Part shown: piece after piece, positions 1 to 64,000 of the stretch
Position numbering within the stretch: the stretch's first letter is position 1
Layout of the letters: every line of letters starts with the position of its first letter
Assembly: GCF_964355755.1 (NCBI RefSeq)
Contig: NC_092674.1
Coordinates: 28,644,001-28,708,000, forward strand
Source: Antedon mediterranea
Taxonomy: Eukaryota; Animalia; Echinodermata
Reading direction: 5' to 3'
Length of the DNA: 64,000 nt
The notes under the pieces: model-generated
The model's database searches: none
What the model was told of the DNA's origin: nothing
The model's input: only the letters and a program-made list of their open reading frames with translations
Translations under genes and position numbers: made by a program

Positions 1-249
1 AATGGCAAAAGGCTTCTTACTTTCTAGGAATTTTATCAGATATTCTATATTTTTTTGACAACTTTGTAACGTGACGACAGTGCAGATTTTCAACTAATTG
101 ATTAAACAAAGTGTACGCAATACTAGGGGTGTCCCCTGAGTAGGGGTTGTCTGCATATACTGCTCTTTGTTAGTTCACAGGAGAGTCTTCTGAATAGGGA
201 TGTCCCAAATGAGTTACAAAATACAACAAATTGGTTAAAGATATTTTGT

Positions 250-447
250 AACCCCCTACTCGTCTCGAAAGATGTACTAGTTTCTTTAAATTGCACATGA
301 GCTACATGTGTGTGCACTGGACCTATGGTTTATAGTCCTTATCTGAGAAGACTTCTACCACCAGAACCATAGAGCGAGTGAGCCTTGAACCCTTGCCGAT
401 GTTATGGCTATGCAATTATGGTTCCACTGTCTTAACCACTCAGCCAC
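250..447 (-). mobile_element. tRNA-derived SINE, copy 1 of 3 in CRAMP1 introns
   Basis: The reverse strand begins GTGGCTGAGTGGTTAAG (A-box-like) and then has GGGTTCAAGGCTC (B-box-like). A ~190-bp body is shared with 908-1095 and 2202-2385. Confidence 0.65.
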
Positions 448-559
448 AAACAAATTGGTTAAAAATATTTTGTTATACAGTATATACTGTTATTCATTGC
501 CATAATACTTTAACTTTCTATTCTTAATAGATTTTAGTTAAATTTCTTTTCTCTTCCAG

Positions 560-2950
560 TTGTTATCAGTCCAATCAACAGTCCTGTGTCGTTTGTTACC
601 AACTCACCACCGGTAATGATGCAACAATCTATGCAATTATCTACTCCAGTCGCCGTTGTACCTATCTCTAATCCGTCGGTAAGATAGAAATCCAATTTGT
701 TGATTCTCTTTACTATAATTTAAATGTTTGTCTTGAATAAGTGCCCTATCAGGTTAATGTGAACCTTCGCTGTAAAGTATGTGCTGAAGTAATTTGAATT
801 TTCTGAATTTGAATATTTATTTATACTGGGCAACCTCTTAGTCAAAGACTGGTCTCCCAGAAGGCCCAGTTATGATCAGTTGCTGTGATGTACTAGTAAA
901 CCAGGTTAACCCCCTACTTGTCTCGGAAGATGTATTAGTTTCTTTAAAGTGCAAATGAGCTACATCTGTGCACTGGACCTACGGTTTATAGTCCTTATCC
1001 AAGAAGACTTTTACCACCAGAACCATGGAGCGAGTGAGCCTTGAACCCTTGCCAATGTTATGGCTACGTAATTATGGTTCCACTGTCTTAACCGCTTAAC
1101 AACTCACTCGCAATTGTAAAAAGTTTTTTTTATTTTCATTTAGGTGTTGCCAATTGTTGCTGCACCAACTCCGACTTGTTCCATTGTTGCCGTTTCTATG
1201 ACAACAAACCAGAATTTCGCTCCACAGCCAACAATGGTAACGTCTGTTCCTACGACACCTCAAACCAAGGTTACCGATAGCAGTATCCTATGCACTCCTA
1301 GCCCGCCAAAAATGGGTACAAGTTTCACAGAAACTAAGGACAGTCGACCGCCATTTAGCATTTCACCACCACCAAACCTATCCTCGATATTGGATATATC
1401 GTTGCCTTCTGCTGATTGTACGGAACCACCGATTGGATCGGAATCTCTCATTGCCATGGCAATGGACACTGCTGGACTCACTGGTAAGATATTGGAAACT
1501 ACTAGTGACTACAATTATTCGAAGATGAAATTTTGAGATACAAAAGTTGAAATAATTAAAACATGCAAATTATTGTTTTCATTGTAGGTATTGCTGAAAC
1601 ATTGGCGTCTAGTAGTTCATCGATAGATGAGAAATCGGAACAGAATCGAGAAACTGGTGCTTCCACGCCACCTCCCAGTACTGTCGGTTCTACAAACTCC
1701 CCATTTAAACTGACCTCTGACCCTAATTGGCTGAATGCAGAAACGGTATGTAATAAAAAAAGTTTTCTTTACAGATGGTAAGCCATATCAGTGTGAACAC
1801 TGCTTTACACTAGGGCCCTCTAATCACAAAATATGTACCACAAGACAAATTTATAATAACTTTATCAAATACTACTCAAAAACATCTCCAAATTTTGAAA
1901 CCAAGGTTTGAATGTACAATGCTTAGGCACTAGGAACTATATATAAATCCAGGATTTATTATTTGACGAAAACCTTTATATGTTTATATTATAGATTAGA
2001 TAATTATTAGATTATAGATACACTAACTCATAATTTACTCCAATTGTAGATGGATTTATCCTCTCTAAGTGGATTCCTGAATGGAATTGAATCGCCAGAA
2101 AAGAAGGATAAGACAGTAACATTGAACAGTCTTTGTCCACCGGTCATTCTTTGTGAATCATCTAGGGACTCTATAATGTCAACAAGCAATGTAAGTACAC
2201 ATCCCCTACTCGTCTCGAAAGATGCAGTAGGTTCTTTACATGAGCTAGATGTGTACGCTGGACCTACCGTTTATAGTCCTTAATCGAGAAGACTCATTCT
2301 ACCACCAGAACCATGAAACAAGTGAGGCTCAAACCCTTGCTGATGTTATGGCTAGATATTATGGTTCCTGTCTTAACCACTCGCTACAGCCAACACCCAC
2401 GTTTGACGCGTAATAGACGAGTAATATAGTTATGATTAATAGATAGTACGACACATTTTGACATTACTGCCAACTTCTATTCAGGAGACGTTTGTATTAA
2501 TTTACATTAATAAAATATTGTCAAAATCATCCCTATGTTGTGCGGGCCTTATCTGCTATATTCATTATGTTGAAATACTTGGCGTATGAACTCTCCAGCC
2601 TCATTTTGACACAACACACTCATCTCAATGTTGCACATTTTTACGACAAAATTACTACCAAAAATAAATTTTAACCTTTATAAAATATGTTTTCAATGAT
2701 GTTTTATTTAATCATTTCTATCCAGTTCCAAGTTGATGGTACATTACAGAGTCTAATGAATGAAAACAGCATAGACTACATGGCAAAGTTCGCTGACCTT
2801 GCTGCGCACCTGGACGAAAGCACCGACTTGCCCGTCAACCTAAACGTCAACGAACCAATCACGCAACCCACGCAAGGTAGCGCATCAAAAGCACTCGACT
2901 TCAGTTCTGTGGATTTCGGCAGTGGTAAATTAAATCGCATAGTGTCATGA
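560..2950 (+). CDS. CRAMP1: Protein cramped-like, 3' exons only (approx. 560-678, 1144-1483, 1588-1745, 2050-2190, 2726-2950); the 5' part lies upstream of the window
   Basis: GT-AG exons join into a Ser/Pro/Thr-rich tail. It ends in QVDGTLQSLMNENSIDYMAKFADLAAH, which matches the cramped C-terminal motif (MNENSxDYxxxFxDLA) as I recall it. DLSSLSGFL is also cramped-like. Confidence 0.8.
908..1095 (-). mobile_element. tRNA-derived SINE, copy 2
   Basis: Same body as 250-447 (cccctact..gtctcg..aagatg..cactggacct..accaccagaaccat..ccttgaacccttgc..gtcttaacc). Confidence 0.65.
2202..2385 (-). mobile_element. tRNA-derived SINE, copy 3
   Basis: Same body as 250-447. Confidence 0.6.
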
Positions 2951-3249
2951 TTTGTGGAATATAAGTTCATGAAGTTTGAAGAGATTACTCTGTTTTGATT
3001 GGACAATCAAGGTGATATTCAAGAATGTTAACTAGAAGGGAGCTTTTGATTTGCGACGTATTGATCTGTCAGCGGTTGTCGTCTTGAAACCACGAAAACT
3101 GTATTGAGAAATAAAGTGTGGATACACATTTCAACTTTCCTGCAGGCACACAATGAACTAACCTGATACTAGGTCTTCAGTCCCTACATATGTCACTGGA
3201 GTCCCAGAACAACAGTGTACAATGTTTTCAGTGAAAGAAATACCCTAAA

Positions 3250-3411
3250 ATCTCTGTCTACACTATCAAACTAGTTTGACAAAAAAGTGTGATGTGCCCA
3301 AATATGGTAGTGATATGCTTAAATATGTTAGTGGAGTATGACATAATCATGTCCATATATGGGCACATCACATTTTTTTGTTACATCAAGTTTGATAGTG
3401 TAGACAGAGCT
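3250..3411. mobile_element. MITE family A (TIR AGCTCTGTCTACACTATCAAACT), PIF/Harbinger-like. Other copies or fragments near 17419, 18406-18689, 19863, 33077-33336, 37319-37458, 37585-37607, 38141-38261, 47857-48000, 48699-48822
   Basis: ~23-bp inverted ends (ctctgtctacactatcaaact / agtttgatagtgtagacagag). TTA flanks both sides of the copies at ~37319 and ~48699. Internal ggtagtgatatgcccaaatat units. About 10 copies in the window. Confidence 0.75.
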
Positions 3412-3900
3412 TAATTCAGAGTACAAGTGTCATCGTAAATCAACATGTATTTATTTTTATTATGTTTGGGTTTTTGTTTCTTAAAAGGTAAATTAATGAT
3501 TTTTTATGTCATTTTCATGTTATTTCATTTCAAATTACTTTCTTTAAATGTGTTTTTATTTTATTATGTCCTTTGTGCAATATTACTATTGTATAAAAAA
3601 TATATGTTCTATAAAATGTACATTATATATATATATATGAAAATAACAGAAACAAATACTGTAAAACATATTTGTATACATCTCTGTATAAAGTAAATGT
3701 CTAAAAATCCTTGTATTTTTCAAATTTAGTATTATTACTGATATATGTCCATATTGTGCCAATTTTGTTGTTTGTAGGAATAACATCTCATGGATTTTTA
3801 TTTTAGGAGGCATAATTACATAAAATTTATCTTCAACAAAATATTTACCATTTTGTTCTCCCATGTGTGACTTTTGAACTGTGCATGGTATGAAGGCTAA

Positions 3901-4104
3901 AGCCTGTTTTCCTGTCGACGTTATTCGACGCTATCGTTAACAATAATCAGCGATCTTCTACGTAAACATTGAAATGGTAACGATTTACAGGAAAAGGTAC
4001 TCGCTATCGTTATCATTTCAACTTGATCGTTTTCAAACGATCGTCGTTGAACTGTTAACGATCAACGACGATAGCGTCGAATAACGTCGACAGGAAAACA
4101 GGCT
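3901..4104. mobile_element. 204-bp MITE with ~38-bp perfect TIR and TAA TSD (PIF/Harbinger-like)
   Basis: taa|AGCCTGTTTTCCTGTCGACGTTATTCGACGCTATCGT ... ACGATAGCGTCGAATAACGTCGACAGGAAAACAGGCT|taa. Confidence 0.8.
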
Positions 4105-4133
4105 TAAGAAATGCAATGCTCCGATATCAAAAT

Positions 4134-4285
4134 GCCAATTTACACAGACGAGCAGTAACTGTAATAAAAATATAGAATCTGTTTTATTTCCTTATGACCA
4201 TTTACACAGATAGATACAGATTCTATGTGGAACAAGCTAGAAGGTTTTCCGCTTACCGTTAGCGTGCGTCTGTGTAAATTCGCCT
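4134..4285. mobile_element. MITE family B (GCCAAYTTACACAGACG ends); second copy at ~17028-17202
   Basis: Inverted ends gccaatttacacagacg / cgtctgtgtaaatt(c/g)gc. Internal sequence is shared with the copy in a UFSP2 intron. Confidence 0.65.
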
Positions 4286-6095
4286 TTAAGGCCATTATTA
4301 GTAAATCCTGAGAATTTAACAGTTTTTTCGATGTATTTTATTGGTTTTAGATGATTGCTATTTTTAATTAAGAATTGTTTTGTTCTTATAAGAAATTGAG
4401 GTTTCAAATTACAGTATTATTTTATGACTGATTTATTAATTTGTTTATTTTTGATGTATTTTTAAATTGTGTTTTATGGGACACAAGAAATTCAATTTAA
4501 TGTTTAAAAAATGTTTTCGCTTATAAAATGACAAAATAAACAGTTAAACTCAACCAAAAACCTCAGTTGGCTGGCAGCCAATTTGACCAGTTTTTGCTAT
4601 CAGGTAAATAAAGTGAATAACTATTGTGACATTAAAATGGCATATTCTACAAAACAAAAATTGTCAAAATGATTTTCCAGGGGGACAATACATCTTGAAC
4701 TGTGTGTGCCTAAATGAGATGTTAAATTAACAAATGTGGTTACTTTGGAAAAACTGTTAAAATTACTAATTTTTGTGAAAGAACAAAAACAATATACGAG
4801 GTTTTTTACAATTAGGAAATGATGTATTAAAGACAAAAAATACACTTTTTACAATTTGTTGCCTTTCTGAAGTTGTTTATTTATTACACGTTTTTTACTT
4901 ATTGTACTTCAACATGTATTTCATACAAAGACATTTATATTTAACTAAGCACTGCATTTTAACATTTATTATACAAATTATGCATATATAATATATCAGA
5001 GACATTTATACACAACAATAATATATTTATATACTATTGAAACAAATATTTGTTGATAAAGGATATTACACACTGTAGATACAGTCCAATACCAGACACC
5101 CCTGGGCTGGCCTTATATGCCTGGTTTTCCATAAATTCTGGTACTGTATTCAGAAAATGTGTTTCTTAAATGTATTTAGTATGGAGCGAGTGTAGAATCT
5201 GTTTGGACTTGCGCCTTATTCTCACGCCTGGTTATTTTTCCTTGCTGACCAAATAAATATGTTTAAAAAAGATATTGGGGCCCTTTTGAATTTCAAAGGT
5301 CTGATTTTGTGAGAGTTTCTGGTTTCAAAGAGTATTTATGAAGTTGACTGTATTGCCTAAATTACACATTTCAGAAATTACAAAATCACACTGCATTTTA
5401 CATGAAAACAAAGACAATTGTTTTTATTTTAACAAAGATTAAGAACACAGCAATAATACCATTGAACCATTTGACACTCTGTTTCAACCTGTAACAGGTT
5501 GTAGGAGCATTAGGGAATTCGTTTATGCATTCATCCATGCATAAACATATCATTCTGGGTTATTCACAATAACAGCAGCATCAATTTTGGAATTTCATTT
5601 TCATATTCAATAACAAAAAGAAATGATTTTATAATAGTATCGCAACACACCTTTCTTCTATTAGCAGTTTCTATTAAATTTTTACCCAAAAGTATTTTAT
5701 TAATTTTAACAACTACTTTTTGCATATCAGCAAGTTTTTATTTGACACTTATTCATAACAATAATTCCATCAGCAATTAATAAATAATATTTACAAAAGT
5801 AATAAAAGAACATAGAATTAACAATTATGTATACATCACAATTTTTTTAGCCACTTTCATTTATTTTAGTCCCATTGCTAGTTCTTAACGAAAGAAAATA
5901 ACACCCACAGTTTCTCAAAAGAGAAATTAAAGTCAAAATTTGTAATTTTAGTAAAATTATCAATTTCATTACACTGTAACACATGCAACATTGTGAAAGC
6001 AAATATCCCCCAATGCAACATGCACATAGTCAACTTTTACAGTCAACCAATTGAGGGCGTATGAATTGCAAATGGAAGAATTTATTTATTGGTTA

Positions 6096-7100
6096 TCAAT
6101 CCTCATCAAGATCACTATCATCGTCGTCATAACCGCCTTTTATTGTTTTGTTCTGTCTCTTTTGTTTTAGAATGTTTTTTAGTTTTCCGTCTTCACCTAC
6201 AGGTGGGTCCTGTAAGTTGCCGCTGTAGTTTATGACATCAGCACAGCCTAGTCTCCACTCTAGCATCTCTGTTGGAAAGTCATCTCTGCCTCCAAGATCT
6301 TGGAATCTAAATTTCAAAAACAGGAACACAAATATTTTGAAATAAAGGTTGTACAATAGTAATTGAAAAAACATTTTTTGTTTAATGAGTTATTGAAGCC
6401 AGTTTTCCACTAGGAAACTTTATTCGTGCAAATCGAAAGTATTTTAATCTACTTTTTGTGACGCGCAAACCAATCATTATCACTCAGAAATGTTTGACTT
6501 GCAGGAATATATTCGCTAATAATGGAGATCCGGCCTAAAAATGTATAAAAAAGGTATAATAAAACAAAATAAGTTTTTCCTTAATGTACGATTGTTCTTT
6601 ATTGACGAAAGATTAGTGTATATTTTATTATTTGGTGTAACTTCTTACCCAACAATATAATCTGTTGTTTTGCCTTCCTTGACAATTGCTATTGTAGGCA
6701 TGGTTTTGATTCTCAGTCTCTCTGCAAGGAATGGAGCCTTTTCAGCATTTATTTTTAAGAACCTGGTCTCAATATGTTTTGCTGCTAAAATAGATAAATG
6801 CTTATCGATGATTTTACATCTAAATGTACTGTCCCGATAAAAATGACACAGAGCTTTAGTGCTCTTTTTACACTCTGTAAAGAACTCTTTTTCTCCAGGA
6901 ACTTCTGTGTAAACACCATGTCCGTTGGCTAGCCATGTTTTCTTCTGTTCTTCATGTTTCTTCATGGCGTCTAAGCGACGCCGCCGGATACTTTCTAAAT
7001 CATCTTGATCTAGATGATCGATCTTTTCAATTTCTGCGTCAACTTGTTGTTCGATTATTTCTGTAGCTTTTAGAAGCTGATCTTGTAATGCTGGATTCAT
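6096..7100 (-). CDS. TXNDC9: Thioredoxin domain-containing protein 9 (phosducin-like 3); coding exons 7100-6649 and 6306-6096
   Basis: Motifs GHGVYTEVPGEKEFF, CHFYRDSTFRCKIIDKHL, ETRFLKINAEKAPFLAERLRIK and GFQDLGGRDDFPTEMLEWRL, with an acidic tail. The GT-AG intron is in phase. Confidence 0.95.
6397..6535. mobile_element. MITE family C; second copy at 20374-20532
   Basis: The two sites share gttttccactagg..caaatcgaaagt..ccaatcat..atgtttga..atatattcgct and have imperfect inverted ends. Confidence 0.55.
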
Positions 7101-8123
7101 CTTTGGTATTTATCTGCAAGAAGTTAGCCACACACAAAAAAATACACTAAATTGTAAAATTTAAACTACTACTACTAGGCCTAGCCTATCTATGTACTAC
7201 TAGTTAATTAGGTAGGCCTGCATATCATTTATCCTCCACTTTAGAGTAATAATGGAGAGGATCAAGTCTCTCCTAGCTAGGCCCTGCTTGAACGTACACT
7301 GCATTGATTCAGTGAGTATCTCCGCGCGCGAGTGTACATTTTTAGACTAAGCTAGCTAGGCCTAGGCTAGCCTCTTTATTTAAATAACTAGGCCTAGCCT
7401 AGGCCCTGGCCTAACCTAAGGCCTAGCCTACTAGCCTAGTTAGGCCTACTACTACTTCGCAAATACACAGTTAGCGTCGTAATAATGCGGATGATTTAGA
7501 CAATAATAAACGCCAACATTTATTTATTCAATCAAAATATAAAGTAACTAAATACATACCTATTTAGACGAAAAAAAACTAACTTTATAAAGATTGTTTT
7601 TTTGTTGGGTGGTGGGGGTAACCACGATGAATTTCAAAATGCATAGCGCCACCACCCACTAAAACCGCTAAAACTAGGAATAATAAGGTATGGGATGACC
7701 AAACTAACTTGTGGTAAAAATGAGTAGACGTTCAAAGCTTTTACTATAAATAACAAATCCTGATAAGCAAAACAGATCAATGAAATATCATTTAGTAGGC
7801 TTATATAATATTCAGTGCTTAACAACATTATGTTACAGGCAATAAGATGTTCTGTAATTATGCAGCTTGTAATGCCAAGTTAACCTTCCATACAAACAAT
7901 TTACCCCCTCTGCTGTCTAAAAACAGACTTCCGTTCATTGTGTTTTTTTCACAGTAAAGTAAAGTCCTTGAGCGGTTGTGTTGAGCAAAGAAAACTTCTA
8001 TCGGGGCTAGCAGCAACATGAGCACACGTGATAAATAAATAAATAAACAGGAAAAGACGTCAATTTTGGCCGATTGTCCTTGACATTTAGTTGGCCGTTA
8101 GTACAGTGAATACAAATCTGGAG

Positions 8124-11100
8124 ATGTTGGGCTTAACATTTCTAAGCATTGGCCTGGTTTACTTCTGCAGTTTCTTGAGTTTTTGTGGAGGTGTGGGTAA
8201 GTACATTTACGAGAATAGTTCTCTCGTGCGTTGTGATTAGTTAATAGTTTGAAAACAAAAATTCGTTTTGTGTTGGGGAGGAGAGGGGGGTGGTTCTGGG
8301 TCATGTTTTCATATTACTACTAAATTTAACAACTGACCTGCACCATATCAAACTTACAACATTGTTGGGTTGTTAATCAAAACTTTTCAAATAAAAAAAA
8401 GCAAATTCTAGGTAAGCTGTAGTAGTAGCAAAGATTTTTAAGTTATAAAATAAAAAAGGCTAATTATAGATATGCATAATTTATGTAGGCCATCTTCATT
8501 CCTTACTTTTCAGAAACGGCTCAGAAGCCAAATGTTCTTTTTATTGTTATTGATGACCTTCGACCTGCCCTTGGTTGTTTTGATGACAGAATTTTAACTC
8601 CAAATATTGATCAACTTGCAGAAAAGTCAGTTAAATTTACTCAGGCATATGTTCAGGTCAGTATAAATGTTCAGTTCAGGGTCATGAAATCCAGGTGCAA
8701 AATAATATTAATAATGAATACAGAATCGACTGTATCAAAAAGGTAAACCTCCAATGTGACTCTCTTTTTGGATCCCAAAGTTGTCCCCTTAATAGAAGTT
8801 GAAAAACCAGAAATTCCTGCCCATATTATAATAGGCAACAACCAGTTAAAACCAGTTTACAACAGTGGAATTTGGTTAATGGTATTGACAGGTGTCAAGC
8901 TGGAATTTCTCCTGGGACTGTATTATCGTATTTATTATCTTGTTTTTCTTCCAGCAAGCCGTATGTGCCCCAAGCCGCATATCTTTTTTAACAAGCAGAC
9001 GACCGGACACAACAAAGCTTTATAACTTCTGTTACTACTGGCGTACCTTTGCTGGCAACTACACAACATTACCGCAGCATTTCAAACAAAATGGATATTT
9101 TACAGCAAGCGTTGGGAAAATCTTTCACCCAGGTATAATATGAGGGCGCTTTCAATTTGCATCAACCAATGACCGACAAATTAAGTTAATTCTCATTTAA
9201 ACTCATGCAGAAGTTGGTAATTTTTTTAGGTCCAGGTGACTAAACATTAATGTGTAGGTCCTAGAACGCAAATCAAATGGTCCTTCACTTCTCAGAATAA
9301 ATTTTCCAACTACCTCACATTCTCACTTTTATTTTTGTTTAAATAGGTAAGGCGTCAGGTAAGAATGATGACTATCCCTATAGTTGGTCTGTACCAGCCT
9401 ATCATCCACCGACACAACTGAACAAAACATCAAAGGTTGGTATGGTTGATATCACTACAACAATTCACAATTGATGTAGCAGCGAATGCTAATATTTTGA
9501 CTTGCTTGTCAATATGTTAAACGAATCCAATCATAATATACATTCTCAAAATATTTATGTATTTATTGTCATAGGAATTTAGTTCCCTTTTGTGCTTCCT
9601 GCTACTTACTTTGTACAGGTAGTTGTTTGTTTGTTGTTGTTGTTGATTGGCAATAAAGAATAAGAATACCGTATAGGCCCTACTTTATAATTAAATAGAG
9701 CATTTCAGACTATATGTGTTACACAAAATGGATAATAAATCATTATTTCTTAAAATACTAAATAAAATATCAATTTTAAAAAATGCATCATTTAACAAAG
9801 AAAGAACAATAATACTGTTACGTCAAAAAGTCGAGCAGCATTTTTTGTAAGAAGTATTTTTTGTTATTTTTTTTATTTAGGTTTGCGAAAATCCAGATGG
9901 CACTCTTCATGAGAATCTACTCTGTCCCGTTGATGTTGCAAAAATGCCCGAGAAATCGCTACCAGATATTCAGAGCACAAACCATGCGATAGGAATCCTC
10001 AAAAACATCTCTTCAAACACAATTAAAGAACCATTCTTTTTAGCGGTCGGGTACCATAAACCACACGTCCCATTCAAGTATCCGAAGGATTTTAAAAAGT
10101 TGTACCCATTGAGTTCCGTCTGGATGCCATCCAATAACTTCTTTCCTCCAGGTCTTCCAACTGTTGCCTGGGTTCCATATGATGACATGAGAAAAAGAGA
10201 AGATGTAGCAAGTTGGAATGCTAGTTATCCATTTGGTCCAATACCATTAAATTACCAGGTAATTGCAAAATCTATTTTCTTATCATTTTGGTTTAAAATA
10301 AATTTATTTCTAAACAGAAGACATGATGGCTGTGGAAAATGGATATAAGCGCTCGCTGGCTAAACCCAGGGGTCCCGGAGCTTATGGGGGCTCCTGAGCA
10401 GTGCACAGAGGAAAAAACAGGCATTAATATATGTCCAGCGTTGGAGGGCCACTTAGAGATCCTAAACCAGGGGCCTCAAGTCTCTGCGTTACACCACTGT
10501 AGGAGGGCATTAATGTGCATTTGAATTTCAAATTCATGGAATGGGGTGTAGAATAAGATTTCAGAGAAGGTCAGTGGTAAACCCTGATTGCTGTTAACCC
10601 AGTATTACAATTGTCCATAATTTTTTTTTCTACAGCGAATGGTTCGTCAAAACTACTTTGCTTCAACGACTTATATCGATTATGAAGTTGGCCGTCTGCT
10701 ATCAGCATTAGATGAAGCTGGATTGGCAGACAACACTATTATAACATTCAAAGGCGACCATGGTAATTATACAATACTCACCATAGAGTTATTATTAAAC
10801 TAGAGAGTCTATCAACTCAAACAATCACCATTCAAAATTAGAAACTTTATTAAAGTATAAGCAAAGTAAATGTGAATCATTTTGAATTAAAATGACTACA
10901 ATTTGGAATAGGATATTTATAACATCCCTCAGTGGTCTTTATAAGAGTAAATTAAACCAGCATTTTAGGTGAATTTTTTTATTTTTTTAATCTTATCGTT
11001 TTTTTTTTAAAAGGTTGGCAACTTGGCGAACATGAAGATTGGGCAAAATTCAGCCTATTCAACGAGGCAACCAGAGTGCCATTGTTCTTCCACATTCCTG

Positions 11101-11756
11101 GTGTCACCACAAAGAAACAGAAAAAACAAGGAGAAACATTCCAATTTATAAACACACTAAAAGATACAAAACTCAAGGAGAAACATTTAAAACGATTAAA
11201 TGATTTGACAGCGCCTAAAAAATCTTCAATATCGGCTGATCTCACTACAGATGCGTTTGTCGAGCTGGTTGATCTGTTTCCCACTCTTGCGGAACTCGCT
11301 GGTCTTCAGGTTCCACCGACATGTCCTTCAAAGCCCTTCAAGACCATGTTATGCACAGAAGGAACCAGCCTTGTGCCTTTGATCAACCAGACAGTATACG
11401 GAAAAAAAGATTCTAAAATTATCCAATGGAAAAATGCTACGTTCTCGCAATATCCAAGGCCGTCGGATTACCCATGCTCCCTGACAGATTTATCACCCTA
11501 TGAGAACATCACTATTATGGGATATTCGATGCAGACAACTAAGTACCGTTATACAGAGTGGATAGGCTTTGATACAAATGACTTCAGTAAAGACTGGAAC
11601 AAAGTCCATGCAAGAGAGTTGTACATGATGGATTCGGATAAACAAGAAAATTACAACGTTGCCAATAAAGAATCAAATAAAGATCTTATAATAGAATTAT
11701 CAGGACAGTTGAAGGACGGATGGCGAAATAGTTTACCCATTTTAAAAAACGATTGA
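8124..11756 (+). CDS. IDS: Iduronate 2-sulfatase (7 coding exons: ~8124-8196, 8514-8656, 8955-9132, 9346-9434, 9881-10258, 10636-10762, 11013-11756)
   Basis: Signal peptide [17 protein letters not shown]. Motifs [18 protein letters not shown] (formylglycine motif), [62 protein letters not shown] and YRYTEW. Confidence 0.93.
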
Positions 11757-11845
11757 TCCCTTATTTCTTTTAAAAAAGACAATAGGTCTGTGGTATAAAA
11801 CAAACAAGGAATGTACAGTACAGGAGAACAGGAGAACCTCTATTA

Positions 11846-12026
11846 AAGGTCTTTCACACCTGTTCCGGCACAGTTTTGGTCTGTGAATCGAACATCAGTG
11901 TTCCATTTTCACGAAACTCCGTGCCAATCGATAAGCGCGTAGCCGTGTGAAAACGTAACATTGATGTTGGGATTTGATTTTCCAGGGCTGGACCGGAACC
12001 GTGCCTGAACAGGTGCGAAAGACCCT
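11846..12026. mobile_element. MITE with ~30-bp imperfect TIR, inserted in an older repeat
   Basis: aggtctttcacacctgttccggcacagtt / aaccgtgcctgaacaggtgcgaaagaccct, with TTA-like flanks. Confidence 0.6.
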
Positions 12027-12924
12027 TTAAGGGGGGAACCTTTGTCCCCTTAATAGGGTTCCTTTGTCCCCTTAATAGGGTTGTCCCAAAGAAGGGGTTC
12101 TAGACTATGCATATACAGTAATTTTCAGATAGTAAAGAGGTTGTCTGTACTATGTATATTTCATTTGAATGAAAGAATACAATACTGTACAATAGTATAG
12201 GCCTACAGTATTAATTTAGAAGATTATAACGGCGGTTTTATCCATTTTTTTTTGTTTTTCTTTTTATCCATTTTATAACCTTATTTAAATTTACAAATTT
12301 TAGTGCATAAAGCTAAATTATATATTTTTGTATACATTTAAAAATAAAATTTTACCATATAAAATTACAGTGTTCATTTCTTGAATTATCAATGAAAATT
12401 CTTTAAAATGTAAAACAGATTTTCAACAAAATTTAAACTTTATAGAACTACAATCAGTTCATTCTGTAATTGTGATATTTTCACTGATTATCTGTACTCT
12501 ATAATAATAAGGTTATATTTGTATGATACAGGCAGAATATGTGATACATATGTGCCACTGTATCATAGACCTTGCCTTTGAATCTGAATATATTATAGAT
12601 ACAGTACCAATAATTGGCTAATCATAGAGATCACTTAATTTCTCCCTGGTTAAATGTATATTCTGTAGATATACATATTGTAAAAATTAACAAATGTAAG
12701 TGCCAAACCATCTAAAATCATTGGCCAGATTTTTACATATTTTTAGTAATGAATTATGTATTAAATAAAAAGTCAAATAAAGACACTAAATGCTTTTAAA
12801 ATTTAAAATTTAATAGTCATTTGATATAATGAAAGGTACTATTATAATTTTTTAATGATTTTTTATCTCTTGTTAACATAATTTGTTTTATTATTTATTA
12901 TCATTGTCCTTAGGTAATTTGACA

Positions 12925-15428
12925 TCATCTATGATGCGCATTCCATTCTCTCAGCTGATTTGGTTTTAGACTTTGATCGACCCCTGCTACAGGTGCATCG
13001 TCCCAGTAGCCCTTTGTGTAACCATTCTGATGTAAGAATCCACGCTTACAAGCCTCAAATGACATGAACATAAGCCCAGCATACGGGACAACCTGAAAGT
13101 TTGAAAACAACAGTTTTTATACTTTTCATTTGAATACAATAGACCCACTGCAGCCTTAACTACTATAGACTCCTATTAAGGAGACACCTTCAGGACACAA
13201 ACAAAATGTTCCCTAATGTCTGTAGTATTATAACATGTACACAGGATGTGTCCCCTTAAAGCTCAGGTATAGGCATGAATTTTAAATATAATATTTGGTT
13301 AATTGTACATAAATCAAATATTTGTAACAGAAATCGAGACGAAAAAACATGAATTTCCCTTAATATGGTCAAATACAAAATTTGGCAAAATTTTTTCAGT
13401 AGTTAGGTAGTTAACCTAATGTAATAACATGTCTGGTGACTCCCTAGACGGTCAAAAAAGATGGTGGATATATGGTGGATAATTTTTGCTATAGCATGAA
13501 AATAAAAATCTGAAGTTGAATAAAAATATCAGAAATGTAATATTCAAGTTATATTACCTATATTTAGTCATCTGATAACATTTTTTACCACACTGTTTAT
13601 TTTCCATAGCTTTTTAAAATGCCTCTCTATTTACAAAATTTGTGTACAAAAGAATAGAGATTTTACCGTGTAATTTGAACTATCCCCCCACTGATAAGAA
13701 AGTGCTTATTTTCAACAAGCTCGTGTAACACAAATAAAATCCCAAAAATTATGAAACATAGGGGAAACTATAGATCGATAATTATTGGAATGTATGATTA
13801 ATAGAAATTTTTTGCCCGTACCTGGCCTTTAAGAGGGTGTCCCCTTACTGTATATTAAACAACATTTTTGTTAAAAGTATATTTAGACTTTGCATTACCT
13901 TACAGATGTTTGCCAAGTTGCCCCGCCATAGTCCCTTATAACCATAAAGTTCAATTGTCTTTGAGAACGCAGAGATCATTCCTCTGAAGTGGACATCAAC
14001 ACCACCACCATTACGCATTACAGAGCTTTGAGCCTAGCATTCATACAAATAACAAATAAATTAATAAATATGCAATTTTACTAGGTAAAGTGAAAAGGGA
14101 AGATAAGGGAAAAAAATTTTAAAGAGAAAAAAAAAGAGAAGTGAAAAGGTGAAAAAGAAGGAAAAGGAGAAAAAGAAGAGAAAAGGAGAGGATAGAAGCA
14201 TAAGAAAAGGCAAGAAAAGATAAATAAGGGAAAGAGAAGAGATGAGGAAAAGAGAAGGGAGAAGGAAAAAGGGAAAGGAAAGGAGAAGGGAACAGGATAA
14301 AGAGAAGAGAAGGAATAAGAAAATGAGATAGATGATGGAAAGAGAAGGTACAGTAGAAGAAAAAAGGAAAAGGGAAGGAAACAGGAGAAGATGTTAGAGG
14401 AAAGAGAGAGTGAGAAGAAGCAAAGATGTTTTTTCAATTGATACCAACCTGTAATTTCTTTCTAATTGTATCAAATGGAAAAGAAACCGTCTGAGCAAAA
14501 GCAGCGGCAACACAGCCGTTGCAGAAGTTTTGCATCGGTGTCAGCATATACCGAGGTTTGTCGCTGAACTGATCCAAGAACTCATAGGTTACAAAAGTAC
14601 AAGCTGTAAACGGAAGTGCTCCTAGAAAAAGAAATATTGGATTTATTGGATGTGTATATAATTTAATTTAGCATTCTTTTATTAACATAATAATGAGCAT
14701 GTGGTAATATTAAAAATTCAACTCTCCCATTAACCCGACTCTCTGAAAACTGGAAATTCTCCCCAAAACTAAATTTTTCTTGAGATCCCATAAGGTTCCA
14801 ATGTGTTTCTACCAAAAAAACACATTCCGAATACCAGAATTTCTGGAAAAGTAGACATAATAGGCCAGAGTGTCTGCGGTATTGGGAGAGTTGACTGTAA
14901 TGTAGTTGACATACCACAAATGGATACAAACATCCCTTTGTAAAGAGCCAATACGCCTTCTTCCTTGACAATCAACGCAAAAGCGTGAATTATACCGCTG
15001 TATCTTGGTTTTTGTGTATGCTGAACGATGAGTCTAGTTTTCACCATATCTGTCGGATAAGTCAGTATACTGGCAACCACTCCTCCTAATGTTCCAGCTG
15101 CCATTGAGCTGTACGGAGCCAATCTACCATGTTGATCCGCAAATAAATGTTTAAATTTGTAATATGATGAAAACTGAATTGCACTGAACGGAGAAAGTCT
15201 TAAACACCCAATTAGATTACCCTTCCAAAATGCCCGCAGCCCCTGGCTTTTATAAACATTCATAAAAGAATTTAAAAATCCATTTCTGGTGTCTGTTGTG
15301 CCAACCTGTGTCAGGATCTTGATGACATCAAGTGGAGAGACAACTGTTCTGCTAACTATACCAGCAACAGCGCCACAAGAAAAATTCTGAAAGTCAGTTA
15401 GTCTGTCATCTCGACCAGCTCTTCCCAT
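12925..15428 (-). CDS. SLC25A43: Mitochondrial carrier SLC25A43 (exons 15428-14915, 14621-14449, 14033-13899, 13092-12925)
   Basis: Carrier signatures PLDVIK, PTDMVKTRL and PFDTIRKKLQAQS. N-terminal RDDRLT, FWKGNLIGCLRLSP, GGVDVHF and a C-terminal GVDQSLKP fit the SLC25A43 subfamily. Confidence 0.88.
13260..13828. mobile_element. Non-autonomous element with TTAA TSD and AG..CT ends (Kolobok-like)
   Basis: ttaa|AGCTCAGGTATAGGCA ... TGCCCGTACCTGGCCT|ttaa, a 16-bp imperfect TIR. Confidence 0.55.
14085..14425. repeat. ~340-bp purine-rich (GA) low-complexity tract in SLC25A43 intron 2
   Basis: Almost only A/G on the + strand (gaaaaggagaaaaagaagagaaaagg...). Confidence 0.9.
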
Positions 15429-15704
15429 TTTCAACTGTTTTTTATGCGTAAATTCATAACGAATAATTCATGTAAAATTAGTCACCTTTATCTATTCCAA
15501 AAAATAAAAAGATTAACTCTTTTTTAATGAAACTAGGCCAGGTACCTTTCTGGCTCTGCATGCAATTCAACTGAAATCAAGTTTATTTTTCACATGTAAT
15601 GTTTGCTGCCATCTCTTGGTGTTTGTTTGTTAGTAAAATTTACTCCACAGCACATTCATCGTCCACGATTTGTGTGTGTCTCTCTCGCATCCTAATCGAA
15701 CAAG

Positions 15705-18700
15705 ATGTTGGTACCATATGTTGAAATTTACAAAGAAAATGTTGTAGAGGTACGAATATAAATCTATTTAGTACTGAAAAGTTCAGTTTTTTGTTAACAA
15801 ATAGTTGTTATGAAGCTAAAGGGAACTAGTTTAAGTTGCTGGTCAATTCGTCCCACCTGGACGGAACTGAAAAGCAGTCATACTATATACGCACGGTAGA
15901 CCCGGTGACGCCCGGTAGGCCCGGTCGGTATGCTTGTATGATATCAATATTTAACTTTTTATAATATATTTTTCCAGGAAATACAAGTTAAATATAAAAT
16001 CTAAAAATTATTGGAATATTGTTAAATGTTTCATCATACATTATCATCAACGCAACGTAACGTGTTAAAATGCCACAAAACATCACTTATCACAGAGGGC
16101 GGTCTTCAGTTTTCGTAATAAACCTGGTAATCCTTATTTTCACAGTTTTTCAAATAAAAAATGTCACAAATATCACAATAACATAAATAATTGTAGCATA
16201 CTTTACTTGAGTTGAGTATCATTAAATCCTACCGGCCCCAACTGGCGATACTATGGTTTATGGAAAATAACTGATACAAGAATAATTAACAAGTGGAACT
16301 CGTTGCCCGAATTGATTGTCAATAGCAAGAGTGTAAACTCATTCAAAAACAAACTTGACAAACACTCACACACATATGAGAGAAGAGGCTGAGGCTCCTT
16401 ACGAGTTTAAAAACTCAGTGCCTCTTAACTTTACTAAAGGTAAGAATTACTAAAGGTAAGAATGGTTTATGGAAAATAATTGTGGTTTTTATGAATTATT
16501 TCATTTTTTATTATTGTTAAAAATTCATTCTAATGTACAGTGCCATGATTATTTTAATTTTGCTACAATGAAATACTAATAACAAGTTTTATATATCAAT
16601 ATTCTAATCTAGAGATTAAAATTCAGCAAATCAGAATTTGTGAAGTTTGGTTTCTTACTGGGCAATTACAGGTATGTGGCTTGTGTGCTTTTTCAAAGAC
16701 ATAAAGTACTAACCCACTAGGCCTACTGACTGATATCTTCACAAACAAACACTCTTTGAAGTCAGACGTCCTGTGTACTACAGTGCAGATCACTAACATT
16801 CATTTGTGCACCAGATTTTAAAACATACAGTATTTCAATTCTTTTCCTTAGCAATTATGATGAAGTTTCTATAACAATAAGCTCTTGCAGCAGTGTATGT
16901 GATTCCAATGATGACGTGGTTTCAACACTAGATGCAACTTCACATGTTCTTTCTGGAGGTACTGCATTCATATTGTTTATACATCCAAAAAAAACTGAAT
17001 ATTTCAACAAAGTTATTTTTCTGTTAAGGCCAACTTACACAGACGAGCAGTAACTGTAAGCGGAAAACCGCGTAGCTTGTCGTAGAATCTGTATCTATCC
17101 TGAACAGAAACCACCCGTCCGGTCCGCGTTGTGTGCTAAATGGTCATAAGGAATAACATAATTTCACTATTACCGTTACCGCTCGTCTGTGTAAATTGGC
17201 GTTAATACATTTACTTTATAAAGTGAGTTTCAAAAGAAAATAAGTATTTGATTTCTTTCAATATTTAGATACAAGTATAGTAGGACTTTGGTTTAAAACA
17301 ACAGAAAACGTGGATACTCCTCTCATAGAGAAATTCTGTTTAGAAAAAGTTTCTGATAAATTGAAAGTAAGTTGTACTAATCATACAATATTATTATCAA
17401 TTTTTTTTTTCTATTTAAAGCTCTGTCTACCCTTTCAAACTTTATGTGACAAAAAAATGATGATGACGTCATATCCCTACCGTATTTGAGCATCATAAAT
17501 AAATAGGTTTTATTATAATAATAAAGTTAAAAGATCTCACTAGTTACCTAAATCATTATGGTAATTTTGTAATGAGTATTCATAAATTATCTTTATATTT
17601 TTAGCCATGGAGAAACTTTCTTGTCATATATGCCTTACCTAAAGATGAAGCCATCACCAGTATACATAGTGAGAATATTTTCATTTATAACAAAGTAGAA
17701 CATTCAGTAACACCAGCTTCTGTGAACATCCTACAAACGCCTGATTTTTTGCGGACGTTCCGAATCGCTGCTGATCTACCGGTGATGATGACCCTTAGCA
17801 AGGATACTGGTGAGTTTAGCCGCTGCATAAATTTGAATATTTGACTCCTGCGCAGAATTATATGCTTGAATGATCAGATACAACGAAGTAACCCTATTGT
17901 TAGCACACAAGAGTATCGTCCATTTATTGTTTTCTTTCTCAACTTTTAACACTGTTGATTTGCCTAAATTCAAATTTATTTTTTACATTTATATTGTCTT
18001 TTTTGCTTTTGGACATAAATAAATGTCTTTCAATTGAATAAAACAAAATAAATTCTTTATTCATTGTCTTTTTCAGATATAACACGTACGGCAGTGCAAC
18101 ACATCAAAGACTTAAAGCAACAAATTGATTCGGAGAGGACAGTGTTTCATATTAAGAACAGCAGTGTATTGCTAGGTATAGATAAACCAGTAATTGTTAA
18201 CAATACCAGGATTGATGATGCGACCTCTGCAAAGGAGATATTGAAATACATTGAAGATGATGAGGTGGATAGCTTTAGTGTTAAAAAAGCAAAGAAAACT
18301 AAGAAGAAAATCTCAGATGAAGAGGTATGAAATATATTTTTGGTTCTACTACTAGGAATTATTAATAAGGAAGAGGATAAGGAATCTCAATCTAAAAATG
18401 TCTTAAGCTCTGTCCACACTATCAAACTAGTTTTACAAAAAAAGTGTGAATAAGGTAGTGATATGCCCAAATATGGTAGTGATATGACATCATCATTTCC
18501 ATACAGTATACGGGACATATTTTTGTCACATAACGTTTGATAGTGTAGATAGAGCTTATCAAACTAGTTTGACAAAAAACTGTGATGTTCCAAAATATGA
18601 TAGTGATATACCCAAATATGGTAGTGATATGACATCATCATGTCCATCACATATTTTTGTCACATAAAGGTTGTTAGCTAGACAGAGCTTTAAAGTTCAA

Positions 18701-21700
18701 TTTATTATAATATTGAACCAATGTCGGTTTCTTGTTAGTTCCTTAAATTCCAACTTAATTCTTATGTTTACTTTGTAGGTTGTTGATGTTTCTTTACTGA
18801 CGCGAATAACACATCCAGCACATAGTATAGCTTCACCAGTGGCTTACTACAAATCTGGTAAATTTATTAAAGATGTATATGTAAAAAAACATGAAAAATG
18901 AAGATTAGTTTTCATAAAGTTATTCACTTCTGTAAAAAAACAATTATTTCACATATAAAAAGACAAAAAAAACGTTTAATTTTAACCAAAAAATCTTGTC
19001 ACGTTTGCTAAATATTTTGTTTTATACTATATGCCTCATTGAAGTATACACTTTCATCATTCACCTCATGCCATTATTTGTACCATTGCACTCATAAACA
19101 TTCATTTTTTGTATTTATTACTACATTTGATGAAACATTGTATTTTAATTATGTGTTTTATCTTTTAGGGTTAACACAACAAGTACAGTTCGCTCTACCA
19201 GTAAATGTTGTGGTTCAAGTAAACGAAAACAAAACTCCAGTTTCCAAACTTCCTAAACTTTTTATCAACGCTGTATGTAAACAATTAGCTGCCATGGCAA
19301 CATGTGTGCAAAAGTATTCAACAAATGAGATTTGCATTGTAAGGCCATTCCATTTTCAACCATGGGGGTGTAACCAGTTTGTAACAATTATATACCCAGA
19401 TGGGAAGACTGATAAAGATTTAGGTAGGTTATGTTTTCTTGTCAAAGTATTGACTTACCAAGTATTGATAATTTTCACAAACACACTTTCGATTTGCAAT
19501 GACTAACAGCCAAACTACATGTGCTCATGCAGAAATATTGAGACATGTTTTCTCACTCTCCACTTTGTAAAAAATAACATACATACAAAAGAAATAGAGC
19601 CAACAAATACTAAATTTCCCTTATATCTCTGTTTTTCTAGAATCTGAAAGAAGGACATTACATGAAATGCTGTTACTCCCTCTGGATAAACCGTTACTCA
19701 GAAGAAATAGTGCTTATCGCTTCCCAGCTGATAAAAAGAATATTGTGTACTTAGAAAATACACATATTGGTTTAAAAAATGACGGATGTGAGTTACTTGT
19801 TTATATTTCGTACAAATATAGCCAAAATGTAATATAATATTTTCTTGATCTTGGAAGTCTTAGGCTCTGTCTACACTATCAAACTTTATGTGAAAAAAAA
19901 AGAAGCTAAAATTAGGAATAAAGCAACTGTACATGTCCAATATTACCTCATTGATCTTTAGTAATAATAGTAATAGTAATTGAGTAATAAATGTACATTT
20001 TCTTGTACGTACATAAAAGAACTTTTGATGAGATATCGTAGTAATAAATGTATAAATAAATTTGATACTCATATTTCAATTTTTTCCAAAGCTGACGGCA
20101 GCAAAGTTTACCTCGTGCAGGGAACCTATTCCTATCACCATTACATGCAAGATAAATTTAACGATGATAAATGGGGTTGTGCTTATCGCTCGTTACAAAC
20201 CATTGTATCGTGGTTTCGACATCAAGGCTACACAGACGTGCCAGTACCGAGTCATAGGGTAATCCAACAGACCTTAGTCGATGTTGGGGATAAAGATGCT
20301 AAGTTTGTCGGTTCTAGAAATTGGATTGGATCGATAGAAGTGTGCACTGTTCTTGACCAACTGCTAGAGGTAAAGTCCGTTTTCCACTAGGCAAATTTAT
20401 TTGCGCAAATCGAAAGTGCGCATGCGTATTAATATTTTTCATCTACCTTTTGTGAAGTGGAAAAATGCACAACCAATCATAACTCAAGAATGTTTGATTT
20501 GCGCAAATATATTCGCTGATGAAAACAAGACTAAGGGTCTTGGCTCTTTTCATACTTGTAATAACTACTGAAATATTTATCATTAAAGAAGACAGTATAT
20601 TATATTAGTATGGAACGCCTCCTCTGCCTTCAGTTCACATTTATCATGCAGTACACACCAATCGTCATGCAGTACACACCAATCGTCATGCAGTACACAC
20701 CAATGGTCATGCAGTACACACCAATGGTCATGCAGTACACACCAATCGTCGTTCACATTTATCATGCAGTACACACCAATGGTTATGCAGTACACACCAA
20801 TCGTCATGCAGTACACACCAATGGTCATGCAGTACACACCAATCGTCATGCAGTACACACCAAACATCATGCAGTACACACCAATCGTCATGCAGTACAC
20901 ACCAAACATCATGCAGTACACACCAATGGTCATGCAGTACACACCAATTGTCATGCAGTACACACCAATCGTCATGCAGTACACACCAATCGTCATGCAG
21001 TGAAATATTGCGTAATTTATACCGCCACCTATCGACAAAATCGAATATCACGTGACGTTTATTAGACGGCTGTAAAACTAGGCCATCGACTCTAAGATTT
21101 CTTTTATGTTTGACATACTGTACTTATTTTAACCGCTACACATCTCTGTGAATGCTCTGTTTTTTATATATACAATAATTTATTATGCGAGACACAGGCG
21201 TATGGAACGCCTCCTCTGCCTTCAGTTCACATTTATCATGCAGTACACACCAATCGTCATGCAGTACACACCAATGGTCATGCAGTACACACCAATGGTC
21301 ATGCAGTACACACCAATGGTCATGCAGTACACACCAATCGTCGTTCACATTTATCATGCAGTACACACCAATGGTTATGCAGTACACACCAATCGTCATG
21401 CAGTACACACCAATGGTCATGCAGTACACACCAATCGTCATGCAGTACACACCAAACATCATGCAGTACACACCAATCGTCATGCAGTACACACCAATGG
21501 TCATGCAGTACACACCAATTGTCATCCAGTACACACCAATCGTCATGCAGTACACACCAATCGTCATGCAGTGAAATATTGCGTAATTTATACCGCCACC
21601 TATCGACAAAATCGAATATCACGTGACGTTTATTAGACGGCTGTAAAACTAGGCCATCGACTCTAAGATTTCTTTTATGTTTGACATACTGTACTTATTT

Positions 21701-24700
21701 TAACCGCTACACATCTCTGTGAATGCTCTGTTTTTTATATATACAATAATTTATTATGCGAGACACAGGCGCGGCTAGGAGGCCATTGCAATTATTGAAT
21801 TCCATAAAAGAAGTTTAAATAGTCTTAGTTTTACAGCCGTCTAATAAACCTCACGTGATATTCGATTTTGTCGATAGGTGGCGGTATAAATTACGCAATA
21901 TTTGACTGCATGACGATTGGTGTGTACTGCATGACGATTGGTGTGTACTGCATGACAATTGGTGTGTACTGCATAATGTTTGGTGTGTACTGCATGACGA
22001 TTGGTGTGTACTGCATGACGATTGGTGTGTACTGCATGATAAATGTGAACGACGATTGGTGTGTACTGCATGACAATTGGTGTGTACTGCATGACCATTG
22101 GTGTGTACTGCATGACGATTGGTGTGTACTACATGACGATTGGTGTGTACTGCATGATGTTTGGTGTGTACTGCATGACGATTGGTGTGTACTGCATGAC
22201 GATTGGTGTGTACTGCATGACCATTGGTGTGTACTGCATGACGATTGGTGTGTACTGCATGATAAATGTGAACTGAAGGCAGAGGAGGCGTTCCATACAG
22301 GCGCGGCTAGGAGGCCATTGCAATTATTGAATTCCATAAAAGAAGTTTAAATAGTCTTAGTTTTATGGAACGCCTCCTCTGCCTTCAGTTCACAATGGTC
22401 ATGCAGTACACACCAATGGTCATGCAGTACACACCAATGGTCATGCAGTACACACCAATGGTCATGCAGTACATACCAATGGTCATGCAGTACACACCAA
22501 TCGTCGTTCACATTTATCATGCAGTACACACCAATGGTCATGCAGTACACACCAATGGTCATGCAGTACACACCAATCGTCATGCAGTACACACCAAACA
22601 TCATGCAGTACACACCAATCGTCATGCAGTACACACAAAACATCATGCAGTACACACCAATGGTCATGCAGTACACACCAATTGTCATGCAGTACACACC
22701 AATCGTCATGCAGTACACACCAATCGTCATGCAGTGAAATATTGCGTAATTTATACCGCCACCTATCGACAAAATCGAATATCACGTGACGTTTATTAGA
22801 CGGCTGTAAAACTAGGCCATCGACTCTAAGATTTCTTTTATGTTTGACATACTGTACTTATTTTAACCGCTACACATCTCTGTGAATGCTCTGTTTTTTA
22901 TATGTACAATAATTTACTATGCGAGACACAGGCGCGGCTAGGAGGCCATTGCAATTATTGAATTCCATAAAAGAAGTTTAAATAGTCTTAGTTTTACAGC
23001 CGTCTAATAAACCTCACGTGATATTCGATTTTGTCGATAGGTGGCGGTATAAATTACGCAAGATTTGACTGCATGACGATTGGTGTGTACTGCATGACAA
23101 TTGGTGTGTACTGCATAATGTTTGGTGTGTACTGCATGACGATTGGTGTGTACTGCATGACGATTGGTGTGTACTGCATGATAAATGTGAACGACGATTG
23201 GTGTGTACTGCATGACAATTGGTGTGTACTGCATGACCATTGGTGTGTACTGCATGACGATTGGTGTGTACTGCATGACGATTGGTGTGTACTGCATGAT
23301 GTTTGGTGTGTACTGCATGACGATTGGTGTGTACTGCATGACGATTGGTGTGTACTGCATGACCATTGGTGTGTACTGCATGACGATTGGTGTGTACTGC
23401 ATGACGATTGGTGTGTACTGCATGATAAATGTGAACTGAAGGCAGAGGAGGCGTTCCATATAGTTTTACAGCCGTCTAATAAACCTCACGTGATATTCGA
23501 TTTTGTCGATAGGTGGCGGTATAAATTACGCAATATTTGACTGCATGACGATTGGTGTGTACTGCATGACGATTGGTGTGTACTGCATGACAATTGGTGT
23601 GTACTGCATAATGTTTGGTGTGTACTGCATGACGATTGGTGTGTACTGCATGACGATTGGTGTGTACTGCATGATAAATGTGAACGACGATTGGTGTGTA
23701 CTGCATGACAATTGGTGTGTACTGCATGACCATTGGTGTGTACTGCATGACGATAGGTGTGTACTGCATGACGATTGGTGTGTACTGCATGATGTTTGGT
23801 GTGTACTGCATGACGATTGGTGTGTACTGCATGACGATTGGTGTGTACTGCATGACCATTGGTGTGTACTGCATGACCATTGGTATGTACTGCATGACGA
23901 TTGGTGTGTACTGCATGATAAATGTGAACTGAAGGCAGAGGAGGCGTATGGAACGCCTCCTCTGCCTTCAGTTCACATTTATCATGCAGTACATATGGAA
24001 CGCCTCCTCTGCCTTCAGTTCACATTTATCATGCAGTACACACCAATCGTCATGCAGTACACACCAATCGTCATGCAGTACACACCAATGGTCATGCAGT
24101 ACACACCAATCGTCATGCAGTACACACCAATCGTCATGCAGTACACACCAAACATCATGCAGTACACACCAATCGTCATGCAGTACACACCAATCGTCAT
24201 GCAGTACACACCAATCGTCGTTCACATTTATCATGCAGTACACACCAATCATCATGCAGTACACACCAATCGTCATGCAGTACACACCAAACATCATGCA
24301 GTACACACCAATTGTCATGCAGTACACACCAATCGTCATGCAGTACACACCAATCGTCATGCAGTCAAATATTGCGTAATTTATACCGCCACCTATCGAC
24401 AAAATCGAATATCACGTGAGGTTTATTAGACGGCTGTAAAACTAAGACTATTTAAACTTCTTTTATGGAATTCAATAATTGCAATGGCCTCCTAGCCGCG
24501 CCTGTGTCTCGCATAATAAATTATTGTATATATAAAAAAACAGAGCATTCACAGAGATGTGTAGCGGTTAAAATAAGTACAGTATGTCAAACATAAAAGA
24601 AATCTTAGAGGCGATGGCCTAGTTTTACAGCCGTCTAATAAACGTCACGTGATTTTCGATTTTGTCGATAGGTGGCGGTATAAATTACGCAAAATTTCAC

Positions 24701-27700
24701 TGCATGACGATTGGTGTGTACTGCATGACGATTGGTGTGTACTGCATGACAATTGGTGTGTACTGCATGACCATTGGCGTGTACTGCATGATGTTTGGTG
24801 TGTACTGCATGACGATTGGTGTGTACTGCATGATGTTTGGTGTGTACTGCATGACGATTGGTGTGTACTGCATGACGATTGGTGTGTACTGCATGACGAT
24901 TGGTGTGTACTGCATGACCATTGGTGTGTACTGCATGATAAATGTGAACGACGATTGGTGTGTACTGCATGACCATTGGTGTGTACTGCATGACCATTGG
25001 TGTGTACTGCATGACCATTGGTGTGTACTGCATGACGATTGGTGTGTACTGCATGACCATTGTGAACTGAAGGCAGAGGAGGCGTTCCATAAGTACACAC
25101 CAATCGTAATGCAGTACACACCAATCGTCATGCAGTACACACCAATCGTCATGCAGTACACACCAATCGTCATGCAGTACACACCAAACATCATGCAGTA
25201 CACACCAATCGTCATGCAGTACACACCAATCGTCATGCAGTACACACCAATGGTCATGCAGTACACACCAATTGTCATGCAGTACACACCAATCGTCGTT
25301 CACATTTATCATGCAGTACACACCAATCGTCATGCAGTACACACCAATCGTCATGCAGTACACACCAATCGTCATGCAGTACACACCAAACATCATGCAG
25401 TACACACCAATTGTCATGCAGTACACACCAATCGTCATGCAGTACACACCAATCGTCATGCAGTCAAATATTGCGTAATTTATACCGCCACCTATCGACA
25501 AAATCGAATATCACGTGAGTTTTATTAGACGGCTGTAAAACTATATGGAACGCCTCCTCTGCCTTCAGTTCACATTTATCATGCAGTACACACCAATCGT
25601 CATGCAGTACACACCAATGGTCATGCAGTACACACCAATGGTCATGCAGTACACACCAATGGTCATGCAGTACACACCAATCGTCGTTCACATTTATCAT
25701 GCAGTACACACCAATGGTTATGCAGTACACACCAATCGTCATGCAGTACACACCAATGGTCATGCAGTACACACCAATCGTCATGCAGTACACACCAAAC
25801 ATCATGCAGTACACACCAATCGTCATGCAGTACACACCAAACATCATGCAGTACACACCAATGGTCATGCAGTACACACCAATTGTCATGCAGTACACAC
25901 CAATCGTCATGCAGTACACACCAATCGTCATGCAGTGAAATATTGCGTAATTTATACCGCCACCTATCGACAAAATCGAATATCACGTGACGTTTATTAG
26001 ACGGCTGTAAAACTAGGCCATCGACTCTAAGATTTCTTTTATGTTTGACATACTGTACTTATTTTAACCGCTACACATCTCTGTGAATGCTCTGTTTTTT
26101 ATATATACAATAATTTATTATGCGAGACACAGGCGCGGCTAGGAGGCCATTGCAATTATTGAATTCCATAAAAGAAGTTTAAATAGTCTTAGTTTTACAG
26201 CCGTCTAATAAACCTCACGTGATATTCGATTTTGTCGATAGGTGGCGGTATAAATTACGCAATATTTGACTGCATGACGATTGGTGTGTACTGCATGACG
26301 ATTGGTGTGTACTGCATGACAATTGGTGTGTACTGCATAATGTTTGGTGTGTACTGCATGACGATTGGTGTGTACTGCATGACGATTGGTGTGTACTGCA
26401 TGATAAATGTGAACGACGATTGGTGTGTACTGCATGACAATTGGTGTGTACTGCATGACCATTGGTGTGTACTGCATGACGATTGGTGTGTACTACATGA
26501 CGATTGGTGTGTACTGCATGATGTTTGGTGTGTACTGCATGACGATTGGTGTGTACTGCATGACGATTGGTGTGTACTGCATGACCATTGGTGTGTACTG
26601 CATGACGATTGGTGTGTACTGCATGACGATTGGTGTGTACTGCATGATAAATGTGAACTGAAGGCAGAGGAGGCGTTCCATAAAACTAAGACTATTTAAA
26701 CTTCTTTTATGGAATTCAATAATTGCAATGGCCTCCTAGCCGCGTATGGAACGCCTCCTCTGCCTTCAGTTCACAATGGTCATGCAGTACACACCAGTCG
26801 TCATGCAGTACACACCAATGGTCATGCAGTACACACCAATGGTCATGCAGTACACACCAATGGTCATGCAGTACACACCAATCGTCGTTCACATTTATCA
26901 TGCAGTACACACCAATGGTCATGCAGTACACACCAATTGTCATGCAGTACACACCAATGGTCATGCAGTACACATCAATCGTCATGCAGTACACACCAAA
27001 CATCATGCAGTACACACCAATCGTCATGCAGTACACACCAAACATCATGCAGTACACACCAATGGTCATGCAGTACACACCAATTGTCATGCAGTACACA
27101 CCAATCGTCATGCAGTGAAATATTGCGTAATTTATACCGCCACCTATCGACAAAATCGAATATCACGTGACGTTTATTAGACGGCTGTAAAACTAGGCCA
27201 TCGACTCTAAGATTTCTTTTATGTTTGACATACTGTACTTATTTTAACCGCTACACATCTCTGTGAATGCTCTGTTTTTTATATATACAATAATTTATTA
27301 TGCGAGACACAGGCGTATGGAACGCCTCCTCTGCCTTCAGTTCACAATGGTCATGCAGTACACACCAATCGTCATGCAGTACACACCAATCGTCATGCAG
27401 TACACACCAATGGTCATGCAGTACACACCAATGGTCATGCAGTACACACCAATCGTCGTTCACATTTATCATGCAGTACACACCAATGGTCATGCAGTAC
27501 ACACCAATCGTCATGCAGTACACACCAATGGTCATGCAGTACACACCAATCGTCATGCAGTACACACCAAACCTCATGCAGTACACACCAATCGTCATGC
27601 AGTACACACCAAACATCATGCAGTACACACCAATGGTCATGCAGTACACACCAATTGTCATGCAGTACACACCAATCGTCATGCAGTACACACCAATCGT

Positions 27701-30700
27701 CATGCAGTACACACCAATCGTCATGCAGTGAAATTTTGCGTAATTTATACCGCCACCTATCGACAAAATCGAAAATCACGTGACGTTTATTAGACGGCTG
27801 TAAAACTAGGCCATCGACTCTAAGATTTCTTTTATGTTTGACATACTGTACTTATTTTAACCGCTACACATCTCTGTGAATGCTCTGTTTTTTTATATAT
27901 ACAATCATTTATTATGCGAGACACAGGCGCGGCTAGGAGGCCATTGCAATTATTGAATTCCATAAAAGAAGTTTAAATAGTCTTAGTTTTACAGCCGTCT
28001 AATAAACCTCACGTGATATTCGATTTTGTCGATAGGTGGCGGTATAAATTACGCAATATTTGACTGCATGACGATTGGTGTGTACTGCATGACAATTGGT
28101 GTGTACTGCATGATGTTTGGTGTGTACTGCATGACGATTGGTGTGTACTGCATGACGATTGGTGTGTACTGCATGATAAATGTGAACGACGATTGGTGTG
28201 TACTGCATGACAATTGGTGTGTACTGCATGACCATTGGTGTGTACTGCATGACGATTGGTGTGTACTGCATGACGATTGGTGTGTACTGCATGACGATTG
28301 GTGTGTACTGCATGATGTTTGGTGTGTACTGCATGACGATTGGTGTGTACTGCATGACGATTGGTGTGTACTGCATGACCATTGGTGTGTACTGCATGAC
28401 GATTGGTGTGTACTGCATGACGATTGGTGTGTACTGCATGATAAATGTGAACTGAAGGCAGAGGAGGCGTTCCATACAGGCGCGGCTAGTATGGAACGCC
28501 TCCTCTGCCTTCAGTTCACATTTATCATGCAGTACACACCAATCGTCATGCAGTACACACCAATCGTCATGCAGTACACACCAATGGTCATGCAGTACAC
28601 ACCAATCGTCATGCAGTACACACCAATCGTCATGCAGTACACACCAAACATCATGCAGTACACACCAATCGTCATGTAGTACACACCAATCGTCATGCAG
28701 TACACACCAATGGTCATGCAGTACACACCAATTGTCATGCAGTACACACCAATCGTCGTTCACATTTATCATGCAGTACACACCAATCGTCATGCAGTAC
28801 ACACCAATCGTCATGCAGTACACACCAAACATTATGCAGTACACACCAATTGTCATGCAGTACACACCAATCGTCATGCAGTACACACCAATCGTCATGC
28901 AGTCAAATATTGCGTAATTTATACCGCCACCTATCGACAAAATCGAATATCACGTGAGGTTTATTAGACGGCTGTAAAACTAAGACTATTTAAACTTCTT
29001 TTATGGAATTCAATAATTGCAATGGCCTCCTAGCCGCGCCTGTGTCTCGCATAATAAATTATTGTATATATAAAAAACAGAGCATTCACAGAGATGTGTA
29101 GCGGTTAAAATAAGTACAGTATGTCAAACATAAAAGAAATCTTAGAGTCGATGGCCTAGTTTTACAGCCGTCTAATAAACGTCACGTGATATTCGATTTT
29201 GTCGATAGGTGGCGGTATAAATTACGCAATATTTCACTGCATGACGATTGGTGTGTACTGCATGACGATTGGTGTGTACTGCATGACAATTGGTGTGTAC
29301 TGCATGACCATTGGTGTGTACTGCATGATGTTTGGTGTGTACTGCATGACGATTGGTGTGTACTGCATGATGTTTGGTGTGTACTGCATGACGATTGGTG
29401 TGTACTGCATGACCATTGGTGTGTACTGCATGACGATTGGTGTGTACTGCATAACCATTGGTGTGTACTGCATGATAAATGTGAACGACGATTGGTGTGT
29501 ACTGCATGACCATTGGTGTGTACTGCATGACCATTGGTGTGTACTGCATGACCATTGGTGTGTACTGCATGACGATTGGTGTGTACTGCATGATAAATGT
29601 GAACTGAAGGCAGAGGAGGCATATGGAACGCCTCCTCTGCCTTCAGTTCACATTTATCATGCAGTACACACCAATGGTCATGCAGTACACACCAATGGTC
29701 ATGCAGTACACACCAATCGTCATGCAGTACACACCAATCGTCATGCAGTACACACCAAACATCATGCAGTACACACCAATCGTCATGCAGTACACACCAA
29801 TGGTCATGCAGTACACATCAATCGTCATGCAGTACACACCAATGGTCATGCAGTACACACCAATTGTCATGCAGTACACACCAATCGTCGTTCACATTTA
29901 TCATGCAGTACACACCAATCGTCATGCAGTACACACCAATCGTCATGCAGTACACACCAAACATCATGCAGTACACACCAATCGTCATGCAGTACACACC
30001 AATCGTCATGCAGTCAAATATTGCGTAATTTATACCGCCACCTATCGACAAAATCGAATATCACGTGAGGTTTATTAGACGGCTGTAAAACTAAGACTAT
30101 TTAAACTTCTTTTATGGAATTCAATAATTGCAATGGCCTCCTAGCCGCGCCCGTGTCTCGCATAATAAATTATTGTATATATAAAAAACAGAGCATTCAC
30201 AGAGATGTGTAGCGGTTAAAATAAGTACAGTATGTCAAACATAAAAGAAATCTTAGAGTCGATGGCCTAGTTTTACAGCCGTCTAATAAACGTCACGTGA
30301 TATTCGATTTTGTCGATAGGTGGCGGTATAAATTACGCAATATTTCACTGCATGACGATTGGTGTGTACTGCATGACGATTGGTGTGTACTGCATGACAA
30401 TTGGTGTGTACTGCATGACCATTGGTGTGTACTGCATGATGTTTGGTGTGTACTGCATGACGATTGGTGTGTACTGCATGATGTTTGGTGTGTACTGCAT
30501 GACGATTGGTGTGTACTGCATGACCATTGGTGTGTACTGCATGACGATTGGTGTGTACTGCATGACCATTGGTGTGTACTGCATGATAAATGTGAACGAC
30601 GATTGGTGTGTACTGCATGACCATTGGTGTGTACTGCATGACCATTGGTGTGTACTGCATGACCATTGGTGTGTACTGCATGACGATTGGTGTGTACTGC

Positions 30701-33700
30701 ATGACCATTGTGAACTGAAGGCAGAGGAGGCGTTCCATAGGCTAGGAGGCCATTGCAATTATTGAATTCCATAAAAGAAGTTTAAATAGTCTTAGTTTTA
30801 CAGCCGTCTAATAAACCTCACGTGATATTCGATTTTGTCGATAGGTGGCGGTATAAATTACGCAATATTTGACTGCATGACGATTGGTGTGTACTGCATG
30901 ACGATTGGTGTGTACTGCATGACAATTGGTGTGTACTGCATGATGTTTGGTGTGTACTGCATGACGATTGGTGTGTACTGCATGACGATTGGTGTGTACT
31001 GCATGATAAATGTGAACGACGATTGGTGTGTACTGCATGACAATTGGTGTGTACTGCATGACCATTGGTGTGTACTGCATGACGATTGGTGTGTACTGCA
31101 TGACGATTGGTGTGTACTGCATGACGATTGGTGTGTACTGCATGATGTTTGGTGTGTACTGCATGACGATTGGTGTGTACTGCATGACGATTGGTGTGTA
31201 CTGCATGACCATTGGTGTGTACTGCATGACGATTGGTGTGTACTGCATGACGATTGGTGTGTACTGCATGATAAATGTGAACTGAAGGCAGAGGAGGCGT
31301 TCCATACTCCTCTGCCTTCAGTTCACATTTATCATGCAGTACACACCAATCGTCATGCAGTACACACCAATCGTCATGCAGTACACACCAATGGTCATGC
31401 AGTACACACCAATCATCATGCAGTACACACCAATCGTCATGCAGTACACACCAAACATCATGCAGTACACACCAATCGTCATGCAGTACACACCAATCGT
31501 CATGCAGTACACACCAATCGTCATGCAGTACACACCAATGGTCATGCAGTACACACCAATTGTCATGCAGTACACACCAATCGTCGTTCACATTTATCAT
31601 GCAGTACACACCAATCGTCATGCAGTACACACCAATTGTCATGCAGTACACACCAATCGTCATGCAGTACACACCAATCGTCATGCAGTACACACCAATC
31701 GTCATGCAGTCAAATATTGCGTAATTTATACCGCCACCTATCGACAAAATCGAATATCACGTGAGGTTTATTAGACGGCTGTAAAACTAAGACTATTTAA
31801 ACTTCTTTTATGGAATTCAATAATTGCAATGGCCTCCTAGCCGCGCCTGTGTCTCGCATAATAAATTATTGTATATATAAAAAACAGAGCATTCACAGAG
31901 ATGTGTAGCGGTTAAAATAAGTACAGTATGTCAAACATAAAAGAAATCTTAGAGTCGATGGCCTAGTTTTACAGCCGTCTAATAAAGGTCACGTGATATT
32001 CGATTTTGTCGATAGGTGGCGGTATAAATTAGGCAATATTTCACTGCATGACGATTGGTGCGTACTGCATGACAATTGATGTGTACTGCATGATGTTTGG
32101 TGTGTACTGCATGACGATTGGTGTGTACTGCATGATGTTTGGTGTGTACTGCATGACGATTGATGTGTACTGCATGACCATTGGTGTGTACTGCATGACG
32201 ATTGGTGTGTACTGCATGACCATTGGTGTGTACTGCATGATAAATGTGAACGACGATTGGTGTGTACTGCATGACCATTGGTGTGTACTGCATGACCATT
32301 GGTGTGTACTGCATGACCATTGGTGTGTACTGCATGACCATTGGTGTGTACTGCATGACGACTGGTGTGTACTGCATGACCATTGTGAACTGAAGGCAGA
32401 GGAGGCGTTCCATAGATGGCCTAGTTTTACAGCCGTCTAATAAACGTCACGTGATATTCGATTTTGTCGATAGGTGGCGGTATAAATTATGCAATATTTC
32501 ACTGCATGACGATTGGTGTGTACTGCATGACGATTGGTGTGTACTGCATGACAATTGGTGTGTACTGCATGACCATTGGTGTGTACTGCATGATGTTTGG
32601 TGTGTACTGCATGACGATTGGTGTGTACTGCATGATGTTTGGTGTGTACTGCATGACGATTGGTGTGTACTGCATGACCATTGGTGTGTACTGCATGATA
32701 AATGTGAACGACGATTGGTGTGTACTGCATGACCATTGGTGTGTACTGCATGACCATTGGTGTGTACTGCATGACCATTGGTGTGTACTGCATGACGATT
32801 GGTGTGTACTGCATGACCATTGTGAACTGAAGGCAGAGGAGGCGTTCCATAGAGGCGTTCCATATATTAGTTCATTTAAAATTTGTGTTCAAGTTTTTAT
32901 TTAGTAGAAACCTTATTTATGTATGTTGTATACAAATTGTCTTAAATTAATGTGTTTGTTATTTGTAGGTTACCTCAAAAATAATGTTTGTAAATACTGG
33001 CTCTGAAATGGCTAACAAAGGCAGAGAATTAGCCCACCATTTTGAAACACAGGGAACACCAATCATGATAGGTAAGCACTGTCTACACTATCCAACTTTA
33101 TGTGACAAAAAAATGTGATATGATGTGCTCATATATGGACATGATGATGTCATCACTACCATACTTGTTTTGTAGGGGCCCTCATGAGACAAGCTTATGC
33201 TTCTAGTGCGGGCCCCAGTTGTTGTTGTCATAATAATAACTGAATAAATGTATATGAACTATACTTTAGTATATCACTACCATTTCGGCATGTCACACCC
33301 TTTTTGTCAAACTAGTTTGATAGTGTAGACAGAGCTGTAGTGTCCCCTACCCAAGAATTAGAAGTGTTCTCAACATGTACTTAGCATAAATTATGATTAC
33401 GTCAGAGTAGGGAAAACATCTGACCAATTTATCCTCTCTTACCCACAGGTGGAGGTGTGTTAGCTCACACTATTCTGGGTGTTGACTTCAATGATAAATC
33501 TGGTGCTTTAAAGTTCCTTATTCTAGATCCACATTATACAGGCTCAGAAGACATTAAAATCATACAGGATAAGGTGTGTTAGCATTTTTATTTTTGTTTA
33601 TCACTGGTTGAGTGGCTAAGCTCTTTTGATGTCTTCTCTACTGATATTAAACAAATCGCCTCTCTTTTTCTACCACATCAATATAAACCTCTGGTCTTGG

Positions 33701-34139
33701 TAAAAACTTGTAAGCTTCTTGCCAATATCATTGATCTTCTGCTCTAAAAAGCATTATTTTTTAGCTAAGTAGGTGAGTGGAGTTGTGGTTTAGCAGTTAT
33801 AATGCTTGCGTACCAAGGGTCCTGGGTTCAAGTCCTGTCAGTGTCAGGATTTTTTCTAATGAAAAAAGTTATAACTCCACTCCAAAAGACTTGTAATAAG
33901 ACTTTGTTTATATAGAGCATCTTGTGTTTGTCTTGTGAACAGGATTGCCACCTTTAAGAAGGATAGTGAATAAATTCTCTTATGATTATCATTGGCAATT
34001 TGCCTAAATATATAAAGAAGAAAGAGAATTACTATATTATTTTCTCTACTAGGGCTGGTGTGGATGGAAAGGTAGCGACTTCTGGGATCCAAATGTGTTC
34101 TACAATATGTGTTTACCTCAGAGGCCACATGTTATTTAA
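15705..34139 (+). CDS. UFSP2: Ufm1-specific protease 2 with a long invertebrate-type N-terminus (13 coding exons; the intron at 20370-32968 holds the transposon nest)
   Basis: Motifs [25 protein letters not shown] (catalytic Cys), [44 protein letters not shown] (Asp/His) and GWCGWKG..FW...[10 protein letters not shown]. Upstream exons at 15705, 16613, 16852, 17270, 17605, 18077, 18779, 19169 and 19641 join in phase by GT-AG. Confidence 0.93.
16271..16461 (+). mobile_element. 5'-truncated CR1-clade LINE with an 18-bp TSD
   Basis: Translates as [29 protein letters not shown], the typical CR1-type ORF2 C-terminus. The 3' tail is (TACTAAAGGTAAGAAT)x2. It is flanked by ATGGTTTATGGAAAATAA at 16253-16270 and 16462-16479. 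Confidence 0.8.
21201..22297 (+). mobile_element. Copy C2, complete, in the spacer of C1; TSD CAGGCG
   Basis: caggcg|TATGG...CCATA|caggcg; removing it restores gagacacaggcgcggctag. Confidence 0.92.
22364..23460 (+). mobile_element. Copy C3, complete (1097 bp), in C1; TSD TAGTTT
   Basis: tagttt|TATGG...CCATA|tagttt; left arm 22364-22814, spacer 22815-22988, right arm 22989-23460. Confidence 0.92.
23994..25091 (-). mobile_element. Copy C5, complete, in C4; TSD AGTACA
   Basis: agtaca|TATGG...CCATA|agtaca. Confidence 0.9.
25544..26682 (+). mobile_element. Copy C6, complete, in C4; TSD AAACTA
   Basis: aaacta|TATGG...CCATA|aaacta; this is the reverse complement of the C3 target site. Confidence 0.9.
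27316..28476 (+). mobile_element. Copy C8, complete, in C7; TSD CAGGCG
   Basis: caggcg|TATGG...CCATA|caggcg; same spacer site as C2. Confidence 0.9.
28490..30739 (-). mobile_element. Copies C9 (28490-29621, lacking its last 7 nt) and C10 (29622-30739), bounded together by TSD GGCTAG in C7
   Basis: ggctag|TATGG at 28490; gaggca|TATGG at 29622; CCATA|ggctag at 30739. Confidence 0.85.
31307..32414 (-). mobile_element. Copy C11 in C4, lacking its first 10 nt; right flank GATGGC
   Basis: It starts ctcctctgccttcag directly after C7 and ends CCATA|gatggcctagttttac, where C4 resumes. Confidence 0.85.
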
Positions 34140-34249
34140 AATCAAATCAAGATAAATTCTGGGCATTGTGCATTAAAATATATATATATATATAAATACT
34201 GTTTAATGGCAGAAGACCCAGATAGCAGAGATTAATTTTATCCATAATC

Positions 34250-34414
34250 CGTGCCTAAGAGCTTTTTTTCTCAGGCACCAGAGATCCGTTACACTCCATC
34301 TCTGTTTCAATTCAAACCTCTCCTGAAAACTCACCTATTTCAATAGTTATTCTTTTCATATTGCGCTGTGAGACTCTGGTAAAGAGCGCTTTATAAATCA
34401 ATATTATTATTATT
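34250..34414 (+). mobile_element. 3' end of an L2-type LINE just downstream of the UFSP2 stop
   Basis: ctgaaaactcacctattt ... gagcgctttataaat followed by a (TAT)n tail resembles L2-clade 3' ends. Confidence 0.45.
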
Positions 34415-36167
34415 GTTACTGATTTACAATCTGCTGAATGTTCAGTAACCAAGAAGGTAGTCCACTGTAAACAAATCTTGCTTATAACGCAAAATGCAGG
34501 GCGCCTCTAGTGCAGTAATTGCATTTTTTGCATATATTAAGATACATTAATTTTCATGTGAATTTCAGAATGTTCAATGGTTTGATATAATTGTCTCTTT
34601 CTGTTTAAAATACAGTCAGTTTATTTTATGATCATGTTTAAAAGAAATTATATTTTTAGGTATATTTAGTATTGATATTTTTAGAATAAACCAGTGGCAG
34701 AACAGCTCACTGGCACGACCCGGAGGAAATAGAGGCTTTAAAATATGTTGAAAAATCCCTGAAGCCTCAGAGCCATGGGCCTCAGCGTTACGTCACTGGA
34801 ATAAACTCTCTTCAATTAAAGAATGTTTATTATGTACATCGTACAAAATAATGAAACTTGTGTTCTTTTTGCTGCTACATAGGTTTATTTCATGTACAGA
34901 TAATAATAGCCATATTATACACAAGAAACATCTATCCCAGGCAATATAATAATATTCAAATAATTCAACCTACATCAGTTGCTTTATATCATGAATTACG
35001 ATTTAAAGTCGTCTCGTACATTTAAACCACCAAACACGCACACTAGTCTTAAAACCACCAGGTTTAGATATATTGTGATTATCAACCATCAACCAAGGCT
35101 GTGTATATTGTACAAAATTAGCTATACCCTTGTCTTTATAGGATATAGCTATAGTAATGTAGTCATACCCTATGCAGACCCGTGCTAAATGTTTCACACG
35201 ATTCGAACAAGGGATTTTAAAAACAGTGGATCACAGCCAATCAGATTTCTGGAAACAACTGCTGTATTTTACTACTGTACATCATATCACACACAATTGC
35301 TTGTGCTTTACAATAGCATAAACAAATCACCTTTTTTTATGTAATTGCAGTTCTTATCTCTTATGTAATAGAAACTTATGATGTGATGTCCTTTAATTTT
35401 CAACAGATTTCAATCTGAAGCTTTTAAAAAAATTGCAGGAAAGTGGTTTTGAGCTTTATTTATATCATAAATAACCACTTTTTGTCTCAAATATCACATT
35501 TTAAATATATCTTCCACCACTTTTGCCATGATTTTCTGTGAATGTTTTAATGGTTTGGTTCAGTATGCTGTGTGTATAGGCAGTTTAATACAAAATCAAA
35601 AAGCTAAAAAATAACACTGTCCCAGTCATCAACATTCCATGCTTTATAATAAACAAAAGCAAAACTAAAATACTTTGAAAAATTACTAATAAAATATTAA
35701 AAAACATAATGTTATTTATAATTATCAAATATTACTTTTAATAATTTAATATGAGATGAAGCATATTGTTCACATGTATATTTAAATATGTTATTAGTGA
35801 ACTCCATGTGTATTGTGCCACAGTGTAGTGTGTTAGTAGTCGTATGTTAGATTATTTATTTTCGTGCGCTGTATTCTGGTCGTTAAATTATTTGTCACAA
35901 ATATTACCGAATGAAAAAAAATGTAGGTACTATAAAAATGATGATGTACATTATACATTATTTGGAACCACAACAAAGAGAAATGTATAATTATAATGTA
36001 TTTCTTTGATCTTTCTACACAACACAGCTTCTGCAAAATACAAAATCTCCAAGCCAAAACCTTTTTGAAATGTTCTTTTTTAAAGATTTCTCATTCTTTC
36101 TCAAAAAACTGCAATGGTAGATTGTGTTTTCTATATCTCGCTACTGTCATAACCTTTGACCTGTCAC

Positions 36168-39100
36168 TCAACTATCCTCCCAGCTGTTTTCTACAACACG
36201 TATGACTTTTTTCTCGTACTCTCGTCGGTTTTCTTGATACAACTGAGCAGCTAGACTATTGGCTGGACTGTTTGGATTCGGTTCATCGAGCAATGACTAA
36301 AAAAAACCAACAAAAAACACAAAATTGGTTAATGGGACACATTCTGGTCAACAAGTGTTTAAATCAGCACAGTTGACCTCAAAAAGAAGGCAATAGACGC
36401 ATACTGTAGGTCTACCATGACGATAGCCACCACACTAACTATTGACTAATTTACTGTACATGCATGGTCAACTGTTCGTATAGAAAACTGTATAGCATGC
36501 ACAGTCGACCATGATTATAGCCACCTAATTATATGATGACTATTGGCACAGTCAACCGTGCTGAAAAGTCGACTGTGCCTATAGCCTCATTCATTTAAAA
36601 TAACACTCACTTGTATTGATGTAAGTATAGCTGAAACATCATATGTTGGGCTCCATCTATTCTGCAAAATATCTAAGCATATTCCACCATCTGCATAAAC
36701 TGAAATATAAAAATAAATTGTTTTCATTAATTTTAAATTCCAATTCATGCATGTACAAAAAATAAAGTAACATTGTAAAAACTGAGTTGAAATGGAACAA
36801 AAAACCCCATAAACAAGCAAAAAATCTTTTACAAAAATAGTGGTACCCTTAAAAAGAAAACATTAAGACTGTTATAATTTTTTTTAAAATTATTATAACT
36901 AAAATGACCAATTGCGGAAATCTTATCAATCATCTCCCATGTCTTAAAAATACATCTGTGTAGTAATTGTAAATTTCAGACGCAATAACAGATGACAAAT
37001 CATAGTTTAAAAATGGAATATCTTCGCTTAAACAGCATTAAAAACAACTTTTCTACTTTCGTTTGAATTTAATAAGAGAACAATTCTTATACAAGATTTA
37101 TAGAAAGAAAGAAGCAAAAGTAAAACTGTTATTTTGATTGATTATCATATTAAATTAATCTTAACAATTACGAATGAAACACTGATTGAAAACACAATAA
37201 TGGTAGTCAGCTGAACCAATAATCTGTGACAAAATTATTGGTTTCAAATGCAATATAGTACTTCCTTTTATTTTTATAGAACTATCTATTTTAGTGTACT
37301 GTATGTGACAATGTATTAAGCTCTGTCTACACTATCAACCTTGATGTGACAACAATATTGGATGTGCTCATTTATGGACATGATGAAGTCATATCACTAC
37401 CATATTTGAGCACATCACACTATTTTGTCACACAAAGTTTTATAGTGTAGACAGAGCTTTATGTCCTTAATTCTCTCCTCCCCCTCCCCCTCTTTTTTTT
37501 TTATACGAGTCACCTCTTTCTCCCAACTTAATTTTATGGCAAGGGAGCTTCTTTAATTTCATTCATAAAAGTTTAGATTATACTAGTTTGATAGTGTAGA
37601 CAGAGCTTTATAACAAAGAATATAGAGTGTATTAATGGAACCCAAAGTTATCATTACAATAGGGAAGGCCATGATATAGTCACAGAATAATAACTGCACT
37701 GTTAAAAAGCAGACAAGTAGTCTTTGTAATCAACAAGATAATAGAAATCATGAATCTGAGCTCCTGTAAATTCAAGTAGTATAGAAAGGTTGTCTACTTT
37801 CAACAATAGTGACTTTACATTTGTCCAGAAATCACAGTTTTATAGTACTGACATTTTTCAGGTTTTTTTACACAACATTAACACATTGTATATCATGGAG
37901 CTAGCTAGCTCCATGGTATACACTAACAGTAAGACATTTCAATTCCAATTAAAATTGTGTTGTTTCACATAGTATTTAAGAATAATACACACAGTATGTT
38001 GGGAGTAGAATTATTTTAAAATAGTGGGGTATGCACTGTGTGGAAGTAGGTAGGCAAGGCTCAGTGTGAATTGCCTGTTGAAGTCCCTATCATATGCTAC
38101 AATCAAGAATCAATAATGTATATTCGCCTATATTGCTATAAGCTCTGTCTACACTATCAAACTTTATGTGACAACAAAAATTTGATGTGCCCATATATGG
38201 ACTATATTTGGGCATATCGCTACCATTTTTGTCAATTTAGCTTGATAGTGTGGACAAAGCTTCAGAGTTCCCCAGCTTGATAAGTCTAATAAAAATGCAG
38301 GTACAAATACAGTACACATAGTGGTGGTGGAACAAAAGGTCTTTGGATTGGGTGTCAACCTTTTTAAGGTGGGTGGAAAAAGGTGTATAAAGAAGGTTTT
38401 GGGATGGGTGCCAGGTGAAAATTTGGGTGGAAGTATACATAAATATTGCACTGATGAAGGGCTAGTGTTGCCCAAAAGCTCTGCTAACTTTTCTGGCTGT
38501 TTTACTTTATCCAGGGCTCGCAGAATCGCTTGCCCGACGTCCCGCGGCAACCAAATAAATACGTCGGGCAACTAAAATTTAACATGTCATGTCCCGACGG
38601 GCAACCTCTTAAAATCACCGAAAATGTCCACGATGTTTTACAGGGGTTGTGAAAAACTGTAACAATGAAAATAATAGTTGCGCACAAACGAATTCTCTTG
38701 ACGTCGAGACCAGTGTAGTGTTTGTTAAGTAAATGTATGGATCGGAATTCGGTGGTATGGAACGTTATCTCCAGGAGCCAAAACACGTGTTTCTATGCAG
38801 TCGGGCGTATCAAGTCGTTGCGTATAGAGTTTCCAGGTCTGTCATATAGCACGCGGTCTCTTGCGGCATCCATTGATCGCGAAATAGGAAGCCTTGAACT
38901 CTCGGCTCTTATTTGAAGTTATTATACCAGGGAGTTTCTAATTAACAACTCCCTAGTTATACTATAAACCAAATAAAATAGGGGCTAGTATGTTTTTGGT
39001 TTTTGTTTTTCTCAATTATCGACATCATTTTACGGTGGTAATAAAATCTGAATCTACTACTAAGTATTAATTATGTGGCCTACAGCCTGATAGTAGATTA

Positions 39101-42100
39101 GGCCTATGTTTAATTACATTCATGTTATGTATTTTGTGTGTAATAAATAATTTGCTGAATTACTGTAATTATTGTTCAAATGTACAATACAGTATATTAT
39201 TAAATTATAATAGATACGTAATTTTAATTGTCTGTGCCAAATAGGCGGCGGCCGATGTTTTTAACACAGGCAAGTAGGCCTACCATTTTTTTTATAAATA
39301 TTACAGAATATAAATTTAATAGGCCTAATAATTTATTTAATAAATACATTGAATACTTAAATAGTTACAGTATATTTTTTATTATCAACATTGAAAATAA
39401 TACACTTCTTCGGGTATCGCCGAGAGTTGAACTTTCAAAAACTCCAACTTGGCGGAGCACGTGGTTTTCACCACAATTCGGCACAGTTGTGTTGTTTTCA
39501 ATCACCAACTTGTGCGAGCAGATGGTTGTTTTTATCCAACCTGTGCGAGCTTCTACTGAAACAACAAGTAAACCTCCACAAGCCCGCACTCTCCACACAC
39601 CGTACCCATGTGCTCCTACTACGTACGGCAGCTGCTGTGAGGTTTTTTGCTATACGCATGCGTATTGTTTTACGTCACGTAGACAGACGTCAGTTGATGT
39701 TTGTTTTTTTTTTCTTCTCTATGATTTCAACGCGTTACAAGCTCATCACCTTCATAAGTACTTTGTTTAAACTTTTTAGGCCTAGGAGGCCTACATTTCT
39801 ATAGGCAATATTTTAGATATATCTATTAAATAATTGTAAGATAATTAGTGCCATGTCTAGGCCACTACATTTTAAATATCGCAAAATAGCTTGATTTTGG
39901 AATTTCATTGCACAATAGAAGCAAAACGTTTTTGCTCCCAAAGTAAACCCACATGAATACGCCTTTTTCATTCACGAAACGGAACACATCTTCGATCGAT
40001 GACAAACAATGCCGTGCAACGAAGCGTAACCAACAGAAATAACATAGCGTTTTCAAGGGATTTCAGGACACCATGTTAATTAAACAATCGCAACTCTTGT
40101 ACGGAGGATCATATGAGAAAATAAATTACTGTAAAATGTTCTTAAAAGATTGGCCTACATCACTGTGTAATTGAAAAAATTTGAAAAATTGTTTTCACTA
40201 CTTTAAAATCCATCGAAAAAAACACCACAGTGTATTAAGCATAGGCGTTTTTCACCGACGTTTTTTCGCGGTGCAGTCGCGGTATAAAACGTTAAAATTA
40301 AGTTAAAATAGTGGGCAAGTAAAAAAATGATGAGGGCAACCAAAATCTAAAACCTACTTGCCCGATAGGCAACCAAATATTTTAGGATTCTGCGAGCCCT
40401 GTTATCGTTTTGATTAGCTTTTCACTGATACCCACAGCACAGCATTGTAATTTTTCAGTATTTTTCCATTGGATTTATAAATATGTATTAACTTTTTTTG
40501 GAAAAAAATTAACACTTGGAATTAATAAGCAGTATACAGTAAATTATACATTGCATAATCAGCGATTATTTAATTTATTTTGAAAATAATGAAATAAAAT
40601 ACTTACCATTTGGATGAAACATGGTGGATACAAATCTAACTATTGGAGGTTTGTTTGGATATTCTTCTGTGAATTCTATTGTTAATTTGAATGTACCTGC
40701 AAAAGAACATACAGTAACAAACATGAAATATTATGTTTAAAAAATCTATAGTTAAAATGCACTAAAACCACTATATTTTATTACATGGTTATTTACTGAT
40801 TACTACAGTAATAATCCTACATTTTTTTATATTTTATTTATTTGTTTTTAACTGTTCTGTATATATCTTTTAAATTAGGCCTACTGTGTATTTATGTTAT
40901 AATTTTTATTTACTTTTAAACTTATAACTGGACCATTTTGGAAAGCAGTACTGCGTTACTGAAAATGCAATCCAGTCAAAAGAAAGAATAAATAAATAAA
41001 TACTCTACTGTATATATGAAATATCCAATATATGGAAGATGAATTTTTAAAATGAATAATTATACATGAAAAAAGAAAGTACACTTATGACAATATAAAC
41101 TGTGAGTACAATAGAACATCTTCTTTTGGACACCCCATTTCAGGGGAAATATGTTTATAATATAAATAAATATAAAACTATGGCCAAACCATATTTAGGG
41201 GCATTTTCTTGGCTCATAAAGGTATCCCTTTAATAGGGGTTAACTGTACTAAACAAACGGGTAATTTCAAAACTGTTTTTAAAATCTTTTGTTGCAGGTT
41301 GTTATATTACAAGTATTCATTTTCTTTACATAAATAGTTGTAAAAAAAACCTCTAGAAATGACAATATACCCCTCTTATGAAATGGTTTGATTCATTGTT
41401 GTTAATTTTTCTTTATGGTATTTTTCACAGATTTCCCTTTAATGAGATACAACAAAATACTCATCATCGTATATTTCCTGCCTATAGTTAAATTTATAAA
41501 CTTACCATTTTCAAATGGTGTGTCATGAGGTCTGAGGAAATGAATTGAGAAAAAATATTTATTATTAGTACAATCATATTATTGATTCTCTATTTTATAT
41601 ACATTGTGAAGTGGTACATTCTACCAGGGACCATTTTCGCCAGTGGCTCGCTTGTGGGTGCTAACTCACTTTCACAATTACTGTAGTGTTACTATTAGTT
41701 ATTACAGTAGTATCTTGTGTATGTACAATACTTACCCAAATATAACTGCATTCCATAACATAATATTATTTTCTGATGGTACACCGCTAACACCTGCAGG
41801 AGGATCTTCTTGTAATCTGAAATTAATAAATTTAATAAGTATTACTGTATAACTTAAATATTCATAAAATCCAAGATGTACTGTAAGTAAGTGACTGTAA
41901 GGTTTAAAAATGACAAAATAATAATTGAAATAATTAAATTATTACAATGTACAGGCATTATAATTAATATACCTAACTAATATATTATAGAAGAAAATAA
42001 TATTAAATAATAACAGAAACTACAATTTTTTTATTGTTAGAAAATTACTGTATATAATAATATCAATCAATAAGCAATTATTTGTTTATTTGAAATAATG

Positions 42101-42596
42101 TATTACTATTAGTATTACCATGGTATTACTAATCTATTAACATTATTTAGGACCTACAGTCAGTAATCATAGCACTACACTACTAGTACTACTACTATAC
42201 TATCTACGAGCTCATGATGCTTTATAGTTCCTATCTTTAATACATTAATATTTAATAATAATTAATTATAAAATGGATGGCTAAATACATTAATAATAAT
42301 AATATATTTAATATAATACATTAATAACGTTTAAATATCCTTAATCTACGTGTCTTAACTGACCAAATAAAATGTGATTTCCTATAATAAGTAACAACTA
42401 TTATGATGAAATCATTTGAGATGACAATCCATCTGGAACGTCCACGGGCTTCAGTCGTGGAGAGAGCTCAGTCTTTCAGTAGCCTAGGCCTGGCTAGCCC
42501 TAACTCGTCGCGAAAACCAAACAAAGAAATCGCTATTAAATTGACTACATACCTTTTAAAATCTCTCATTAATCGCCTCCTCGCGGGTGTAGACAT
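36168..42596 (-). CDS. UBE2A: Ubiquitin-conjugating enzyme E2 A/B (Rad6); exons 42596-42553, 41816-41736, 41531-41506, 40696-40607, 36699-36611, 36296-36168
   Basis: [141 protein letters not shown]...SWEDS*. Confidence 0.97.
38512..40401. mobile_element. 1.9-kb non-autonomous hAT-like element with a 5-bp TSD (hAT5-type) in a UBE2A intron
   Basis: ttatc|CAGGGCTCGCAGAATC ... GATTCTGCGAGCCCTG|ttatc, with subterminal GGGCAAC / TTGCCCGA motifs at both ends. Confidence 0.8.
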
Positions 42597-42749
42597 ATCT
42601 ATGAACTAATTTTCAGTACTGAATCTAGCAGAATTTCCCTAACAATATATAAATAAAGCGAATAAAAATATTCAAAAAACCGAACTTTCGCTTCCCTCCC
42701 TCTCTCACACACAGCTCTAGCTAATCTTTATCATAAATGTTGTCAAAGC

Positions 42750-42794
42750 TGACGTCACATAACATGTCCCTGTGACTCAGAAGTCGTGACGTCA
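42750..42794. promoter_or_regulatory. CRE-AP1-CRE cluster in the UBE2A/ANKRD10 divergent promoter region
   Basis: TGACGTCA at 42750-42757, TGACTCA at 42773-42779 and TGACGTCA at 42787-42794, about 150-200 bp upstream of the UBE2A ATG. Confidence 0.6.
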
Positions 42795-43768
42795 CTAACG
42801 AATACAAAAACTGACCACAAAATATAAATACTGTGTCCACCACAACCACCAAAAGTGTCTATAAAATTAATTATATAAATTAAAGCCTATCATAGTCTTA
42901 CGTTTTCTATTTACGGTAAGCAATCGACATTGAAAACAGAACCATTATGTTATTAGCATCACTTTCTGTATTAATTTTGGCGAGCAATTAAATTTTAAAA
43001 ATATTACTTGTGTTTTAAACACATGCTTCTCCCTCAGGTATTCTTTTAAAATACTGTAAATAAATAAATATGATATGACATAACTCAGCCCTAATTTTAT
43101 GTAGATAATAGGTTTATTACTAATTATTGATTGAAAATCATGATCACATTTTGAATAGAATTTCAGGGTCTGGTTGTTAAAAATAAGATTTATTTATTCT
43201 GAAATGAGTTGTTTTAAAACTATTACAGTAGTAGTTTAAAACAAATAGATATCGCTATTTTATAGACATCTCTTCAAAACTATGAATTCTAGTTTTGAAT
43301 ATTTTAATACTATATAAATAGGCCCTACTTATATATCACAACTGATGATATAGAATAATAGATTATTGAAGCAATAGAGTTATGGAGTAAATTTGTAGGC
43401 CTTCACAACAATGACAATGATGATATTTCTAACTAGTAATTAATCTGTAATTTGCTAACAAAAAATCAAGTAATAAAAAGCATAACATAAAGTACTGTTC
43501 AGTGTTATAGTAGTAGTTTATATCTATCTTTTAATTTTTGGCGTAAAAAAAAGTACAGGAGGTATAGAGGGCGGTCTACGACTTGAAAATTAAACAAAAT
43601 AAACAAAAACATTTGAAGAAGGAAAAGCTGCCCTGCGAGAGAGAAAACAACGAACAAAGCATGGCGGCGGGTACATTTTTTAGCCGTTTGAATCTCTTCT
43701 CAAAATAAACATTTCATAGTTTCTCTTTGCTCCCGTGTCTGCCTAAATACATAATAAACATTGTAGAA

Positions 43769-46700
43769 ATGGACGATACGTTCTCGTTTGGATTCTGGGG
43801 GAAATCTAGCGAAGAATTACTTCACTCAAAATTCCCGATGCACCGGGCCTGCCGCGATGGGGATGTGAAGGCTTTGTCTGACTTGCTGCTGTCTTCGGCT
43901 GAGGATCAGCAAGACTTGTTTGCAGAAGATCAGTTCTATGGCTGGACACCAGCACATTGGGCTGCATACTATGGAAAAGTATATATTAAAGCCTTCCTTT
44001 ACACTATGACTAGGCCTAATTTGATTAAGTTCTGTTATTGTTAATAATTATGAATACTGTAGGTAGGCTTTATTATTATATTGAATAACTGTCAAATAAT
44101 TTAATAGTAATAGTTTAATACACCAGCTAGGCCTAGGCCTATATAATAATTATAATATAAAGTATGCATAAAATTAAATACTTTACTACTTAAAGCCTAC
44201 AATACTAGCTCCCTTTTGGCCTGGCCAGGGATGTACTAGGCCTAGTAGCCTAGCTAGTAGTAGGAAGTGGAAAATGATGTTGATACTGTACAATAGGCTT
44301 CTGCATCGAAAGTTATTAGTAATTATAATCAAATAATATTAAATTGATATTTTTGTTATCAGCTTGAATGTTTACAAAAGCTTGTACTGGCTGGAATCAG
44401 CTTTGATGTTGCAACGGAAAGGTTCAACCAAACACCTACACATATTGCTGCATTTGGTAAACAACCACAATGTCTGCTATGGCTTCTACAAAATGGGACT
44501 GCTGTTAATGGACGGGTAACACACATTTAGTGCTTCTAAAGGCTTATCGCAAATAGCGTGAACGATGCATGATGGGAAGGATTTAGAAGCAATAGTACCA
44601 CCACCACCAGGATATAAGTATAAAGAACGATCTTTAGTATACGGTGCAATGACATTCCTCTTGAAATCGAGCTATTTGCGATAACCCTTATTACCTATTG
44701 GTTACAGGAATTATACACATCCCTCAAATCGTTCAATTGATCATCAATCACTACTAACTACAACACATGCTTTAAAAACATTAACCAACTACAAAAAGTG
44801 CATTAAAAATAAACGAAAAGTAACCTTTAATTATATTCCATAGACCTTCCTTAGTTAAACATTTACAGTAAATATTAATTAAGGAACAATACAAAACTAA
44901 TACTGATGGTGAACTCTACCAAAACCCACCCTTTAGCTGGACCAAAATCTCATCTTGGTTAAATGTGAGATAAATAGAATTTTGTTTTACTCTTTTTTGG
45001 TGTAAACTACAACTTTTATTTTTTCATCAAGTATTACAAATACATATTAATAGTTATTAATATTATATATTACTCTGTTTTTTTTATTATTTTTTTTTAA
45101 TTTAGGCTACTCATAATTATAGTATTTAAAATGCATATAACAGCTTATTTTGAAATGTTGGTGACTACTATATGCTTACAGAATATATACCAATACTAAA
45201 TACCCCGGTAGCTAATTTCCAAATGTTGAAAATATCCGAATAGAATAGAATATTTCAATGATTAATTGATTTGTTTATTTCAGGACTATTTAGGAGAGAC
45301 AGCCATGCACAAAGCAGCCAGAAGCGGCAGTATAGAATGCTTGAATCTACTGCAAACGTTTGGAGCAATTCCTAGGTAAAAAGGACAATATTATTATTTT
45401 ATTTAAAATTATGAAATGCTTTGATATTTTGTTAAATTGCTATGTTGTTGTTGTCTTGTGTTACTAAGTGTATTCCACTTCTGTCAGGACCAGTGGGCGT
45501 ATTCATTAATCACACTTGTGAGATATTTCCCTTAAGCACTTAACTCAAAAATATTTAAGTATTTCCCTTAGATTGTATTCACTTAGATTTTTTTTAAATT
45601 TTAAGGGTACAAGTGTTTCCCTTAGTGAGAATGGTGAATACGCCACTGGCTCCCCTCTGTGAAGTGAGAATTGGAATTAAGGTTTCTTTTAAGATTTTGA
45701 CATCAGATGATATTCATGTGACATAATGTATTTGATAGCAGGGACAATTAAAGCTTAAATATAGGCCACCCAAATCGAGCACCTCAACCTAAATGAAGTT
45801 GAAAATTATTTGTTGAAGTTGAACAAATACAATTGTGAAGAATTTTTTATTAAGTCGATCAATACTTTTGTTGTATAGTGTACCAAATAACAATGGCCAA
45901 ACTGCAATGGACTTGGCTGTAACGTGTGGACACCAGCAATGTGCTGAATATCTACAACAAACGGTCAATGGCGGTGTACCTGATGGTCATCATCTAACCA
46001 ATGGTCATGCAACAACTGGACAAGTAAATGGCCATGAAGTCAACGGTCAGACAGACATGGACATGTCGCAGAATTGTTCCAATGGATTTCTCAGTCGGAA
46101 AAGGACATTGATGGATTTGGAGAATAACGATTCAAAGAAAGCAAGGACAGATGGTATGTATATTTTTTTATTTCTTATTCCATTCTTTTCTTTTATCTAT
46201 ACTGCTTTCTTCTTCTTTCTTCATCCATTCTTCCTCAATTTTTCTATAGACTCTAGTAAATCTCTTTTAGGTATATTCTAAGGACATAGGACATTGTCAA
46301 AATTATTATACTGCAGTTACTGCAGTAACTACTATAAATAGTATTTTAACATTGCTTTTTGCAATTTAATGTATTTTTCTTTGTTGTTTTATTGTCTTAA
46401 TTATGCCAAGAAAAATGAATTTCAATTTTGCTTAAGTGGACCAATAAAATGTCTTGAATCTTGTTTATTCCTTAACCTGTTTATGATACTATTATTACAC
46501 ACTTTTTGTGGGTAATCACACATATTGTTTATTGCAGTGACTGCCTGATAAACCATTACATTGAGGTAAAAATAAATCATACATTGCTGCAGTACAAAAA
46601 TGTAGTTACTGCAGTAGAACAATTTTGTCATGATCCATTTCTTCAAATCTGTGTGAATCTTCCTATCTTGTCAATTTCTCCTCCTCTGTACCACTACCAC

Positions 46701-48555
46701 ATTCATTCATTTTTTCTTTGACTATTTTTCCTTCCAAAACTTTTTTTGTGTCTCATTTTGGTTTGTTTATTTTTAATAATATGCATGAAATTGTATTTAA
46801 TAATTTTATTATGAAATTATATGGATAATATATATTTTGGTGTAAGTCGGCTTTTTTTGTGTCCAAGAACCTGGCCATAATCCAGCCCATCTCCTTTCTG
46901 TAGACTCTGTATCGGCTTTCAACTGTGGCGTATCTGCCACGAACATCGCCGGTCATCCTGGTGATTCCATGGTTACCGAACCGACATTAGATAATAATTA
47001 CGAAGCCATGGAGATGGAACCTGTAGTACCTAAACCAAGACCTAAACCAGCACGGTGGAGGTGCCAGGCTTTTGTTATATGAATATTCAACTATAAGCAA
47101 ATAAATATTCATATCCTGATCAACATTTAAATGAAGCTTGTGAATATTCATAATACTGTAATCATCTTTTGAAATTGTGTCTGCAAAATGCGGTGTGATG
47201 TGCTTTTAAAGATAATTGTGTGAAACGTAAAAGGTCTTTTCGATACTAAGGTCTTATTTCCAATGTACACTAGGGGATTCAAGCAATTAGTGACTACTTT
47301 GCAGCAGTATATCAAAGGCTAAAGGTCAAATGTTAAGTTAAGTTGTTGAATAATGTATAGCAAAGTTTCCTGGAAGCAGTAACCACACATTTCTAAAGCT
47401 CTTTAATAATGTAATTAATTAAGTTGATTTAATATTACTCTTAAAACCATGTAATTATTGGAGTAATTCATTGTAGATAATCTCAATGCTGGCCTGAGTG
47501 TTGAGGGCGCTGCACACTCTGAGGAAGAGGAACTAATGGATGATGACTCACTCATGACTAAGGTTAATGTGAATGCGATGAACCATGTCCATTCACGTCC
47601 GATAACAATCCAATGTAGGACTCTGAAAGGACACTACATTTGATAAAGTAGGAAATCTAGAAAATTGATTGATTAATTAAGATTATCCATAAATGATTTA
47701 GTAACTTGTCTAATACAGTAGCTACAGAGAGTCATCAAAGTTATCTTCCTATTATTAAAAATATGTCTAAATTTTCATTTTAATTCACCGCAAGGTATAA
47801 GTCTTTTATGATAGGACAATGTTTAAGTAGAGTTCCGTGTGCGATGCTTACTGTTAATCTCTGTCTACACTACCAAACTTTATGTGACAAAAAAATGTGG
47901 TGTGCTCATATATGGAGATGATGATGTCATAGGCATATCACTACCATATTTGGGCACATCACACTTTTTGTCAAACTAGTTTTATAGTGTAGATTGAGCT
48001 TTTTGTCTAAAAATAGAGCTTTACATTTTGTTATGTGTAATATTTAGCATTAACTGTGGTATCAAAAATCTGCTGAGTAGTGTACGGTATTAATTTTTTG
48101 TATGTGTTTAAGAATAGCAATAATGCGTTTTATATTTATTTATATACCTGTATTGTACAATCTTGCCCTTATTTTGCTTGTTCCTTTTTATGCATGTAGA
48201 TGTCCCTACTCCCCTGCAGTTCACACCAAACCATGCTACCCAACCAGCACAACCAAATCTGGCCAATGGTAGTATACCTCACACTAACACTAACGGAATA
48301 CATGCGTCTTTAGATGTTAACTGCAACTCGGAAACCAATGACATGCAAGTGGATGCTGCTGAACCAATGGTAGAGAATGAAAGTCATTTTATGAACGGTG
48401 TTGATGCGGTATCGTCATCGTCGTCCCCCGAGAAACGGTCCAGCCCAATGTCAAGCATGCTAGAACATCAAAGGTCGGTGGAGCAGGCCGCGGGTTATGA
48501 CAGTATTATGTATGAAGCGCTGTACGGTGGCACTCCATTCTGTCATGCGTATTGA
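43769..48555 (+). CDS. ANKRD10: Ankyrin repeat domain protein 10 (exons 43769-43978, 44363-44515, 45284-45375, 45879-46153, 48200-48555)
   Basis: [66 protein letters not shown] and RKR..KKART match ANKRD10 as I recall it. Confidence 0.9.
44540..44688. mobile_element. Short MITE with an 18-bp TIR
   Basis: aggcttatcgcaaatagc / gctatttgcgataaccct. Confidence 0.55.
45491..45648. mobile_element. Short hAT-like MITE (CAGTGG ends)
   Basis: cagtgggcgtattca / tgaatacgccactg; no clear TSD. Confidence 0.45.
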
Positions 48556-49288
48556 GATTGTATTACATTAATACAAAAAAGATAAACATTTTGGCATACA
48601 TGGGGTGTCATAACTGTAGTTGAGCTGGAATTGAGTTACAGACAAAAATCAAAATGCCTGCTGTAAAGAAATAATAAGACTGTAGCAAGTTAACCTTAAG
48701 CTCTGTCTACAGTGTCAAACTTTATGTGATGTGCCCATATATGATGATGTCATATCACTACCCTATTTGGGCATATCACTACCCTATTTGGGAACATCAC
48801 ACTTCCTTTGTTTGATAGAGCTTTAGACCTATATACGATCGATTACATTTGATATTTTCTAGACAGTCAAAAAGCAATATTGGCCAGCATTACATTTTGT
48901 AAAATGTTTATATTTAAACGTCTTATGTATATGGTAGATGATTTTGTAAAAAAAATAATATTCATGAATGTATCTATTTTATTTTCCTATTGCATGGTCA
49001 ACAAGGAATGATAAACATTCTTTACATACTTAAGTCCCGTTTAATGCTATAGTGTGTGAATGCCTTGGTGTCCAGCCAGGATTTGAAACCTGGACGTGGA
49101 AAACAAAAAGTCATAACAAGCAAGGATCATGTGTGTGATATTTTAACAATCTTAATTACTATTACTGTATTCATTTAGTGATGATATTAGTATAAGTACT
49201 GGAATCTTATTATGGATTCCTCCATTCATACAAAGGGTGCCATTCTGCTTTAAATTTTATCAACAGTATATGTAGTAACTCGAAGTAA

Positions 49289-50372
49289 AGCTTGGTTTTC
49301 ACTAGCGACACAACGTAAGAAAATGCCTTTTCATTAATTGTGCTTTCCTCTGCCTGCCTGCGATTTTTACAACAATGGTGCGTCGTCGGTTCCCACTTGT
49401 GATTACGCAATGCATCACTTTGCGTCGATACGTTGCCACGTTGCGTTCTAGTGGGAACCACGCTTTACGCAATACAGCACTTTGCGTCGCTGCGTTGAGT
49501 TGCGTCGCTAGTGGGAACCACGCTTACAGTAAAAGCTATATGCTTTCGCTAGGCACAACGCAAGGACGTAATCGCAACTGTCGCTTGTCATTGGTCAACT
49601 CACTTTAACTTGTAATTTTTCTTTGAGATATGTATATACATTTAGTGAAAGGTTTTGAGTACTATAGTAATAGTTTTAGCATATTAGCAACTTGCTGTAA
49701 ATATTTGTGAGAACTCCGTCTAGTGTGAGTGAAGTAGAACAAAAGATACAATGTACAATAATTGTAAAAGTTGGAATGATTTTTAATATTTAGTATGTCT
49801 TGTGTAGTGCATATTATTGTTAAACAATGGGCAGAAATAGAGTTTATGTGTATATACTGTTTGGGTGCTATTACTGATTTACAAAAGTATAACAACTATA
49901 CTGTACTCCTAATGCTTAAAACTATTTTTTTTTGTATACAGTAACATTGTATATACAGTATAACATTATTGTGAAATATCATAGTTTTGTTGCCACCCAC
50001 TTGGACGTACGCGCGCCGCAAGTAATTTGACCAATCACGACTTGATGGGTCGTTTGTGGACGGTTTTGCGTGCCTACGTCATTGTGTTGCGTCTAAAAGT
50101 GGAAATTGATCACATACCTTACTCGGACGAATTAGCGGTGCAGTTGAATTAGAGCTTTTTACAATCCAATAACTGCCATGCTTTTGGTCAAAGATATTGG
50201 GAAACGTAACGTAACAAGCGAAACCGCGTTCCAAAACTTTGTTCCCACTAGACGCAACGCAAGAACGTAAGCCGCAACGCAAGCAAATGACCAATCACAA
50301 GCGATGGTTTAGTCCAACCGTCGCTTGTGATTGGTCAATTCGCTTGCGTTTCGTCTAATGGGAACCAAGCTT
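49289..50372. repeat. Cluster of MITE-family fragments (AGCTTGGTTCCCACTAG / CTAGTGGGAACC ends with GCAAC/GTTGC pentamers)
   Basis: tagtgggaacca occurs at ~49449, ~49509 and ~50357, and ttcccact at ~49390 and ~50242. tcgcttgt(c/g)attggtcaa is shared between copies. Confidence 0.55.
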
Positions 50373-51330
50373 TATTTCATAATTTACGGTTTTGCTGTAT
50401 TACTTTAGTTGTTATTTTTTAGTTAATTTTGTTTATATGTAATATTTATCATGCTTTTAGATACTATTTGAATGCAATGTCCATAGAGTTTTTCAATGTT
50501 TTATAAGTTTACAACTGTAGTACAGTGTATTATGTTTTTGTATTTTTTGTAGAAAACTTATGCTTTTTAGAATTTGATTTGTTTTATATTAACAAGACTA
50601 ATATTAAAAATTGTTGTGAAAGAATGTCTTTTTTAGTTTAAAAATTATGAATTTAATAAGACTTATTTAACATTTATATTTGTTTTGGTCATAATGGCCG
50701 CCCATATTTTTTTTCAAATTCTAATTTTTAATCATCAGTCGATATATGATTATTTTTAACAATTGTATGTTTTGGCTTGCTTCAATTAGATTGAATTGCC
50801 TTTTATATTATAGAAAATGCTAAAAAAGATACTTAATTAGCAAATAAATTGAAATCAACCAATATGTCTGAGATTTGTTTTGTAAAACGGTTCATCCCAG
50901 GCAACCAACAACAGGACACTGAGCTGACCGCGATGTTTCTTTTCGTACTTAAGTTAGGGACCCCTCATGAAACGTCACAAAATGAACATGAATATTCATT
51001 AGTCATAATATCCATAAGGTGTGACGTAAGAATTGAGCTAACTACAATTCTCTAATGCAAACGCTTTCTGACTAGTCTGGGTTCCAGACGGAGTTTTGTC
51101 TTAATATTAGTAAAAAGATAAATATTTTGGCACATATGGCGTTTCATACGTATACTACTTGATTTTGGATTTTCAGACAAAAATCGCGGTCGAAATAAAA
51201 ACAAATAAATAAAAAAAAAAGATAATACAGACTTGGGGCAAGTCTAGCTTTCTGACGAGCCGTTTGTGTAGTCGAGTGGATAGATTATATGGATTTTACA
51301 TGAGATAGAGATTATTAGGGTTAGGTTTAG

Positions 51331-52830
51331 CATGGATTAAAGAATAGAAGGATATGCATCGACGTGAGATCAAGGGTTCCTTGACTCTCGCCGACAGACC
51401 GCGGACCGCCCACAATGTTACAGTTTAATTAACCGCATGGTAACAACGAAACGGTCGCGTGCCTAATATATTGTTTACTGCACATGTGCAACGACATTTA
51501 ACCGTGTTGACTACGCTTCTTTCGCGCGTTCTTTGTTGCACTGTATGTATTCATACATATTTGAACAGTATAATCAGTGGCGTAACGGATATGTGCGCTC
51601 ACTGGCTAAACCGAAGCTTGGGGCCCATGAGCAGTGCCCAGAGGAACAGGAATAAAATTTGTCGAAAATGCTAAAAACGTCCGAGGCCTCGATCTTTGAA
51701 AATTTTGGAGGGCCACTTAGGTTTCCTAAACAAGTGGCTTCAGGCCTCTGCCTCACGCCATTGAAAACAGTTATTAAATTACATTTTATGTTATTGTGAA
51801 GACCTTAGTGTAGGCCTACTTCATCAATATACCAGATAAAAACAATACTATATTGTTATTGGCTTAGAATTGTAGATGCTATAATTGTAATTAGTATAGG
51901 TTTCTGCCGCGATTGATCTACGCTAATGTTTTTAGGCCTATGACATTAAAGTAGCATTTTATGACCTGTAGTAGCCCTACATCTGAGACAATAACTATTT
52001 ATTTGTTGTCTCAGCCTACATGTAAAATTACAAAATCAGCAATACTAGGCCTAGGCTTACTAGTAAACCATATGATTTGCCGACATTGATACTGCCTAGG
52101 TAGGCCTAGGCTAATCTGCGTCGCTAGTGGGAACACGAATCGCAACTATACATAGCCAGCCAATCCCGGATCAGGGATCGCTGTTTTCATTCAATTAGAC
52201 CCGGTGATTGGATGTGATGTGGATGACATAACCACTAGCCAATCACCAGGCACTACAATTTAAATATAATCATATCGATAATTAAGGAGATTTATGAAGA
52301 AACCACTGCTTAGCCATATATTAAAAACACGATTGTTGTATGGGTGAACACCGGCCACGCTAACAACATACATGGTCAAATGCATAATTTAATATTCTAT
52401 AGATTAACGCAATTTTTAATGACAGAAGATGGCAGGCAAATAATGATAATTCAAATATAAAAATTGCATATTTTATTAATATTACCAACTACTTAAAATT
52501 ACCAGTCGTAAGAAAGTGAACTTTTCGTAGTCCGATTGTGATGAAACTAAAACAGAATTATTCAGCAATATATTTTTGTTGTCAATTAATCATCGACGCA
52601 GACATGTCAATAGAACATTCAGACTGCGCATACGATTTCTACATGCTTACGTTTTGGTCTCAAAAAATGTAACAGTTGATTCGAAGCGTTTTACAGAGGG
52701 CCGCGGTTAGAGACACGGAGTTCAATGAGCGTGTTTGTTTGATTGGCAGCAGTGCTTTAGTATAGGCAAGCGCGTTGTAAAATCGTTTGATGTCACCGTC
52801 GATGCATATCCTTCTATTCTTTAATCCATG
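51331..52830. mobile_element. 1.5-kb non-autonomous P-superfamily-like element
   Basis: Perfect 33-bp TIR CATGGATTAAAGAATAGAAGGATATGCATCGAC, with a 7-bp TSD GGTTTAG at 51324-51330 and 52831-52837. Confidence 0.85.
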
Positions 52831-53826
52831 GGTTTAGATATATTTAGGAAGTAGTTCGGCTATCTTTCACATAAGGGATCACCAACTTATGTACAAGATA
52901 GGAAGTCGTAACAGTCCTTTGATCTGGCTGCGACATATACCACCAGTACTGAGTAACTGTAGACCTACTATGTACATTCTCCACGACGCGTGGACGTGGT
53001 GTCAGTTAAGTAGCGTGGAAGCTGTAACTGTACATAAACGATAGGCTTTTCTATTGAGCTATTAGAACGCGCCAACGTAAATTTTATTGACTAGATGGTA
53101 CGCTCGCTTCGCTCGCGTACCATCTAGGTCGTGCCCACAGATGGTTCTCGAATACATAATAATTTCAGCGTTAAAAAACTGACGATTTCAAATGTACGTA
53201 CAATAATACATGTCGTTTACACAGGAACGAATATATAGACACTGATTTATGTACTCAACAAAAATTAGCACCCTGGGAATTACTTCCGAAAGAGAAACTT
53301 GTCAAAAAATGAGACCAATTGTTTAAGTCAAATTTAAACAAACTTAATTTGTGTTTTGAAATAATAATGTAACATTAGGGTTGAGGGATGGGGAAGAGTA
53401 TGGGTGCAAAGAGGAACAATTTTTAAATATATTCTTTATCCATTTAGTAACAAAATATTAATTGTTTTCATGTTTTAAAAATAATATACCACTAAACACA
53501 GTAAAACATTGCGATGTAATACTTTGTTGAAACTATCAGTATCACTGTCCTAGTAGATTGAAATAGCAGTACATGTAACGATACATCACTACGACGTGTA
53601 TGTTTATATAATGTAAAACAATTTGTGAAAACCACCTCTATTCGGGGAAAATCATAAAGTCGATTTAATCGTCAATAAATATTAAATTATCTAACTCAAC
53701 TGAATTAGTAGGCCTAATTGTTTTCAATTGTTTCTTAGAGCCAAGTCATACTTAAGTTGGATCCTACCCTACCCACCAAAGTTGTTTTGCGTTTATGATG
53801 CACCGTAGGCATATCAAGCTCTACAA

Positions 53827-56481
53827 TACGGGGCGCCGTTTGGGACATTGCTAATTTTGTCGAAATATTACAATTTTGTATTGACAAAATTCATTTTGTG
53901 TTGACAAAATGTATTCTGTGTGGACAAAATTCATTTTGTCTCGACAAAATTAATTCTGTGTAAAAAAAAGTCATTCTGTGTAGACAAAATTAATTCTGTG
54001 TTGACAAAATTAATTTTGTGTAGACAAAATTCATTCTGTAACGACAAAAATCATTTTGTGGCGACAAAATTCATTCTGTAATGAAAATTCTGTGTAGACA
54101 AAATTCATTTTGTCGCGACAAAATGAATTTTGTTAGCCTAGCCTACTCAAGCGTGGGACAAAACGTTTTTTAAAACATTTTGTCCCACGCTTGAGTAGGC
54201 TCGGTTTTAACATTTAAATTAGAAGGCGGAGTTTAAACGTAAAAAGGGCAAGACAGGGTGAAGCTATAAATGATGACAGCGCGCGAATCTTTGACATTTG
54301 TTATTGGTTCAGTTATTATGGCTGAGCATGCCTCCGTCTCTATTGCTATCATATTAATCTATTTTATAATATCAGGGACCCCTGAAAATATCAGATATGA
54401 TCAGTATTCATACTTTGACAATTTAATATCTACGTCGTCAGTAATAATTATTATTATAATGTATTCTATATTAAAAAATCGGAAAATGGTTTTTATAGAG
54501 CCCTGCTTATTATACTTAAGTAAAATTGTAGTAATGGGGCTATTTAAAATGTTGTCGTTTAAAATATTATTTATTATTCTTATAAAATGTATATACTTTA
54601 TTTTAAAATTAAAGATGTATTGTCTCCCAAAATCATGAAAAATAAAGATTTTTAAAATCGGACTTTGAATAGGCCATTATGCAGTTTTAATGAAGTTGTT
54701 CACTTCCATAAGAAAAAAGAACGGGGAAAAATTATTTCACCTATAAAAAGACAAAATAAACAGTTAAATTACCCAAAAACTCATTGGCTTCCAGACAATT
54801 TGACCATTTTTTGCTTTAAATTACATTTTTTTCAGGTAAATAATTTTTTTTCAGACCTAATTTTTTGTGAAAGTGAATAACTATTATGTGACATTAAAAT
54901 AACATATTCAACAAAAAGATTAAAAAAAACATTTTTTCAGGGGACAATATATCTTTAAGATAATAATAGTCATTGCAGAAATAATGATGCTGAAAGCTGT
55001 CCATTATTTGAAAAAAAAAAACATAGAACTGACTACAAAAGATTGCTCACGTTAGTTTTATATAACAGTCATCCACCCTGCGAAACCTAATAACCTTTAA
55101 CCTACAGTAGTAAGTAGGCCAGGTAGCCTACGTTGGCTAGGTTACAGGACTGATTGCCCATAAAACATTCGATGTACAAATATCAACACCCCAGACAGTG
55201 TAATAATGACCTTTCCAGACCGAAAACCATTCTGCCCGAAATTACGATACTCTCTCGATACAACTCCATATTTTATTAGTGGAAATGCATTTTTATTTAA
55301 CATCAATCTTATCAAGCCAGCCAAAGACTGAATACGTACATTAAAAGTACAAAGAACAATGTAAACCTATAAACAATTATTTGCAATTAGCAATGTATAA
55401 TAAATAAAATCAACCATGGAGAAGGTGGAAAGATTATATACACTGCCATGGGAATGGATACTTGAGAGGCGCCATATGTCAGTTGTGTGAACACCCATAT
55501 AACTATCTGGTCAAAGTGAATTATATCTTTCGAGGGTGTAAATATATAATAATATGCAACCGAGAGTAAAATTAAATTTAACTTTTTAACGACAATTTGC
55601 AATTTTCATAATCTATGGCGTACCAAACTGTCATTTATTTAGGCAACTAAAATATCTTAGTTTTTAATAGATGTAGTTAGTTTACATAGATCTTAGGTTC
55701 CAATAGAGATATATCCCTGTTTATAACCAAGATATCTTTTCAATAAAGATATCTCTATTATTCCAATTAGAGACAATTAATATATGTCTTAAGAGATATT
55801 TCATAGTTTTGTTCCCTTGAGTTAGGCCTATTAGCAATTTAGTATTCCTATCAAATAAACTTGGTAGGCCTATAGACGACGCAATTCCCATGAGAATAAA
55901 TAGGCCTATACTAACTATTATATTAAAATAAATGTATTAACTAAAATCATTTCATTACTACTCAACTTATCAGATGTTATCGTAAATAATGTTGTCATTT
56001 TCTTAATCAATATTATCGGTATCGATATAAATCTTCAACCCTCTTTAATATTTATTACCAAAATTGGTAGGCATATAGGGCTACGCGTTATGCATCAGTA
56101 TAAACTGTACTTATACTCGACGCAAAGTATTCAAGTTCCATATTAGACTGAAATAAATTTTGTCTACACAGAATGAATTTTGTCTACACAGAATGAATTT
56201 TGTCTACACAGAATAATTTTTGTCTACACAGAATACATTTTGTCGCCACAAAATGAATTTTGTCCACACAGAATTAATTTTGTCTACTCAGAATTAATTT
56301 TGTCCACACAGAATTAATTTTGTCGAGACAAAATGAAGTTTGTCAAGACAAAATTGATTTTGTCCACACAGAATAAATTTTGTGTTGAACAAAATGAATT
56401 TTGTATTGACAAAATTAATTATGTGTAGACAAAATTGTAATATTTCGACAAAATTAGCAATGTCCCATACGGCGCCCCGTA
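53827..56481. mobile_element. 2.65-kb non-autonomous IS3EU-like element with 20-bp subterminal tandem repeats
   Basis: ~53-bp TIR TACGGGGCGCCGT(T/A)TGGGACATTGCTAATTTTGTCGAAATATTACAATTTTGT. Flanks are CTACAA and CTACTA (5 of 6 match). GACAAAATTCATTCTGTGTA-type 20-mers occupy ~53880-54130 and, inverted, ~56150-56430. Confidence 0.85.
54613..54954. mobile_element. 342-bp Kolobok-like element nested in 53827-56481; partial copy at ~4520-4696
   Basis: ttaa|AGATGTATTGTC ... GACAATATATCT|ttaa; its right half is shared with 4520-4696. Confidence 0.7.
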
Positions 56482-58729
56482 CTACTATGTCTTTACAACG
56501 CTACTCATGCCAGTGAGAGGGAAGGGTGATGATATGGGTGGTTTAACTGCAATAATAAAGATTTGTACATACTATACGGCGACTGAAACCATTATCCGTC
56601 TAAAAAAATTTATATACAACCTCCGCAGCACAGATTGAAAAAAAAATGGATCGAATTTCTGTTATGAGTATAGAGTATTTTCCTTTACGACGCCTGAGGG
56701 AATAGACACTTGTGGAACGACACAGAGATTGGAATGTTCCATTCATCGCAAATCAATACATTTGTATAAACGTATATTAAATCTATCAAAATAGTATTTT
56801 TTTAAGAAAATCGGCCTGTCTTCAACATTATGATACTGTACTCGAGCTGTTCAACGGGTTTTCAGCTATTAAAAACAATTATCGTAGGAGGAGATAGGAA
56901 AATGCGAAGCCTCCTCGCATTTTTGTGGCGGGTATTTTTCAAGATGGAAATCCATTAGACAGTGTATACCACGATCGGAAAACACCCCTATTTGGGGCAA
57001 ATCGTTGAACCTAAATTTGTTTTAATCGTCAATAACTAATTATCTAACATAATTTAATTAGTAAACAGGGTTACATCAGGTGGTTAAAATCAGTACCGAA
57101 AGTACGAACCAACTTTATATACCATCGAGTAAAAATTCTAAAAGTAAGGTGCGATTTACCGAATTTTGCCCTTACGTAAATTTATATATAGATGAACGTT
57201 GTGATAGCTCCTCCTTCGACCCAAAGTATGGCCGTTTTTCCCCTGGTACTGATTCTGTAACTTTAGTTTACTTTGTTTTGCGCGTGCATCCTTCTACACA
57301 GTATTACAAAATACCACAGTAGTAGCAGACATAGGCTTACATGCTTGTTTACTTATTAATGAAAACTGTATTTCTAAAATTGTAATTTTTTAGTACACGT
57401 AGATTTGTTTCGTTTTTACCACACATTTACTAAAATGTGATATTAGTTTTTGTTTTATGAAGGAGGATGGAAGGGAGATAGCATAGCATAGCATAGCGTA
57501 TTATATTTTTTCTGCTTCGCTTGGTACTCTAGAACTTTTATTCAAAATATAGGTCTCTGTCAATTGTTAAGCAGATATTTTTCATTATGGCATTGTACTA
57601 TTCACAATACAATAAAAAGAGTATTGAAGGTTGAGGAATAATGGTCCAATTGTTGTCAATGTAGGAGGCATTTACAGTGTCATAGATCACTTCTTTGTTT
57701 ATTGATAATACTTATTAATAATGTACGTGTTATGGTATTTATGTATTGATTGAATTTGTTCATGCGTATATGACCGTCATTATTATGACTGGGTTTCCTA
57801 GGCCCAACGGAATACTACGAAATACAAGCCATTTAAAAGACAAACCATACTAGAGGAGCACCAAAAGCAGGAAATATGCATTTTTAGCTTACGATTCCAA
57901 AGTTTTGGTATTTGGTAAGTCATTGGCCTAAATTGTATATATAGCACGTATGGATGTTATGTATTCAAAATTTAGAGGAAACAAAATCTTTTTTAGGGAA
58001 GGAGATAGCCTATGTATAACTTGATCCGCACTAGTCGAGTAAAACGTTTTGGGCGTCTCGTCACCATTTTGATGCTGAAGAGTAAGAGTTATCGAAAGTA
58101 TTATTTTAGTAGTATTTACTTTTCTGCTTGTTTTTGTATTTTTATGAATGGTTTTTTGATATTTCTTGTGTGGATATTTTCTGATATATTTATTGATTGA
58201 AATGCTATATTTTATCCTTATGTGCTACTTGGTAAGAGGATTCACAGACTCTTGTCAGGGATGTAGTCACCTTTTGTGTTTCCTGCCACTTACTTTGTAG
58301 TTGTTTGTTGTTGTTGTTAATTGGCAAATAAGAATAAGTATTGCAATTAGAGGGTGGTGCGATGCCAACTGAATGTTAACCATGTAGTTTTCAATCAATG
58401 TAAACAGTTAGTTCTGGAACTTCTGGCCGGCTAGAGATAGCAAAGTACTTGGCGATTCATGCACACGATTCATTTGTGGTCATCATCGATAATTAAACGA
58501 TAAGAGGCTAGAATAGACTAATAAAGCCCACATGTTGCTATTATTACATAATGTCGATTATGTCTACCACCATCATAGATGGTGCAAAAAATGACACTTT
58601 GCATTATCAATTGAAAACCTCTTTGGAAGACGACCTATTCGTGGAGTGTAGGCATACATTATGTTAAGCCATTAAAATCTATTATAGGCTTTTTAAAATT
58701 ATTTACAGAAAGCCAGATTCAGATACATA

Positions 58730-61126
58730 ATGAGTGAGGAGGGGAAATCAAATAAAGATGAGGAGATAGAACGGCTTAGACGTGAGAACGATGCATTGAA
58801 GACGCAGCTAGCTTGCTATCACGTGTGTCCAGACTGCCAGAACCCGTATGATAATGGCGACAGATTGCCAATACGACTTTCCTGCATCCACACATCCTGT
58901 AAAAGTTGTGTGAAATCTAAATCTGCTGACAAGTCAGTTGCTCTGCCCTCCTGTACGTTATGTGCAGAACACTATGACTACACTAAACTAAACCTCACTG
59001 CTATTTTGCCTTTATTGAACGACGGAAGTGCATCGGTTATGGCAACCAGTAGCCCGCTACATTTTCCTACGAAAAAGCCTGTACAAATCTCAGATAACGC
59101 CGATGATTTTGGCGGGCTTGCTGACGAGGCACACCACCCGAGCTGCGTTGAACATCCGTTACTGTCTGCTTCCAAAGTCTGCATGCATGACGAGTGTTAC
59201 AAGTGTTTATGTAAGGATTGTGCTGATAGTCACACAAGTTGTGGTGGTGGTGATCGCCTCGTGGACGTCACCGAACAAAGACTTGAAGAATGTAACAACA
59301 AGAAGTTAGATTTGATAAAGGAGCTCGACAAAAGTGTTGAGAAAATGAAGTCCATACAAAGGGATTTCAGAAAGGCTTTTGATTATCTAACGACTACAGA
59401 AGCAATGGTGTTTAAAAACATCGAAGATTTTTACACAACTTGTCGAAGTCTTTTAGAACAAAGAGAAAAGCAAATGAAAGATGGCCATAGAAATGATGCC
59501 GTTTGTACGAGAATGAATCTAAGCAAAGGCGTTAAAGATTTGGCAACATTTGTTGAGGAAATAGAGAAAAAGAAAAAAGAATTAAGCCTACCTATAACGG
59601 ATTTGCCGACCTCAGCAAATATTCAAGAAATTGCAAATATTAAAAAGTTGGTTAATAGTTCAAATGACATCTATGGATGTATGTGTACATCGGCTATTCC
59701 AACATGGCGACGACGAAAACGGTACAGCATACTGTTGGAAGGTGAAGGTTTCAGTGATATAACTGACTTGCGGACGTCAGTTTTATCAGCAAAAGATGCA
59801 CAGGAACATTGTTCTAAGTTTTTCATTCCAACCGCCACACTCTACAAACAGGATTTCATGGATACGATAAGTATTCTTGGGCAGCACTGCGCAAGTAACG
59901 TCAACCCGCGTATTTCAACTTTATGTAATAAATATTTAAATCTGGTGAACAACAGTTGTGTAGTAGAGGTACAAATGTATGATTATAAGGGTAACAAGAA
60001 AGTGACCGGCGGAGACATGGTGGAAGGGAGGTTGGAGAGACCCACGAGAAATGAACGAATCGTTGATGATGTAAAAGACAACAAGAATGGCACCTATACT
60101 ATTACTTTTGTACCAAGCATGTGCGGATCCTACTGCCTGTATGTTGAACTATTTGGCCAGAATCTCAAGTCGCTGCAAATCAACGTTGTCGATAATGTGT
60201 TGACCAATAAACTTGTGCCAGACTTTCCAAAACTTAAAAATGTAGTTGATATTGCCGCTGGAGTTGATGGGCGTTGTATGTATATCTTGGATAAGCAGTC
60301 GAAGATGTGGAAAGTCTATCACATGGATTTGAATGGGTTTGTGCGTGGTTCCTTTCTGTTGAATACTGTCATTGGTGAGGTGCAGGAAGATGAGCAAATT
60401 ATGCTGGCACGACAGTCCTTCAAACAAGAACAAGACAAACTCATCGTCCTTTGCGCAAAACAAAAGAAAGTGTACACCTTGTCAGAGGATGGTAAAGTCG
60501 CAAAGACTCTTAATGCCGAGATGTTGACGTCACCACATACCATATCTACCGATTGTCTGCGCCTTTACGTAGGTGACTACAAGCAGCAGAGTATTTTTAT
60601 TTTCGGAAGTAGTGACGTTCCCGAGAGGATTCAACTTCAGTCAGAACACCGCGTCGTTTATTCTGGAGATCACGTGATACATTTCAACTTTGATAGGCCC
60701 TTCCCGATGGCGGTATCTCAGGAAAAAGATGGCGATATTTTCGTTATTGACCCAGGCACAAATACTCTTCATCAATTGAACAAACGTGGAATGAACATGC
60801 GTTTCATATCGCTGAATATCAACGACGTGGAAGTTTGGCCAAAACGTGACATACGTTCTATGGGGCTTGATAACATCCACAATTTCATGATATGGCGTGA
60901 TGGTTTAGTCGTACTTCGTACCAGTAAAGGGATATGCACTTTACGCTTGTTTAACGTGAAAATAGAAACTTTCTTTGAATGTGACAGTAGTCCTACTGAA
61001 CACTTTTGTATGGGAGTTACCTCTAATGACTATGTCGTTACGAATGTAGACATGAATGTTTTGCGCATACAGCAGCTGGCATTCCTTGACTATTTATCCG
61101 AAAATTCATTTGCTCCCAATATCTAG
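58730..61126 (+). CDS. Divergent TRIM-family E3 ligase-like protein (RING, B-box, coiled coil, filamin, degenerate NHL/beta-propeller), 798 aa, single coding exon
   Basis: RING CPDC..LSCIHTSCKSC..CTLC; B-box CVEH..C..C..LCKDC..H; a heptad-rich helix; filamin motif TGGD..VKDNKNGTYTITFVP..GSY; propeller-like blades (LYVGDY, IFVIDPG). A splice acceptor lies ~20 bp before the ATG. Confidence 0.8.
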   Translation: MSEEGKSNKDEEIERLRRENDALKTQLACYHVCPDCQNPYDNGDRLPIRLSCIHTSCKSCVKSKSADKSVALPSCTLCAEHYDYTKLNLTAILPLLNDGSASVMATSSPLHFPTKKPVQISDNADDFGGLADEAHHPSCVEHPLLSASKVCMHDECYKCLCKDCADSHTSCGGGDRLVDVTEQRLEECNNKKLDLIKELDKSVEKMKSIQRDFRKAFDYLTTTEAMVFKNIEDFYTTCRSLLEQREKQMKDGHRNDAVCTRMNLSKGVKDLATFVEEIEKKKKELSLPITDLPTSANIQEIANIKKLVNSSNDIYGCMCTSAIPTWRRRKRYSILLEGEGFSDITDLRTSVLSAKDAQEHCSKFFIPTATLYKQDFMDTISILGQHCASNVNPRISTLCNKYLNLVNNSCVVEVQMYDYKGNKKVTGGDMVEGRLERPTRNERIVDDVKDNKNGTYTITFVPSMCGSYCLYVELFGQNLKSLQINVVDNVLTNKLVPDFPKLKNVVDIAAGVDGRCMYILDKQSKMWKVYHMDLNGFVRGSFLLNTVIGEVQEDEQIMLARQSFKQEQDKLIVLCAKQKKVYTLSEDGKVAKTLNAEMLTSPHTISTDCLRLYVGDYKQQSIFIFGSSDVPERIQLQSEHRVVYSGDHVIHFNFDRPFPMAVSQEKDGDIFVIDPGTNTLHQLNKRGMNMRFISLNINDVEVWPKRDIRSMGLDNIHNFMIWRDGLVVLRTSKGICTLRLFNVKIETFFECDSSPTEHFCMGVTSNDYVVTNVDMNVLRIQQLAFLDYLSENSFAPNI

Positions 61127-63512
61127 AAATGTACATACGTTGTGCGCAGCTATACTTATAGCATGCATAATGCGCTGCTTTGCGTTTTATAAACAAAACC
61201 AAACTAAGGATGTCCCTGTTGTTGACATTTTGTTAAGCCAAACGTTTATGAATTTGAATATTTAGGTATTTTACTGTAAGTAGTGTTAATTGTTAAAACG
61301 AAAGGGGACTAAAAACTCGTAGTGATAATTCTGAAATGAATGATATGTGTAGACTCATTTGGGTTGATATAGATTTATATTATAGTTTATCAATGATAAC
61401 ATAATTTGTTTATATTAATAATGTGTAAAAGAGAATAGGCCTACAAGCAAACATGAGCATTGTATAGTTTGAATAGAGAATGTGATCTTAACATGACGTC
61501 ACCAGTATGCCTACTAAGTTATCTAATATACATTAAAGCAGCATGACGAGAGAAAATTTCTAATGCGCATGCGTAATTATTCAAAAAACTTTTTTAACGT
61601 TGGAGAGAGGCCAGTGAGTGTGGTTCATCGGAGGCGGCGCACATGAGGAGAATAAAAAGAACGACGTCTACGTCGTGTATGTAACAGTAAAATAATCTCA
61701 AGAACATGCATATTTAAAACCCAGATTACACAATGGCTGAAATAATGGAGTTTATCAACAAAAATATAAAGGAAACAACGTAAGTATAGGCCTAAATGCT
61801 TAAAAACAGCCTAGGCCTGGTGTGTTACAACTTCGACCACCAAAAGAGGCGTTTCTCGCGCGGCTAAGTCAACAATGGTAGGTAGGCCTTGTATTGCAAA
61901 GGGAAGCTACTCTAGCCTAGTCGAACTCAGCCTACGCGTCCCCACACAGAAGCTAGATTTTTAATTAGTACCGATAACCGGTGCCTGGCTGAGTTAAAAT
62001 TAGAAATATGTAATCGCAGTAGGTGGTCAATGGATCGTTTGCAATTTTATCGTCCGTTCGTTCAAGCCATGACGTCATCGTTATGTCAAGTCTTGAATAA
62101 ATTCATCCAAAAACGAACTTTATTGACAGAAAGAACAACCAACCAATTTCCATAGAGGTGACAGTGCTATAGTATATTTAAATTTCAAATATTAATATTA
62201 CAGTTAAAATTGTTGAAATTATTTAAATTGGGAACTTTTCCTAACATTAATGCCAAATTAAAATATCACCTATTTCTATATTTATTTTGCTCAATGGTAA
62301 AGTGAAAGCGCCCTGTTGCATTTTGAGGACATAATTTATTTGTTAACAGAGCGCCCTCAATTTATCATAAGTTTTTTTTTTATTTAAAAGCCTGATACAA
62401 ATTTACCTTATACAAATATACTTTCTTTCTACGTGTAATGTTGTTTACATGCAACCTCGCTGTATTATACATGTCACAAGCAAGTTACTAATATATGTTC
62501 AAGGTCGAGAGTAATTTAAACTAAAGAGCGCTTTGAAATTTATCATGGACTTTATTCTTGCTCTTGTTTGGAAATAATTCAAGAATTAACATCGAAACGG
62601 ATTGTGCCTTACGTATTAATACGCCATGACAAATGTAGGTTATAATAGCTTTTGTGTATCTATAAGCTATTATTCCATGTTACATAGTTTAAATAGTTTT
62701 AGTTATAAAGCCGATTTTCAGTTACCATGGTTGTGGCAGTAAAATGATTACCATTTACTATTTTTTGAATCCTCCATTAAGAAGTGGGGTTGACGGCATC
62801 GCACATGCAGCGTGGTGTATTTTAGCCGGGTTAAGTCTGCCACTACTTCGTCACATCAGTCCCTTGAAATACGAATGGTTTTACAACAAAGTTTTCACCA
62901 CCTCCTATTAACGACAAAATAGAAGGTGATATCGTGGAGATATTCCAGTGGAGGAGTGAGTGCAGGTTTTGTCTATTTGTGATTGCCGAATGATGAATAC
63001 TATTATTATCTAATATATTATTATGTTTTTATATGTTATATTATAACATTATCCCAGATTGTTTAACCCATGTTTAATATATTCAACAAACTGTCATGGC
63101 ATAGTAGTACGAAAGGCAACAACTAAAACCTAGCTAGCACACAATATTTATTATTTTAACTAAATGAACATTCTCCATAATTTTTGGTATCTTTAAAACG
63201 TGTTTCTTGCATATTGTATGCATAGAAAGAAAATATTAAAGATAGACACAAAACATTCATTGCAGTTTAACTTTACGGTTCATATTAAAAATTTATATTA
63301 ATAAAATTTATGAATTTAAACATTACATTTATTTAGATTATGATTTCCAACCCATTACTGTAGTGTAAACTTGTTAATTGCACATTAAATGTCAATTGAT
63401 ATATATCAATAAATCTATTAATATATTAAGAGTTATAATATCATTTAAATATAGGGAGATATAGTGATATATAGGTATGTGTACCTAAATGAGTCCAGTA
63501 TTATAATCAACA

Positions 63513-63736
63513 CTATTCTGTACCTTCGGGTTTACCCTCTTGGTATTCGGCAAATTGTGCTTTTAGTTCCTTCACTTCAGCCTCCAGATCTCTTACTTTC
63601 TTGTGAAGATCAACTTTGGCTTTCAGTTTGTTCCTCTCAGATTCCAACTCTTTAGCTCTCTTGTGTAAATCTGCTTCGATTTCGGCTTCTGTTGGCCCCG
63701 TCTTTTCTCCAGAAGCACTTGCTTCTTCTGAACCAC
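63513..63736 (-). CDS. Probable exon of an unidentified coiled-coil protein whose gene continues beyond the window
   Basis: Acceptor tttcag, then an open, charged heptad sequence (EIEADLHKRAKELESERNKLKAKVDLHKKVRDLEAEVKELKAQF). Confidence 0.5.
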
Positions 63737-64000
63737 CTGAAATGACCACAAATTAAAATTAATATCAGCAGCAATGTTGTATTTTCCCCTTATTACTTCC
63801 TTCAAGAAAATGGAAAAGGCTGAAAATTACTCTGCAAACAGTAATATGTGAGCATTATGAGACCCTTATTTTGTCAAATTTAAGTTCAAACTGGTACACT
63901 TATAACATTTTACAAAAACCAGATGTTTTGAAACATATAGTTCTATCACAAAAGAACTAGAGACGAATTTGTGTTATGTTAATGGCTCGTTTAAAAGTGG

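Follow-up and report, generated by a model that had tools for sequence, protein, structure and literature searches.

Nests made of a single transposon family are usually ascribed to chance or local hopping. Foldback-type elements such as Drosophila FB and sea-urchin TU have long terminal inverted repeats (TIRs), an outer domain of tandem repeats and a short middle, with target-site duplications (TSDs) of 8-10 bp; the TSD of TU is 8 bp and its termini differ from those of the element described here. IS911 inserts a few bases beside an end. Use of an element's own sequence as a target has been reported in several systems. The rice MITEs Castaway and Gaijin are described as inserting frequently into themselves, giving nested multimers from independent events (review PMC5172404), and self-insertion of Helitrons is reported to yield composite elements (PMC5148889). 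Members of the IS3 and IS30 families (IS911, IS30) are reported to target their own TIRs (PMC7986276), and junction spacers of 6-8 bp are given for ISCth4 (PMC7780238). For the P element and hobo, tandem dimers are said to arise by double insertion and to be expanded later by unequal exchange (PMC5932611). The structure and function of IS3EU elements have been called largely unexplored in a study of a Hydractinia centromeric repeat, an IS3EU-like family with internal repeats that occurs in clusters (PMC11934779).

We analysed a 64,000-nucleotide window (the whole stretch of DNA under study) from the feather star Antedon mediterranea. A ~1.1-kb non-autonomous foldback element, present in 11 copies nested to a depth of five, accounts for every base of positions 20609-32864. 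The nest lies in an intron of the conserved gene UFSP2, whose empty length of 337 bp it has made ~37-fold larger, and the site of the founder (C1) is AT-rich (2/20 GC). The features are listed below.

20092..20369, + strand: UFSP2 exon upstream of the nest, with the peptidase C78 domain
20370..32968, + strand: UFSP2 intron (GT..AG) containing the nest; 337 bp after subtracting C1 and one TSD copy
20603..20608 (left copy) and 32865-32870 (right copy), + strand: TSD TATTAG of C1
20609..32864, + strand: C1, outermost copy; own bases 20609-21200, 22304-22363, 23467-23946 and 32858-32864 (1139 bp)
21201..22297, + strand: C2, inside the C1 core; TSD CAGGCG
22364..23460, + strand: C3, on the inner boundary of the right arm of C1; TSD TAGTTT
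23947..32851, - strand: C4, in C1's right tip; TSD GAGGCG; carries C5, C6, C7 and C11; core lacks 111 bp
23994..25091, - strand: C5, in C4's first array unit; TSD AGTACA; the sole event within an array
25544..26682, + strand: C6, intact reference copy; TSD AAACTA; same site as C3, opposite relative orientation
26745..31306, + strand: C7, at GCCGCG of the C4 core; TSD absent; right end adjoins C11's clipped tip; carries C8 and C9+C10
27316..28476, + strand: C8, in the C7 core; TSD CAGGCG; same site as C2
28490..29621, - strand: C9, in the C7 core; TSD GGCTAG brackets C9+C10; tip clipped
29622..30739, - strand: C10, at GAGGC(A) within the tip of C9, the mirror-image counterpart of the C4 site
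31307..32414, - strand: C11, in the C4 core beside GATGGC; first 10 bp of the window-left tip missing
32969..33071, + strand: UFSP2 exon downstream of the nest

All 20 intact tips (10 left and 10 right; 2 of the 22 are clipped) show TATGG..CCATA, and last-in-first-out pairing leaves none over. A search for the 30-bp tip found 19 exact matches, none outside 20609-32851, and 0 in 100 shuffles. Once each child is excised with one TSD copy, 11 elements of 986-1161 bp remain, and the bookkeeping of lengths (12214 + 7x6 = 12256) covers the entire span. Exact 6-bp TSDs flank eight insertions: TATTAG (C1), CAGGCG (C2, C8), TAGTTT (C3), GAGGCG (C4), AGTACA (C5), AAACTA (C6) and GGCTAG (C9+C10). Automatic pairing supplied those of C1-C6 and C8; GGCTAG, which encloses C9 and C10 as a unit, was read from the listed flanks. 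Six copies (C1, C2, C3, C6, C7, C8) lie in + orientation and the remaining five in -. The other 51.7 kb of the window hold no further copy, the best blastn match there being 28 bp. The complete parse bears out the sequence-only reading of this 12.3-kb satellite-like block as 11 nested ~1.1-kb elements with TATGG..CCATA ends; all eight duplications that it listed were found again, as were the two orientations and the absence of copies from the other ~52 kb. Its further claim that growth was by repeated transposition and not by unequal crossover agrees with the exact TSDs, the two orientations and the distinct copies at re-used sites. A satellite made by unequal crossover (head-to-tail, one orientation, no TSDs) is ruled out by the nesting, the orientations and the TSDs. 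Repeat annotators would label such a nest a satellite, and the transposition record would be lost.

Removing a copy was also said to restore its host. Removal of C7 and C11 does not restore C4, because C11 is clipped, neither copy has a TSD and 111 bp of the C4 core are gone. The right end of C7 adjoins C11 where the latter lacks its first 10 bp. We favour an adjacent deletion made by the transposase as the origin of this junction; alternatively, C7 may have inserted into the tip of C11, in which case nesting would reach six levels. No TSD flanks C10 separately: to its left stands GAGGCA (G>A relative to GAGGCG), and the last 7 bp of C9 are missing. The C9/C10 junction most likely reflects the collapse of a 13-bp tandem duplication, a counterpart of which survives at 32839-32864, or else the movement of a composite as a single unit.

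With regard to architecture, the arms are 430-514 bp long and built of 21-bp repeats, so that long TIRs, a tandem-repeat outer domain and a short middle give a foldback layout, which is an architecture and not a superfamily. In C6 the arms measure 472 and 493 bp (matching in 452/493 columns) and the core 174 bp. The number of 21-bp units per arm varies among copies, a variation likely due to slippage or unequal exchange. A TSD of 8-10 bp, as in FB and TU, was not found (6 bp in 8/8). Polintons and LTR elements have AG..CT or TG..CA termini and direct LTRs, and are excluded by the TA..TA inverted ends and the lack of LTRs. Both are described as other integrase elements, with 6-bp or 3-6-bp TSDs (PMC10045372). 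IS3EU elements are reported to have TA..TA termini, TIRs >30 bp and 6-bp TSDs, with TAYGG..CCRTA ends in rust-fungus families (PMC10045372, PMC12730594), and a preference for GC-rich targets is reported, as a trait and not a diagnostic one, for GingerRoot (PMC6839031). The nest element shares the TA..TA termini, the 6-bp TSD (8 exact) and TIRs above 30 bp (arms of 430-514 bp), and the IS3EU signature named by the earlier reading agrees with the published ends and TSD. We therefore regard the element as probably IS3EU-type, an assignment resting on its ends, as no transposase was found in the window. That reading had likewise stated that none is encoded, and a Pfam scan of 62 ORFs, 4 of them from the nest, returned no transposase family. 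The four long ORFs scanned from inside the nest had no Pfam match above cut-off and were taken as by-products of the repeat. A weak Rfam hairpin match on one copy (23.7 vs a threshold of 195 bits) was rejected. Scanning metagenome contigs for relatives by the tip gave one match (L001), a chance one that diverges past the first ~22 bases, and viral contigs gave 0.

Three sites each received two insertions, from copies that differ in sequence: C2 and C8 at CAGGCG (9 substitutions apart, their hosts 6 apart), C3 and C6 at TAGTTT (7 apart, in opposite relative orientation), and C4 and C10 at the tip site GAGGCG (5 apart). The simulated chance of such coincidences is 9e-4 unfolded and 4e-4 with the arms folded, both post hoc. 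That C7>C8 arose by duplication of an existing C1>C2 pair was rejected, as hosts and children both differ. The arrays make up 65% of the element and received 1/11 insertions (P = 2e-4), and 7/11 events fall in windows of at least 12/20 GC, the GC-richest 3% of the element (37/1120 windows). The GC-rich preference is thus seen in 7/11 internal events but not at the founder site TATTAG. Three events (C3, C6, C11) lie at the stem/loop border. No strict target motif is common to the 9 sites. Outside the nest, 2007/51700 windows have at least 12/20 GC and none received a copy, which rejects GC preference alone as the cause of copies staying in the nest.

The described systems share parts of this picture. 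Castaway and Gaijin likewise are non-autonomous, carry TIRs and often insert into themselves; they have another host and short TIRs, and the available text of the review gives no depth of nesting and mentions no 11-copy, five-deep nest or exact site re-use (PMC5172404). Helitrons insert into themselves to form composites but are rolling-circle elements. IS911 and IS30 represent a related transposase clan reported to be able to use its own ends as a target; with IS911 and ISCth4 the insertions lie beside ends, whereas here three events lie 7-10 bp inside the tip and the other eight far from the tips. P element and hobo arrays, as described, are also satellite-like and seeded by repeated transposition at preferred sites, but as head-to-tail tandems at one genomic target, in contrast to a nest with its targets inside the element. 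TU and FB resemble the nest element in their long TIRs, outer tandem-repeat domain, inner unique domain and exchangeable middles, and differ in longer TSDs and other termini. IS3EU and GingerRoot have in common with it TAYGG..CCRTA ends, a 6-bp TSD, TIRs >30 bp and GC-rich targets; GingerRoot TIRs are given as 100-150 bp, the arms here are 430-514 bp of 21-bp repeats with no transposase linked to them, and self-nesting is absent from the published descriptions in their available parts (PMC10045372, PMC12730594, PMC6839031). The Hydractinia paper, in its available text, does not use the term "nested" and reports no TSD parse (PMC11934779). Self-insertion is thus already known for rice MITEs and Helitrons; a five-deep nest was not found described for IS3EU, and our literature search, with most subscription papers, Repbase Reports and supplements outside its scope, found no published description of deep IS3EU self-nesting. 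New here are the exact re-use of sites, the avoidance of the 21-bp arrays, the GC-rich hot spots and the several copy lineages.

Two derived array mutations are common to C1, C2, C6 and C9, and C3 has one of them; the six inner copies C4, C5, C7, C8, C10 and C11 have neither, and their donors therefore likely came from outside the nest. Had every copy descended from C1 in situ, two reversions or the copying of an already interrupted C1 would be required. Private substitutions are present in 9/11 copies, with only 2 in C1 vs 5 each in C3 and C11. Gene conversion among neighbouring repeats could blur the lineage argument, and the lineage rate test is marginal (P 0.02-0.05). The nest also holds near-identical sisters (C2/C6/C9, 1-2 substitutions apart; C5/C8; C7/C11). 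Donors were likely several different copies elsewhere in the genome, along with some local re-jumps.

This 11-copy stack of a gene-less IS3EU-type foldback transposon grew by repeated insertion into earlier copies, and since the copies represent several lineages, not all derivable from the outermost one, we consider self-attraction at the locus probable. The earlier proposal that the family homes into its own copies is upheld as likely for this locus only; the evidence is a single locus, chosen for its striking appearance. The safe-haven strategy raised with that proposal is conjectural. The transposase, presumably supplied in trans, would bind the ~30-35 short repeats in each copy's arms as putative binding sites, and its complex with an incoming copy would dock on a resident one. 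Integration would then occur at nearby GC-rich spots outside the protein-covered arrays (tips, arm/core borders and one core GC patch), and each arrival would add binding sites so that the nest snowballs.

The foremost alternative, which we judge unlikely, is a one-off burst of very short-range hops, in which the nest's copies were copied or cut from a sister chromatid and went back in within ~1 kb, at GC-rich spots located in the element by chance, with no attraction for distant donors. The sister copies within the nest are in keeping with it, and the C7/C11 adjacent deletion indicates local intramolecular activity. For uniform local hops of 0.5, 1 and 5 kb, the probability that all 10 stay in the nest is 0.12, 0.02 and 1e-5, respectively, so such hops would need to stay within ~1 kb; hops of up to 500 bp give a 0.12-0.6 chance of staying. 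However, the founder's pair of derived marks is missing from six inner copies, private changes in the founder are few, and the flanking 51.7 kb hold no copy.

Contigs from public sequencing runs bear on both sides of this question; 13 runs from 5 studies were listed, none of RNA, and the small shares among them (X9-X13) were left out. Element cores are mostly unbroken in runs X2 and X5, as short hops would allow; those of X2 are unbroken across four other hot spots (GCCATC, CAGGCG, CGCGGC, TAGTTT). In X2, self-junction depth is ~36 vs ~1900-2000 for the core (by subtraction; depth does not equal copy number, and contigs drop rare variants), and self-junctions make up 1/19 of the loose ends listed (19 of 24). 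Most copies may therefore be solo. In X5 and X6, other cores follow the same inner arm. Against local hopping, one X2 contig leaves the core at the hot-spot base GGCTAG into tip sequence, and the main X2 core contigs end exactly there with a 30-base overlap. The junction 31-mer is absent from the window, where the C9 junction has just 14 bp in common with an intact core; the C9 site was therefore hit in another copy or another allele, and the allele could be one of this same nest.

Distinctly less probable is structural attraction: hairpin formation or replication stalling at the long inverted repeats would leave open or broken DNA, into which whatever element was active at the time would insert. 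One copy does fold end to end as single-stranded DNA (-572 kcal/mol, with no shuffle control at this length), and C3, C6 and C11 sit at the stem/loop border. Yet all 12256 bp belong to one family although other abundant repeat families occur in the window, and a second, older foldback at 53827-56481 (arms 81% alike) has no copy of the nest element. An assembly artefact of a repeat-rich stretch, in part or whole, is highly improbable: the C2/C8 junction type is not visible in X1 or X2 contigs, but mis-joins would not yield eight perfect 6-bp duplications located precisely at tips that pair last-in-first-out, 9/11 copies carry private substitutions, and a tip-into-core junction of the same kind occurs in an independent contig set.

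Self-attraction at this locus gains from the fact that event order, target base and donor lineage are all readable here; together they point to outside donors drawn to a resident copy. We offer only tentatively, as a possibility with the balance against it, that the transposase of this cut-and-paste family homes genome-wide on resident copies via its own subterminal repeats, inserts at fixed bases and builds Russian-doll arrays by positive feedback, possibly as a general trait of IS3EU. If this is not true genome-wide, the nest still documents hot-spot choice and local jumping with unusual clarity. If it is, it would provide a testable targeting rule for IS3EU and an inverse of target immunity, and a DNA transposon would have a direct, recombination-free way of becoming a satellite-like block; this may bear on the IS3EU-like repeat found at the putative centromeres of Hydractinia.

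All 12256 bases of the nest (20609-32864) were explained by 11 elements of 986-1161 bp, here C1 to C11, once every nested copy and one duplicated hexamer had been excised. The 30-base tip of the element had 19 exact matches in the window vs. 0 in 100 shuffles, and the 11-base tip had 10 matches per orientation, all inside the nest, where tips pair off last-in-first-out. Tip pairing and copy excision bear out the order proposed in the sequence-only reading, C1>[C2,C3,C4>[C5,C6,C7>[C8,C9>C10],C11]] (host>[copies inserted in it]), as well as its eight insertions with exact 6-bp target-site duplications (TSDs). As it had also stated, the remaining 51.7 kb of the window held no further copy of the element.

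Each copy consists of two arms of 430-514 bp flanking a 174-bp core, and each arm comprises the 30-bp tip, two blocks of 21-bp repeats, and a ~90-bp unique inner segment. The nest is flanked by exons of UFSP2 (the upstream exon has 99% identity to an Antedon mediterranea protein and 94% to Anneissia japonica, values that mark the host as an Antedon-like feather star), and the intron would measure 337 bp without it. We note that the nest (+ strand) brings 15 AATAAA hexamers to the sense strand of this intron. No transposase family match was obtained among 62 ORFs scanned in the window, four of them from the nest, which agrees with the earlier statement that none is encoded here. Two sources describe TA..TA termini with usual 6-bp TSDs for complete IS3EU families (PMC10045372) and TAYGG..CCRTA termini for rust-fungus families (PMC12730594). 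The nest element fits both signatures, as the sequence-only reading had proposed, and is provisionally filed as IS3EU-type, a class given by its ends alone. Other features of the window were as follows.

Other features of the window
53827-56481: older second IS3EU-type foldback, ends TACGG..CCGTA
3247-3414, 17418-17493, 18405-18690, 19861-19901, 33073-33336: palindromic MITE-like family, ~150 bp
37312-37465, 38139-38266, 47854-48003, 48696-48804: further copies of the same family
58697-61126, + strand: 809-aa uninterrupted TRIM-like frame, RING-like and filamin matches
249-476, 907-1133, 2203-2382: three direct repeats that have diverged (79-87% identity), inside coding-like sequence

The second foldback has flanks CTACAA/CTACTA (5/6 matching), ~310-bp arms of 81% identity made of 20-bp repeats, and a 68-bp palindrome at 54137-54204; those of its middle ORFs that were scanned gave no Pfam match, and no nested copy of itself lies inside. 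The MITE-like family is unrelated to the nest element and is scattered in solo copies that have diverged; several of them lie within introns of UFSP2.

We mapped 11 insertion events (the ten inserted copies and C7's second end), of which 4 fell within a GC patch of 13 bp in the core, 3 in the tip, 3 at arm/core borders, and 1 in an array. In tests picked after the data were seen, at most 1 of 11 events in arrays, which make up 65% of the element's length, had a probability of 2e-4, and the double use of three sites a simulated chance of 4e-4 to 9e-4. The doubly used sites are pairs of independent insertions, because the copies differ (C2 and C8 by 9 substitutions, with hosts 6 apart; C3 and C6 by 7; C4 and C10 by 5) and C3 and C6 lie in opposite orientation relative to their hosts. 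Seven of the 11 events occurred in windows of at least 12/20 G+C, which represent 37/1120 of the element, in line with the GC-rich target preference that PMC6839031 reports for GingerRoot; outside the nest, however, 2007/51700 windows were as GC-rich, with no insertion in any.

Two junctions, C7/C11 and C9/C10, were imperfect. C7 adjoins C11, whose tip is 10 bp short, and C4 lacks 111 bp of core; this would be the expected outcome of an adjacent deletion by one C7 end, a reading that leaves open whether C7 is sibling or child of C11. C10 sits after GAGGCA in the C9 tip, its end adjoining C9's own TSD. Insertion at GAGGCG produces a 13-bp tandem, which is still present for C4 (32839-32864); at C9/C10 the tandem may have collapsed, with one G>A change, or the junction may derive from a composite move.

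C1 must have been the first arrival. Two derived array mutations are common to C1, C2, C6, and C9, and C3 has one of the two, while C4, C5, C7, C8, C10, and C11 have neither; in-place descent of all copies from C1 would require that both marks reverted or that C1 was copied after its interruption. C1 has 2 private substitutions and inner copies up to 11 differences from it. By itself the rate test is marginal (P 0.02-0.05), and neighbour conversion could blur it. Separately, the C1 right arm (23467-23946) and the C3 left arm (22364-22814), which are opposite arms, have one rare C>T unit variant in common, which hints at conversion among neighbours in inverted orientation; in addition, C3 appears to be a mosaic of the two tip types. 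Read most simply, the copies come from five or six donor lineages, mostly from outside the nest, with sister pairs as local re-jumps or repeatedly active donors. Such lineages would almost never gather by chance in a stretch of 12 kb or less within a host genome of a few hundred Mb.

We consider it reasonably likely that a transposase supplied in trans would bind the arm repeats and dock incoming copies onto resident ones, with integration at GC-rich positions that the occupied arrays leave free, and that docking and integration together would make the nest snowball. A burst of short-range hopping is possible, at distinctly lower probability; purely local uniform hops would require a range of ~1 kb or less. 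Structural attraction of insertions by hairpins is somewhat more doubtful still; a single copy does fold end to end in the computed fold. That the nest is an artefact seems very improbable.

Among 13 public runs found from 5 studies, contigs of four (X1, X2, X5, X6) were compared with one core and its left inner arm (25938-26200, part of C6). The family was abundant in two organisms, and X5, a second sample, held an intact identical core. One X2 contig departs the core at GGCTAG, the site of C9, into tip sequence, and the main X2 contigs stop there with a 30-base overlap; the 31-mer implied by this junction is not in the window, so another copy or allele was hit at C9's base. Nonetheless, X2 core contigs were continuous across four other insertion sites (contigs lose rare branches), self-junction depth was ~1/55 of core depth (depth does not equal copy number), and 1/19 of the loose ends shown was a self-junction, which together weigh against a sweeping self-nesting claim; nesting may still be frequent. 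In X1 and X2, long continuations of unrelated sequence branch off the core at 26101 and 26131. These two runs also have a loose end ahead of 25940 in which TATGG is followed by CTCTG and directly by the segment of the inner arm; the sequence upstream of it is non-self and AT-rich. This appears to be a relative without arrays, inserted in ordinary DNA. In the four runs, summed depth of the inner arm exceeded that of the core several-fold. After position 26015, the same inner arm leads into other cores in X5 and X6. These contigs show a wider family with the same arms, which may include a longer, possibly autonomous member.

Published sources report frequent self-insertion for Castaway and Gaijin, two MITEs of rice (review PMC5172404), and for Helitrons (PMC5148889), tandem arrays of P and hobo seeded by double insertion (PMC5932611), bacterial IS3 and IS30 members able to target TIRs (PMC7986276; PMC7780238), and a clustered IS3EU-like repeat at putative Hydractinia centromeres (PMC11934779). 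The self-nest of the Antedon element is real. Frequent self-insertion was already known from Castaway, Gaijin, and Helitrons; what we did not find described in these sources or in the wider literature searched (Repbase Reports, subscription papers, and supplements being outside our scope) is a cut-and-paste element nested within itself five deep and at fixed sites.

Follow-up and report, generated by a model that had tools for sequence, protein, structure and literature searches.

A Nest of Foldback Elements in a UFSP2-Type Intron

An intron of a UFSP2-type gene (20370-32968, plus strand, GT...AG) measures 12,599 bp with a nest of transposable elements and 337 bp without it, and the exons on either side match positions 2-96 and 98-135 of the Peptidase_C78 profile. 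The nest (20609-32864) is 12.3 kb long and consists of 11 copies of one gene-less foldback element of 1.1 kb; its 12,256 bp are accounted for by 12,214 bp of copies and seven 6-bp duplications. Our analysis covers this one locus within a 64-kb window, the whole stretch of DNA studied, and the junctions were resolved from the assembly sequence. Automatic peeling of the nest by paired duplications gave five copies and halted there because of one-sided junctions, and the remaining copies were placed by coordinates and verified through the length accounting. No further copies of the family were found elsewhere in the window.

Judged by its ends, duplications and arms, the element is a gene-less, IS3EU-like foldback DNA transposon. 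According to published descriptions, IS3EU and GingerRoot elements end in TA..TA, which takes the form TAYGG..CCRTA in fungal families, carry inverted repeats of more than 30 bp and make 6-bp duplications, GC-rich in the case of GingerRoot (PMC10045372, PMC12730594, PMC6839031), and the nest element shares these traits and the leaning toward GC in its targets. All 20 intact ends read TATGG or CCATA (2 of the 22 ends are truncated), and eight exact 6-bp duplication pairs were found, around C1, C2, C3, C4, C5, C6, C8 and C9..C10, leaving 3 of the 11 copies without a checkable pair. The terminal inverted repeat, of which about 31 bp are common to both end types and which reaches 37 bp in A-type copies, runs on past the termini through arrays of 21-bp units and a 79-bp inner segment. 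The resulting arms of about 450 bp (351-435 bp plus 79 bp) surround a 174-bp spacer, a Galileo-like foldback design without coding capacity. Being gene-less and having such long arms filled with 21-bp arrays sets the element apart from IS3EU and GingerRoot as described in the available texts.

In C3, our reference copy, the terminus is 35 bp long, the arrays lie at 22399-22735 and 23068-23425, and of the two 79-bp inner arm segments one ends at 22814 and the other starts at 22989. Among the ten copies with an undeleted spacer, arrays take up 0.63-0.65 of the length, matching an earlier estimate of about two thirds, and whole 21-bp units have been gained and lost among the copies. The array unit and nt 23-31 of the terminus have CAGTWCACA in common at eight of nine positions, a borderline likeness equalled by 52 of 1000 shuffles, and the inner arm segment also resembles the array unit to a borderline degree (168 and 56 of 1000 shuffles as good). 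The 15 long ORFs outside the nest gave no match to any transposase family, and an Rfam search of C8 gave 0 matches. The window also contains a second IS3EU-like element, likewise built of ends plus arrays, whose duplication is AT-rich.

The outermost copy, C1, has the extent of the nest (20609-32864, plus), its own sequence remaining at 20609-21200, 22304-22363, 23467-23946 and 32858-32864. Its duplication TATTAG (20603-20608 and 32865-32870) is the sole non-self target of the family in the window. Inside C1, the intact C2 (21201-22297, plus) sits in the spacer at CAGGCG with both duplication copies, and the intact C3 (22364-23460, plus) at TAGTTT, the inner end of the right arm. C4 (23947-32851, minus) entered the right terminus of C1 at nt 8-13, with GAGGCG on both sides, and has 111 bp of its spacer missing between the C7 and C11 junctions. 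C4 in turn hosts the intact C5 (23994-25091, minus) at AGTACA, nt 42-47; the intact C6 (25544-26682, plus) at TAGTTT, read AAACTA; C7 (26745-31306, plus), with its left flank at CGCGGC and one duplication copy; and C11 (31307-32414, minus), which is missing nt 1-10 of its right terminus and has its far flank at GCCATC, read GATGGC. The right end of C7 joins nt 11 of the C11 terminus, an eleventh junction that was absent from the earlier mapping. C7 holds the intact C8 (27316-28476, plus) in its spacer at CAGGCG and, at GGCTAG, C9 (28490-29621, minus), which equals C6 in sequence save at the junction base and has lost its left tip. The intact C10 (29622-30739, minus) abuts the C9 terminus in the register that C4 occupies in C1; its left flank is GAGGCA, not GAGGCG, and the second duplication copy is absent along with the C9 tip. 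The second GGCTAG follows C10, and C9 and C10 form a unit with GGCTAG at either boundary.

Insertions Recur at the Same Bases

When mapped onto C3, 4 of the 10 nested targets fell in a 13-bp GC-rich patch of the spacer (22929-22941, plus), at CAGGCG (22929-22934; C2 and C8), CGCGGC (22933-22938; C7) and GGCTAG (22936-22941; C9). TAGTTT at 22989-22994 received C3 and C6, and GCCATC at 22816-22821 received C11; the remaining targets were terminus nt 8-13 (C4, C10) and arm nt 42-47 (C5). All ten positions agree with those of the earlier note, and both 6-bp copies are present for seven of them (C2, C3, C4, C5, C6, C8 and C9), the targets of C7, C10 and C11 being known from one flank each (left, left and right, respectively). 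Two spots were used twice at the same base, and probably a third, terminus nt 8-13, where C4 is two-sided and C10 shows one flank, GAGGCA. In 2 million simulated draws, three exact repeats among ten events had a P value of 5.5e-6 across the whole element and 7e-5 when restricted to the nine nonarray events, and two exact repeats among the seven verified targets 1.3e-4. Uniform positions, the null set beforehand, were rejected at this locus.

The two insertions at TAGTTT had been called independent, and they are, C3 lying in its host's orientation and C6 in the opposite one. Within each repeated pair the guests are 11-15 differences apart and the hosts 5-12, and two pairs also differ in orientation or end. 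The repeated sites were therefore not copied as composites, which the earlier note had named as a way to undo its claim. That the whole pattern was made afterwards, by copied composites, by loss of array insertions through recombination between 21-bp units or by assembly mis-joins, we consider very unlikely. Such an origin would suit the C9 and C10 pair, which with one duplication around both resembles a moved dimer, as well as the three one-sided junctions, the gain and loss of whole array units and junctions taken from the assembly. Apart from the differences within pairs, it is opposed by the mixed orientations of the guests (six the same as the host, four opposite), the absence of an excision footprint from 10 of the 11 cores (332-333 bp) and, for mis-assembly, by the eight exact duplications and copy-specific variants. 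Moreover, for all six intact guests that were tested, direct-repeat homology with both flanks amounts to 435-700 bp, whatever their location; since such homology is present wherever guests sit, recombinational loss would not single out the arrays, and array-specific loss of insertions is ruled out.

In nine target contexts, a number giving low power, neither a palindromic motif (palindromicity P 0.33-0.73) nor a column-wise or symmetrised base bias (best column information P 0.64) was detected. Inspection of the sites by eye for helical or nucleosome periodicity revealed nothing clear.

Few Insertions Within the Arrays

The arrays contain a single target, that of C5, which maps to their outermost unit as previously reported. 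With arrays covering 65% of positions, the probability of at most one array target is 6.0e-4 for the 10 events, 0.0097 for the 7 verified events and 0.057 counting 5 clusters; these binomial values exaggerate the avoidance, because the arrays comprise few independent contexts (in effect about 53 contexts of 14 bp, compared with 315 outside them). The arrays are free of hexamers with at least five G/C, whereas half of the targets (5/10) qualify. GC over 14 bp, a width chosen afterwards among those tried, was the best single predictor (dAIC -23.8 vs. -11.0 for the array term) and lifted the probability of at most one array target to 0.06. Each of the element's three SAGGCG sites received at least one insertion, 4 of the 10 events in all, and two of three random nonarray hexamers would match at five of six positions with a P value of 0.03. 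Random symmetric preferences that gave three repeats yielded at most one array target with a probability of 0.03-0.19 (12 of 15 settings, with sigma of at least 0.5). A predictor defined as proximity to AGGC fitted well (dAIC -17.6) but was devised post hoc and is not used as evidence.

A short sequence preference, which the earlier note had listed as a possible refutation, accounts for part of the pattern but not all of it. The array term kept nominal significance after GC for the ten events (p 0.002-0.012 across all nine window widths), with p 0.008-0.036 for the seven verified events and 0.03-0.12 for the seven distinct sites. The fitted GC models also left three exact repeats improbable (P 0.002-0.04). 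The twice-used TAGTTT is AT-rich (4 G/C in 14), and further AT-rich counterexamples are TATTAG, the family's non-self target, and the duplication of the second IS3EU-like element. The inner arm segments hold 12 of the 24 GC-rich hexamers, yet none of the five GC-rich hits (0.5^5 = 0.03), and applying the published GingerRoot GC bias left the array share unmoved at 0.646.

What GC leaves over is consistent with a transposase or host protein that forms a coat over the arrays and the inner arm segments, tethering incoming transpososomes and blocking insertion there, which would leave exposed edges (tips, arm borders and spacer) to be hit. The significance of the array term even after GC would be expected under such coating, as would inner 79-bp segments unhit save for their last six bases despite their many GC-rich hexamers. 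Three events lie within 8 bp of the arm/spacer border, including the TAGTTT pair that is beyond explanation by GC, the one hit within an array falls in its outermost unit, and the end-plus-array design recurs in the second IS3EU-like element. On the other hand, coating alone explains neither 4 events within 13 of the 174 spacer bases nor the hitting of SAGGCG wherever it is present; the C5 target falls within the CAGTACACA motif, the putative binding site, and the few independent array contexts inflate the apparent avoidance. With ten events, shielding by array-bound protein, as proposed earlier, is inseparable from sequence preference, and we grade it as possible because GC outdoes the array term, SAGGCG was hit at three of three sites and the random-preference null gave P values of 0.03-0.19. 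The combined recruit-and-shield scheme has appreciable but clearly minority weight in our assessment. The spacer showed no significant resemblance to the terminus, which 64, 297 and 257 of 300 shuffles matched equally well, nor to the array unit, for which the counts were 992 and 673 of 1000, and the idea that the patch mimics an element end was therefore dropped.

The earlier note had also suggested extruded hairpin loops and bases as the target. The element is a long inverted repeat; three events fall where stem meets loop and two or three close to the base of the stem, as a transposase attracted to a hairpin or cruciform would produce. Perfect 6-bp duplications, however, imply staggered attack on duplex DNA. 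A cruciform would presumably split the spacer strands into separate loops, and a 174-bp spacer is expected to hinder cruciform extrusion. The spacer folds no better than its shuffles (z 0.16; 109/200), the main patch sits midspacer and the targets lack local palindromy. The suggestion is thus not supported by the duplications, the fold or the targets, and we find it highly improbable.

Probable Self-Targeting and a Proposed Mechanism

The nest took up ten insertions in succession, whereas the 51.7 kb of flank, with its 10 SAGGCG sites, took up none. The product of the length shares for the ten is 2.7e-11, or 3e-10 when weighted by GC, values that overstate the effect because the window was chosen for its nest. 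Both an excess of self-insertions and fixed internal sites were found within this window, at one locus. The guests represent about nine sequence types: 0-3 counted differences separate C2, C6 and C9 from each other and 5-6 separate C1 from these three, and all other pairs differ by at least 9. The host of C10, C9, equals C6, yet C10 itself is at least 10 differences from every nest member, so that its donor is no surviving neighbor.

Self-recruitment of incoming copies is likely on these sequence comparisons, because a sequence preference fails to explain how ten successive copies, of about nine types, came to lie in the nest and not in the 52 kb of flank. The alternative, an accessible locus with local hopping from nearby donors and plain sequence preference for the rest, could draw on the near-identical C2, C6 and C9 as local copies, on the selection of the window and on the P element as a precedent for local hopping and nucleotide hotspots (PMC2577343). 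The element is also richer in GC than the flanks (0.43 vs. 0.34), but this favors it only 1.3-fold per base and the 10 flank SAGGCG sites are unhit; with about nine types and a C10 lacking a near relative in the nest, we judge the absence of recruitment unlikely.

We tentatively prefer, at somewhat short of even probability, tethering to resident copies followed by base choice through a preference, acting on duplex DNA, for GC-rich spots. The copies would have been moved by an IS3EU transposase provided in trans, and transposase on the resident ends and 21-bp arrays likely drew incoming ones, a tethering that would lead to self-targeting. The exact base would then likely be set by the preference for spots such as SAGGCG, which are missing from the arrays, so that sequence, more than occupancy, may spare them. 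C9 with C10, and possibly C7 with C11, were probably moved or trimmed as dimers after a terminus insertion destroyed the inner end. The earlier proposal that array-bound protein recruits transpososomes gains indirect support from 10 versus 0 insertions and about nine types, the binding to arrays being what we infer. Lemi1 proteins are described as binding MITE subterminal repeats (PMC1636448).

A bolder scheme of IS3EU self-homing, to which we give a small though real chance, would make the 21-bp arrays multimerised transposase sites that capture transpososomes from distant donors and pass them to a few exposed spacer and end bases; the landing pad would grow with each arrival, and terminus insertions would create end-to-end dimers moving as units. 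If so, integration would have in the arrays a docking site that is portable and defined by sequence.

Comparison with Known Systems

Self-insertion at fixed internal bases is already known from the P element, rice MITEs and Alu, and because of these precedents the interest here lies in the strength of the effect and in the superfamily. The rice MITEs Castaway and Gaijin are much shorter elements of other superfamilies, and targeted insertion of the bacterial IS911 occurs beside end-like sequences. Like the nest element, Castaway and Gaijin multimers are nonautonomous and arose by frequent, independent self-insertion, whereas arrays and eleven-copy nests are not among the features given in the available text of a review (PMC5172404). 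IS911, of the IS3 family, is related to the presumed transposase and can steer its attack through binding to the end of an element, but it uses a circle intermediate and attacks a few bases outside the end, in contrast to the positions inside the end and spacer seen here (PMC7780238, PMC2909936).

The Drosophila P element shares base-exact hotspots and a GC-rich preference, and its own hotspot at bp 19-26, inside the terminal repeat, scores as a good target motif and is explained by it (PMC2577343). It belongs to another superfamily and has an 8-bp duplication and a 14-bp palindromic motif of a kind not found here, and the available text of that source describes no five-level nest. Alu insertions in Alu likewise have single-nucleotide hotspots within their own copies and reveal target motifs through nesting, but Alu is a retroelement with genome-wide statistics, as against one deep nest here (PMC2836564). 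Galileo has long, internally repetitive inverted arms without coding capacity and nested insertions, but is of the P superfamily, with 7-bp duplications and guests from other families (PMC2775673). Helitrons show self-insertion composites (PMC5148889).

The available texts on IS3EU and GingerRoot (PMC10045372, PMC12730594, PMC6839031) do not describe self-targeting, and a search outside Repbase Reports and most subscription journals found no printed description of IS3EU self-nesting. The structure and function of IS3EU have been termed largely unexplored (PMC11934779), and with its target choice nearly unstudied, a nest in which about nine types met one 1.1-kb target yields exact sites and allows the idea that subterminal arrays tether transposase to its targets to be tested directly. 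For the UFSP2-type gene, one young family enlarged an intron 37-fold and left the exons untouched.

Results

Self-comparison and tandem-repeat scans revealed a single block of related repeats in the window, at 20.6–32.9 kb, and base-by-base reading resolved it into 11 nested copies of a ~1.1-kb element (C1–C11, C1 being the outermost host), spanning 20609–32864 and flanked on either side by TATTAG. The copies total 12,214 bp, which together with 42 bp from seven second duplication copies accounts for the entire 12,256-bp nest. In each copy, a 35-bp terminus starting with TATGG leads into an array of 21-bp units and then a 79-bp inner segment; a 174-bp spacer separates this arm from its mirror image. 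Nucleotides 31–37 of the left terminus are of two types, A in C1, C2, C6 and C9 and N in the other seven copies; right ends are of type A in all copies. The inner segments (22735–22814 and 22989–23068 in the intact copy C3) are near-invariant across arms and copies; besides a GC-rich run, they carry CACGTG, as a box in the left arm and with a variant base after it in the right, and we take the box and the run to be possible host-factor sites. The nest sits in a GT...AG intron, 337 bp long without it and 12,599 bp with it, and the flanking exons align with successive stretches of the Peptidase_C78 profile, identifying the host gene as a predicted UFSP2-type gene. The genes in the window suggest an intron-bearing eukaryote, probably an animal, as the host organism.

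The ten nested target positions reported in an earlier note all map as claimed, and its proposal of base-exact hotspots is solid at this single locus in the assembly sequence. Three exact repeats among ten targets have P = 5.5e-6 under uniform placement (7e-5 with the arrays excluded), and two among the seven verified targets P = 1.3e-4; four events fall inside eight start positions (P = 2.6e-4; 0.003 without arrays). The repeated hits are independent events. Counted as array substitutions, unit indels, core substitutions and end type, which do not form a clock as array units may convert, the differences are 15 between guests C2 and C8 and 12 between their hosts at CAGGCG, 11 and 12 for C3 and C6 at TAGTTT, where the relative orientation is opposite, and 11 and 5 for C4 and C10 at terminus nt 8–13, where opposite ends were hit.

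Self-targeting is a stronger result than array avoidance. No nest-family copies were found in 51.7 kb of flank, despite ten SAGGCG sites there, and weighting by GC gives the element a per-base advantage over the flank of just 1.3-fold. The nominal probability that ten entries in succession all went into the nest is 3e-10; selection of the window for its nest and the presence of exons in the flanks make this an overstatement, but not plausibly one of ten orders. C2, C6 and C9 form a near-identical group, to which C1 is close, while all other pairs show at least 9 differences; only the junction base distinguishes C9 from C6. As C10, inserted in C9, differs from every nest member by at least 10, either its donor is not among the surviving neighbors or the dimer formed elsewhere, and either origin makes self-insertion more than copying within the nest.

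Both duplication copies are present at 7 of the 10 targets; C7, C10 and C11 lack a complete pair. C10 is joined to the C9 terminus in the exact register of C4 in C1, with flank GAGGCA; the C9 tip and the second duplication copy are missing at the junction, and GGCTAG bounds C9 and C10 taken together. Most simply, C10 destroyed the C9 end, after which the two moved together as a unit; the same outcome would follow from loss in place of one 13-bp tandem unit. C7 and C11 have one flank each in C4, with 111 bp of C4 missing between the flanks, and nt 11 of the C11 terminus is fused directly to the C7 end. This arrangement is accounted for by two insertions plus one adjacent deletion, for which two orders are possible; the two positions are still defined by exact element ends, but probably at least one of them marks where a deletion ended and not where an element inserted. 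The irregular junctions (29616–29640 and 31295–31320) are both end-to-end joints with one tip short by 7–10 bases, at the center of a long near-palindrome, and trimming there is an alternative origin for both.

The arrays, described earlier as avoided, make up 64.6% of positions and were touched by 1 of 10 targets (P = 6.0e-4), 1 of 7 (P = 0.0097) or 1 of 5 clusters (P = 0.057), in a test counting array bases as independent, though the arrays hold ~53 effective 14-bp contexts vs. 315 outside. The shielding proposed alongside is less favored than a sequence preference for GC-rich sites, towards which we lean; the two may act jointly, and ten events do not separate them. Hexamers with at least five G/C are absent from arrays and form 5 of 10 targets. 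Among single predictors, GC over 14 bp performs best (dAIC −23.8 vs. −11.0 for the array term) and raises the probability of at most one array target to 0.06, yet with GC accounted for the array term remains significant at 9 of 9 widths for ten events (p = 0.002–0.012), becoming marginal for seven distinct sites (0.03–0.12). Random strand-symmetric preferences giving three repeats put that probability at 0.03–0.19 in 12 settings with sigma ≥0.5; three repeats were almost never reached in the 3 weakest settings. All three SAGGCG sites of the element served as targets, in four events (a 5-of-6 match of this kind has P = 0.03), but TAGTTT, hit twice, and the sole non-self target are AT-rich, and the inner arm segments hold half of the 24 GC-rich hexamers, none of which was used there. 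The GC bias reported for GingerRoot, 61.2% vs. 49.6% (PMC6839031), is too weak to shift the array share. No palindromic motif was found in the target contexts.

Hairpin loops or bases as the target, also suggested earlier, are unlikely, as exact duplications require duplex; moreover, the spacer folds like shuffles and the main GC-rich patch (22929–22941 in C3) lies mid-spacer. It is similarly unlikely that array insertions were selectively lost, since each of the six intact guests tested, whatever its location, shares 435–700 bp of direct-repeat homology with both flanks.

Discussion

The finding is real, with support from one locus. Self-insertion at fixed internal bases is already known: examples are a P-element hotspot at its own bp 19–26 (PMC2577343), self-insertion of Castaway and Gaijin MITEs (PMC5172404) and Alu-in-Alu insertion at fixed internal bases (PMC2836564). 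We found no description of it for IS3EU in the literature searched. Ends and duplication length agree with IS3EU/GingerRoot (PMC10045372 and PMC12730594), and on these two features the nest element fits best among IS3EU-like non-autonomous foldbacks. None of 15 long ORFs outside the nest in the window matched a transposase family.

Transposase on resident ends and arrays may tether the incoming complex, and strand transfer would next select a duplex site by local sequence. CAGTWCACA is common to the array unit and terminus nt 23–31 (8/9; 52 of 1000 shuffles), and the unit occurs 32–36 times per copy, as expected for multiplied putative transposase binding sites. Lemi1/Emigrant is a documented case of subterminal-repeat binding (PMC1636448). 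The design is shared by a second element in the window, likewise IS3EU-like but from a different family, with 20-bp array units in both arms (53827–56481; 2,655 bp). It has TACGG...CCGTA ends (19/20 complementary), flanks CTACAA and CTACTA (5/6 matching), a ~60-bp palindrome near 54140–54200 and no nest-family copy inside.

Elsewhere, an 809-codon open frame at 58697–61126 has RING and filamin matches and is TRIM-like, and there are sulfatase, mitochondrial carrier, phosducin-like and ankyrin pieces. Three related direct-repeat copies of 180–230 bp (249–476, 907–1133 and 2203–2382) are 79–87% alike. Members of a family of short inverted repeats that have GCTCTGTCTACAC-type ends lie at 3247–3414, 18405–18690 (apparently two tandem units), 19864, 33084–33335, 37312–37606, 38142, 47850–48003 and 48696–48804; several copies are flanked by TTAA or TTAT/ATAA-like tetramers, and some contain a 21-bp internal unit.
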